Source: Neoechinorhynchus agilis (Eukaryota > Animalia > Acanthocephala). From it: a DNA stretch of 64,000 nt. Below the pieces are notes generated by a model, which was given only the letters and a program-made list of their open reading frames with translations, made no database searches and had not been told where the DNA came from. Shown one piece after another: positions 1-64,000 of the stretch; within the stretch, counting starts at the first letter, position 1; every line of letters begins with the position of its first letter. The position numbers were made by a program, and so were the translations under genes. The stretch is taken from the NCBI GenBank assembly GCA_051530055.1, contig CM121341.1, positions 11,696,784 to 11,760,783 of the forward strand. Direction: 5' to 3'.

Positions 1-347
1 GTGCAGAAACTTTCGCAACGATACCATTAGCCTCCGTTCCTGTATCGATCGAAGCCCTCAGCGTCGATTTCCTCGGATCGAAGAACGACGAATTTAATAA
101 AATTCTCGCAGATTTCCCCTATATAACGAGACCTACCTTTTCGGACGTTTCGACCAAACATGCAGTGGAGCACATTATTGAGACACAAGGACAACCACTC
201 CATGCTAGACCGCGACGCCTGCCACCCGATAAACTCGCTATTACTAAATCCGAATTCAAAAATATGGAGGATCTTGGAATCATTAGACGCTCAAATAGCC
301 AGTGGTCGTCTCCGTTGCATCTCGTACCCAAATCAGGCGGTTCTTGA
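1..347 (+). mobile_element. Ty3/Gypsy pol fragment (protease-RT junction), truncated; copy 1
   Basis: Translation ...EHIIETQGQPLHARPRRLPPDKLAITKSEFKNMEDLGIIRRSNSQWSSPLHLVPKSGGS* is the typical start of a Gypsy RT; it stops before the RT core. Confidence 0.85.
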
Positions 348-523
348 AAGGCTCCATAACGTGTAGTATCCGTGATTTATTTAGGTCACCCTTCAACAAT
401 TTCTCACACAATCACACAGGCCCACACACAATAAGATGGACATTAAAGCATAGAATTGGAAACAAGCTCAAATAGCACTGCCTTGATTGCTCCGGGAATT
501 TACAGTAATGTCCCCCTCCATGG

Positions 524-611
524 ACGACTTCTCTACAACCTCATAATTCTTGTTCTCTTCAGAACTTACGACTTCTCTACAACCTCATAATTCTTGTTCT
601 CTACAGAACTT
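524..611. repeat. 44-bp tandem duplication (2 copies) in the former USP 3' coding region
   Basis: acgacttctctacaacctcataattcttgttctct(t/a)cagaactt occurs at 524-567 and 568-611; single copy in USP copy 3. Confidence 0.9.
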
Positions 612-718
612 TTGTCTTTTTTATAATTATCTGTACATTGTTCGTTTTCTCCATTTTCCAAATGTTCGAAGCTATCCGCACTTTGCGAACTTTCCTGGTT
701 CAAACAAGCTGCTCTATT

Positions 719-2309
719 TTACTTCTTGGCACTTCCGCAATTTTCTTTAGATTCCGGGGCAACCGGATTCTGATAAATGAGTTCATAAAACAAGATGTAC
801 CCAGTAAGAACACGCCTCTTACTCTCTTGATCAGCTGGATTCACAGGTGGGTTAACTCCCGCAACTCCATTTGAGAGATCAAATGGTTCAGGCAACAAAG
901 CATCCTCCGTTTTTTCCGCCGTCGCATTTTCCTCCTCGACCTCATCTACTCCATAAAACTCCTCAAACACATTTCCATTGACGTCTTTGACTGATGCATC
1001 GTCGAGTATTAACCATTTGTAATCATTGTATGTCTTGGTCACCGATGATTCCGCGGGCTCCTGCGGTTCAGTTATATCCTTGCGGATCACCGTTATGAAA
1101 TGTCCAGTGTTGTGGTTCGCTCCGCAGTGTACAATAAAACATCGAAGACGGTAACGTGCGTTATTCACATCGATTTCAATGGAAAGTGGAACCTTTGCGC
1201 ATACTTTTGTGTAAGTAAATTTTTCTTCTTCTTGAACGCATTTGAACCTTTTCAAGTGAAGGATTAGAATTCTGGGACATTTGTCAATCACCATTCGAAT
1301 CGTTTGTTCATTATGTGCCCAGCAATTTGTACAAAAATGTGGACTTTCTGACTCGAGAATTTCAGGAGTGCTGAAGTCTCTCAGACACTGTTCAACCGTA
1401 CGACCCGCTTCTATTAAATTATTTCTGGTATTTTTAAATCAGGTATCAGTGTAGATAAACCAATTTTACAGAAATATAAATCACAATTTTTCTATTATCA
1501 TATTCTTACCAGTGTGCTTAGGAGGATGCGACTCCCAAAAATGGAACCCATCCAGCCCCTCCCCCCTTCTTGTACCAGAAACAATTCTAGACGTCAAGTG
1601 ATACGTCGTAAAATATTTCCGATTGTTTGGGTCCATCATGACAGAGAATGCAACTCGTCTTATGAACCAATGTTCCCATGAAAATGTCACCAACTATGCA
1701 TTTTTTCGTAATTTCATCCTGAAGGTTGTCAGCGCAAATGTTTATGAGATAATTCAGAAATTCATGGGCATCGTGTTGGTACGGCCGCTTAAAACTACTT
1801 CCATTACTTTGAACCTCGTTAATAAACTTCTTTGGTTTGACTGCAGGTAGGTGGTTATTTCTCCTAAGAATTCTCCGTTTTCTACCAGGTTCCAAAAGCT
1901 CTTCGAAAACTTTTCCCAGGTGATATACTAATGCCGCTCCTCTGACATTTTCATTACCCGGTGGAGAATTCCTTCGTTCGTTCGATTGGCTACGAGCTAA
2001 ATGTTGTTGTAGGAATTGAACGCGGAATTCATCGCAGTGAAACAAAGCTTGTATCACCGCATTGCAATAGCAAGTATTTCCGAAATTAACAAGTCCTCTT
2101 GTAGGTATCGATGGTGTTGATGAGCCCGTTGCAGATGAATCCGAGCTAGGTGATTCGATCTGCTCAGAATCTCTCCGCTTTTTTCCTAACACACCCCAGT
2201 TTGCAAATTGGCGTTCTACTTTTCGACCCTGCGTTTCCAACCATTTCTTGATTTCTGCACCTTTTCCCTGACATTCTTTGATTGTTTTCGACTTTCTGAC
2301 AAGTCCCAT
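719..2309 (-). pseudogene. USP12/46: USP12/USP46-family ubiquitin-specific protease, copy 1, probable pseudogene
   Basis: Cys box GLVNFGNTCYCNAVIQALFHC, QHDAHEFLNYLIN, His box HCGANHNTGHF. Versus copy 3: TGG>TAG at 1587-1589, splice donor GT>GG at 1562, TCA>TAA at 719-721. Confidence 0.85.
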
Positions 2310-2832
2310 CTTAAAGTTCTAGGTTAAAGAAACTGATAAAAGCGAAGAAACCCCCATTAAAAATTTGTTCTGAGGAGACTATTGAGGCAACGGGTGAATC
2401 ATTTTAATTTTAAATAGGGCTGTCATCTCACTACAAACGATGTGAATTGTTAAGCGAAGTGTACTATAGCGGTAGAATATTATTGATAGTCCAGTAAGCG
2501 ATAGAACGGGGGGGGGCTTCGGGAGCCCTTGCTCACGTGAGCGAGATTATCAATTAGGGATAATAATCACGTGCAGTGTTCAATGATATGAATGCTTTAT
2601 AGCTGATAATAAGCGTTACTGTCACGCGAAATTAGTTAATTATGAAATTAATAGAAAGTTTGTCCATCGATCAATAAAAAATAACCCTAGCCTTGTTGAA
2701 CTATGAAATCAAGTTTTATATTTCTGTTTTTTTTAATTAGAAAATGAATTTTATTTAGGTTTTATTTGATTTTTTTTAACGCGTGACAAACAAGAGTTTA
2801 AACTGCGCGATCTTAGCAATCGGCATTGGGCG

Positions 2833-3475
2833 ATGTCTTATCGAACGGATTCCGAGGTAACAGTAGTAAAATACCATCGAAAAGATGTTGCAAACAAACG
2901 TGAGCCTCCTAATATAATAAATTTCAATCAAAGTATCAATGGAACAGTGGCAAGCAATTTTAATCGAGGACCACGTAACATATTTCTTGAATCACCTGCG
3001 TCTTGCTATCCCGTTGATATTTATGGCAGATGCCGATTGAATGGAACGGGAGGTAGCAGATACTGCAATAATCAATTAAAAACGAGTTCAAACGTCGACT
3101 GCAACGAGGTGGCTCAGAAATACAAGTTTTATTTAGCCGTGGAGAATAGCCTCGGTTGTCAGGTATTTGTCTGTGGTTATGAGTGCAACAGAAGACGATT
3201 TCGATATGCTGGCAATTCCGAAATCGTATTTGCGTGCAGAATCTGCAGACGGGTTCAAAGATCTTGCATCAAGACTGACTTTGTTGAGCCGTAACTATGA
3301 TGAGTACTTGAAGTATTTTGAATGGATGAAGGAATTTTCTGTTGGAAGCGACTATGGACATTGGTGCAAACTGTGCACTCGACTCAACGGTAGAAGTTCT
3401 AACAATGATTTGACTTATAGGAAATGTCTGAAATTTAACGAATGGTTTAATTCGTGGCCTGGAATCTACTTTTAA
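2833..3475 (+). pseudogene. GT10 alpha-1,3-fucosyltransferase C-terminal fragment, copy 1
   Basis: MSYRTDSEV (cf. MTYRRDSD), VDIYGRC, YKFYLAVENS, YLKYFEW and WCKLC, split over two frames; the DYxTEK segment is missing. Confidence 0.75.
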
Positions 3476-4289
3476 ACCAAAAAAGGCTTTATTTAAAAAC
3501 AGAAAGTAACCCTGCGATTTTGTTTTTATTAAGACCGAAATAGTTTCCGCAATTGAAACGGAACGCAATCCAGTTGGGTTTAAAAGAAGCTTTTATAATG
3601 CACCTTACTTGAGTACATTATTTCTTCGTCGTTATATTATCCAGTATTTCAAAATAACTGCTGCGCCCGAGATCAATAAATGTTGAACTCTCCAAACGGC
3701 TATGCTGACTGCTACGTATTTTGTCGAACCTTTGAATTGTGATCTAAGAACTATGACGATTCAATCGAAAAGTTTGATCGTTTTAGTTGGAAAGCATTCT
3801 AAAGTTGACTAACTTACCTGTAAAAAGTAGAACTGAGAAACAAATAATTTTATCGTATAGTTAAGTAATGTATTGCAAAAACATTCTATAATCTAGGAAA
3901 AAGTAGTCGCTCAAAACTGTTATTAGCTAATTATTATGAAGAAATCAAAGATTTTAGTCTTCAGTGAGTTAATAACTACCATTTCTGGAAATTTATGATA
4001 GGACAGAACTCGTAGAACCTGACGAAATACGATTGCTATGTGCTTTTCCAAAATGTTCAAATTTTTCCTTTTGTAAACAATTACCTCGCAACTTTACGAC
4101 CATTTAATAAATAACGAGGGAGGCTCACTATCAATGTAAGCATCTTCCCTGTCTCGATGCATTAATTCACAATAATCCAATCGCTCGTCTCTAACGATCT
4201 CAATATAATTTACATCAGGTTCCTTACAACCCATAAACAATTCATACATTTACTTTTTTAGCAAATTATAATAATTGATTTATTTATTT

Positions 4290-4325
4290 GATAATTTTCG
4301 GCCTTCGCGTAGGCCTTCTTCAATC
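4290..4325 (-). ncRNA. Degenerate minimal hammerhead motif, family C (also at 22375-22410)
   Basis: Minus strand reads ga-UUGAAGA-A-GGCC-uacgcgaa-GGCC-GAAA-AUUA-uc; C3>U; same stem II as the motif at 54384-54421. Confidence 0.55.
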
Positions 4326-4989
4326 CATTGTTTTCGGAGAAAAATTTGAGTAAGGCTTCTAACGATCCTTCATCTTTTTCGTCGTTCTCATACGATCCCA
4401 ATACATTTTCTAGGCTTATTCCTTGCTATTTGAGGCATTCTTATAACCTTGAAATATATATAAGATCGTTAAATTCGCTAATAATGAAATCAGACATCGT
4501 AGCAGCAGTCATTCTCGGTTGCTTTTTTCACTTTGAAATTATATGCTCTTCAAATGACAAAGGATCGCGTCCTCGTATTTTATTTTCATTAAAAGATCCT
4601 TCACTAAATGCATTGTGCATTGTTGCGAATCGTCTTTTCTTTAATAAAATCACACGTACATGCAGTTCACTGTTGTTTAGTCTATTTTTATTAAATCATT
4701 TGAAATGGAAGCAAAAAAGAGATTATTCCAAGCGGATTTCGGTCCCTCAAAGCGACGCCAATATTTGAGAAGGCGTGAGGTTATGATGATAGGCACTAGT
4801 AAGATTCTACAAACAAATTCGTTAGTCAGCCGATTAACTAGACCATTGTACATGTCAAACAGTTTCACAATATCTGAAAGCTATATAAATTTGTAAAAAT
4901 TCAAATAAAAAATAAATTCAAAATCTTGTGAAATACTACTTGATTTTCCAGCCGCATGATAAATCAAGTTTAATTTTTAAATTGACACA

Positions 4990-6720
4990 TGGGCGTCGCC
5001 GTCTTACGGCTTTCTCAGGGATCTTCAAAGGCTCGTGGAGATGTGACGTGTGCTAAAGTAGCGACACCGAAGCGGAAAGTTCGTCCCACTTTGTTGAGCA
5101 GTTCTAGGGCTTTGTCTAGCAAATGTCCAGAACTGTCCCTCGCATTGTCTACGGAAACGCCATCCCTTCCACTTTTAGCTGCCCGGGATATAAGTAGTGC
5201 TTACGTGCTAGATAATTCCACCCGTGGTCCTTGCCCGAGAGGTTTACTTTGGCGTCGCTTCGGCACTCGGATTCATGCTTTTTCCATGGCATGACCATGA
5301 TTTTGCGTCCTGATTCAATCTACCGCGAACGTGTTCCGTCAAACATTGACGCCAAGGCCGTTCAGTTTTGCTTGTCTATAGATTAACTCGTGAATGCCAT
5401 CGGCCAAACATCGTTCGTAGGTCATTCCATAGACCAAGTTTCTCCAAATGCAAATCGAATCTTGTCTTTCATTTGTTTCCATAGACATAAGGGACAACGC
5501 TCGACGTATTTAAGGCGTTTAATGATGTCCAGTTCTCGCCAGGATTCTCCTAAGTGTGATCGCGCTTCTATGGACAACACTGGCATCTACTCGCGATCAT
5601 AGCATCAGCTTTCAAACGTTACTGGTGAGACTTTCACTGTTATATGGGATCTTGAGAATCGGGCTTCCTGCATATCGTTTCGTCGAACGATCATCGTTCA
5701 GGTTCATCTCTCTTGAATCATAGCGCTGTTGGAACCGCATTATCTCGTTACTTGAATATCCATCAACAGCGAAAATTGCCAAAACGTTTCTCCGTTAACG
5801 ACGGTAAGCAAACCAGTGCTGTCTCGTGCATCTCAGCATAAATTGCCAGTTTCATCACCCAAGGATGATGGGAATCTCGATGCATGACTATCCTTTTACG
5901 GTTTGCGATACCAACCGAAATCAGTGACTTGATTAACTTTTTAGCAAAAATTGATGAAAGGCAGATAATCCGATGGTTTGCCCCGAATCACCTTAATATC
6001 ACTAGTAAAATCCATAGAACTAAACCTATTCTAAACGTCATCTATCTCACAATATTCTCTGTAGGTGAACAGCACATCGTCCACATAGCGGAGAGGCCGC
6101 GGTTCGATTTCGAGATGTGAGTGGTCGCAATTCCTAAAGCTGATAACTACACCGATAAACGTTTGTTCCAGGTGCGGGAGGGTATGGAATTTCTCACGAA
6201 TTGTTCAAGGATCAAAAACTTAAATGGAATATAAATCGAGTTGAAAAAGACGCATTTGTACAGGCGAAAAGCAGATTAAGGGAAATGTAGATTCATACTT
6301 CATTGAGTGACAAAGACGGTGACCTAAATTCGATCTATAAAGGCGCAGAAGAGATAATGATAGAGGAATTAATGCGAGATCGGACCACATATATACATAT
6401 ATATGAAGGAATCGTAGGATGATTGTGAATTGAAGCAAAAAGTTGAATAGCATCTTTCATGAAGTGATAGCCGCAAGAGAGTTGAAAAGAATGAGTAGAT
6501 TCGTGCATGGACCATTGCTGGTGCCCGTGATGTATCGAATGGTCAAAATGCACAAGATACTGGTCGGTCCAGCATCTTTGATTAGATGCAGTACAAATTA
6601 TTTCGGCAGTCAATGGACCTGCGTACTGATTATCTCGCTTCTTGTCGATGGCGATTAGCCCACTGCTTCAGAAAACGATTGCTTATTTACGGAATGTAGA
6701 AGGCTCACTTAATTCTCTGA
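4990..6720. mobile_element. Degenerate Penelope-like element in two opposite orientations; copy 1
   Basis: Minus strand about 5000-6200 gives WYRKP..MHRDSHHPW and PILKIPY. Plus strand 6443-6658 gives VIAARELKRMSRFVHGPLLVPVMY. Both are homologous to the PLE ORF at 44472-46620. Confidence 0.75.
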
Positions 6721-7136
6721 ATGCACGATGCAATGACTAAAATGGTAGTACACTTTACTCGGGAGAGTTATCAAAATCTGCAACATTGATCATGAGAGAA
6801 TCCTGGAAATCGATAATATCAAGTGCCAACTCGCCCCGTTGGTTGGGCACAATAACGGGTCGTACGTTGGTCGTCCCCTCCCAACGATCACTCCGCTCAG
6901 TCCCATTTTTCACCTCCTTCGAGCAAAATAAAACATCAATACATAATTTCATTCTAACCCAGTGATAAAAGTGTTGTCAATGGGGGCACAGAACCTGGGA
7001 GTGCAATAACGAAATCAAATGTATGTTTTGCTCAGGAGGAGGGCATCAAGGTTTCAGGAGAGTATGCCCTGTCGCTATAAGATATTGGAAAAGTGTCAAC
7101 AAGGACACATCTTCAGGGAATGACTGGGTAGGATTT

Positions 7137-7669
7137 ACTGCATCATCCTCGAACTTATCGACCCTCTTACCCTCATTATAAATCACTGCTTTTTATATGG
7201 CATCTACCATTCGTGCCTGCAATGTTTTGTAAAAACGCACGATCCCTGACCTGGAATTTCTCTGGCTAGAAGGCATCGTTTTAGGAATTTAATATATTCA
7301 ACTACTCCTATTGTTTGTTTATGAAGTATTATGACATAGTTGATTCTCCATGAACAGTGACGACAAAAGCAGTGTCCCATTTTCTTGAGGATTGTATTCG
7401 CGTGGTTTGATATGTTGTTATTTTGGTCGATCATAATGCCCAACTGGGGGTATGACGCGTACAGTAGAATTTCTGATTCCACTCACACATCTATTGAGCA
7501 ATGAAGATAAGGCAAAATCCAGCACAAGGTGGATTTTGAAAAGGCGAGATTCATAACCAGCGAACCGGATCTTAGAAGAAGACTGATTCTTGAGGCCATT
7601 CACATCCGGGGAAATCCGACGATGGAAGGCAAAAAATCAAACCACACGCTGGTGCTACCAAAGTTGCGT
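7137..7669. repeat. Direct repeat X, copy 1 (composite LINE/PLE fragments); partner at 9042-9573
   Basis: Near-identical 533/532-bp blocks 1905 bp apart, with about 6 diagnostic differences. Confidence 0.95.
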
Positions 7670-7974
7670 TCCTATTATTAAAACGTTTTATCGTTGGATT
7701 CGTTTAATGGTAAGAGCAACCAACATATAAAAATTAAAAGGTTAACAATTTACTCACCCAAGAAAATTCACTTGAATATCCGACCGTGGCCCACCATGAA
7801 GTCAAGCATCTAAGGCACATCGAAATAAATCTTGTGGCGCGCAAAACATCGGGGTCGTGCGGTTATGTTTAAGAAAATTAAATATAATTCACGAACCGTA
7901 AAAGCTACCTCGAAAAGAAGAGCATAATTGGAATGAGCGGATCAAGTTGGACTTGACGGACAATACTTCAAGAT

Positions 7975-9130
7975 GAGAACATTCGATTGGTTGAAGAAGT
8001 GCTGCACAGGTTTCATCAATAAAACCCTGCTCTTCATCTCTCATAGGCTCTCTGCAAAACGCCGATCAAGATTTCATCGCCGTCAATTTCTCAGCTCCTC
8101 TAAGAAATGATATTGGAGAAGTCACAATTGCTGGCGTCTACCGCCCTCCTACCTCTCGTCCTAAGTCTCCATTATGCCAACTTGTTTCCATGATGGAGCT
8201 CGTAAACTCCACAAATTCACACCATTTCTTAATTGCAGGGGACTTCAATAATCTATTTCCCCTCTACCCTTCTCCGCCTTACGTAAACTTATTGACTTCC
8301 CAAATCGTCTTGACGCTCACCTCGACAAAGCGTTCACAAATATTGATGCCTACTCATCCGCCTCTAAACTACCTCCCCCAAAAAACTCTGACCACTCTTC
8401 TGCCCTTTTCACTCCACCTACCCCACCTCAGCGTCGAAAAGCACCTCGCTCACCTGTCTGGGATAAACGGGATCGTATTATCCACAATTTTATAAAATTG
8501 TGAATTCTATGATTGACAAATTCCACTCTGACAACACGGATGAACCTGCCTTGGCCATATCCTCCCTAACCTCAATCACAAAATATTTCCTAACTTCGAC
8601 AAATCCCAAGAAATCCAATAGAATATCAAACCGTGACCCACCATGGATACCCACCATCTTGAAACTCCTTGAAAATAGAGCATCTAGGGTCCGCCGCAAT
8701 AAATCATCTGAATTTCCAGTTTACAAAAGCACTATCTCACAAAATATTGTTGCCTACAAAAACTTTCTTTCCTCCAAAATTCGTTCAGGTGGCAACTCGT
8801 CATGGTGGCGGGCCGTCAAAAATCCCTTTGTCTACACAACGCTTATCCATTCAAAAACTCGTTCTCTTCTTAACTAAGACATGTTCAAGACTTCATCAAT
8901 GAGAACCCCTGCCCTCACCAACTGACACGTTTGTCAACTCGCCGATACTCCCCCTAGTTTCGTCATACGAATAACTCCAACATCTCAAAAAAGTACCCCG
9001 AAATTCGTCTTCTGAAGCCGAAATCCCAATCTGGGCTCTTCACTGCATCATCCTCGAACTTATCGACCCTCTTACCCTCATTATAAATCACTGCTTTTTG
9101 TATGGCATCTACCATTCGTTCCTGCAATGT
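7975..9130 (+). mobile_element. CR1/L2-like LINE fragment (APE endonuclease to start of RT), degenerate
   Basis: AGVYRPP, HFLIAGDFNN, LDAHLDK and CIILELIDPLTLIINHCF; homologous to the LINE at 55560-58293. Confidence 0.75.
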
Positions 9131-9573
9131 TTTGTAAAAACGCACGATCCCTGACCTGGAATTTCTCTGGCTAGAAGGCATCGTTTTAGGAATTTAATAT
9201 ATTCAACTACTCCTATTGTTTGTTTATGAAGTATTATGACATAGTTGATTCTCCATGAACAGTGACGACAAAAGCAGTGTCCCATTTTCTTGAGGATTGT
9301 ATTCGCGTGGTTTGATATGTTGTTATTTTGGTCGATCATAATGCCCAACTGGGGGTATGACGCGTACAGTAGAATTCCTGATTCCACTCACACATCTATT
9401 GAGCAATAAAGATAAGGCAAAATCCAACACAAGGTGGATTTGAAAAGGCGAGATTCATAACCAGCGAACCGGATCTTAGAAGAAGACTGATTCTTGAGGC
9501 CATTCACATCCGGGGAAATCCGACGATGGAAGGCAAAAAATCAAACCACACGCTGGTGCTACCAAAGTTGCGT
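9042..9573. repeat. Direct repeat X, copy 2
   Basis: See 7137-7669; its left edge is contiguous with the upstream LINE reading frame. Confidence 0.95.
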
Positions 9574-9803
9574 AGCATGACGGGCAAATAAATCGGCAAC
9601 AAACCGCAAGAGGTGTGTGCGGATGGAACTCCCCACACTTCGGGTATTAGCAAACCCGCGGATCTGAGCTACATCCAGACGTGACCGGCTGTGCATGCTG
9701 TCTATGTCCTCCATTTTAGATAGACTGAAGAGGCAAGGAAAACCTTGCGAAATATTTCTAAAATAAATGAGTAACGAAAACACCGGGGAAAGGATTCGCC
9801 AAC
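9390..9803 (+). mobile_element. 3' end of Penelope-like family B (also about 25571-25984)
   Basis: Homologous to the GIY-YIG C-terminus and 3' UTR at 47822-48350 (minus); ends ggattcgccaacg. Confidence 0.8.
9721..9760 (+). ncRNA. Minimal type I hammerhead ribozyme motif, family B
   Basis: UAGA-CUGAAGA-G-GCAAGG-aaaa-CCUUGC-GAAA-UA-UU/UCUA: 4-bp stem I, 6-bp stem II, palindromic AUAU stem III. Predicted cleavage 9756/9757; AATAAA follows. Confidence 0.85.
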
Positions 9804-9804
9804 G

Positions 9805-11443
9805 CATTTAATTTTATGGATAGCCGCTTCCGCATATAATTGTGATTTTGTCGTCAATGGCCCAAATATTGATCCTCCTCTAAGGATTCGCTTCGGAACA
9901 ATTGCGAAATCGTCATTCAACCTCTGGATTGACGAATGCGCGCACTCAATAAAAGGCAATCGAAGAATAATGAGAGGCTGCGTAACCGCGCTCTATATTT
10001 CAATCATAGTGCGCGTTTCGCAAACGAAATTTTTAAAGACGCGAAATCATCAAGGCCGAATATTCATCTGCCGACAGCAAGAAAGCATTACGGCGACCTC
10101 TCCGAAGGCAACAACCAACCGGATTTCACAGAGGAAAACTTACCCGAAGATTCAATTACACTACATAATCTGTCAGTTATAACAAAAGAAGAAATTGGAA
10201 ATGCAATCCGCGGAACAAAACCTAGAAGTGCACATGGACCCGACAAAATATCACTCAGAAACATCAAGGCATTCGATAGGCACCTCGCTGGTTTGACGAT
10301 ACTCTAATTCAATAATGGAAACAGGGCATCCTCTGAATTAATGGTTAGATAGCAAAACCATTTTATTGCCAAAGAATGGAGCGCGTTCACACATCTCTTC
10401 TGACCTGAAAGCATGGCTACCAATCACCATTTCATCGATTCTTTTACGAATCTTGCATGGATAGCTCTTGGGGAGGATCAGAACTCTCCTTATCGACACT
10501 CGAGGAAGTCGAGCAAATGTGGAGGACAACATTAAAGAAGCTCTTCTTCTTACTCCACTACCTCAACGACGGAGCAATATTCCTCCCACTGAGCAAAGGT
10601 AGATTGGGTATTACATCTATACAGCAATCCGTTATGGCCGTACGCTTAAAGGCTTGCCTCAGTGCAAAAGAACACTGCCCGAGCCTTGAAACACCAAACG
10701 CCTACAACAATACAGTACAAAAAAATTTTCGGGTCTCGGAGCTACCGAGTATATATTAGCGTCATCGCAAGTAAAAAATCTTAGCACGGAGTCTAATGTG
10801 AGGAAATGGATGTAATCTAAGACCCAATAGCAAGGTATCAAAGCATTCACAAGCTGCAACTTCGTAGGCAAGACAATCACAAGCATTCCTCCGAATTGAT
10901 AAAAGTGCGATTTCAACTTCTCGAATTCGGCTCTCATCTAACGACAATTGAGCACAACAGAACAAGAAAATGTCGCCAGTGCACTATCCGAGACGCAGAA
11001 CCAAAAACTACATCCACGATCCTAAACTGCAGCTCTATAAACCAGATGCCAAGAGGCGTACACGCAAGAGCAGAGGAAATTATGAGTGCAGAGAAGAAGT
11101 ACCGAGTAATATCAGAAGACGTACCATGAATGCTCGGGTTCTGTAATCGCCGCATCAATACAATGGGCTTTGCTGTCGGCTCAAGATGAACCTATTCAAT
11201 GGAATTAATCACGCGGCTCAAAAATTTTTATTTGTCAATTAACACCGCATTGAATATAGCAACAATTGCAGTAAAGATTACCTTTCATGTCTTTATGAAT
11301 AGAGAAAGGACTCGGTAACAATTCAACGGTACTCGAACAAAAAAGAAAACAAAACAATGGAACTTATCCAAAAGAAGAAAATGACACTGAGTGAAAAACT
11401 CTAAACTATGTAAGAATTTCCACCTCCAAAATAAATGATCATA
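9805..11443 (+). mobile_element. 5'-truncated, internally deleted R2 retrotransposon; copy 1
   Basis: RT N-terminal motifs (SAHGPDKI, KTILLPK, WLPITISSILLRILH), thumb-like LSKGRLGI and Cys motif CRQC..TILNC. The 3' end abuts TAGCCAAATGCCTCGTC, the canonical R2 site in 28S. Confidence 0.85.
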
Positions 11444-12520
11444 TAGCCAAATGCCTCGTCATCTAACTAGTGACGTTCATGAATGGATTATTGAGAATCC
11501 TACTGTCCCTGTCTGCAGCCTAGCGAAACCAAAGCCAAGGGAACGGGCTCGGAGAGTAACAGCGGCGAAAAAAGATATTGTTGAGCTTGACTCTAGTCAG
11601 TCTCTGTGAAATAACATGATAGGCGTAGAATAGATGGGGGCCCGCCGCGGTGAAATACCACTACCATCATTGTTTCTTATTTACTCAGTGATTCAGGGAG
11701 CATTAATTCGCTAATTGCGATATCTATTCCTTTCTTAAGTGTCGAAGAGTGTCTGGTCTGAGAACACAGACTGATTGGGAGTTTGGAATTATTGTTTAGG
11801 GCTTAACCCGGTAAGTTATTTTTTTGCTAAGGACGTTTCAAACCTCGTGGGTTCATCATCTGTTTGTTAGCTAGTAATAAACGATGAACCCGACGAGGGT
11901 TTGCTAGTTAGTAATAGACGATGAACCTAATGAGGGTTTGTTAGCTAGTAATAGACCATGAACCCGACGAGGTTAATAACACGTTTTTTTAATTAACAAA
12001 GAGATGGACAAATGTATCTTTGGGTCCTCTAACTTTGGGTCAACGTCTTTAATAAAAAATCATTTACCAGGTGAAGACCTAAAGAGTAATTCCTATCATA
12101 TACCACGGTACCTCACATATCGACTATTGGGAGTTTGATTAGGGCGGTACATCTGTTAAAACCTAACGCAGTCAGAAAAATTATCACGGGGATAACTGGG
12201 TTGTGGCGGCCAAGCGTCCACAGCGACGTCGCTTTTTGATCCTTCGATGTCGGCTTTTCCTATCATTGGGATGCAAAAAGTCCCATAGCGTTGGATTGTT
12301 CACCCATTAATAGGGAACGTGAGCTGGGTTTAGACCGCCGCGAAACAGGTTAGTTATACCCTACTGTTGAGCTGGTTGTTGTAATAGCAATCTTGCTAAT
12401 TAAGAAAAGAACCGCAGGTTTGGACATTAAGTACACTCACTCGGTCGAGAGGCCGATGTTGCGAAGCTTCGTCAGCAGGATTACGACTGAACACCTCTAA
12501 GTCGGAAGTCTACTTAGGAG
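11444..12520 (+). rRNA. 28S: 28S rRNA 3' fragment (pseudogene); copy 1; may extend to about 12710
   Basis: TAGCCAAATGCCTCGTCATCTAA, GGGATAACTGG, TGATCCTTCGATGTCGGCT, GGATTGTTCACCC, GGGAACGTGAGCTGGGTTTAGACC. Many substitutions, an insertion at 11786-12125 and a deletion at 12171/12172. Confidence 0.92.
11786..12125. mobile_element. Palindromic PLE-derived mini-element, family D, inserted in the 28S fragment (also 27967-28306)
   Basis: Arms match 34022-34161; tail ccacggtacctcacatatcgac; 12-bp TSD ATTGGGAGTTTG at 11774-11785 and 12126-12137; internal ~40-bp repeats. Confidence 0.8.
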
Positions 12521-13396
12521 CAACAACACCAATGCGCACTAGGCGGCCTGAACTTGTTACAAATGTGATAGTGAGCGACGTTTTCTACGCGGAAATTACG
12601 TTTCTTCTCAATGATTTATCCGCCAGCGGCGAATTTATCATCTGCGCTCAGTGTCTACTTATGAAATGAATTGACCTGCGTAGTTGGTAGCCGTGTTCAA
12701 TACCTCGCTGTACTTGTGCGTTAGCATATGATGTGTGCTATGATGTGCCGGTATAAAATTAAGTCTCATGACGTATGCAAAGTTGGGCAAAATGTGTGTT
12801 TTCGACAAATTTTTGCGAGCCCCCTGATAAGGGCTAGGCACAACACCTAAGCTATAACGCGAAGAAGTGCATCTTGATTACGCCATGCAAAGCTCTCTGA
12901 GCTGGCAGAGAAGATTGCGGTAGTGGTTGTTGATTAAGACGTTCGATGTTAAAACTCATTGAACTATGAGAAGAGTTGGGTATAGACTGAACGGCCGTGC
13001 TGTTGGGCGATACAAAAGTATCAGGTAAAAAATGTAGTAAAGATAGGCGGATTGAATAAGCGGCAAATACCAATCAATTCACTGATATTATATCAGTGAT
13101 TGAGCTAAGTGAATGCTGGGCAAAATTGTTACTTGGCGCTTACGGTTAATCGGCCACTGTTATTGGATTTATGTGATTACTAAAAATTAACGTAGTTGAT
13201 GTTGAACACCATCCGAGTGGATGGTTGAGCAGTTAATATTGGCGGCAAATGCCAATTGATGACGTAATGTGCCTTGCACTGTAATGTTGGTAATGCTGAG
13301 ATGATAAAATTATCTGACCTACGGGTCAGTTAGAACAGTGGGCGACTCATATAAAAGGCGTAAACGGATGTTGATTATTTTTCTTAGTAGAAGTTG

Positions 13397-13476
13397 AGGC
13401 GATTGTTTTGCGGACGTTATATCACCTACCTAAACAAGGCGATTGTTTTGCGGACGTTATATCACCTACCTAAACA
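13397..13476. repeat. 40-bp perfect tandem duplication
   Basis: aggcgattgttttgcggacgttatatcacctacctaaaca twice; single copy in unit 2. Confidence 0.95.
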
Positions 13477-13518
13477 ATAATTCTAATAAAATTCCCCGGT
13501 ACCTTACATATCGACATT
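13468..13518 (+). mobile_element. 51-bp 5'-truncated insertion of family D 3' terminus
   Basis: acctaaacaataatt...attccccggtaccttacatatcgaca, flanked by 12-bp direct repeat GTTATATCACCT (13456-13467, 13519-13530). Confidence 0.75.
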
Positions 13519-13584
13519 GTTATATCACCTGTTTTTTGTAGCAGGGTTCAAAACCTGGGTATACATGAGATGGCTGCTCCGTCT

Positions 13585-13684
13585 TGTCATGTTTTATTCG
13601 ATGTAGCGCGCACACCCCACACACGTTCACAACCTATGTTCACATGCACTACGTATATTATTCCTTCGGGGATAACTCTTGACA
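13585..13684 (-). repeat. 3' LTR (100 bp)
   Basis: 2 mismatches to 17389-17488; preceded on the minus strand by the PPT AAGGGGGAGGAGA. Confidence 0.95.
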
Positions 13685-14168
13685 TCTCCTCCCCCTTATC
13701 GTCTCCAAACTTCTGGCGGTTATAATAATGGATCGTCTTCCAATCTCTGTAATTTTGGGTCGTCTTCTTTCTCGTCTCGCTTGTCTTCGATCGGTGAGCT
13801 GTTTCCCATCTTATTCCCTTCCTCCTCTTTTCCGGATTCAGCTTCTTCTTCTCTGTACTTTAAAAAGTCTCCGTGAATCCTGTGCTCTCTGATTACTATC
13901 TTCGATCGTATATGAAACAGGGCCGCTTCTATCCGTTATCTCGCCTTCGTTCCAGGTCTGATCAATAGGTCTTTTAAACCAAATCGCTTGTCCTTTCTCG
14001 AATTCCCTGAATTTCTTCTTATGGTCATCTTCCCTCGTATACTTTTCCGCGACTGACTCGTGATTTCTTAAATTATCGAAAATCGAGGAAAATTGCCGTC
14101 CCATCATAACGCGCGCGGGCGAAATCCCTGTCGTACTGTTCTTCGTATTCCGATAACTCAACAGAAAA

Positions 14169-16952
14169 TCACAAAGCTCTTCTTGTGTCACCTTTCCATC
14201 GTCGCTCTTGGTCCTTACGTTCCGTGAGGCCATTCGTTTGCGGGTGGTACGGACTTGTTGAACCGTGCTTGATTCCTCTATTCGAACAGAATTGCTCAAA
14301 CTCTTCCGATTTGAATTGAGGCCCGTTGTCCGTGATGATTGTATTGGGCACGCCAAACCTCGCAAAACAATCTGTAAGATTGTATACGATATTCGATGTA
14401 GTCGACTTTTCACCCAAATTCCATATCTCCACCCATTTGCTTGTAGCATCAACCAGAATCAGGAATATCTTGTTCTTTATTAGGCCCGCCAAATCCAAAT
14501 GTAACCGGCTCCACACGCGGCGTGATATTTCCCATCTGAACAGTGACTCTTTCGACATCGCGGGTCTCGATTTTTGACAATGTGTGCACCTTCCCACGTA
14601 CCCTTCAATGTCGTCCACAATTCGTGGTCACCACACAACATGTCTACTGAGTCTTTTCATCGACTCAATTCCCGGGCGTCCCTTGTGGAGATTTTCGAGT
14701 ACCTTCAATCGCAAACATTTCGGAATAACGAGCTTATGTTGATCTAACATAAGGCCGTTTTCCTCCGCCAATTCGTCCCTCCGGTTCCAGTATGCATCAT
14801 CAACTCTGTCCATTTTAGATGACCAGCCGTATTTCAATTGCCGCTGCACCTTTTTGAACGTCCGATCCTGCTTAGTTGCTAACTCAAGCGTTTTTCGCGA
14901 CAACTGTATCTCCTCAACGCGTTGTTGGTGATTTGCAGCTAGTAACTTTACATCTACTGAGTTAACAGTAAATTTCTTCTGATCGTTCGGTAACGTTGAT
15001 AAGCAGTCAGCATACAAATTTGTTTTTCCTTTAACGTATCTTATATCGAAGTTATATTCATTTAGCATTATCGCCCAACGCACTAACCTTCCGTTTGTCA
15101 TCTTGCTGAGGTCCCTCTGGTACCCGAATATGTGCTTTAACGGTTGGTGATCAGTTTCTAACACAAAATGTCGCCCATAAAGGTATTTATGAAAACGCTT
15201 GATTGCGTGCACGATGGCTAAGGCTTCTTTGTCTATGGTAGTATATCGCACTTCCGTGGGATTAAGTTTTCGTGACGTCAACATGATTGGCGCTTCCCTG
15301 GGTCCATGACCATCGGCCTGAAATAAGGCGGCTCCAATACCATAGTCACTTGCATCGCACGCCAAAATTAGTGGTTTCTTTTCGTCATATAATTTTAAAG
15401 AAATGTGATTCGCGATAGCTTCCTTGACGCGCTCAAACACCGCTGTCTGCTCCTTCCGCCATATCCAAACAGCTTTTGTCTTAATCAAATCATATAGGGG
15501 GGTTGAAGGTACGCCATCCAACAGCTGATCCATGAACTTCTGGAAAATTTTTGGGGCTGACGATACTCCGAAAGGAAGCCTTTTGTAACGGTATAATCCC
15601 CATGGAGTCGCGATTGTTAGCAAGTTCTTGGTTGTTTGATCGACTTCTAACTGAAGATACGCGTCCGATAAATCGATTACTGTGTATTTCTGACCCCCGT
15701 ATAGCTTCCTCGACACATCTTCCAAACACGGAATGTTATAACTATCAGCCGCCAGGAACCTGTTCAGTGTAACTTTGAAATCGCCACAAATACGGACCTT
15801 CCCATTTGACTTCCGGACGACGACAATCGGTGTGGCCCATTCTACTTGTTCTTGCGCCATATCTACGGCCTCCAAGATTCCTCCATCAACCAGTCGCATA
15901 ATTTCTTCCCTCGCAGGTTGTTCCAATGCGAATGGTATCCTTCTTGCTGATGCGAAAATGGGTTCCGCTGTTCGACTGAGATTCAATCTGACTACCATAT
16001 TTCTGATCGGTTCCGTCTTTTGCTGGAATAATTTATCATGTAATTTCAAGCAACGGTCCACCGCTTTGATCGTATTCACATACACTTCCTGCGGAAGCCT
16101 TATGTTGAAGTGCTTACACCATGGCAGTCCAAAAAGGCACTTAGCTGTTCGCTCGACAACCGTAACTGTTGCTACCTTTTTTGTCCTTCCGATCGTAACC
16201 AGCACATCACACTCTCCCAAGCTGGAGATTTCCGATCCTCCAAAACTGATCAATTTTTTTCCTTTCTTTAGTTGAGGCCTTCCAATAGCCTTCCAGACCT
16301 GATTCGAAATGATGGTGACGTCTGCACCGGTGTCAAACAACATATCGATTTTTATTCCGTTGAGTCTCGTTTTGATCCACGCTTGTTGTCTCTTGTCCTG
16401 TTCCATAATGTTGACATCGAACACTTCCGATTCCTCTGAGCTCGATTGTGAATCGCTTGCTCGTTGAACGCGATTAACTTCATCGCTGCGGCACCTTCTC
16501 GCGAAATGGTCAAGTTTTCCGCACTTGTAACATTTGCACCCCCGCGCTCGACATTCTTGGTTCCTTCCATGACCTATCCCGCATTTAGGGCATTTCCATT
16601 TGTTAAAAGTCCATTGCGTGTCTCGTCTACCTCGCGAATCCACCTTCCGGTTCTCATCTTCGTCGTTTCGCTTTTTGACTTCGAATATCGCTCTTTCGGC
16701 TTCTACTGCTTTGTTCGACGGCATTATTTCTATAGCTTTTGAGGTGGACTCGTATCTGAACGCTATCTCCTGAAGGTTTTCGAAGGTCAGGTTTTCGATT
16801 TGGAGCGCCGCTCTCCGGACGGCATCGTACGGCGTGTTTAGCACTACATGATCGCGCATTCGTTCGGATAAAGCATCAGCCTCCGTTTTTGTTTCTTCTT
16901 TATAGAATTTACAATAACTCTGCGATCCATTCCGCATACGTTTGGTCTTCAT
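14169..16952 (-). pseudogene. Mag-like gag-pol: zinc knuckles, protease, RT (core deleted), RNase H, integrase; interrupted
   Basis: CYKCGKLDHFARRC, LFDTGADVT, LYRYKRLPFG, ACDASDYGIGA, ETDHQPL, then a stop at 14628-14630, then RLHLDLAG/TDNGPQF/HPQTNGLTER. No YxDD: DGVP joins STPLY at 15506/15507. Confidence 0.9.
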
Positions 16953-17388
16953 TCATCTTTATCATACCAAATTTGAATCTAGCCGTTACTTCATGTTCGA
17001 CTGCTCCCACTAGCTTCCCCATAGCCTCTACTATCTGCTCGTAGGACACATCCTTCAATTTGTCTCTTGTTAGGACTTTCGTCAATTGGCGGAACGGTTT
17101 TGCACCGATTTACGACAGCAGGCATGACTTTTTACAAGCTGACTCCTTTACTTGGCACCACTCGAAATGTTGTTCCAACTGAAGTGTGTAATCTTTCCGT
17201 TCTTCGTCCTGCTCCACATACTGGCGAAACGGCGTGATGTTAACATTCGCTACCTCCGTCGCAGAAATCATTGATCTATTTCGCGCTTCCTGATCCTCTT
17301 CATATTTGATCTGTCTGTTCGTCAACATCTCGATTATCTTCGCTTGTTGCTCCAGTATTTTCCAAATCTGTCCATCGCTGTAACCAGA

Positions 17389-17488
17389 TGTCATGTTTTA
17401 TTCGATGTAGCGCGCACACCCCACACACGTTCACAACCTATGTTCACATGCACTACGTATATGATTCTTTCGGGGATAACTCTTGACA
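17389..17488 (-). repeat. 5' LTR (100 bp)
   Basis: Followed on the minus strand by tc-TGG (PBS). Confidence 0.95.
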
Positions 17489-18009
17489 CGTCTGCCGTCG
17501 TTTCGCCGATGCCTGCACTGGCTTTTGCTATGCTGAGCTCGTCTAATTAAGACGAAATAGACATTGTGTTATAATGTATGGACATAAGAGTTGAAATTAA
17601 CCAATGGTTGATTTCTCAGTGGATCTTCGTTGATATTGGAAATAATTACGTCACAGAAGATGATGTTAATTATTGGCTGATGATTGGTTTTAACAATCAA
17701 AATTAAATTCGGGTTAGTTGTTGGACATAAGGTCCGCAATAATTGGAAGAATTGTCGGGAAGTATCAGTGGGTTGTTATTATTCGACCTCCACATGGTTG
17801 TGGACGGTAGCAATGACGTTAGTTTTTGTTACCATGATTTAGGTTGAGAGTTGCATTCGTGTAGTGGGATGTGTTATTGTTAAGGTTGTTTGTCGAAACC
17901 TGAGGAAGATCGATAAAGGCAAATATATTTCAACAACCTAAGCAATAACTTACAATGATTTGGTTCACGGGTGCGCTACTCTTGCGGCGGTTAAACACAC
18001 TATCCTAGG

Positions 18010-18399
18010 CACTCAGGTTTACGGGTCGACGTAAGGAATAAGCAGCTGGTTAGTGCAGAAACTTTCGCAACGATACCATTAGCCTCCGTTCCTGTATCGA
18101 TCGAAGCCCTCAGCGTCGATTTCCTCGGATCGAAGAACGACGAATTTAATAAAATTCTCGCAGATTTCCCCTATATAACGAGACCTACCTTTTCGGACGT
18201 TTCGACCAAACATGCAGTGGAGCACATTATTGAGACACAAGGACAACCACTCCATGCTAGACCGCGACGCCTGCCACCCGATAAACTCGCTATTACTAAA
18301 TCCGAATTCAAAAATATGGAGGATCTTGGAATCATTAGACGCTCAAATAGCCAGTGGTCGTCTCCGTTGCATCTCGTACCCAAATCAGGCGGTTCTTGA
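18010..18399 (+). mobile_element. Ty3/Gypsy pol fragment; copy 2
   Basis: Identical to 1-347, with VDVRNKQLVSAETF upstream. Confidence 0.85.
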
Positions 18400-18770
18400 A
18401 AGGCTCCATAACGTGTAGTATCCGTGATTTATTTAGGTCACCCTTCAACAATTTCTCACACAATCACACAGGCCCACACACAATAAGATGGACATTAAAG
18501 CATAGAATTGGAAACAAGCTCAAATAGCACTGCCTTGATTGCTCCGGGAATTTACAGTAATGTCCCCCTCCATGGACGACTTCTCTACAAACTCATAATT
18601 CTTGTTCTCTTCAGAACTTACGACTTCTCTACAACCTCATAATTTTTGTTCTCTACAGAACTTTTGTCTTTTTTATAATTATCTGTACATTGTTCGTTTT
18701 CTCCATTTTCCAAATGTTCGAAGCTATCCGCACTTTGCGAACTTTCCTGGTTCAAACAAGCTGCTCTATT

Positions 18771-20361
18771 TTACTTCTTGGCACTTCCGCAATTTTCTTT
18801 AGATTCCGGGGCAACCGGATTCTGATAAATGAGTTCATAAAACAAGATGTACCCAGTAAGAACACGCCTCTTACTCTCTTGATCAGCTGGATTCACAGGT
18901 GGGTTAACTCCCGCAACTCCATTTGAGAGATCAAATGGTTCAGGCAACAAAGCATCCTCCGTTTTTTCCGCCGTCGCATTTTCCTCCTCGACCTCATCTA
19001 CTCCATAAAACTCCTCAAACACATTTCCATTGACGTCTTTGACTGATGCATCGTCGAGTATTAACCATTTGTAATCATTGTATGTCTTGGTCACCGATGA
19101 TTCCGCGGGCTCCTGCGGTTCAGTTATATCCTTGCGGATCACCGTTATGAAATGTCCAGTGTTGTGGTTCGCTCCGCAGTGTACAATAAAACATCGAAGA
19201 CGGTAACGTGCGTTATTCACATCGATTTCAATGGAAAGTGGAACCTTTGCGCATACTTTTGTGTAAGTAAATTTTTCTTCTTCTTGAACGCATTTGAACC
19301 TTTTCAAGTGAAGGATTAGAATTCTGGGACATTTGTCAATCACCATTCGAATCGTTTGTTCATTATGTGCCCAGCAATTTGTACAAAAATGTGGACTTTC
19401 TGACTCGAGAATTTCAGGAGTGCTGAAGTCTCTCAGACACTGTTCAACCGTACGACCCGCTTCTATTAAATTATTTCTGGTATTTTTAAATCAGGTATCA
19501 GTGTAGATAAACCAATTTTACAGAAATATAAATCACAATTTTTCTATTATCATATTCTTACCAGTGTGCTTAGGAGGATGCGACTCCCAAAAATGGAACC
19601 CATCCAGCCCCTCCCCCCTTCTTGTACCAGAAACAATTCTAGACGTCAAGTGATACGTCGTAAAATATTTCCGATTGTTTGGGTCCATCATGACAGAGAA
19701 TGCAACTCGTCTTATGAACCAATGTTCCCATGAAAATGTCACCAACTATGCATTTTTTCGTAATTTCATCCTGAAGGTTGTCAGCGCAAATGTTTATGAG
19801 ATAATTCAGAAATTCATGGGCATCGTGTTGGTACGGCCGCTTAAAACTACTTCCATTACTTTGAACCTCGTTAATAAACTTCTTTGGTTTGACTGCAGGT
19901 AGGTGGTTATTTCTCCTAAGAATTCTCCGTTTTCTACCAGGTTCCAAAAGCTCTTCGAAAACTTTTCCCAGGTGATATACTAATGCCGCTCCTCTGACAT
20001 TTTCATTACCCGGTGGAGAATTCCTTCGTTCGTTCGATTGGCTACGAGCTAAATGTTGTTGTAGGAATTGAACGCGGAATTCATCGCAGTGAAACAAAGC
20101 TTGTATCACCGCATTGCAATAGCAAGTATTTCCGAAATTAACAAGTCCTCTTGTAGGTATCGATGGTGTTGATGAGCCCGTTGCAGATGAATCCGAGCTA
20201 GGTGATTCGATCTGCTCAGAATCTCTCCGCTTTTTTCCTAACACACCCCAGTTTGCAAATTGGCGTTCTACTTTTCGACCCTGCGTTTCCAACCATTTCT
20301 TGATTTCTGCACCTTTTCCCTGACATTCTTTGATTGTTTTCGACTTTCTGACAAGTCCCAT
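18771..20361 (-). pseudogene. USP12/46: USP12/46-family protease, copy 2, probable pseudogene
   Basis: ORF translations identical to copy 1, with the same nonsense and donor lesions. Confidence 0.85.
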
Positions 20362-20917
20362 CTTAAAGTTCTAGGTTAAAGAAACTGATAAAAGCGAAGA
20401 AACCCCCATTAAAAATTTGTTCTGAGGAGACTATTGAGGCAACGGGTGAATCATTTTAATTTTAAATAGGGCTGTCATCTCACTACAAACGATGTGAATT
20501 GTTAAGCGAAGTGTACTATAGCGGTAGAATATTATTGATAGTCCAGTAAGCGATAGAACGGGGGGGGCTTCGGGAGCCCTTGCTCACGTGAGCGAGATTA
20601 TCAATTAGGGATAATAATCACGTGCAGTGTTCAATGATATGAATGCTTTATAGCTGATAATAAGCGTTACTGTCACGCGAAATTAGTTAATTATGAAATT
20701 AATAGAAAGTTTAAATGCGATTAATTTCTTTGAATTCTTTTTAATGGTCCATCGATCAATAAAAAATAACCCTAGCCTTGTTGAACTATGAAATCAAGTT
20801 TTATATTTCTGTTTTTTTTAATTAGAAAATGAATTTTATTTAGGTTTTATTTGATTTTTTTTAACGCGTGACAAACAAGAGTTTAAACTGCGCGATCTTA
20901 GCAATCGGCATTGAGCG

Positions 20918-21560
20918 ATGTCTTATCGAACGGATTCCGAGGTAACAGTAGTAAAATACCATCGAAAAGATGTTGCAAACAAACGTGAGCCTCCTAATAT
21001 AATAAATTTCAATCAAAGTATCAATGGAACAGTGGCAAGCAATTTTAATCGAGGACCACGTAACATATTTCTTGAATCACCTGCGTCTTGCTATCCCGTT
21101 GATATTTATGGCAGATGCCGATTGAATGGAACGGGAGGTAGCAGATACTGCAATAATCAATTAAAAACGAGTTCAAACGTCGACTGCAACGAGGTGGCTC
21201 AGAAATACAAGTTTTATTTAGCCGTGGAGAATAGCCTCGGTTGTCAGGTATTTGTCTGTGGTTATGAGTGCAACAGAAGACGATTTCGATATGCTGGCAA
21301 TTCCGAAATCGTATTTGCGTGCAGAATCTGCAGACGGGTTCAAAGATCTTGCATCAAGACTGACTTTGTTGAGCCGTAACTATGATGAGTACTTGAAGTA
21401 TTTTGAATGGATGAAGGAATTTTCTGTTGGAAGCGACTATGGACATTGGTGCAAACTGTGCACTCGACTCAACGGTAGAAGTTCTAACAATGATTTGACT
21501 TATAGGAAATGTCTGAAATTTAACGAATGGTTTAATTCGTGGCCTGGAATCTACTTTTAA
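20918..21560 (+). pseudogene. GT10 fucosyltransferase fragment, copy 2
   Basis: Translation identical to 2833-3475. Confidence 0.75.
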
Positions 21561-23074
21561 ACCAAAAAAGGCTTTATTTAAAAACAGAAAGTAACCCTGC
21601 GATTTTGTTTTTATTAAGACCGAAATAGTTTCCGCAATTGAAACGGAACGCAATCCAGTTGGGTTTAAAAGAAGCTTTTATAATGCACCTTACTTGAGTA
21701 CATTATTTCTTCGTCGTTATATTATCCAGTATTTCAAAATAACTGCTGCGCCCGAGATCAATAAATGTTGAACTCTCCAAACGGCTATGCTGACTGCTAC
21801 GTATTTTGTCGAACCTTTGAATTGTGATCTAAGAACTATGACGATTCAATCGAAAAGTTTGATCGTTTTAGTTGGAAAGCATTCTAAAGTTGACTAACTT
21901 ACCTGTAAAAAGTAGAACTGAGAAACAAATAATTTTATCGTATAGTTAAGTAATGTATTGCAAAAACATTCTATAATCTAGGAAAAAGTAGTCGCTCAAA
22001 ACTGTTATTAGCTAATTATTATGAAGAAATCAAAGATTTTAGTCTTCAGTGAGTTAATAACTACCATTTCTGGAAATTTATGATAGGACAGAACTCGTAG
22101 AACCTGACGAAATACGATTGCTATGTGCTTTTCCAAAATGTTCAAATTTTTCCTTTTGTAAACAATTACCTCGCAACTTTACGACCATTTAATAAATAAC
22201 GAGGGAGGCTCACTATCAATGTAAGCATCTTCCCTGTCTCGATGCATTAATTCACAATAATCCAATCGCTCGTCTCTAACGATCTCAATATAATTTACAT
22301 CAGGTTCCTTACAACCCATAAACAATTCATACATTTACTTTTTTAGCAAATTATAATAATTGATTTATTTATTTGATAATTTTCGGCCTTCGCGTAGGCC
22401 TTCTTCAATCCATTGTTTTTGGAGAAAAATTTGAGTAAGGCTTCTAACGATCCTTCATCTTTTTCGTCGTTCTCATACGATCCCAATACATTTTCTAGGC
22501 TTATTCCTTGCTATTTGAGGCATTCTTATAACCTTGAAATATATATAAGATCGTTAAATTCGCTAATAATGAAATCAGACATCGTAGCAGCAGTCATTCT
22601 CGGTTGCTTTTTTCACTTTGAAATTATATGCTCTTCAAATGACAAAGGATCGCGTCCTCGTATTTTATTTTCATTAAAAGATCCTTCACTAAATGCATTG
22701 TGCATTGTTGCGAATCGTCTTTTCTTTAATAAAATCACACGTACATGCAGTTCACTGTTGTTTAGTCTATTTTTATTAAATCATTTGAAATGGAAGCAAA
22801 AAAGAGATTATTCTAAGCGGATTTCGGTCCCTCAAAGCGACGCCAATATTTGAGAAGGCGTGAGGTTATGATGATAGGCACTAGTAAGATTCTACAAACA
22901 AATTCGTTAGTCAGCCGATTAACTAGACCATTGTACATGTCAAACAGTTTCACAATATCTGAAAGCTATATAAATTTGTAAAAATTCAAATAAAAAATAA
23001 ATTCAAAATCTTGTGAAATACTACTTGATTTTCCAGCCGCATGATAAATCAAGTTTAATTTTTAAATTGACACA

Positions 23075-24805
23075 TGGGCGTCGCCGTCTTACGGCTTTCT
23101 CAGGGATCTTCAAAGGCTCGTGGAGATGTGACGTGTGCTAAAGTAGCGACACCGAAGCGGAAAGTTCGTCCCACTTTGTTGAGCAGTTCTAGGGCTTTGT
23201 CTAGCAAATGTCCAGAACTGTCCCTCGCATTGTCTACGGAAACGCCATCCCTTCCACTTTTAGCTGCCCGGGATATAAGTAGTGCTTACGTGCTAGATAA
23301 TTCCACCCGTGGTCCTTGCCCGAGAGGTTTACTTTGGCGTCGCTTCGGCACTCGGATTCATGCTTTTTCCATGGCATGACCATGATTTTGCGTCCTGATT
23401 CAATCTACCGCGAACGTGTTCCGTCAAACATTGACGCTAAGGCCGTTCAGTTTTGCTTGTCTATAGATTAACTCGTGAATGCCATCGGCCAAACATCGTT
23501 CGTAGGTCATTCCATAGACCAAGTTTCTCCAAATGCAAATCGAATCTTGTCTTTCATTTGTTTCCATAGACATAAGGGACAACGCTCGACGTATTTAAGG
23601 CGTTTAATGATGTCCAGTTCTCGCCAGGATTCTCCTAAGTGTGATCGCGCTTCTATGGACAACACTGGCATCTACTCGCGATCATAGCATCAGCTTTCAA
23701 ACGTTACTGGTGAGACTTTCACTGTTATATGGGATCTTGAGAATCGGGCTTCCTGCATATCGTTTCGTCGAACGATCATCGTTCAGGTTCATCTCTCTTG
23801 AATCATAGCGCTGTTGGAACCGCATTATCTCGTTACTTGAATATCCATCAACAGCGAAAATTGCCAAAACGTTTTTCCGTTAACGACGGTAAGCAAACCA
23901 GTGCTGTCTCGTGCATCTCAGCATAAATTGCCAGTTTCATCACCCAAGGATGATGGGAATCTCGATGCATGACTATCCTTTTACGGTTTGCGATACCAAC
24001 CGAAATCAGTGACTTGATTAACTTTTTAGCACAAATTGATGAAAGGCAGATAATCCGATGGTTTGCCCCGAATCACCTTAATATCACTAGTAAAATCCAT
24101 AGAACTAAACCTATTCTAAACGTCATCTATCTCACAATATTCTCTGTAGGTGAACAGCACATCGTCCACATAGCGGAGAGGCCGCGGTTCGATTTCGAGA
24201 TGTGAGTGGTCGCAATTCCTAAAGCTGATAACTACACCGATAAACGTTTGTTCCAGGTGCGGGAGGGTATGGAATTTCTCACGAATTGTTCAAGGATCAA
24301 AAACTTAAATGGAATATAAATCGAGTTGAAAAAGACGCATTTGTACAGGCGAAAAGCAGATTAAGGGAAATGTAGATTCATACTTCATTGAGTGACAAAG
24401 ACGGTGACCTAAATTCGATCTATAAAGGCGCAGAAGAGATAATGATAGAGGAATTAATGCGAGATCGGACCACATATATACATATATATGAAGGAATCGT
24501 AGGATGATTGTGAATTGAAGCAAAAAGTTGAATAGCATCTTTCATGAAGTGATAGCCGCAAGAGAGTTGAAAAGAATGAGTAGATTCGTGCATGGACCAT
24601 TGCTGGTGCCCGTGATGTATCGAATGGTCAAAATGCACAAGATACTGGTCGGTCCAGCATCTTTGATTAGATGCAGTACAAATTATTTCGGCAGTCAATG
24701 GACCTGCGTACTGATTATCTCGCTTCTTGTCGATGGCGATTAGCCCACTGCTTCAGAAAACGATTGCTTATTTACGGAATGTAGAAGGCTCACTTAATTC
24801 TCTGA
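23075..24805. mobile_element. Degenerate Penelope-like element; copy 2
   Basis: Duplicate of 4990-6720. Confidence 0.75.
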
Positions 24806-25901
24806 ATGCACGATGCAATGACTAAAATGGTAGTACACTTTACTCGGGAGAGTTATCAAAATCTGCAACATTGATCATGAGAGAATCCTGGAAATCGATA
24901 ATATCAAGTGCCAACTCGCCCCGTTGGTTGGGCACAATAACGGGTCGTACGTTGGTCGTCCCCTCCCAACGATCACTCCGCTCAGTCCCATTTTTCACCT
25001 CCTTCGAGCAAAATAAAACATCAATACATAATTTCATTCTAACCCAGTGATAAAAGTGTTGTCAATGGGGGCACAGAACCTGGGAGTGCAATAACGAAAT
25101 CAAATGTATGTTTTGCTCAGGAGGAGGGCATCAAGGTTTCAGGAGAGTATGCCCTGTCGCTATAAGATATTGGAAAAGTGTCAACAAGGACACATCTTCA
25201 GGGAATGACTGGGTAGGATTTAACTGCATCATCCTCGAACTTATCGACCCTCTTACCCTCATTATAAATCACTGCTTTTTATATGGCATCTACCATTCGT
25301 GCCTGCAATGTTTTGTAAAAACGCACGATCCCTGACCTGGAATTTCTCTGGCTAGAAGGCATCGTTTTAGGAATTTAATATATTCAACTACTCCTATTGT
25401 TTGTTTATGAAGTATTATGACATAGTTGATTCTCCATGAACAGTGACGACAAAAGCAGTGTCCCATTTTCTTGAGGATTGTATTCGCGTGGTTTGATATG
25501 TTGTTATTTTGGTCGATCATAATGCCCAACTGGGGGTATGACGCGTACAGTAGAATTCCTGATTCCACTCACACATCTATTGAGCAATAAAGATAAGGCA
25601 AAATCCAACACAAGGTGGATTTGAAAAGGCGAGATTCATAACCAGCGAACCGGATCTTAGAAGAAGACTGATTCTTGAGGCCATTCACATCCGGGGAAAT
25701 CCGACGATGGAAGGCAAAAAATCAAACCACACGCTGGTGCTACCAAAGTTGCGTAGCATGACGGGCAAATAAATCGGCAACAAACCGCAAGAGGTGTGTG
25801 CGGATGGAACTCCCCACACTTCGGGTATTAGCAAACCCGCGGATCTGAGCTACATCCAGACGTGACCGGCTGTGCATGCTGTCTATGTCCTCCATTTTAG
25901 A

Positions 25902-25941
25902 TAGACTGAAGAGGCAAGGAAAACCTTGCGAAATATTTCTA
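25902..25941 (+). ncRNA. Minimal hammerhead motif, family B; copy 2
   Basis: Identical to 9721-9760. Confidence 0.85.
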
Positions 25942-25985
25942 AAATAAATGAGTAACGAAAACACCGGGGAAAGGATTCGCCAACG

Positions 25986-27624
25986 CATTTAATTTTATGG
26001 ATAGCCGCTTCCGCATATAATTGTGATTTTGTCGTCAATGGCCCAAATATTGATCCTCCTCTAAGGATTCGCTTCGGAACAATTGCGAAATCGTCATTCA
26101 ACCTCTGGATTGACGAATGCGCGCACTCAATAAAAGGCAATCGAAGAATAATGAGAGGCTGCGTAACCGCGCTCTATATTTCAATCATAGTGCGCGTTTC
26201 GCAAACGAAATTTTTAAAGACGCGAAATCATCAAGGCCGAATATTCATCTGCCGACAGCAAGAAAGCATTACGGCGACCTCTCCGAAGGCAACAACCAAC
26301 CGGATTTCACAGAGGAAAACTTACCCGAAGATTCAATTACACTACATAATCTGTCAGTTATAACAAAAGAAGAAATTGGAAATGCAATCCGCGGAACAAA
26401 ACCTAGAAGTGCACATGGACCCGACAAAATATCACTCAGAAACATCAAGGCATTCGATAGGCACCTCGCTGGTTTGACGATACTCTAATTCAATAATGGA
26501 AACAGGGCATCCTCTGAATTAATGGTTAGATAGCAAAACCATTTTATTGCCAAAGAATGGAGCGCGTTCACACATCTCTTCTGACCTGAAAGCATGGCTA
26601 CCAATCACCATTTCATCGATTCTTTTACGAATCTTGCATGGATAGCTCTTGGGGAGGATCAGAACTCTCCTTATCGACACTCGAGGAAGTCGAGCAAATG
26701 TGGAGGACAACATTAAAGAATCTCTTCTTCTTACTCCACTACCTCAACGACGGAGCAATATTCCTCCCACTGAGCAAAGGTAGATTGGGTATTACATCTA
26801 TACAGCAATCCGTTATGGCCGTACGCTTAAAGGCTTGCCTCAGTGCAAAAGAACACTGCCCGAGCCTTGAAACACCAAACGCCTACAACAATACAGTACA
26901 AAAAAATTTTCGGGTCTCGGAGCTACCGAGTATATATTAGCGTCATCGCAAGTAAAAAATCTTAGCACGGAGTCTAATGTGAGGAAATGGATGTAATCTA
27001 AGACCCAATAGCAAGGTATCAAAGCATTCACAAGCTGCAACTTCGTAGGCAAGACAATCACAAGCATTCCTCCGAATTGATAAAAGTGCGATTTCAACTT
27101 CTCGAATTCGGCTCTCATCTAACGACAATTGAGCACAACAGAACAAGAAAATGTCGCCAGTGCACTATCCGAGACGCAGAACCAAAAACTACATCCACGA
27201 TCCTAAACTGCAGCTCTATAAACCAGATGCCAAGAGGCGTACACGCAAGAGCAGAGGAAATTATGAGTGCAGAGAAGAAGTACCGAGTAATATCAGAAGA
27301 CGTACCATGAATGCTCGGGTTCTGTAATCGCCGCATCAATACAATGGGCTTTGCTGTCGGCTCAAGATGAACCTATTCAATGGAATTAATCACGCGGCTC
27401 AAAAATTTTTATTTGTCAATTAACACCGCATTGAATATAGCAACAATTGCAGTAAAGATTACCTTTCATGTCTTTATGAATAGAGAAAGGACTCGGTAAC
27501 AATTCAACGGTACTCGAACAAAAAAGAAAACAAAACAATGGAACTTATCCAAAAGAAGAAAATGACACTGAGTGAAAAACTCTAAACTATGTAAGAATTT
27601 CCACCTCCAAAATAAATGATCATA
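25986..27624 (+). mobile_element. Truncated R2 retrotransposon; copy 2
   Basis: Duplicate of 9805-11443; abuts the 28S site at 27625. Confidence 0.85.
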
Positions 27625-28701
27625 TAGCCAAATGCCTCGTCATCTAACTAGTGACGTTCATGAATGGATTATTGAGAATCCTACTGTCCCTGTCTGCAGC
27701 CTAGCGAAACCAAAGCCAAGGGAACGGGCTCGGAGAGTAACAGCGGCGAAAAAAGATATTGTTGAGCTTGACTCTAGTCAGTCTCTGTGAAATAACATGA
27801 TAGGCGTAGAATAGATGGGGGCCCGCCGCGGTGAAATACCACTACCATCATTGTTTCTTATTTACTCAGTGATTCAGGGAGCATTAATTCGCTAATTGCG
27901 ATATCTATTCCTTTCTTAAGTGTCGAAGAGTGTCTGGTCTGAGAACACAGACTGATTGGGAGTTTGGAATTATTGTTTAGGGCTTAACCCGGTAAGTTAT
28001 TTTTTTGCTAAGGACGTTTCAAACCTCGTGGGTTCATCATCTGTTTGTTAGCTAGTAATAAACGATGAACCCGACGAGGGTTTGCTAGTTAGTAATAGAC
28101 GATGAACCTAATGAGGGTTTGTTAGCTAGTAATAGACCATGAACCCGACGAGGTTAATAACACGTTTTTTTAATTAACAAAGAGATGGACAAATGTATCT
28201 TTGGGTCCTCTAACTTTGGGTCAACGTCTTTAATAAAAAATCATTTACCAGGTGAAGACCTAAAGAGTAATTCCTATCATATACCACGGTACCTCACATA
28301 TCGACTATTGGGAGTGTGATTAGGGCGGTACATCTGTTAAAACCTAACGCAGTCAGAAAAATTATCACGGGGATAACTGGGTTGTGGCGGCCAAGCGTCC
28401 ACAGCGACGTCGCTTTTTGATCCTTCGATGTCGGCTTTTCCTATCATTGGGATGCAAAAAGTCCCATAGCGTTGGATTGTTCACCCATTAATAGGGAACG
28501 TGAGCTAGGTTTAGACCGCCGCGAAACAGGTTAGTTATACCCTACTGTTGAGCTGGTTGTTGTAATAGCAATCTTGCTAATTAAGAAAAGAACCGCAGGT
28601 TTGGACATTAAGTACACTCACTCGGTCGAGAGGCCGATGTTGCGAAGCTTCGTCAGCAGGATTACGACTGAACACCTCTAAGTCGGAAGTCTACTTAGGA
28701 G
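27625..28701 (+). rRNA. 28S: 28S rRNA 3' fragment (pseudogene); copy 2
   Basis: Duplicate of 11444-12520. Confidence 0.92.
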
Positions 28702-29617
28702 CAACAACACCAATGCGCACTAGGCGGCCTGAACTTGTTACAAATGTGATAGTGAGCGACGTTTTCTACGCGGAAATTACGTTTCTTCTCAATGATTTAT
28801 CCGCCAGCGGCGAATTTATCATCTGCGCTCAGTGTCTACTTATGAAATGAATTGACCTGCGTAGTTGGTAGCCGTGTTCAATACCTCGCTGTACTTGTGC
28901 GTTAGCATATGATGTGTGCTATGATGTGCCGGTATAAAATTAAGTCTCATGACGTATGCAAAGTTGGGCAAAATGTGTGTTTTCGACAAATTTTTGCGAG
29001 CCCCCTGATAAGGGCTAGGCACAACACCTAAGCTATAACGCGAAGAAGTGCATCTTGATTACGCCATGCAAAGCTCTCTGAGCTGGCAGAGAAGATTGCG
29101 GTAGTGGTTGTTGATTAAGACGTTCGATGTTAAAACTCATTGAACTATGAGAAGAGTTGGGTATAGACTGAACGGCCGTGCTGTTGGGCGATACAAAAGT
29201 ATCAGGTAAAAAATGTAGTAAAGATAGGCGGATTGAATAAGCGGCAAATACCAATCAATTCACTGATATTATATCAGTGATTGAGCTAAGTGAATGCTGG
29301 GCAAAATTGTTACTTGGCGCTTACGGTTAATCGGCCACTGTTATTGGATTTATGTGATTACTAAAAATTAACGTAGTTGATGTTGAACACCATCCGAGTG
29401 GATGGTTGAGCAGTTAATATTGGCGGCAAATGCCAATTGATGACGTAATGTGCCTTGCACTGTAATGTTGGTAATGCTGAGATGATAAAATTATCTGACC
29501 TACGGGTCAGTTAGAACAGTGGGCGACTCATATAAAAGGCGTAAACGGATGTTGATTATTTTTCTTAGTAGAAGTTGAGGCGATTGTTTTGCGGGCGTTA
29601 TATCACCTACCTAAACA

Positions 29618-30670
29618 TCCATTGATCTCATCTGTTCAAGGGCCTCTGAACTTTTCCCTCACGATGCTCTCTTCCTTTTAAAAAATTGCATCTTCATTCC
29701 ACGCATCCTCCATAAACTGCGGTCAACCCCTTCCTTTCAATGTCAGCCCGAATTGAGAGAGATTGATGGTTCTTTAAGGGATGGTCTATGTAAGATCCTT
29801 AATATTAAGCTCCCCGACACTGGCTGGACCCAGGCATCTTTGCCCACAAGCTACGGAGGGATCGGTATTCGGGCGAGCTCAGCCATTGCGCTTACAGCCT
29901 TTCTATCGTCTCTTAGTAGGTCCAAGCGCCTTTCCAGATTGATTTTGAGACATAATTTTGAGGAGGACATCAGCCTGGAGCCCGCTCTTCATCTTTGGAT
30001 GTCCCTGTCTAACCTCGACAAGATTCCAGACCTCCCGGAAAAACAGAAATCGTGGGACATTCCGTTAGTGGAGCGTGTTCACACCTCACTTTTTGACTCG
30101 CTCTCCGACGTGGATAGAACGCGATTAACTGCAGTTTACTGCAAAGAGTCCGGCGCCTGGTTGAAAGCTGTGCCATCAGCAAATCTCGGTTCGAGATTAG
30201 ATGGCGAGGCTCTCAGAATCGCAGTGTCTCTGAGGCTCGGGCTCCCGATGGGCGTAGGCCGGATGGAGTTACCGTTTTTCCTTGGAGCAGGGGGAGATGT
30301 CTCCTATGGGACGCAACATGCGTCGACTCCCTTGCAGCCAGCAATCTGCGAGATGCATCCTCCGGGGCTGGGGGAGCCGCATCAGCAGCTGAGCTCCGTA
30401 AGGTTGCAAAATACGCTGATTTTACGAATTCTCATCATTCTGTCCCCTTCGCAGTGGAAACCTTACGAGATTTCGGACGTGCGGCGAGGAGTTTTGTTTT
30501 CGAACTGGGGCATCGACTGATCAACTCGACCAATGACAGGAGGGCTCGTTCGTTCCTAGTGCAGAACATATCCTTGGCTATCCAGCGAGGAAACGCAGCG
30601 AGCGTCTTGGGGACGGTGAAGTACGATTGAGAATAATATCGAATGTTACATTCGGATTTTTTACAAAAAA
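29618..30670 (+). mobile_element. 5'-truncated CRE-clade-like non-LTR fragment (post-RT region + restriction-like endonuclease)
   Basis: ASLPTSYGGIGIR, ALRIAVSLRLG; in a shifted frame RRPDG..WSRGRCLLWDAT, PFAVET, ISLAIQRGNAASVLGT. Short A tail; absent from unit 1 (ctaaaca|ataattc). Confidence 0.8.
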
Positions 30671-31294
30671 ATAATTCTAATCAAATTCCCCGGTACCTTA
30701 CACATCGACATTGTTATATCACCTGTTTTTTGTAGCAGGGTTCAAAACCTGGGTATACATGAGATGGCTGCTCCGCCTGCCGTCGTTTCGCCGATGCCTG
30801 CACTGGCTTTTGCCATGCTGAGCTCGTCTAATTAAGACGAAATAGACATTGTGTTATAATGTATGGACATAAGAGTTGAAATTAACCAATTGTTGATTTC
30901 TCGGCGGAGCTTCGTTGATATTGGAAATAATTACGTCACAGAAGATGATGTTAATTATTGGCTGATGATTGGTTTTAACCATCAAAATTAAATTCGGGTT
31001 AGTTGTTGGACATAAGGTCCGCAATAATTGGAAGAATTGTCGGGAAGTATCAGTGGGTTGTTATTATTCGACCTCCACATGGTTGTGGACGGTAGCAATG
31101 ACGTTAGTTTTTGTTACCATGATTTAGGTTGAGAGTTGCATTCGTGTAGTAGGATGTGTTATTGTTAAGGTTGTTTGTCGAAACCTGAGGAAGATCGATA
31201 AAGACAAATATATTTCAACAACCTAAGCAATAACTTACAATGATTTGGTTCACGGGTGCGTTACTCTTGCCGCGGTTAAACACACTATCCTAGG

Positions 31295-31684
31295 CACTCA
31301 GGTTTACGGGTCGACGTAAGGAATAAGCAGCTGGTTAGTGCAGAAACTTTCGCAACGATACCATTAGCCTCCGTTCCTGTATCGATCGAAGCCCTCAGCG
31401 TCGATTTCCTCGGATCGAAGAACGACGAATTTAATAAAATTCTCGCAGATTTCCCCTATATAACGAGACCTACCTTTTCGGACGTTTCGACCAAACATGC
31501 AGTGGAGCACATTATTGAGACACAAGGACAACCACTCCATGCTAGACCGCGACGCCTGCCACCCGATAAACTCGCTATTACTAAATCCGAATTCAAAAAT
31601 ATGGAGGATCTTGGAATCATTAGACGCTCAAATAGCCAGTGGTCGTCTCCGTTGCATCTCGTACCCAAATCAGGCGGTTCTTGA
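31295..31684 (+). mobile_element. Ty3/Gypsy pol fragment; copy 3
   Basis: Same translation as copies 1 and 2. Confidence 0.85.
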
Positions 31685-31804
31685 AAGGCTCCATAACGTG
31701 TAGTATCCGTGATTTATTTAGGTTACCCTTCAACAATTTCTCACACAATCACACAGGCCCACACACAATAAGATGAACATTAAAGCACAGAATTGGAAAC
31801 AAGC

Positions 31805-33569
31805 TCAAATAGCACTGCCTTGATTGCTCCGGGAATTTACAGTAATGTCCCCCTCCATGGACGACTTCTCTACAAACTCATAATTCTTGCTTTCTTCAGA
31901 ACTTTTGTCTTTTTTATAATTATCTGTACATTGTTCGTTTTCTCCATTTTCCAAATGTTCCAAGTTATCTGCACTTTGCGAACTTTCCTGGTTCACACAC
32001 TCTGCTCTATTTGACTTCTTAGCACTTCTGCAATTTTCCTTAGATTCGGGGGCAACCGGATCCTGGTAAATGATTTCATAAAACAAAATGTACCCAGTAA
32101 AAACACGCCTCTTACTCTTTCGAGCAGCTGGATTCATAGGTGGATTAACTACCGCAACTCCATTTGAGAGAACAAATGGTGCAGACAGCAAAGCATCCTC
32201 CGTTTTCTCCGTCGTCGCCTTTTCCTCCTTAACCTCATCTACTCCATAAAACTCCTCAAACACATTTCCATTGATGTCTTTGACTGATGCATCGTCGAGT
32301 ATAACCCATTTGTAATCATTGTATGTCTTTGTCACCGATGATTCCGCGGGCTCCTGCGGTTCAGTGATATCCTTGCGGATCACCGTTATGAAATGTCCAG
32401 TGTTGTGGTTTGCTCCGCAGTGTACAATAAAACATCGAAGACGGTAACGTGCGTTATTCACATCGAGTTCAATGGAAAGTGGAACCTTCGCGCATACTTT
32501 TGTGTAAGTAAAATTTTCTTCTTCTTCGACGCATTTGAACCTTTTCAGGTGAAGGATTAGAATTCTGGGACATTTGTCAATCACAATCCGCATCGATTGT
32601 TCATTATGTGTCCAGCAATTGGTACAAAAGTATCGACTATCTGACTCAAGAATAGCAGGAGTGCTGAAGTGTCTCAGGCACTGTTCAACCGTACGACCGG
32701 CTTCTATTAAATTATTTCTGGCATTTTTAAATCAGGTATCAGTATAAGTAAACCAATTTTACAGAAATATAAATCATAATGTTGCTATTCTCATATTCTT
32801 ACCAGTGTGCTTCAGCGCCTCACCCCTTCTTGTACCAGAAACAATTCCAGACGTCAAGTGATACGTCGTAAAATATTTCCGATTGTTTGGATCCATTATG
32901 ACAGAGAATGCAACTCGTCTTGTGAAGCAATGTTCCCATGAAGATGTCACCAACTATGCATTTTTTCGTAATTTCATCCTGAAGGGTGTCAGCACAAATG
33001 TTTATGAGATAATTCAGAAATTCATGGGCATCGTGTTGGTACGGTCCCTTAAAACTACTTCCATTACTTTGAACCTCGTTAATAAACTTCTTTGGTTTGA
33101 CTGCAGGTAGGTGGTTATTTCTCCTAAGAATTCTCCGTTTTCTACCAGGTTCCAAAAGCTCTTCGAAAACTTTCCCCAGGTGATATACTAATGCCGCTCC
33201 TCTGACATTTTCATTACCCGGTGGAGAATTCCTTCGTTCGTTCGCTTGGCTACGAGCTAAATGTTCTTGTAGGAATTGAACACGGAATTCATCGCAGTGA
33301 AACAAAGCTTGTATCACCGCATTGCAATAGCAAGTATTTCCGAAATTAACAAGTCCTCTTGTAGGTATCGATGGCGTTGATGAGCCCGTTGCAGATGAAT
33401 CCGAGCTAGATGATTCGATCTGCTCAGAATCTCTCCGCTTTTTTCCTAACACACCCCAGTTTGCAAATTGGCGTTCTACTTTTCGACCCTGCGTTTCTAA
33501 CCATTTCTTGATTTCTGCACCTTTTCCCTGACATTGTTTGATGGTTTTCGACTTTCTGACAAATCCCAT
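31805..33569 (-). CDS. USP12/46: USP12/USP46-family deubiquitinase, intact 2-exon model (33569-32824, 32717-31805; 552 aa)
   Basis: Donor GG|GTGAGG and acceptor gccag|A bound a 106-bp intron and join ...SLDVWNCFWYKKG to NNLIEAGRTVEQCL with no stop. Catalytic Cys, His and Asp (ILDDA) and the CILC/CTNC zinc pairs are present. Confidence 0.8.
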
Positions 33570-33977
33570 CTTAAAGTTCTAGGTAAAAGAAACTGATAAA
33601 AGCGAAGAAACCCCCGTTAAAAATTTGTTCTGAGGAGACTATTGAGGCAACGGGTGAATCATTTTAATTTTAAATAGGGCTGTCATCTCACTACAAACGA
33701 TGTGAATTGTTAAGCGAAGTGTACTATAGCGGTAGAATATTATTGATAGTCCAGTAAGCGATAGAACCTGGGTGTTTTGGGGATCAATAAAAAAATACCT
33801 TATCTCTGGCTTTAAAAGATTGAATTTTTTAAACCAAATTTTATATCAAATAATATTTATTGCGTATTTAAAATCGCTTTTGCTTAAGTATCCGAGAGTT
33901 GATGTCATTTTTAATATATAAAAATTTATCTGCAGAAGTCAATACAATTCCTAAAGTATTCAATCTTTTAAGAATAT

Positions 33978-34167
33978 AAAAATGTTGATATGTGAGGTAC
34001 CGGGGAATTAGATTGGAAGGATTTAGGTCTACACCCGGTAAATTATTATTTATTAAAGACGTTTCGAACCTCGTCGGGACTTGTATTTCAGAACTGATGA
34101 TAAACCCGACGAGGTTCGAAACGTCTTTAATAAATAATATTTTACCGGGTGTAGACCTAAACAATAA
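33978..34167. mobile_element. Palindromic PLE-derived mini-element, family D
   Basis: 57-bp arms at 34022-34078 and 34105-34161, 39-nt one-sided tail at 33983-34021, 12-bp TSD TTTTAAGAATAT (33966-33977, 34168-34179). Confidence 0.85.
34091..34128 (+). ncRNA. Minimal hammerhead motif, family D
   Basis: gaa-CUGAUGA-U-AAACC-cgacga-GGUUC-GAAA-CG-UC/uuu; ACGU palindromic stem III, GUC triplet; one stem II mismatch. Confidence 0.7.
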
Positions 34168-34423
34168 TTTTAAGAATATGTCTAAATATTTCTAACCGAT
34201 AATTTTTTATGTTGTTAGAGTTCTATGATTGCAGATCATAAAGCAAAACTTAGGATACACAATTTCACTACATGAAATAGCATTCGGGTAGATCTGAGCT
34301 GCCATATTTTGGGTATTTTATTGGTCAATAAATGCTCGCAACGATTCGGTCATAAATATTATAAGAAAAATATCTATTGATGATTGTTTGATTGACAATT
34401 TGACTGAAAGAGAGTTTATTGAA

Positions 34424-34462
34424 ACACCTAGCTTTCGCCGTCCAACGGCTTCTTCAGGGTGT
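34424..34462 (-). ncRNA. Minimal hammerhead motif, family A (left arm)
   Basis: Exact reverse complement of 34650-34688. Confidence 0.85.
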
Positions 34463-34649
34463 AATCTACAATGCGAGTGAAGTGGAGTGGAAGTTCACAT
34501 TAGATTCATGATTGCAGACAACTCATCCTTCTGGTTAATGAGTGTCCTCGATGCTCGGACGGTAGGACACTCATTAACCAGAAGGATGAGTTGTCTGCAA
34601 TCATGAATCTAATGTGAACTTCCACTCCACTTCACTCGCATTGTAGATT

Positions 34650-34688
34650 ACACCCTGAAGAAGCCGTTGGACGGCGAAAGCTAGGTGT
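34650..34688 (+). ncRNA. Minimal hammerhead motif, family A (right arm)
   Basis: ACACC-CUGAAGA-A-GCCGU-ugg-ACGGC-GAAA-GC-UA/GGUGU; AGCU palindromic stem III. Confidence 0.85.
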
Positions 34689-35509
34689 TTCAATAAACTC
34701 TCTTTCAGTCGGATTGTCAATCAAACAATCATCAATAGATAAAACATGCGACTGAACAACCAAGCAGCGCTTAGTAATCCCATAAGAAAAATACAATAAT
34801 CGGTATTCTCGCGAAAATCGAAATGCATAGTTGAGAATTATCGTCAAATTTAAACAATCACATTGTTGTTATTTTGCAGGCGATAAAAAAGTTTGCTTTG
34901 ATGTAATCAAAAAAGCGAGATTAAAATGTGGCGCTCAACTTGGAAAATTATAGTAAACTTTATAAATGTGAAAACCAGACTTTTGAGGTAATCTAAACTC
35001 ATAAATGTATAATTTCTCAGATTTCTACATAAAAGAAAAGCATTAAATTTTTGAATCTTTGTCATATACAAAAAATCATAGTAAAAATTGTAAGAAAATA
35101 CAATGCTGCAATTATTTTATAATGAAGTTTAAGACCTACGTTAGAGAGCGCATTTTATTTTTATTTATCTAGAGTTCATTGAGCATGTCGATTGAAAAAT
35201 CATTAGTCAATTTTTTGACAAGCCCTTCGATCTATAAGTGTTTTTGTACGTTAAAAAACAAATTACACGTGAAAAATATGGGTAGTCTTGCGCCTTATAA
35301 AAACGCTTGAATTAGGTCTTTAGAAATTTTCTCCAAGATTAGGATTTTTGATAATTTAATTGGCTGAATTATAAGGATATTAATATGCAATAAATAGTTT
35401 TTGCATACTATAACAAGATTATCTATAGTTCTTATAGGTATTTTTGAATTATGATAAAAGATTTAAATTAAATAACATCGAGATTTAATCTTGGTGACGG
35501 GGTGCGAAA

Positions 35510-36975
35510 TAAAATTTAAGAGGTGTGAGTTTTAAAGAATTAATTATGTCGCAATCAAATTCAATTTATTTACAAAATTAGCATTTATTTTTTATTGACG
35601 TAAAATCTCTTCGTATATCTCACACCAGTGTAAAACCGCACAATTTTTAATAGAATAAAAAATGCCACAACTAAGAAACATGGATTAAATTTGCCTCTAA
35701 AACTTTAACCCCTTTAAACTTCTACAAGCAAAAAAAGGAGTGCACGGTGAACTCAGTAACTTTAAAGAATCAATTTTACGCCCTTTTTACAAACAAAAGA
35801 TTTTTTTCTCTGGAGAAAATTTAAGAGGTGTGAGTTTTAAAGAATTAATTATGTCGCAATCAAATTCAATTTATTTACAAAATTAGCATTTATTTTTTAT
35901 TGACGTAAAATCTCTTCGTATATCTCACATCAGTGTAAAACCGCACAATTTTTAATAGAATAAAAAATGCCACAACTAAGAAACATGGATTAATTTTGCC
36001 TCTAAAACTTTAACCCCTTTGAACTTCTACAAGCAAAAAAAGGAGTGCACGGTGAACTCAGTAACTTTAAAGAATCAATTTTACGCCCTTTTTACAAACA
36101 AAAGATTTTTTTCTCTGGAGAAAATTTAAGAGGTGTGAGTTTTAAAGAATTATTTATGTCGCAATCAAATTTAATTTATTTACAAAATTAGCATTTATTT
36201 TTTATTGACGTAAAATCTCTTCGTATATCTCACATCAGTGTAAAACCGCACAAATTTTAATAGAATAAAAAATGCCACAACTAAAAAACATGGATTAATT
36301 TTGCCTCTAAAACTTTAACCCCTTTGAACTTCTACAAGCAAAAAAAGGAGTGCACGGTGAACTCAGTAACTTTAAAGAATCAATTTTACGCCGTTTTTAC
36401 AGACAATAGATTTTTTTCTCTGGAGAAAATTTAAGAGGTGTGAGTTTTAAAGAATTAATTATGTCGCAATCAAATTCAATTTATTTACAAAATTAGCATT
36501 TATTTTTTATTGACGTAAAATCTCTTCGTATATCTCACATCAGTGTAAAACCGCACAATTTTTAATAGAATACAAAATGCCACAACTAAGAAACATGGAT
36601 TAATTTTGCCTCTAAAACTTTAACCCCTTTGAACTTCTACAAACAAAAAAGGAGTGCACGGTGAACTCAGTAACTTTAAAGAATCAATTTTACGCCGTTT
36701 TTACAGACAATAGATTTTTTTCTCTGGAGAAAATTTAAGAGATGTGAGTTTTAAAGAATTAATTATGTCGCAGTCAAATTCAATTTATTTACAAAATTAG
36801 CATTTATTTTTTATTGACGTAAAATCTCTTCGTATATCTCACATCAGTGTAAAACCGCACAATTTTTAATAGAATAAAAAATGCCACAACTAAGAAACAT
36901 GAATTAATTTTGCCTCTAAAACTTTAACCCCTTTGAACTTCTACAAGCAAAAAAAGGAGTGCACGGTGAACTCAG
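35510..36975. repeat. 305-bp AT-rich tandem repeat, about 4.8 copies
   Basis: Anchor ttaaga recurs with periods 305, 305, 305 and 304; few substitutions. Confidence 0.97.
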
Positions 36976-37250
36976 CAACGCCTCTTTAAAGAATTTACAA
37001 ACAAAACATTTTTTATCGCTTGAACGAATTTAATATAAAATCTCAGATTGGAACATCAGGGACTAAACAGCTTATTCCACATTACAACGACTGCGAAGCT
37101 TTGGATTTTTTCACTACATGTAAGAATAGTGCGTATTCATCGCTCGTAATCTCTACACGTTTTATAATTTTGATTCTTTCGAGCATGCTTCTAATCTTCA
37201 CTACAAATCAAATTTTTGTTTCCAATTAAGTGCAGGGGTTCATCAATGAT

Positions 37251-37359
37251 CGTTTAGGTCTACAACCGCGATAAATGATTATTTATTAAATACGTCTTGG
37301 ATCTTCGTCGGGTTCATCATCAGTTTGTCACATTCCCCGGTACCTCACATATCGACATT
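37251..37359. mobile_element. Family D mini-element with one arm deleted
   Basis: Left arm (degenerate antisense hammerhead) joined directly to tail attccccggtacctcacatatcgaca; 12-bp TSD TTCATCAATGAT (37239-37250, 37360-37371). Confidence 0.8.
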
Positions 37360-38639
37360 TTCATCAATGATGCTTTGCCTTGAGTATCGGTTGTTTCAAT
37401 TGCTCACTCGATCGTCGTTAGTGATATTTTTATGTTGATATCGTCATCTGAGCTATTTACTCTCGAAATGAACTCAATTCTTTATGTTGCGAGTCGGTTA
37501 CATTTATTCTCGAAATTTTGAAGCAAATATCCATTGGACGGCTGATATTTTTTGCCCGACTTCCTTAATCGTTGAACTTTTTGTCTGTTTAATTGCGCGG
37601 AACATTGTTGTTAAAGAAACTAATCGTAAGGTTGAATTATTCATTTTTTTGTATGGCGGAAAATTGAAGGAATTTAAAAGTTACAACCTAATAGAAAGGT
37701 ATACAAGAATGCGTCTCTGAAATATCGGACTTAATAAATTTCTTCAATTTTATCGTATTTTGACCATACGCTAAAAACGGTTTCGAGTTGTTGCTATCTC
37801 CTACAAAAAGCACCGCATTTTCCACAAATTTACTTCATGATCGATGAGGACATTGAGACTGATCAATGTTGTTATTACATTTCTGATGCTCAATGGGACG
37901 TCATCTTACCCCTTACATAAATGAGATTGCAATTGTCAAACATGTTCGCACGCGCAGTGACTCTTACAACCCATTACGGAAACACATCAATACCCATGTT
38001 TTGGCAAGGAGACGATTGCTACCATTTGAATGTCATGCAAATCAGCTCTATTTGCGGTACCAACACTACTAAAAAGTTTTCTTGGTGATGAAAAGAATAG
38101 AGATTGATTTATTAATTCCCAATATTTGGTCCGTCTCTTGTCGGACTTCTTCAGGTTGCTTAGCAGGTTTTTAATCCCCAAATCTCTATTCCTCTCATCA
38201 AAAAACAAAATACATATGAAAAGGTGTTTGTATGTGGCGTAAAAATTAAAAGAATTTATTGATTCCAATATTTCAAAGCCACAATCTTGTACCTATAATA
38301 TTTCGGTACAATATTGTGCCTTTATCAAGGCTGTAAAAAGTGTTTTATTCGCACAAAACAACTTACAGCCTTGATAAAGGTACAAGATTGTGCCTAGGAA
38401 ATACTGGAATCAATAAATTATTTTTAATTTTTACGCCAGATGCAAACATGAACAATTCGATCTTCAAACATATAAAAAGGTTTTGTGCATGGCCTTCTAT
38501 GGATACAGCATAACTATACGGGACAATTCCTCCAAGCGAATAAAAGTAGTTCAATTTTATTCATCTCTCCCTCATCAAAACAAACTATGGACAACATATT
38601 TACTACTTACAATGTCGCAGTTATTCCGTTAATTTGCAG

Positions 38640-39070
38640 TTGATATATATGTAAAGCTTTAAAGTGGACGGCTTCTGTTCATACTTGTGCATCAAAGACA
38701 ACTACGAGTATATGACTATATCCGCATTCGGGATGTCGTGGAGAATGATGAAAATATAGATGAAAGTAAGAAATTAGTTATTCTACCCGCTACATTTACG
38801 CGAAGTCATGGACATATCCATGAATTACATTTAACTGCAATCCAGCTTTGCAGAGATGCAGTTATAGTCATGATTTTCTAGCCAGGGTGTTCAGAGAAAA
38901 CAAAATGAAATTACTGAACCCCATTACACGAAATTACGTCTTTGACCATACGCAATGGTGTATGTACTCCATCGAGTGGCAGAAGCGAGGACTTCCACAT
39001 TACTATAACCTCATCTGACAAAAATAAAAAAAAATTGTACCGACAGTTGTGAAGACCGATGTGATTCACG
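38640..39070 (+). mobile_element. Helitron RepHel fragments
   Basis: QRQLRVYDYIRIRDVVENDEN..LVILPATFTRS..H and YSIEWQKRGLPH (Helitron Rep motif). Confidence 0.8.
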
Positions 39071-39479
39071 AACCATTCGTAAATATAAATATCCGTGCTC
39101 CATGCATGAAAGATGAGAAATGTATTAAGAAATATCCACGACAATTACTATAACATACACAAATTCGCGATTATGGTTTGCCAAATCTTCTCGGATATCA
39201 TAACTTGAAATGAACACGAGGAAAGACCAAACTCACGAGCTCTCCTTCAAACAATATCCGATAATTCCCACCCGCTTGGACTCGTAATCCACTCCAAAAT
39301 CAATAGCCAGTTTCATTTTCCAATCAGAACTCGAGTGTTTATGAGGACTTATATAAAAACGTTTTGTTAATTTAAGAAAAGTACGATCCATACACTTGCC
39401 AGCATCTATCTTTGCTGAAGATGTCTGGATGTCGGATGTTGAGGCAGGGAGGTGGAACTTGTCTTTGAAGGAGTTTTAC

Positions 39480-41050
39480 AGGAGATGACCGATTGGGAGC
39501 CTTTCCTTGTTCTCCGGTTGTTAAGGAAAGACTGGGCTTGGGGGAGGAAAGATTTTTGGTAGAGGGTGGTACGAGCGAGGGGAGGGTGAAAAAAGGTCTG
39601 GGTTACGGGTGTTTACGAACGAAGAGTATTTAGAGATGAAGGAAGAAAATTGTGTAGGGGGTTGAGAGAAAATGGAGTGGAGGTGGGCGTCGAGGGGAGG
39701 GAGTGAAGTCCCACATAATTTCGCTGCTCTCTTGTGGAAGGTTTCGAGGGAATGGAGAGCATTGGTGGAAAGGGCGAGTAAAGTGGGGAAGGCGCATGTA
39801 AGGATAGGGAGGATGGCAGCGAGATAAAAGTGGGCAAGGTGTTTAGGAGAAACGCCGAGATGCCGGAGGAGTTCGAGGAGGTAAAGACTAGGGTTTGCTT
39901 TAGTGTAGGTAAATGAAATGTGGGCATCCCATTTAAGGTTTTCTTGTAAAATCAGGCCCAGTGTTCGAAGAGAAGATGAGCGTTGGATGGGGAGAGGGAG
40001 AGGCGCGGGGATAAGATTGCGTTTGGAAAGGGGGGGCACGCTCAAAAGATTTGGATAAATTTAGGGAGAGGTTTAGGGTGGAGAGCGATGAAACGAGATG
40101 GTTGAGCTCGTCCATGGTTGTGGAGAAGGAGAGAGAGGGAGATGCGATGGTAATGACTGTGAGGTCATCTGTATAGAGAAAATATTTGGTAGGGGGAGTG
40201 AGGGGATGAAGGTCATTTAGAAAAATGTCAAAGAGGAGAGGGGAAAGTACGGCGCCTTGGGGGATCCCTTTAAATATGGGAAGAGAAGAGGAGCAAGAAG
40301 TTCCACGTTGAATATATTGTTTGCGGTTAAAGAGGAAAGAAGAAATCCAAGTGAGTTGCCAGGTTGGGAAGCCATAGGAAGCACATGATTGAAGGAGAAG
40401 GGAGTGATCTACCGACTCAAACGCCCTGGAAATATCCAGTTGTATAAGACGGATGGTTGATGCTGGACTGGAATCTAAGCTGCGCACAAGCGTATCGTAA
40501 ATGCAGAGGAGGGCGTCAGAGAAAGAGTAATTCGGACGGAAAGCGAATTGGGAAGGGGAGATGTTTTTGAGGAAGGAGGGTTTTAAAACATTTTTCTAGG
40601 ATTTTAGAGAAAGGTGAGGGGATAGAGATGGGATGAAAAGATGTGGGGGAAATCGGTTTATCGTTTTTGGGTAGGGGGACGACACGGGCTTCCTTAAGAC
40701 ACGATGGGAAAGAGCCCATTAGAAGGCTAAGGTTCGTTACGTGCGTTAGAGGATCGATAAGTTCCGGGATGATGAGACGAATGGCCCAATTTGGGATAGT
40801 AGAATTGGAGGAAGAATGGCGGGGCAGGCGTTTAAGGATCTCTAGGATTTCGAGAGGCGAAACTAAGGAAGGGCATGTATGAATGGGCGGGTCAAAAAGT
40901 GAGAAGGGAGGTTGGAACAATGGATTGGAGGTTTGGGGAGGACAGAGGTTTTTATTCATGGAGTTAAGGATCGGGCCCTCATCTTTGTGCAACTACAAGC
41001 AATCCTAGCTCCAAAAATGACCGATAGTACTCGGTTATGCAATGATGCAC
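39480..41050 (-). mobile_element. CR1/L2-like LINE RT region, frameshifted
   Basis: VVPLPK, IQLDISRAFESVDH, GIPQGAVLSPLLF, FLYTDDL, LGLILQENLKWDAH. Confidence 0.85.
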
Positions 41051-41387
41051 GTCTATGCGTAAAAAGAATGCTGCCAAATTTGATAGAAGCAACGATATTG
41101 GGAGATTAGACCATTACCTGTGTATTCCTCGCATTCCCCTTTCATCCCATTGCAACCTCCCTTCCTCCTTGTTATTGTCCATCAACGTTCCCTCTCACAT
41201 TTTCACCATTTTCCGTTTATCTCTCTTCCTTCCATTTCCACAATCTTCCATTCTTGTTGTGCTTCTATCACTTTTCCTTCTTTCCGGCTCGTAATCCCCT
41301 TTACCGAAGCTGCCCCAAACTCATTTCCTTTCCCCTTTTAGGTCCGTCCTCCATTTCACTTTGTTTTCCCATCACAGAGAAGAAGAG

Positions 41388-41878
41388 ATGAAATGATATC
41401 CCTCAAATGTCATGGGAGAAATATTACAAAAGCATGAGCGAAGACTTATTCGACAAAGACCGCAGAAGCACCCCAAGTATTGACATCACGTTTGGCTTCT
41501 CGTGTTCTCAACGATGCCCTCATATTATTAGAAAAGATTAGCCATCAATAACAAAACCTATCATGACCAATACGTTCTCACATGTGAGCTAATCAGAGAA
41601 AAGAAGTATAATGTAGAGGAACTACGACAGTATGCATGAAACCACTTCTAAAGAACGATCAACACTGATAAGTAGAGACGGAATGAAATCTTTCAAATCT
41701 TCAAATGTCATGGGGAAAATATTGCGAAAGCATGAGCGAAGACTTATTCGACAAAGACCGCAGAAGCACCCCAAGTATGGACATCACGTTTGGCTTCTCG
41801 TATTTTCAACGATGCCCTCATATTATTAGAAAAGATTAGCCATCAATAACAAAACCTATCATGACCAATACGCTCTCA
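41388..41878 (+). repeat. Two ~180-bp copies (period 298 bp) of a probable Helitron coding fragment
   Basis: 41402-41580 matches 41700-41878; translation KYYKSMSEDLFDKDRR..NDALILLEKI resembles the Helitron inter-domain region. Confidence 0.6.
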
Positions 41879-43629
41879 AAAGTTAGACCTCTTCTAAACA
41901 ACGATCAAGCAATTGCACATGAGATTATAAATTATATAACACGGAAAGGTGGTTTTCTTTGAAACCGTTTTTGCTTAATTTTATTATAGCGCTTGCCTTC
42001 GCTTCTTCCCTAAGTCGCTTTTTAAATAATTTATTGCGAGCAATATTTTTTTAGGAAACTTCTGCCTGCATTCCTTATGATATCAACGACTGCAGTTTGA
42101 GCCTCAAGTTTTTTCGATGCAGTTTTACCATCGCAAGTAATGATATCCACGTTAGATTCGCTAATTTCTTTTATCGTCTTCACTTCATCTTCATATTGAT
42201 CTTTCTCTTGGTGAGATGTCGTTATGTCTGGTTTTGGGAACTCTTTTCTATTCGGAATATCGCGTGTGAGTGTATGCCGTTTAGAATTTTCAACAGCTTC
42301 GATTAATTCGACCTGTCTCTTTGTAGCGCATTCTAGCTCGAGCTCCAGAATGTTGGTTTGAAGCAATGCTTTAATGAAGAGACTAGCATCAGCGTGGAAT
42401 CGTTTTCGGCGTTCCTAAAGGCAAAGTATTAGAAATCAAAGTGCAAATGAAAGGTTACTTCATCTGGTTCAGAATCCAAAAATTGAGATTTTATGCTAAT
42501 TTTTATGTCTTGATCTGATAAGCGTATATCATTCTTCTCCATATCCATCAAGGGCAACGGTTTTTCATTTGAGCGAATTGATTCCGTTTGAATTTTTTTA
42601 TTCGCTTTACTATGCGAGTGAAAGTCAGATGGGAATTGTCTCTGAGTTAAATGGATTATTGAAACGGGACTGTACTTAGGAAAGCATATGAAAAAATTCG
42701 ATAAAAATACTTTACGATTTGATACTCGCGTCTATCAGCAGCAAAAGATTTTAAGCCTCTAGAGCGAGAGTAGCACATGCACCCTGTATCACTGGTTGTT
42801 CTAGACAAAAATTAAGAAAAATCTTTGATACACTTCTTTCACCATAACTAAAAATTAAATATTCACATCTATAAAAATTATTCCCAGCTATCGAACATAA
42901 AAAATTAAAACCGAATTTCTTCTTGGCCTACGCAAAATGGCTACGTTTGCAAACATCACGTTGAAATTCCCCAATGTTTAGTTTGAAATTTTTCAAAATT
43001 CCAAGGTTTGCGTAAGTCGTTTAAAAACTATAAGATAAACCTTTTTTTCACCGTGAGCAAAGATCGTAACTCTTCCATTGTATACATGAGCTTCCTATAT
43101 TCTCTGTTGTGCTTCCTATATTCATTTTCGACATAAGATCTCGAGTTATTTTTTTTGGATTTTGGTTTCATAGATGGTTCAAAGATGTCACTTTCCAGTT
43201 TCTTTGAAGGAATCTTCTGGATAATCAAAGGGATTTCAATACATTCTTTAAAAAGCATCTCTGTCTGTTGGATGCTCATTGTAACCTCGCAAGATTAAGT
43301 ACTATTAACTATTTACGTTGCCATGACGTTTATTGTGCGAAACAGCTTAGTCTATCAATCCATGGTTTAAAGAAGACGATTGAATAAAAAGCTAAGAGCT
43401 TTATAATCGAAGGCTACAAGTTACAATTTCCTTGCTGCAATAGATCATTTCTTTAATTTTTTACCGGTGTATATGTTTATCATTCTTGTAAGCAAGCTTT
43501 TTAAAATATTTTACATTTGGGTAAGTCAATTCATGTTTACAATATAGGAACTTATTTGTTCATTGGGACATATGTGGATTTATAATAACACATTTAATTG
43601 ATACAAACAGCGAACCATATACCTCTGGG

Positions 43630-44160
43630 TCCTCGTGAGCACTCGAGTTCTGATTTGTCAAACGAATGCGGTTGCTTATTTCGAAGAGGATTACGGGTTC
43701 GGTCGGGTGCGGGTATCCGGTCGGGGAATACCTGTTCGTATGTCAATATCCGGCCGGGGGATGTCCGCTGGGGTGGTAATTGGTGGTTATTGTTTGAGGG
43801 ATATTTATTTGATTTTGGTTGGTTAATTGTTAGTCGCTGTTGTCTTCCGCTTTTTCCTCCGAATCAATTCGCATTTGGAGGATTGAGCAGTGGGGAAGAA
43901 GGAGCGGAGGTAGAGATTTGTGCGAGGAACTCAAGGGTTGAAAATTTTGGGGCGACGTAAGTGTTTTAAGTATGAGTAAAAGGAGAAATCTGTGGTAGAA
44001 ATTGAAGAGGAGGAAGAGAATGAAAGCGCTTTGAGTCCTTTTGAAAGATTAGAGCGAGAGGTGTATTTCTAAGGGCAGGAGTTCGGAGGAGCAGATTAGA
44101 GCGCACCTCTTGTGAAATGTATTAAGTTTTTTGAATAGTTTAGAAGCCATAAGATCATGC
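43630..44160 (-). mobile_element. 3' fragment of CR1/L2-like LINE
   Basis: LNTFHKRCALIC matches other copies (FHKRAAKLC, FYKRAAKIC); ends with family terminal motif gaactcgagtgct(c/t)a(c/t)gaggac, also at about 39328 and 58270. Confidence 0.7.
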
Positions 44161-44163
44161 GCA

Positions 44164-44471
44164 ACGCGACTGTTGGTCAATTCATTCTGTCGCGATCGCA
44201 ACGTTGATAACAGCTCATCAGTATTACTCACAAATGCCCGTGTCCTCCGTAGCAATGGACCGATAGCCGAAGCCAGGAAACTAGAAACACGGTACGCTGG
44301 TCCATTAACCGCAGATATGATTGGTCTGCATTTCAGCAATGAGGCTGCTTGCGGTGTAACCGGACCAATAGGCATCTTGTGTGTCTTGACCAATCCGTAC
44401 ATCACCGGTGTACGTAATGGACCGTGTGTGAAACTGCTCATCCCTTTCAACTCTCGAGCCGATATCACTTT
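44164..44471 (-). repeat. 308-bp inverted copy of PLE-internal 44929-45236
   Basis: Reverse-complement match; ORF 44049-44468(-) repeats an internal peptide of the main ORF with one substitution. Confidence 0.95.
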
Positions 44472-46782
44472 CCAACTACGGGTAAAAGCTGTTCGTGATG
44501 GGGAACGTCTGGTTGCTGCAGAGGCTAATGCACCGCCTAGTTGTGAACCTGAGTGTGTCTCGCGATCTCGACCGCGTTTTGATTTCGAAAGGAATGCATT
44601 CGCAGTACCGAGAGCTGATGATCACACAGAGAGAAAATTGTTGATGTTGCGAGAGGGCATAGAAAACTTGACGGATCGTTATATGGATTACCGCTCGAAA
44701 CCGAATCTTCCGTTGAGTGAACGACGAGCACTGAGGTCTCTGAAAGAGAAAGTGCAAAAGAAGGAGATGAGGATAACAGTGAGCGATAATGCAGGTGATC
44801 TCGTGGCGATGGAAAGCAGCGTGGAAAGTGCGATGATGGGGACGTTATTGGGTCACACTGATACATATACAATGGCGACAAAAGACGAATGTGAGCAACA
44901 GCGCAAGGAGTTGAATGCTGCTCTTCGAAAAGTGATATCGGCTCGAGAGTTGAAAGGGATGAGCAGTTTCACACACGGTCCATTACGTACGCCGGTGATG
45001 TACGGATTGGTCAAGACACACAAGATGCCTATTGGTCCGGTTACACCGCAAGCAGCCTCATTGCTGAAATGCAGACCAATCATATCTGCGGTTAATGGAC
45101 CAGCGTACCGTGTTTCTCGTTTCCTGGCTTCGGCTATCGGTCCATTGCTACGGAGGACACGGGCATTTGTGAGTAATACTGATGAGCTGTTATCAACGTT
45201 GCGATCGCGACAGAATGAATTGACCAACAGTCGCGTAATGTCTTTTGATTTCGTGGCATTGTACACCAATGTGGACAACGAGGGAGCAGTACGTGCGCTG
45301 GAGAAAAGGTTGAAGGAGAATGAAGATCTTGACCTCTTTGGTCTACTACCAGACGATGTTATTGGTCTGACACGATTGGTATTGAAGTGCAACCTTTTTC
45401 GTTATCGAAACCAGCTATATAAGCAAGTTCTTGGTCTCGCAATGGGAAATAGTTTGGCTCCGGTATTGGCCATCCTCTACCTCGATGACCTGGAAAGACT
45501 GCACATCTATCCACATTTAGCGTCGAGTCAAGTTTACCTCCGCTATGTGGACGATGTGTTGCTGACCTTCACCGAGGATGATGAGGTCGATACCATTGAG
45601 TCACTATTAAATTCAATGGACTCGAATAGGAGGATTCAAGTTACAAGAGACCAACCTTCGGACTACCTGCCATTCCTCAATCTCCGCTTCAAATCCGACG
45701 ATGTGTCCAACTTCAATTGGTATCGAAAGCCATGCAGGAAGTCGATTGTGATGCACCGAGATTCTCACCATCCTTGGGCGATGAAAGCGGCGATATACGC
45801 TGGTATGCATAAATCGGCAACCACCTGCTCATCGTCGTGGGACGCGAAGCGTGGAGCGGTGGAAGCAGTAAACAAGATCTTCGCGGACAACGGATATTCG
45901 ACAGAGGAGATCGAAGGATTCCAGCGAGAAGTGGAAAATAGAATTAGACGAGACGCTGGACCCATGAGGGAACGAAAGGACGATAGGCCGATCCTACGAA
46001 TTCCGTACGTGAGTGAAATGTTCACGAAGAGAGTTAAAGTACTGCTCAGGCAAGCAGGGTTGAATGTGCGTATTGTGCACAGAGGGTGTAGAACGCTGCG
46101 GAGGATGCTGACGAGAACGAGCCATCATGAGGATCATCAGGAATGCCCTCGGTCGTGCCTAATGTGCAGATACGCAGCAGGTGCGAGGATGGACGAGGAG
46201 CGTCAGCAAGCCATTGATCGTGACTGGAAGATGTGCGATCAGAGCAGTGTGGTATTCGAGATCCGGTGTGAACGGTGTCGGATTGACCGTGGCCACTTGG
46301 TCACGTACGTGGGAAAAACAGAAAGGCCACTTCGCCAAAGAGTGGCCGAGCATGTACGAAACTCGTTGAACCCAAGTGCGCAATCGTATGTGACGACACC
46401 GTGGGCGAAACATTATTCGCGAGTCCACCCGGATGGAACAGTTCAGCTGTCCACGCGCATAATGTACAAAGCGCAGGATCCCGTCGAACTGTCGATAGCG
46501 GAAGCGCTGATCATATCCCGAGAGACCCGGGATCGTGAGGACTCTAGCGGGCATCGGTCGGACGGTAGGACACTCATTAACCAGAAGGATGAGTTGTCTG
46601 CAATCATGAATCTAATGTGAACTTCCACTCCACTTCACTCGCATTGTAGATTACACCCTGAAGAAGCCGTTGGACGGCGAAAGCTAGGTGTTTCAATAAA
46701 CTCTCTTTCAGTCGGATTGTCAATCAAACAATCATCAATAGATAAAACATGCGACTGAACAACCAAGCAGCGCTTAGTAATC
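44472..46782 (+). mobile_element. Penelope-like retroelement, family A, 5'-truncated, open RT + GIY-YIG ORF ending at 46620
   Basis: CRPIISAVNGP, SFDFVALYTNV, GLAMGNSLAP, YLRYVDD, LPFLNL, WYRKP, Cys-rich linker, VFEIRC..YVGKTERPLRQRVAEH; no stops. Confidence 0.93.
46653..46691 (+). ncRNA. Minimal hammerhead motif in the PLE-A 3' UTR
   Basis: Same as 34650-34688; predicted cleavage 46686/46687; AATAAA immediately downstream. Confidence 0.85.
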
Positions 46783-47499
46783 TTATATTTTTCTCATTGG
46801 TACGAGATATTTCACGAGGAAGCCTCGCCTATGGAAAAATATACATTTTAATCGGGATTGTGATCACCACATCTCCGACTCTATCGTTCCGAAGATTTTT
46901 ATCCGGATGATTAAGGACAAAGTATATTCGCTGTAAAAGAAAAAAAGTCCGGGAATAATGCACCTCGCTGAGAATCCGCTAATCTTAGATCGATTTTCAG
47001 AATTTACCCTTAGTAACGTGTGTTTGTGTCATAATGAATCAAAGAAAATTGTTCCTATTTACATATTTTTCGATCAATATTCTAGTGTTGGCTATTATTC
47101 AATATCATTTTCAAACCCTTGCTATGACGTTTAATAAGTTTTCGCACATAGAAAACTCAGCTTTAGTCTCGAAGGACAGGAGATCGTTAGTATAGACGTC
47201 GTTTTCGCTTAAATATTGTATTGTATTTCTCAAAGAGATTGAGGAGATCGCGTTATTCAGCTTTAAATTAAAAAAAAATATTTTATTAAATCTTGAACTT
47301 TTATACTTCCAATTCAGATGATCAACGCTCCTATTAATCGGCGCTGGCCAAAATGCTGGCCGCATTGCCCCGCTGCACCGCAATGCTTATTTTTTGCGCC
47401 AAGAACGAAGTCGATCTTGGCTCTCCAGTCGCCGCGGTTTGTGAATATAATCTATTTTACCTTTTGTTCGCCTCTTCAGATTGTCGTGAATTTTTACAG

Positions 47500-47775
47500 A
47501 TGAGCTTTAACATTCGTCTTAAAGTAACGCCAAAACTTTACATTCCAATGACTCATCCAAAAATGTATACGAAGGACAAGATGGTAAATACTGAAAAGTT
47601 GGATGCTCTTGTTATCCAATATGAGCACGACAGACAGCTCAATCAGATCAGACATCTAATTCCGGATTATCACCGATCAATGGAAACAACAGAAGAGATG
47701 CGTGCGAGACTTGAAGCTGGGGGACCCCCATTTAGAGGACCAAACACCGCAAACAACATAGAATCGCCTGAATAG
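47500..47775 (+). CDS. Unidentified 91-aa ORF or terminal exon
   Basis: tttttacag|ATG followed by an open frame with plausible composition; no family recognised. Confidence 0.35.
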   Translation: MSFNIRLKVTPKLYIPMTHPKMYTKDKMVNTEKLDALVIQYEHDRQLNQIRHLIPDYHRSMETTEEMRARLEAGGPPFRGPNTANNIESPE

Positions 47776-47872
47776 ATCAAAAGCATTTTTACCGCAGTAA
47801 TCTAGTACTATTTTTTTAATTGTACGTTGGCGAATCCTGTCCCCAGTGTTGTCGATACTCATTTATTTATTC

Positions 47873-47912
47873 GAGAAATATTTCTCAAGGTTTTCCTTGC
47901 CTCTTCAGTCTA
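47873..47912 (-). ncRNA. Minimal hammerhead motif, family B, with a stem II mismatch
   Basis: uaga-CUGAAGA-G-GCAAGG-aaaa-CCUUGA-GAAA-UAUU/ucuc. Confidence 0.7.
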
Positions 47913-48354
47913 TCTAAAATGGAGGACATAGACAGCATGCACAGACGGTCATGTCTGGATGTAGCTCAGATCCGCGGGTTTGCTAATACCCGAAGTGTGG
48001 GGCGTTCGATCCGCACACACCTCTTGCGATTTGTTGCCGACTAATTTGTTCGCCATACTACGCAACTTTGGTAGCGCCAGAGTGTGGTTTGATTTTTTGC
48101 CTTCCATCGTTGGATTTCCCCGGATGTGAATGCCCTTAAGAATCAGTCTTCTTCTCAGATCCGGTTGGCTGGATAAGAATGCCGTTTTTCCAAAATCCAC
48201 CTTGTGCTGGGTTGTTTGCCGATGGTTCGAGATTGCTGAGGATTTGTTGAATGTCCTGCAAGCCTGTTTATGCTGCGAGATCCGTTTCTTGATCCCTTGC
48301 ATAGTTTGTCCAACGTAGACCTTTGAGCATTCTGCACATGGAATTTTGTAGATC

Positions 48355-48710
48355 CCTTATTTGGTATCTTGCTTGCTTACATTCTCCCATCCATAACGTA
48401 CGGCTACCCCACATTCTGCAATATCTCCAAATCACAGCTACGCAAGCTAGACGTTTTCTACAAGAGAGCTGCCAAAATTTGCTCCGCTGACTTTCTGTCC
48501 ATGAAAGACACTCTCCTAGCAATTTTCACAAACCACAGCAAACGCCTGATGTCCCATCCGCCGCAATTCGCTCCCCATATTACCCCATTCACCCACTCTC
48601 ATAGAACGCGTAAGCCATCCTCCTTCAAACCGCACAAATCGCGAACCAAAACCCACCTTCATTCCTTCTTTCCTGCTGCTCAGTCATATTTAAATAGTAA
48701 CTGAATCGAA
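48355..48710 (+). mobile_element. 3' coding fragment of CR1/L2-like LINE
   Basis: AYILPSITYGYP..KLDVFYKRAAKIC, homologous to 39521-40045. Confidence 0.7.
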
Positions 48711-49779
48711 GGAAAAAGCACAATCAACTATACTTCGGCAACCAAAGATACATGGGGCGGATATAATTGTTTAAAAATAAATAAAAAAAATAAAACGTGT
48801 TTGTTTTAATGGATGCGCCCGTCTGTTGTAAATCAAAAGATTTAGAGCTAGGTACTTGAGGCGCCTCAGTTTTCTGGTCGCTGTGTCACTTATGTGGTGA
48901 AAGCCGGTGTATTTGAGGGAGATGCTTGTGGTATCCTTCTTCTTGCGATAGCCGCTGTGTTGCTTTTTGAGACCGATTTTGATGGCCCATTCAGGGAAGC
49001 CTAGTGATCTTAGAACTTTGGTGATCCTTTGTTCTTCTTCTATCCAATCCCTGCTTCCTGAAGAAATCATCCTGGCGCTCTTGAAGTAGGGCGTTACCGC
49101 TGTGATTTTGTAGTGGAATGGTTGGTGGTTCGATCAGTAAGGTGGACCCCATGGTATAGCTGGCTTGCGGTAGAGCTGTGTTTTAATGTTGCCTTTATCA
49201 TCGTGTTTTATCCTTACGTCCAAAAAGGAGATAGCACCCTCTTCGTCATCCGTTAACATCACGATATTGGAGAAAGCAAATGGCACAAAAAAATTGCATT
49301 AGAATAGAGCTAGAAAGTTGGTAGTGAAAGTTCATCGAAATTCCAAAATAATGTATTTAAGACGTAGAAACTAAGATTTTATAAGCTGATATTGTAAAAT
49401 TGTCGTACAAACAACTTTAAGGTTTTCAAGTTCATACATTTAACCGTCAAAAGCTTATTTTACGCAAATCTAAATTTTAAGACAAGTTCAGCATGCAGCA
49501 GTCTATTTAAAGTTTATGAAACGATTCCAATATTTTATTCAACAAAATATGATCGTAAGATGTTTTCATTTCTGAAAATAATTGATAAGGACTTGCAAGC
49601 AAATTGATTCAGAAAATTTACAGATAAACAATAAATAATCTGCCACAACAATCACCCCCGCACATCGCCGGCACATCCACTATTTGTGAAGCAGTAGCCA
49701 ATAAACATGTACGCGTTCACGGACACACATTTTCAACAGTCACGCGCGCTTGTTGTGTTAAAAAATTTCGTGCGCGGAT

Positions 49780-52700
49780 ATGAATTATGGCATTGAGGTC
49801 TTGAGACCTCCTGATCCCTCGGTTGTTTCAAAAAATCAACAGGTTGGTATGTATGAGAACCCCCCGTGTGAAAGTGAAGTTATTTTGAGTGATTGTGCAC
49901 CCTTGGTTACAAACGTTGTTAAGAGACCGCAGAAAAAAGAAAATTATATCATAAAAATTCCAAAAGAAGAACTAGGAGTTAATTCTCCAGTATTTTTGAC
50001 AAAGAATTTCTACCAGAAATATTTGGTTAGGGATAAAAAGGAGGAAAATAAAATATACAACATAAAGAAGTTTTTCTCAACAAAAATGGCAGTGCTATTT
50101 ACTTTCTTTGACGCTAGTGGTAAAGAATTGTTCATCTCTATGTTAAAAGATATAAAAATGAAGTATATAGATCTTTCAAGGAAGGTTAGTTTTCTAATGT
50201 ACAATCCCCCATTAGAACTAAGTGGAAAAGATTTTAGGGAAATTTTCAACAAAACTGGGATACAGCCCATTAAATATTTACAGAGAAACAACTCTAATTA
50301 CCCCTATGCCTTGATATGTTCAGCAGCACTAGATGTTGCAGAAAGAGTATGTGGGCAGGGATTTGCATCAAGATCGCATTGGATGACCTTTTCCCAACTT
50401 AAAAGTACCATTCATGATTATTCGTTAAATGCCAGAGGTGCTGTACTTGGGGGCATTATGCCTCCAACTGCAGCCGGGCTCCTAGGTGCCTTTTATGTGC
50501 AGGGGCACACATGAAAAATGAATGTACCAATACATCCCAAATAAAGTGCACAAATTGTGCTGGAAACCATCCCGCCTTTGCTAGAAGCTGCAAAAAAGCA
50601 AAAGAATATTTTGAAAATTCTTTAAACAGTAATACCATCCCCGCCGTAAGGCCCATTGCCCATAAAAGTTTATTATCGCATAATAATAGTGGCTGGAGCA
50701 GATATAGCCGCAATTTCCCACACCCATTGGATAGAAGGATAACAGAGATAAATTCTCCATTAAAAAGGACTAAGAAATCTGTGTCCAGTCTTGATTCGAA
50801 GGGATTTGACTCCCCCATAACACCTGAACTCAGGATTAATAAGCCTGGTATTGCTAAACTTCAACATGATTTAATGAATGAGATAAACCTTCTTAGGCAA
50901 ATTCTAAACTGGATATTACAGCATCTGGGCAACACACTTACATTCTGTGGTCTCACCTGACCCGTCAACACCGGACCTGGTGAAGATCCTAAAAGATCTA
51001 ACCCTTTATACACCTGACAGTAGCAAACGGGCCTACTCGTCTGACTCTGAAGTTAATATAGCTCCATCGGGATCACGAGTGGATATTACGGAAAGCAAAA
51101 AAGTTAGGCTCTCGGATTCCCCCGATAATGGATCAAGAGCTTGACTTTTCATTTTCTACCTATAATGCTTCTAGAGCATTCAATTTACCTACACACCTAA
51201 AGCAAGCTATATTAGAAAAGTGTGTGGACATATTATGCTTTCAAGAGTCAGGCCCTCTTCCCCTCTTTAATCACTCAGCATATGATTCATTTATAATCTC
51301 ACCCTCCGCACCATTAACAAATAACTATATAGGCTTCTCTGGAGGGCTTCAATGCTTTATAAATAGAAATTTGGCGCCTAAACTCTTATTAGCTGTTAAA
51401 ACTGACATATTTTCAACTCAGATAATCTCCCTTAATAATCCTTTACGTTCAAAATGCCTTAAACTACCCTCTTTTCTGATTCTCATGAATATCTATATTC
51501 ATCCCCGAAATATTTCCAAATTCTTAAAATATGCAATTCCCTTTGTTATGAACTGGAATCCTGATTTAGTCGTCGGCGATTTTAACTCAAATTACTTGGC
51601 ATCCCTACGTCCATACTTTAAAAATCATATCTTTCTTTTGCCGAATTTCCCATCTTTTCACCACTTCTCCAATCATAGACATTCCTTTATTGATGGCGCT
51701 ATTCTTAAAAATGGACTACCTTTTAAATTTTATCCAGTAATACAAATACAATCTCAGCTTATAATGGGGCATGATTTAATAATTTTTCACACTAATGGAC
51801 TATCCCTCAAGGACCATGTTATTATGGATCCTGAACGTATTAAAAATTTTAATAACTCCATAGTTAACTCTTTTACAAACTCTACAAATCTCTCTTTTTT
51901 ATCAATTAATCAAATTATCTTAACTGCGGCTAAAGAACATTTAGTCACCTCATTTTTTATTTCGAGACGCGCGGCTTCTAAAGAAGCCAAAGCTTTTTAT
52001 AAACAGGCAATTATTGCCAATTTACACGGTGACTCTTCGTTACATGCCCACTTCATGAAGAAGTTTTTTATTACAAAATTTTATGACAAAATCAAAAAAG
52101 ACCAAATGATTATTAACAAGCAAACTTTGTTATCAAATGAGTACTGGAATATTTTACTCAATCGTAGATTCTTAAGCTGGAAAGCTAAAGCGGCATCTTG
52201 GATTGGAACAATCTCTTATCATAAGGTTATTGAAGCTATTCTTCTTTTTCATACTTTTAGTGCCTACTCCTCCCCTCCAATTCCTGTTCTCCGTGGGAAA
52301 AAATTTAGATGGAATTTTAAAATGGAGGAGCTTTTGAATGCTTCAAAGACCAACATATCTAAGGCTTGTAACTTCCTATCTGTCTCTCCAAAGATTTTTA
52401 CATCTCTGAACACTCAAGCTAGAACAACTATATTTAGGAAATTTATCAACCAAAGAATTGATTTTGAGGACCTTTTAAAAGTTAACGTGGTGAAAAAGTT
52501 TTTATTCCTAAATCAAAGGGAGCCATCTCAAGTCCAAACCATATTAGGATCATTTCTATTCAAAACCCTCTGATTTCATGCTTAGAGCGGGTTTTAAATC
52601 GTAAACTAATTCACTTTTTAGAAACTCATAATTTGGTTCCCTCTTACTTTCATGGATTTATCAGACATCGGGGAGTTCACTCTCTTTTAGCTAATCTTCA

Positions 52701-53765
52701 TAATTTAAATGAGAGAAAATATTGTAACAAAATCTTAATTCAACTCGACTTAAACAAGGCATTTGATGCATTAGATAGAGTCTGTTTATATAAGGTACTG
52801 ATGTTCTTAAAAATTCCTCAAAATTTAATATATAAAATTCAATATTTGATTGAATCAAAAGGCTTTTATTATGAAATTGATCCACAATCTTTTACACTCG
52901 TTTCGGTGTTCCCCAAGGATCACCAATTTCACCAATCCTTTTCTTAACCGTGATGATTTATGTTTTTAGACAAATTAAAGGTTTTCATAACATATTTCCA
53001 TTAATCTACGCGGACGACATTTTCCTATTTGGAAAAGCTAGAAATCGATCTAGCTTACTGTCATATATTAGGAATTATCTTAAAATTTTATCTTTGTTAT
53101 TAAAGGAAGCCAATCTTATAATCAATATGAATAGAACTTTTATTATCCCCCTCACTAAAACTAGCTCTTCAAGAAAATCATTAATGAATTTACTTAAAAA
53201 CACAAATGATTTTTCTCACTCTAATATTGTTAAACATTCACGAATTTTAGGCGTTGATTTCCCGTCTAAAAATCATCGTTTCTTTATTAATACAAATCTT
53301 AAAACTACTTTTAGTAAAATTAAGTGTTTACTTAAACGCACTCGTCATTTGGCTTTTAATCCGATTTTTATATACCGGGCATTGAAAACTATCACAGGAG
53401 GATCAATATGTTTTTTTGCATGAGGACGTCAGCCTGAAACTAGATTCATCTTCTTCAAATATTTTATCACTAAACTAAAAAACTTATTATACTCCTTAGG
53501 AGTTGACTTTGATCCTCTAGTCTCGTTCTTACATAAATTATTCCTGACTAAAATTTGGTTTTTTACTCCAGATGTAAATTACTGTAAATTTATAAGAACA
53601 GACAATAACATTTTTAGGTACCCAGCAAATATACTTCAACAATCAATGGACACTTCGAATATCAAAAATCATATAAATATTCTTTTAACGAATGAGCAAT
53701 TTTTATTTAATATTTTAATGGAATCGATATCTGATTTGGATTCGAGATTGATTACTAACATGTTT
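49780..53765 (+). mobile_element. Decayed two-ORF LINE (I/Jockey/R1 group): gag-like ORF1 and APE-RT ORF2
   Basis: Three knuckles CQRCCTWGHYASNC, CLLCAGAHMKNEC, CTNCAGNHPAFARSC; APE TYNA, LCFQE, VGDFNS; RT QLDLNKAFD, GVPQGSPISP, YADD; several frameshifts. Confidence 0.85.
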
Positions 53766-54276
53766 TAATTTTAACTGTAATTATTCTCAAAATGGATTCA
53801 ACAGAAGAAGGAGGTTAAGTATGAGGGAGTTGATCACTCCGACGCTCAACTTAACTTCCTCTTCACTGATCAACTACAATACAAGAACTGGATAAAGATG
53901 ATTAATTGTGTGGTTGCGTATGATTGTTGTATGTGGCTATGATATATTAATAATATTAATTAATGTACGCGTTCGGTGTGGCGTATGCTTACGCGATTTT
54001 GCACCAATCGCATCGAGCCTCATTCGACGTAACGGCCGAAAATCCACATGCGCCGGCTCGGATTATACGAAACTTTCGGGCACAGAACGTTATAATAATA
54101 CGTTTTTTTATTGTACAAACCTCGCGAAGTTCTGATAAGTTCCATGAATGTGGTTGTTTATTTTGGAGTGGATGACGGGTCCGGTGGGGTGGGAAAGTGA
54201 ATGGTTATTGTAAAGAAATTAATCATTATTGTTTCAATTTAACTTAGCGATAATCACTCAGAAAATTGATTTATAT

Positions 54277-54314
54277 TGAAAATTTTCGGCCTTTTCGTTG
54301 GTCTTCTTCAGTCA
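54277..54314 (-). ncRNA. Minimal hammerhead motif, family C (left arm)
   Basis: Reverse complement of 54384-54421 with GGCC>GACC in stem II. Confidence 0.65.
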
Positions 54315-54383
54315 GATCTACAATGTTTGCAAGTTTTTTCAACTGCGAATGGGGGTTGAAAAAACTTGCAAACATTGTAGATC

Positions 54384-54421
54384 TGACTGAAGAAGGCCAA
54401 CGAAAAGGCCGAAAATTTTCA
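54384..54421 (+). ncRNA. Minimal hammerhead motif, family C (right arm)
   Basis: UGA-CUGAAGA-A-GGCC-aacgaaaa-GGCC-GAAA-AU-UU/UCA; AAUU palindromic stem III. Confidence 0.75.
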
Positions 54422-54759
54422 ATATAAATCAATTTTCTGAGTGATTATCGCTAAGTTAAATTGAATGGTTATTGCTTGCAGGGGAGAGTTTGTGAGGTTG
54501 GGTGTTTCCTCTAATTCATTTGGGGTGATGATATCCGAGAAGATTGCGTAGTATAGAAAAAGGAGCGTAGATGGAGGGAGGATGAAAGGAATTGTTATTG
54601 TGAGTGTTGTGCCCATGTGAAAAGGGAATAAAATATGGTAAAAATTGTGGTGGTAGGGTTCAGAGGCGTTTTGTTTGTGCGACCGATTTGTAATTTGGAG
54701 AGGTTGCAAAATGCAGGTATAGTTTGCGCTTGATACAGAAATCTTTGATGTGCATGATT

Positions 54760-55430
54760 TCGTCAGAGGTTAACGAGAGAGAGGGCGGGCTGGGGATTGA
54801 GTGATAAGGGCCAGATCGTTGGTATATAACAAAAGTTTGGAGTGAAACGATAGAGGTTTAAGGTCGTTTAAGAAAATCCGATGTCCATTTTTCGGAAGAA
54901 GAATCACTTTAGCAGTTTTCATGCAGTCATATAAAAGCTGCGATCTTTAATGACGTTAAGAGGTTTTGTGAGTTCGGGGGCGATACATCGAAGAGATAAG
55001 TTTTAGATTTCGAATTGAGGTCAAGGATTTTTAGAAATCTTTTATGTGTGTGATTATGTTAGAGGTTAAGGAGAGGGAGAGGTGGTATGGTGAATGGATG
55101 AGATCGCCGGTATATAAGAAAAGTTTGGAGTGAAACGATAGAGGTTTAAGGTCGTTTAAGAAAATATTAAAAGAAAGTGGTGGCAAGACAGTACCTTGAG
55201 GTACGCCTTTGGTGACGGATTTGATGATCATCGAGGAGGTTGGCGATTGTAGTGATAACAGGCGAGCCAGTGGATATACCACAAGTTTAGACCGTAATCG
55301 ATACAGGCATGAACAAGTAGTGAATGGTCTACCGTCTAATGCTTTCGGTAAATCAATTTGAATGCGACGGGTGGCGTGAGAGGGGAGCATGCAATAAATG
55401 CTAAGCAGGGCACCCGTTACAGAAAATTTG
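54760..55430 (-). mobile_element. CR1/L2-like RT fragments
   Basis: IQIDLPKALD, KGVPQGTVLPPLSFNIFLNDL; part repeated at about 54820-54880 and 55120-55165. Confidence 0.7.
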
Positions 55431-55559
55431 GGTTGGATGCTGAATTGTAGGTGCGATATAATTTTCGTTGCAAAGTTGAAAAAGGAAAGTTTTAAAACAT
55501 TATTCTAACGGAATGTCCATCGTCCATACCTTACTAGCAACGTCGAGTTGTGCCGCTAC

Positions 55560-58293
55560 GCTTGAATAGCCTCCTTTCTAAACTAGATGAAATTTCACCC
55601 ATTTTATCTACCTAAAAAGCCGACATAGTCATCTTAACAGAAACGTGGCTTACCCCCTTCAACGGCGATTCAGCTATCCTTCCCGGGCACTCTTCCTTCC
55701 ATACATACTGCGAGGACCGTCCAGGAGAAGGGGTCTCAATTTACGTACAGCAATCGCTACAATACTGCTTATCTCGCACAGGCTCTCTACAAAACCCCGA
55801 TTTAGAATTCATCGCAGTCCATTTCGTAGCTCCTCTGAGAAACAGCCTTAGAGAATTCGCCATTGCCGGCGTCTATCGCCCTCCTGGCTCCCGTCCTGAG
55901 TCCTCTTTGCTCCAAATTGACTCTACGATGGAGCTCATAAACCCCACAAATTCACACCATTTCTTGATTGCAGGAGACTTCAATAATTTATTTCCCTTTC
56001 TACCCTTCTCCGAGTTACGTAAACTTATTGAGTTCCCAACTCGTCTTGACGCTCACCTCGACAAAGTGTTTGACAAATATCGACGCCTGCTCATCCGGCT
56101 CTAACTTCCTTCCTCCCGCGAACTCTGACCACTCTTCTGCCTTTATTACTTCCTCCACCTCAGCGTATGAAATCTCCTCGTTTACCCGTCTGGGAAAAAT
56201 GTGATCATCACATCCAAAATTTTATAAAATTTTTCAACTCTAAATTTCGCACATTCCACTTTGACAAAACAAATAACCCTTCCTTCGCCATGTCCACCCT
56301 AACCTCAATCATAAAAAACCCTAACTTCGGCAATTCCCAAGAAATTCATTAGGGTCTCCAACCGCGACCAACCATGGATAGTTCCCATTTTGAAACTTCT
56401 TCAAAGGCAAGCTTCCAAAGCCCAACGCAATAACTCTCCATAGTTTGCCTCATTCGTTGACAACACACTTTCCCCGTTTACAAAAAGCACTAACTAACAA
56501 AATATCTATAGCCCGCAAAACTTCCTTTCCTCTAAAATTCGTTCGAACAGCAATTCAACATGGTGGCGGGCATCAAAAACTCTCTTGGTTCCCTTCCCTA
56601 TTTTGATCTCTACTGAATTAAAAGAAGTTTTAGATTCCATCAATCAGAACCTCTGCCCTAACTCAATTTACAATCACTGCTCAACATCAGACGCCAACTC
56701 GCCGAGACCTTTGTGTCGTTATACGAAGTGCTAAAGTATCTCATGAAATTACCTAAAAATTCGTCCTCTCAATCCGAAATCCAAAACTGGGTTCTTCGCT
56801 GCATCATCCCCAAACTCATCTACCCTCTTACCCACATTATAAACCTCATTTTTTTATATGGCATCTACCCCTCATGCCTGGAAATTGCTAAAGTTATACT
56901 TGTTCCAAGAAAAGGGCATCCTATTTCGGCCGAATAATCCCATCCAATTTCCATTCTACCCGCTCTTTCAAAAATTATCAAAAAGTGCTTTAAATCTCGC
57001 CTTCTTTCACATCTCCACGAAAAGTTATCGCCCCTACAATTTGGTTTCCGACCCAGATTTTCTGCAACCGATGTCCTACTTTGCATTTATGACACGCTCC
57101 TACGCAACCTCGACAATAATCCCTTTCACGTCACCCGTCTCATCCAACTTGATTTATCGAAAGCATTCGACTCCATGGACCATTCAATCCTTCTCCGGGC
57201 CTGCTCCCATTTCGGTCTCAATTTGTGGCAGATCCGCTGGCTAGAATCTTATCCTCACAATCGCAAACAATACATTCACTGCCGATCCACCCCCCCCTCG
57301 ATGACCACCTCAAGGTGCTGCCACCACTTCTCTTTAATATTTTTCTAAACAACCTGAAACCTCCCCCCCTCACTCTTAACTCTTCTTATACGCCAACGAT
57401 ATCACCCTCATCACCCATTCACCACCCCACCTCTCCCTCTCCTTAACCTCTAACGAAATCACCCGCATCAAAGATTTCTGCATTAATCGCAGACTGCATC
57501 TCAATTTCTCTAAGTGCTTCGAAAGGATATCCACTCTGCCGCAACCCCACATCATCCCCTGAGCTTCTAAATGACATCCTACGAGTAACCTACCTTAGAA
57601 TTCTGGGTATCCAATTTCTATCAAATTTGAAATGGGACTCGCACATCACTCTCTCCCTCCAAGCACAGCACTTTTAAAACTTATCTCCTCAAACGCCTCC
57701 GACATTTAGGAATTCCTTCACCCGACCTCTACAAATTTTGCTTCTGCTTTATCTTACCATCCGTCACTTACGGTTACCCCCCTATTTTGCAAGCTTTCCA
57801 AATCGCTAATCCGCCGTCTCGAAATTCTTCACAAAAGAGCATCTAAAATTTGCACAATTGACTTTCCCCCTCTGACCTAATACCTTGATGCTATTTTCAT
57901 AAAATAATGAAAATGCTTCGCAGCCCGACCACCACAATTTCTTCCACATATCGGTCCCTTTTCACACGAGCACAACACTCGTAATCCTAATTCGTTTCAC
58001 CCTCCTATAACTCGCAGCTCACTATATCTGCGCTCCTTTTTCCATGCTGGCCAATCTTCTATGATATCATGACCTGAAATGATTCTGAGGAAAGAGCAAC
58101 CTTACAAGCGCTCCTGCAAGCAATAAACATTAATTCCCACTAGAACGGACCTTCCCACCCAACCGGATATTCTCAAACGAACCTTCCCCGGCTGGATAGT
58201 CCCACCCGAACGGGCATCCCTCGACTGGAATTTCCCATCTCAACAGACGCGTTTTTTTAGAACAACTCCGAACTCGAGTGCTTATGAGGACCT
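55560..58293 (+). mobile_element. CR1/L2-like LINE, nearly full ORF2, heavily frameshifted
   Basis: AGVYRPPGS, LIAGDFN, LDAHLDKVF, IQLDLSKAFDSMDH, LKWDSHI; terminal motif gaactcgagtgcttatgaggac at about 58270-58291. Confidence 0.85.
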
Positions 58294-58859
58294 AAATGTA
58301 CATGGTTCCTATTCTGTATTTTTTTACCAATAAACGAGCCATTATTATTGGCCAGCTCACTCGAACGTGTCTCGGCTCTAAAATCGCGTCTTCGATAATA
58401 CCCATAATTTGCGGAGTGAAATTGATTTCGTTTAGCAAAAAAGCAGCATGTGAATCCGATTGTAATTGGTTGTACCATAGGCCAATTAGCTGATAGGATT
58501 GCCTGCAAAATCGCACCTCCTTTACTGGTCGATAGCTTCTACCATTTTAACTCGATGATTGCATTCAAAAAGGAGTTCCCGGGATTATCACCATTCGTCG
58601 CGATGCGTAACGATATCGACTTGATATTTGGGGACACTGCGAACGACCATAAAATCAACGCAAGATAAAATGTACAAAACGAAAGTCAGGCCCCACTCAT
58701 AAAGATGGGCAAAAAATGATAATACCACTCTTCAGTGGATTATAAAAACAATGCGCGATGTATGCGTTATTTTAAGACGATTAAAGTATTGATGAAATTG
58801 TCAAATGAGCAATAATCAGCTACCATTTAAAAACGCGCTTTATCAACGAAAGAACTCAA

Positions 58860-61800
58860 ATGATTTTCATCGTTCTGAAAGTAATCGCATCGAGTTGTGA
58901 TCGGTATTTGAAGGTTATGACCGAAGTTTCTGTGCTGATACTTGATCGGTGTCAGACTGCACTCCGTTTAAATACGATAGATTCGCTAAGTGAACTAATG
59001 AATGATGTGAAAGGTCGATCTGGAATTGTGGAGATCTTGAGCGTTCTTGATATTCAATTCTCGCGTTCCTCAGCATTCCACGATCTTCTACGTCAGCTTT
59101 CTAGTGATTGCGATGACGACGAACGCCGCTTGCTTCTGGACCAACTACAATTGGACACGATCACGGCCTGTGGTCTGGTACCTGGTTGTTGTAGGTCTTT
59201 GAACCAGAAAATGATAAAGGTAAAGACTCGATCGTTCTATAAACAACAAAAGTATAATTTGTTTCGAGAAGAGTCTGAAGGGTTTGCCCGTCTTATAGTC
59301 TTATTGTTTTCCGGTCAGTGTGACACAGATACTGCATTGTCGATCATTGGCCTCTACAACATTGATCCCAATCGCGTAGTTGATCTGATCCTTGAATCAA
59401 TCGAACGATGCCCCTCAAAAATCACTGTCTATGTTGATATTCTACGTAATCTTGAGAATGCAGACCATGCACTCATAACGAAACTTCTAGGCTTTAAGTT
59501 CAAATTTCTAATGAAACAAGTGGATCCGGATGTGGGTCTTTATGCTCTCGCAGCGCGTTGTGTACTTCATAAACTCGTTCAGAGCAGCGACGATCTATGC
59601 ACTCTGTTAAAATCAATCGATTTGGCCAATGACAGCAATCTGTTACTATTTGTTGAACAACTAATTATCGCTCAAATTGATGAAAAGAATGACAATCTCG
59701 ATGTGGTCGAACAAATCCTCGATTCCATTGCTGGGGAAGACAAACTCGAATTTACTTATGCTATGGATGCTCTTTGCTCTTTCTTTGAACGACGATTCAT
59801 CGACAATCTCTATAACGCCTCGTGGAATCGCTCTGCTAAGCAACAACACGAGGCTTCTAAATCGTTCGAACAGTATTTGGAAGATTTAAACGCTCAAAGA
59901 ATTCTACAGGCAGCTAGAATGCTCATGAGTCATGCTAGTCGATCTCCGAGGCTGCTCACGAAAATTGTAAGAATTGGTGGGTACTTTATGAGGCATGTAA
60001 ATAGCCGATTCCATTTTGGTTTCCTCAATAGGTGGTGGGCTAGAAGGTTTTATCCAAGACACGGACTCAATTAAGTCACGTGACTGCTAAAAAGCATTCA
60101 ACCCTCACTTACTGAAAGTTTAAATCTAGAATTATTTTTGCTAATTAAGGTACACAAGTAAGTTTTGCATTCGTACTCATTGAAAAGGATCTTATGACCT
60201 AAATAGATCTTCTAAATGCACTCGCCTTTTACTTTATATCAAACTGATTTCATTCATATTGATTAATAGCGAGAACAGCGGGGAACATTAGAGGACTTAA
60301 AGTTCATGACTAGGAGCACGAGATCAATTGGTTCTCGTGGAAAGTCCTTTCGTGCACTGAGCCGGATTGTTACATTATTCTCTTGAGCCGAACTGGAATC
60401 GGCTACAATAGTGGACAAGTTGAAGTATGCAGACATTTTTGAACAATTATTGATTTTGATCGTCCTTCCGTCGGTGGCAATGCTGGATGGGAACGAACCT
60501 CTCGTGTTGGAACTATGGTTTTGGATCGGTGCATATGGATATAAACAACGATTTCGTTTATATGGATATTGGGAAAGTCATGTATACGAGAACAGCGGTG
60601 AAATGGTTCGCGCTCGTAGACAGCAAGTCCTTCAAAAAGCTCGCTACATCACAAAACGGATCACCAAGGATAACGTGAAGGGATTTAGTCGACTGCTGGC
60701 AAAAAGCAGCCACTGCAATCCTTTAATATGTCTCGACTACATTCTTCAAAGTATACAACGATACGACAATTTCATCATTCCAGTGGTTGATTCTCTCAAA
60801 TACCTTTCTCATTTATCGTTCGATGTTATATTGTTTTTGGTAATAAAAGCGTTAGCCGATGGAAACCGTCAACAAAAGAAGTGTGCCGGAACTGCGTTTT
60901 CTCCGTGGTTAAAGAGTCTTTGTTTGTTTGCGAGTTGCTTGTGCCGGAAATACAGTGTCGATCTGTCACCTCCTGTCGATTACGTAATCAATCAATTGAA
61001 GAAAAGAAAATGTCTTGATCTTCTGCTACTTCAGGAGTTGTTAGAAAAGATGTGTGGGACGGAAGTGTTCAGTGGAGTTACTGAACACCAATTGGAATGC
61101 CAAGCAGGCGGCGAAATTCTTCGAGCTGAAGGTGGATGTTTTTTGGCTACATCAGCCCCCAACACGGGTCTTCAGAGAAACTCAAGAAAAAGCATGCAAC
61201 GTCTACGAGAAGTTTTAATGAGCGACGGCCGAGCATTAGACCTTTGTGTCTTAATAGCTCAAATGCGAGACTGGGTTGTGTTTGGTAACGATCCGGGAAT
61301 TCATCCATACCCAAAGTTCATTGGCTTTTTGTATGATCAATGCCAAAACACTTTGTGTCAACTCCTAGAATTCGTCGGTATTCCATCCGCTGATCAACTC
61401 GTCGGCCTGCCTGCTGATATTGGAGTATTGGTCAATAAATATAGAGTAGCGGTGGACGCATCATTCATGATTGCGCGTCCGGCATATAACTGCTTTACCG
61501 AATCAAAGTTTGAAGAGCTTGTAAACACTGCAGCTTGTGCAGATGAAGAGTACGAAGAGGACGAGTTAACTGTGAAACGGGAGTGTTATTTCAAAGCATC
61601 CGAAGCGGTGATGGCTCCTCTTGTAGATCTCGTCCGTACTCTTCAAGTCGGGCGTTTGGCAGGTGCGAATATCGTTACGAAAGGTGGACTGAAGCGAGAT
61701 CATGAGTTTTGGGAATGCTCGTGTAGTTTCGCTTTATTCTACGCGACTTTCTGGACTTCTAGGGTGTACGACATTGAGTGTCCCTCTCGTGCGTATGAAC

Positions 61801-63129
61801 GTCAGATTGAACACACGAGTCAGACACTTGCTTCTACGCCGGACTCAACTCATAAATTGAGAAGAGAACGAGAGAGACTTAAAACGATTATTCAGAGGCT
61901 AGATGATGAACACGCGAATCACGTAACCCATGTGGAATTGTTTAAATGGAGAATGAGACAAGAGATGGACAGTTGGTTTGTGAAGAAGTCTCAGACCAAA
62001 ACCGAAATCATCACTGAGTTCCTTCAATTATGTGTATTTCCACGATGTATTCTCAGTGAGATTGACGCTGTTTATTGTTCAAAGTTCATCAACGAGCTTC
62101 ATCGTCTTAAATTGCAAAACTTCTCTACTATTATTTGTTTTGATAGAACATTCACGGAGACTATGGTACTTGTAGCAAGTTGCACTGAGTGCGAAGCTGA
62201 GCGATTTGGACGATTCTTGGCTTGTATGCTGGAGACTGTAAAGCAGGGAACGAGTATGGATAAAGGCTATGGGCTAAAAATTCATTTTTATTATTATTCC
62301 AATTCACGCGTTACTAAGTCACAAAATGAATTATTTAGGATATCTGAACAAATAAGCGTTTGACTAGGAGGAATCTTCTGTTCCTAGAGATAGATTTCAG
62401 ATTCAAAAGGGTCCACTATTTATGGTTCTCGCTGCTTTATCTCGTTCCTATGCAATAATGCGCTGGCATAGAGACAAAGAGATATACGACAAGGAATGTC
62501 TTCATTACCCCGGATTCTTAACAATGTTTCGGCATGCGAGTACACCTTCGTCCAACGCTAATCAGCAGCAGCCATCAACTGAAAAAAGTCCCGAGGAGCA
62601 ACTTGATTACGAGAATTTCAGACACGTATGTTTCAAATGGCATTACACGCTAACTCGATCGATTGTAAGCTGTCTGGAATCGGGAGATTATCCGCAAATC
62701 CGTAACGCCCTTAAAATTTTGACAAAGCTCCTTGTGGCTGACTACCCAAAAGTCGTCCGCTTGTATGAGAACATTGAAAAGAAAGTTGAAGCAATTTGTT
62801 CAGCTCAGAAGGATAAAAGAGATGATGTTGCAACACTCGCAGTCGCTTATCTAGGTCAATTGAGAGCGATTCGCGGAAATGTTGTGCCAGAAGAACAGTT
62901 TCATTTTAAGCCACAACCACCACCTTCGGCATCGGCACCTATCCAGAATTCGAAGACGTCGCCACCGCAGATCACTAACGAAAACGCCGATCATGATGGG
63001 AAAGGCGATAAGAAACCGGCACAAACAATGGTCGTTATTTCGGCTAGGAAGAGAGTACCTCCTTTGCCCGCTGATAAGCCCTTCTTTGAGGCAAAGAGAC
63101 CGAATAGAGTTTCCGAAGCCAAGAGATGA
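58860..63129 (+). CDS. THOC2: THO complex subunit 2, multi-exon (ORFs 58860-60074, 60411-62363, 62422-63129; splice sites uncertain)
   Basis: FYKQQKYNLFREESEG, YNIDPNRVVDLILE, ILQSIQRYDNFIIPVVDSLKY, FYATFW, FLQLCVFPRC, MRWHRDKEIYDKEC, FRHVCFKWH, YPQIRNAL. Confidence 0.92.
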
Positions 63130-63630
63130 ACTTGAGCGTTTGGGGTTTTGTATAAAAGCTCATAATCATCATTTGTGTTCCAGGAATTGTGCGCGGTGCG
63201 TGTTAATGGATCTTAAAGTTAAAAATTGCGATTCTTTAATCTTGCCTTATTTGTTGTCCGAATCAGGGATATAAAGATCTTGCTGACTGAGTCTTTTACG
63301 ATAAAACGGAAAAGCAACGAAATTACAGTAATAATCTTTATTTTGGTGTATTGTCATTTGACTTATTAGTTTTCAGAGGCTAACTAAAGTTTTAATTTTA
63401 GAAAGATCGATGTGGCTGTATGCCTAAAACAGAAAATAAGCTCAGTAAGGGATGTTCTAAAAAATGAATCTACATAACCGACTTGCCAGTAAAGATAAAA
63501 AATCAGGTAGTTGAGAATATAAGCAAAACATTTAGATTGATGGACATTTTCGTGAGTCAAAAAAATATACGTCACCGATACAACTTTTGTGTGTATCGAT
63601 AGATCACTTGAGGATATCTGAACTATCGTT

Positions 63631-63705
63631 GACGAAGTGGCCGAGAAGTTAAGGCGACTGGTAATCTAATGGGTTGTCCCTCGTGTTCGAATTCCACCCC
63701 CATCG
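63631..63705 (+). pseudogene. tRNA-Ser(GCT)-derived pseudogene or SINE head
   Basis: GACGAAGTGGCCGAGAAGTTAAGGCGA..CTGGTAATC..GTTCGAATTCCACCCCCATCG resembles tRNA-Ser GCT (A and B boxes visible); 5' anticodon stem deleted, anticodon altered. Confidence 0.7.
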
Positions 63706-64000
63706 AACGTTCCGATATCCGCTTCGGTTTTCATTTGCCTCGCACACAGTTTTTCTGCGCCTGTCAAGTATTTTTCGTCTTTGCTTAATCTCATTCCTAT
63801 TTTAAATTTTAAGTGTACAGCGTCTAGATTTTTCTTGGTTTTCGGGTATTCAAATTGCCACCGCTTGTCACAAACGTAATCCACCCGTATCGGGAAACTC
63901 TTCGTTTACTAAAAAACAAAATTCACAATACAATTCTTACTCAAATGACTTCTCGGGTATCGATCGCAATCCACTCCCTCATTTTGATTGGAATAATCGC

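Follow-up and report, generated by a model that had tools for sequence, protein, structure and literature searches.

Insertions of Penelope-like elements (PLEs) are highly 5'-truncated and often adjoin an inverted copy that is itself 5'-truncated, with a tail of 30 to 40 bp that in many cases is seen on just one of the ends (PMC8557442). In Adineta vaga, Penelope has an inverted pLTR with a 31-bp one-sided tail and target site duplications (TSDs) of 8 to 10 bp (PMC3846280). The purified PLE protein of Anolis cleaves and extends both strands, using two adjacent internal starts of reverse transcription (RT) with the tail as the stretch between them, and its insertion in vitro does not depend on the hammerhead (PMC11167929). 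Dual minimal hammerheads on opposite strands, 100 to 700 bp apart, have been described in Schistosoma, and dimeric minimal hammerheads need two sense copies (PMC4209133); published minimal hammerheads cleave poorly and do so only as dimers or with protein.

The insertions described here, from a 64-kb stretch of the Neoechinorhynchus agilis genome (the window), most likely represent this known insertion pattern in miniature, and we saw no sign of a self-spreading element class. With canonical EN+ PLE insertions (Evgen'ev & Arkhipova 2005; Arkhipova 2006; Arkhipova et al. 2013; Craig et al. 2021) they share extreme 5' truncation, a head-to-head inverted copy, a 30- to 40-bp tail at one end, short TSDs, a terminal repeat that contains a hammerhead, and junctions that are short or palindromic. 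They differ in that both copies are cut to 27 to 227 nt, leaving only two 3' ends, and in that neither a direct pLTR pair nor a full-length tandem occurs in the window; their TSD measures 12 bp throughout, whereas that of A. vaga Penelope is 8 to 10 bp or absent. The Anolis Poseidon PLE (Frangieh et al. 2024) has in common with them AT-rich targets and RT starts tens of nucleotides apart that define the tail, and its cleavage and extension of both strands predict head-to-head products such as those seen here. Complete joined insertions or a defined TSD were not recovered in that work; each inverted event in our window, by comparison, consists of one distal and one proximal end. Opposite-strand pairs of minimal type I hammerheads in Schistosoma mansoni have likewise been attributed to truncated PLEs, but TSDs, tails, and palindromic anatomy were not described there (Cervera & de la Pena 2014). 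Animal non-LTR retrozymes and hammerhead satellites (de la Pena et al. 2020; bioRxiv 10.64898/2026.07.22.740005) are also noncoding, PLE derived, and equipped with type I hammerheads; they form direct tandem repeats whose transcripts hold at least two sense ribozymes and give circular RNAs, whereas the copies here are inverted, with one sense motif per strand buried in a hairpin.

The clearest link to a parent element is provided by the insertion at 34373-34781 (ins2), a 409-bp near-perfect palindrome flanked by an exact 12-mer (ATAAGAAAAATA) at 34361-34372 and 34782-34793. Its inverted repeat pairs 34371-34548 with 34564-34741 (178 nt, 99%). The plus-strand arm (34555-34741) continues into a 40-nt tail (34742-34781), and 34555-34779 is identical at 225/225 positions (100%) to 46558-46782, the 3' end of an element 12 kb away that carries RT and putative GIY-YIG sequences. 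Judged by this match, the arms are PLE 3' ends, as had been claimed in the preliminary description of this DNA. Since arm and tail together match the 3' end of that element without a single difference, the tail is the true 3' terminus of the element. The tail-less inverted arm (34373-34554, minus strand) shows 98.9% BLAST identity to 46567-46744; it follows the parent from 46742 down to 46567 and, after a 10-nt gap, from 46556 to 46551, with a GG-to-AA difference in the sense orientation. The central junction was read by eye from the sequence.

This source-type element (family C, 44164-46784, plus strand) has the one open reading frame (ORF) carrying a reverse transcriptase domain by which PLEs are recognized, together with a putative C-terminal GIY-YIG motif. 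The 829-codon ORF is 29% identical over 644 aa to an 802-aa RT protein, the homology running from aa 160 on, and matches RVT_1 at aa 348-491 with an E value of 8.9e-6, weaker than the Pfam cutoff. A GIY-YIG-type motif is represented by ...YVGKTERPLRQRVAEH, and VTYVGKTERPLRQRVAEH aligns with YIGMTTRRLHVRAREH of the homologue, the Pfam GIY-YIG match itself being subthreshold (E = 0.1). No close relatives of this ORF or of the THOC2 ORF were found in the protein collection (best identities, 29% and 37 to 48%, respectively). The element is truncated at its 5' end, where an internal fragment in inverted orientation forms a cap, 44164-44471 being the reverse complement of 44929-45236. In this 5'-truncated copy, no upstream direct repeat of the 3' end that would form direct pseudo-LTRs was found, and a search for TSDs of the large family C copy and of the family B copies found none. 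The family C ends lie near 46742 (proximal) and near 46784 (distal).

The neighboring insertion at 33978-34167 (ins1) is a near-perfect palindrome of 190 bp between exact copies of the 12-mer TTTTAAGAATAT at 33966-33977 and 34168-34179, which abut the PLE homology at both of its ends. Its tail (33978-34021, minus strand) is the distal 3' terminus of family D and matches the termini of the copies at 13468 and 37251 (...CCCCGGTACCTCACATATCRACATT), with the canonical CAATAATTCTAATAA swapped for a 12-nt stretch at 34010-34021. The tailed arm (34022-34078, minus strand) is an inverted repeat of 34105-34161, identical at 56/57 positions (98%, 57 nt), and is without a CUGAUGA box, its 5' truncation falling inside hammerhead helix II. 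The 89-nt tail-less arm (34079-34167, plus strand) reaches 26 nt further 5' than the tailed arm and terminates in ...CCTAAACAATAA, about 38 nt before the family D 3' end; it includes a near-canonical minimal hammerhead at 34094-34125 (CTGATGA...GAAACGTC), in which 10.1-11.1 is an A.C pair. Homology to the copies at 37251 and in ins4 sets the sense of the spacer and places CTGATGA in the sense of the tail-less arm.

Two more palindromes, at 54211 (ins3) and 11786 (ins4), complete the set of four that the preliminary description had listed, all of which stood; of its two truncated family D relatives, one proved to be a plain 51-nt 3' end and the other an inverted dimer in its own right. The ins3 insertion (family E; 54211-54461, or 54198-54474 with its TSDs of 12 or 13 bp) consists of a 22-nt tail in minus sense (54211-54232), an arm (54233-54343), a spacer (54344-54354), and a tail-less arm in plus sense (54355-54461); the arms are 99% identical over 111 nt. 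An E-like copy at 4150-4500 is too diverged for assigning the ins3 spacer to an arm. The ins4 insertion (family A, related to D; 11786-12125, or 11774-12137 with TSDs) lies in a 28S rRNA pseudogene fragment between copies of ATTGGGAGTTTG at 11774-11785 and 12126-12137, and comprises a tail-less inverted arm (about 11786-11870), three 37-nt tandem repeats, and a plus-sense arm with a 42-nt tail that runs to 12125. A TAGCTA palindrome is present at its junction. The target itself serves as an empty-site control, the 28S rRNA sequence after the second TSD copy continuing exactly from the break after the first. The same event is present twice, the second time at 27967-28306 (27955-28318 with TSDs), through a 16,181-bp segmental duplication. 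Similarity between the two arms of ins4 reaches only about 77 to 80% (manual count from the alignment) although the TSD matches at 12/12 positions, which argues for two templates. Paralogous empty sites for ins1 and ins2 were not found, the third copy of the local segmental duplication stopping at about 33780, before both.

The remaining two sites belong to family D. A simple, noninverted insertion at 13456-13530 (plus strand) carries 51 nt of the 3' end (13468-13518) between 12-bp TSDs (GTTATATCACCT), and the inverted dimer at 37239-37371 (insertion 37251-37359; TSDs TTCATCAATGAT) joins a tail-less arm of 82 nt in minus sense (37251-37332) to a tail-only arm of 27 to 28 nt in plus sense (37332/3-37359); the two arms have no sequence in common. 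Palindromes arise in three distinct lineages (D/A, C, and E), as many as had been proposed. To call the families unrelated was an overstatement: over a stretch of about 80 nt, family A (11786) shows about 82% identity to family D (33978, 13468, 37251), and families C, E (ins3), and B have an AUUKUAGAU motif in common upstream of the ribozyme. Parents of families D/A and E were not found in the 64-kb window, and both were assigned to the PLEs through shared anatomy and the hammerhead only.

A 12-bp exact TSD flanks all six independent insertions (12 or 13 bp at ins3), in keeping with the direct repeats first described. Of the 10 exact direct-repeat pairs of 12 to 13 nt spaced 40 to 600 nt apart in the whole window, 7 are these TSDs, and about 2 such pairs would be expected by chance on our uniform-composition estimate; the TSDs exceed chance. 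All five inverted events bear exactly one tail, of 22 to 42 nt, as had also been noticed, and the stretch confined to one arm measures 38 to 40 nt in ins1 and ins2. The tail-less arm begins 35 to 42 nt further in than the tailed arm in families C and D/A and about 22 nt further in in family E, and in alignment the ends of all tail-less arms of family D/A fall in a zone of 8 nt, 35 to 41 nt before ...ATATCGACATT. PLE 3' ends in this window thus have two discrete end positions. The stereotyped production suggested beforehand is borne out by the head-to-head arms, single tail, and 12-bp TSD. Upstream, the tail-less arm reaches beyond the tailed arm by 7 nt in ins2, 26 nt in ins1, and more than 50 nt at 37251; ins4 is the opposite of these three, its tailed arm being the longer. 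No two of the three D/A inverted copies agree in their central junction, so these copies were made de novo rather than from one palindromic master. Both this uniqueness of the junctions and the copy numbers refer to one 64-kb window.

A strict minimal-hammerhead descriptor gave six matches in the window and none in 200 randomized sequences. The matches were to both ins2 arms (34424-34462, minus strand; 34650-34688, plus strand), the family C parent (46653-46691), the ins3 plus arm, and family B (twice). At least one hammerhead feature is broken in ins1, the ins3 minus arm, ins4, and the copies at 37251 and 47908. The claim that both strands carry a hammerhead, some degenerate, holds by this descriptor as an intact pair for ins2 only: ins1 has one near-canonical motif, ins3 has an intact hammerhead at 54387-54418 (plus strand) and a minus-strand copy with one helix II mismatch, and the motifs of ins4 and 37251 are degenerate. 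The motifs agree with the features given by Cervera & de la Pena, namely, a nucleotide that bulges out after A9, pairing of G10.1 with C11.1, and a palindrome at 15.2-16.2. Rfam hammerhead families returned no match at the gathering score in the whole window and none at an E value of ≤10 in 33900-34900 and 54100-54600, which cover ins1 to ins3; this was to be expected, since the motifs are without helix III. What Rfam reported at an E value of ≤10 in the palindrome regions were subthreshold hairpin matches to miRNA families, down to 4e-29 (MIR821). All of them fell under the gathering score, and we treated them as structural look-alikes. No hammerhead box was found in the neighboring 305-bp satellite.

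The preliminary description had spoken of twin-hammerhead elements and had predicted that transcripts would fold into long hairpins. The second point is upheld by predicted minimum free energies of -340, -98, and -182 kcal/mol, with the ribozyme core fully paired, and its further suggestion that such hairpins could supply small RNAs against the parent family is plausible. A twin hammerhead as a functional unit is not supported: since the two motifs lie on opposite strands, any one transcript holds one sense ribozyme and its antisense, never two sense copies. The motifs lie only 42 to 98 nt from the element 3' end and for that reason would simply be carried along as passive cargo. We also considered hammerhead cleavage as the process that sets the arm 5' ends and rejected it, since no arm start coincides with a predicted cleavage site; the starts lie 8 to 135 nt upstream of these sites or 30 nt downstream.

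We therefore consider it probable that a PLE RT/GIY-YIG protein made each palindrome in one insertion, dead on arrival, and that none of them is an independent element. The endonuclease would nick the two target strands 12 bp apart, and each 3'-OH would prime reverse transcription of the element 3' region. One priming would occur at the distal site and include the tail; the other would occur at a proximal site, 35 to 42 nt upstream (families C and D/A) or about 22 nt upstream (family E), and give no tail. Both cDNAs would abort after tens to a few hundred nucleotides and be joined head to head, probably when one RT switches template to the other cDNA, and repair of the 12-nt stagger would yield the TSD. 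Priming on both strands is suggested by analogy with in vitro data for a different PLE, that of Anolis, in which the protein was found in 2024 to nick and extend both strands from two nearby RT starts, a finding that the palindromes fit; we infer the joining step, and likewise the use of one RNA or of two. In L1 twin priming, the second nicked strand reportedly also primes, and the cDNAs are joined head to head in a product flanked by a TSD; the second priming is said to be internal on the same RNA, which gives inversion without duplication. Here, in contrast, both primings would start in the element 3' region, so that the arms are duplicates. Several features count against our explanation: in ins1, ins2, and ins3 the two arms stop only 7 to 26 nt apart, which is not expected of fully independent abortive cDNAs and implies some coupling that the scheme does not account for; in ins4, unlike ins1, ins2, and 37251, it is the tailed arm that is longer; and the TSD of 12 bp departs from the 8 to 10 bp of A. 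vaga Penelope. A stronger joint reading, which we put forward tentatively and regard as rather doubtful, is that the mini-palindromes are the smallest traces left in vivo when a dimeric PLE ribonucleoprotein integrates into both strands in an obligately concerted manner. Its endonuclease sites would be fixed 12 bp apart, the distal RT site would always be used by one subunit and the proximal site by the other, the proximal-start cDNA would lead and the distal-start cDNA follow, and joining would be by template jump; as a by-product, each such insertion would leave a perfect hairpin locus, a possible source of small RNAs directed at its own family.

The near-equal arm stops of ins1 to ins3 would be accounted for by snap-back or self-priming, in which one cDNA or antisense template folds back and is copied into the second arm and the endonuclease, cutting later, leaves a tail on one side. 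Palindromes at inverted junctions led to the proposal of self-priming for A. vaga Penelope (PMC3846280), Craig et al. derive the tail from EN-mediated resolution of an intermediate (PMC8557442), and the short palindrome at the ins4 junction would suit such a process. Fold-back copying is nevertheless excluded for two events: at 37251 the arms share nothing and neither is a copy of the other, and in ins1 neither arm is a pure copy, because the tail-less arm has a spacer that the tailed arm lacks and the tailed arm has a tail that the other lacks. The divergence of the ins4 arms beside an intact TSD also speaks against it, and we judge snap-back unlikely as the general explanation. Fold-back artefacts of assembly or sequencing, or inverted duplications arising after insertion from replication errors, come to mind, as PLE inverted structures are known to trouble assemblies, but these elements (109 to 409 bp) are shorter than long sequencing reads, and exact 12-bp TSDs at the precise ends of PLE homology, a family-specific tail asymmetry, and two fixed end positions are not what an artefact would yield; we give this very little credence.

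The preliminary description had inferred a noncoding, MITE-like class generated or mobilized by PLE proteins; if mobilized as units, a palindromic master of such a nonautonomous class would be transcribed and retrotransposed in trans by the PLE machinery. In A. vaga, trans-mobilization of unrelated cargo needs only PLE terminal sequences (PMC3846280), and nonautonomous PLE derivatives are known, examples being MRC1 of Chlamys and the retrozymes of animals; a transcript of the tailed strand would finish in the correct RT start region, and the uniform length of the D/A tail-less arms (82 to 89 nt) could hint at a short defined template. MITEs, however, occur as many uniform copies at different sites, and each palindrome here is unique: none recurs in the window with new flanks, the sole repeat being the segmental duplicate, which shares its flanks. 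The check then suggested, whether copies share a spacer or each has a new one, came out for de novo formation and against amplification as a unit, the three D/A inverted copies within the window each having its own junction. Moreover, ins2 is identical to the neighboring autonomous-type copy, two exact-pattern scans, both of metagenome contigs, revealed no other copies of the family C hammerhead or the family D tail, and the architecture had already been published for ordinary PLE insertions. We consider such a class quite improbable. Terminal inverted repeats, a TSD of fixed length, and hairpin-like Rfam matches to miRNA precursor models would also be expected of class II DNA-transposon MITEs or Foldback-type elements that resemble PLE ends. 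Class II MITEs stem from a DNA transposon, which mobilizes them by way of its terminal inverted repeats; here retroelement 3' sequence, identical to that of an RT-encoding copy, makes up the arm in full and not only a short end of it, the one-sided tail makes the ends unequal, the single-arm copy at 13468 has a TSD of the same 12-bp length, and no transposase-related sequence is associated, which leaves this the least credible of the explanations.

On present evidence, truncated PLE insertion as the source of the palindromes defines no new mobile-element class and no new use of hammerheads. The arms, at 98 to 99% identity, indicate recent insertions. Their hairpins score as plant or animal miRNA precursors below the Rfam gathering score, and structure-based tools would call them MITEs; in annotation they should be recognized as truncated PLE insertions. 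They constitute a compact record of PLE integration, with both ends, both RT starts, the TSD, and the central junction contained in less than 410 bp. Counted across the genome, such events would put the two-strand, two-start-site model proposed from in vitro work in 2024 to a test in vivo and would also reveal the nick stagger of these families.

The region at 33966-34793 comprises two neighboring insertions, both palindromic and both related to Penelope-like elements (PLEs). The first, ins1 (33978-34167; 190 bp), has 57-nt arms with 98% complementarity, 26 nt between the arms, and TTTTAAGAATAT flanking each side, while the second, ins2 (34373-34781; 409 bp), has 178-nt arms (99%) separated by 15 nt and is flanked on each side by ATAAGAAAAATA. 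The same design was found in ins3 (54211-54461; arms of 111 nt, 99%) and in ins4 (11786-12125), which lies inside a degenerate 28S rRNA 3' fragment and, through a duplication of about 16 kb within the window, has a second copy at 27967-28306. A 12-bp direct repeat had been claimed in the preliminary description for these four palindromes and for two other sites, 13468 and 37251; the repeats proved exact at six of six sites (12 or 13 bp for ins3), with some end coordinates amended. In the whole 64-kb window there are 10 pairs of exact direct repeats of 12 to 13 nt spaced 40 to 600 nt apart, 7 of which are these target-site duplications (TSDs), against a chance expectation of about 2 by our own uniform-composition estimate. 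For ins4, conserved 28S serves as a stand-in for the empty site: the rRNA consensus reads ...GGGAGUUUGG-CUGGGGCGGCACAUCUGUUAAA, and attagggcggtacatctgttaaaa after the second copy of ATTGGGAGTTTG resumes 28S exactly where the first copy stops. The palindromes are real and nonrandom.

The two degenerate 28S fragments (11555-12746 and 27736-28927) match only positions 2390-3399 of the Rfam LSU_rRNA_eukarya model, at about 400 bits, and each lacks about 130 nt internally, directly past the point of PLE insertion; they resemble fragments of an rDNA pseudogene rather than a functional rDNA unit. Differences between arms are few. On the sense strand they read as G>A changes (C>T on the cDNA strand), namely, GG>AA relative to the parent at 34398-34399 in the left (tail-less) arm of ins2 and a single G>A at 54298 in the left arm of ins3; these changes are too few for a deamination signature to be called.

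The sequence of ins2 matches a coding copy of the same family (C) at 44164-46784, here called the parent. In ins2, the right arm with its tail (34555-34779) agrees with 46558-46782 at every position (225/225), and the left arm corresponds to 46567-46744 in reverse complement (98.9%). Homology between ins2 and the parent ends at about 46782-84, with unrelated flanks beyond in both; therefore, the tail, the extra sequence carried on one arm only, represents the genuine 3' end of the element, and the opposite arm is a copy starting 40 to 42 nt further in. Read by eye, the between-arm bases 34549-34554 (cgatgc) correspond in reverse complement to 46551-46556 of the parent, and the tail-less arm thus appears to extend 7 nt past its tailed counterpart, with a slip of 10 nt. 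The 829-codon open reading frame (ORF) of the parent (44131-46620) contains a reverse transcriptase (RT) domain, is 29% identical over 644 residues to an 802-amino-acid RT-containing protein, and has a GIY-YIG-type motif, YVGKTERPLRQRVAEH, at its C terminus, for which the Pfam GIY-YIG match reached only E=0.1. This large copy is 5' truncated and capped by a 308-nt inverted internal ORF segment (44164-44471 versus 44929-45236; 99%, 457 nt apart), across which the ORF is open by chance, true PLE homology beginning at codon 160. No TSD could be identified around this copy.

Comparable end points were seen in families D (ins1, 13468, and 37251) and A (ins4). In the family D alignment, the copy at 13468-13518 is a simple, uninverted 3' end of 51 nt terminating in ...CCCCGGTACCTTACATATCGACATT, and ins1 and ins4 share this end point on their tailed arms, while the tail-less arms of ins1, ins4, and 37251 end within an 8-nt zone 35 to 41 nt upstream of the distal end. 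The insertion at 37251-37359 is an inverted dimer of an 82-nt tail-less arm and a copy of only the last 27 to 28 nt. The arms of ins4 are about 77 to 80% alike across their shared 50 nt (our own count from the alignment) despite an intact TSD, suggesting two different RNA templates. Families A and D, previously described as unrelated, are about 82% identical, and families C, E (ins3), and B (a fourth PLE family) have common motifs around the ribozyme. At 13400-13479, a 40-nt tandem duplication (gcgattgttttgcggacgttatatcacctacctaaacaag x2) takes in the left-hand TSD of the 13468 insertion together with the initial 11 nt of the insertion itself and is therefore later than that insertion; the paralogue of this insertion at 30666 retains its TSD and 3' flank with a different 5' flank, placing a duplication breakpoint inside the PLE fragment.

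PLE insertions are known to be highly 5' truncated, often alongside an inverted 5'-truncated copy, and to carry a 30- to 40-bp tail, often at one end only (Craig et al. 2021). Work on Adineta vaga described an inverted pLTR whose 31-bp tail is one-sided, TSDs of 8 to 10 bp, palindromic sequence at the inverted junction, and solo-pLTR structures that also have TSDs (Arkhipova et al. 2013). The palindromes in the window correspond to this published architecture cut down to two 3' ends. Purified Anolis PLE protein, a predicted dimer, cleaves and extends both target strands, and reverse transcription starts from two adjacent internal sites, the tail being the interval between them; insertion in vitro does not require the hammerhead (Frangieh et al. 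2024). The best-supported reading is a single integration event in which nicks staggered by 12 bp would let both strands prime, one from the distal and one from the proximal 3' end position; synthesis would abort early, and the two cDNAs would be joined head-to-head. Simple fold-back copying, in which one arm would be copied from the other, was ruled out in two events: the two arms of 37251 have no sequence in common, and in ins1 the CTGATGA in the 26-nt spacer is oriented like the tail-less arm, with the tail on the other arm. The arm stop points in ins1 to ins3 are only 7 to 26 nt apart, closer than would be expected of cDNAs aborting wholly independently, and the three family D and A tail-less arms are similar in length (all 82 to 89 nt).

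Searches with Rfam returned no hammerhead family, either across the window at the gathering score or in the ins1 to ins3 regions at E<=10. We built a descriptor of the minimal type I hammerhead from published PLE features (PMC4209133), comprising the catalytic boxes, a bulged base after A9, a G10.1-C11.1 pair, a palindromic 15.2-16.2, and a helix I of 3 bp or more. This descriptor had no match in 200 randomized sequences and six in the window: one in each ins2 arm, one in the family C parent, one in the ins3 plus arm, and two in family B (9725 and its duplicate at 25906). The proposed twin hammerhead holds for ins2 alone. Every other copy has at least one descriptor feature broken: in ins1, one motif contains an A.C pair at 10.1-11.1 and the other arm is truncated inside helix II, the minus arm of ins3 has one helix II mismatch, and the hammerheads of ins4, as well as those at 37251 and 47908, are degenerate. 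In no case did an arm 5' end coincide with a predicted cleavage site. The motif lies 42 to 56 nt from the proximal and 65 to 98 nt from the distal end position, so any insertion longer than about 100 nt includes a hammerhead by default. The motifs of each palindrome are on opposite strands, as are the dual minimal hammerheads 100 to 700 bp apart in Schistosoma (Cervera & de la Pena 2014, PMC4209133), and a transcript would therefore hold one sense ribozyme paired with its own antisense; predicted folds are near-perfect hairpins (-340, -98, and -182 kcal/mol) with the core wholly paired.

Family B hammerheads (9725-9756, 25906-25937, and 47881-47908 on the minus strand) have helix II GCAAGG/CCUUGC and AUAU at helix III, with C11.1>A in the copy at 47908. 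PLE-like coding remnants occur at 48858-49247(-) and at 5295-6770 and its duplicate 23353-24855, the latter remnants appearing to be arranged head-to-head. A diverged relative of the ins3 hammerhead at 4278-4325(-), duplicated at 22363-22410, has U at core position 3 (UUGAAGA) and is probably inactive; the U3-A8 covariant described in Schistosoma was ruled out, as G8 is unchanged. AAUAAA (or AAUAUAAA) is present in four of four families (34094-34140, 34655-34705, 54387-54435, and 9725-9770), 4 to 12 nt past the predicted cleavage site and 30 to 45 nt ahead of the proximal end position; it may represent a polyadenylation-type signal or simply reflect AT-richness.

Other repeats share the window. 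Segmental duplications of 98 to 100% identity link 1-13600 with 18053-30800 and 31338-33780, the offset being 18,052 bp on the left and 16,181 bp thereafter, with an extra 1.9-kb repeat at 7134-7669/9039-9573; the third, partial copy has ubiquitin hydrolase (UCH) ORFs. Between ins2 and 37251, in a stretch of 31 to 32% GC, lies a 305-bp satellite (35511-36979; 4.8 copies, 97% matches) with no hammerhead boxes and thus not an obvious retrozyme array. A hairpin-like element of about 200 bp at 38236-38436, with imperfect terminal inverted repeats of the GGCGTAAAAATTAAAAG.../...CTTTTAATTTTTACGCC type (86 to 91%) and neither PLE homology nor a 12-bp TSD, may be a genuine MITE. Directly right of ins3, where GC skew is strongly negative, diverged long inverted repeats (54505-55101 versus 57411-58093; 77 to 88%, 2.3 to 3.4 kb apart) may be another inverted transposable-element structure. 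The 774-codon ORF at 14628-16952(-) is the pol of an LTR retrotransposon of Ty3/gypsy type, encoding zinc knuckle, aspartic protease, RT, and RNase H domains, and has no relation to PLEs. Host gene fragments of THO complex subunit 2 (58860-63129, plus strand) are only 37 to 48% identical to their best public relatives (cnidarian and sponge entries), indicating that the protein collection lacks a close relative of the source organism.

Whether the palindromes propagate themselves can be judged within the window from their spacers, a common spacer indicating amplification as a unit and a new spacer in each copy indicating de novo formation. The family D and A inverted insertions have different junctions in three of three cases, the sequence of ins2 is identical to that of the nearby coding copy, and no palindrome recurs with new flanks in the window. 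This small sample from one 64-kb window favors de novo formation. A new MITE-like, ribozyme-based class, as the preliminary description had proposed, is not supported, since junctions differ and there is no such recurrence within the window; its suggestion of stereotyped production by the PLE machinery is borne out.
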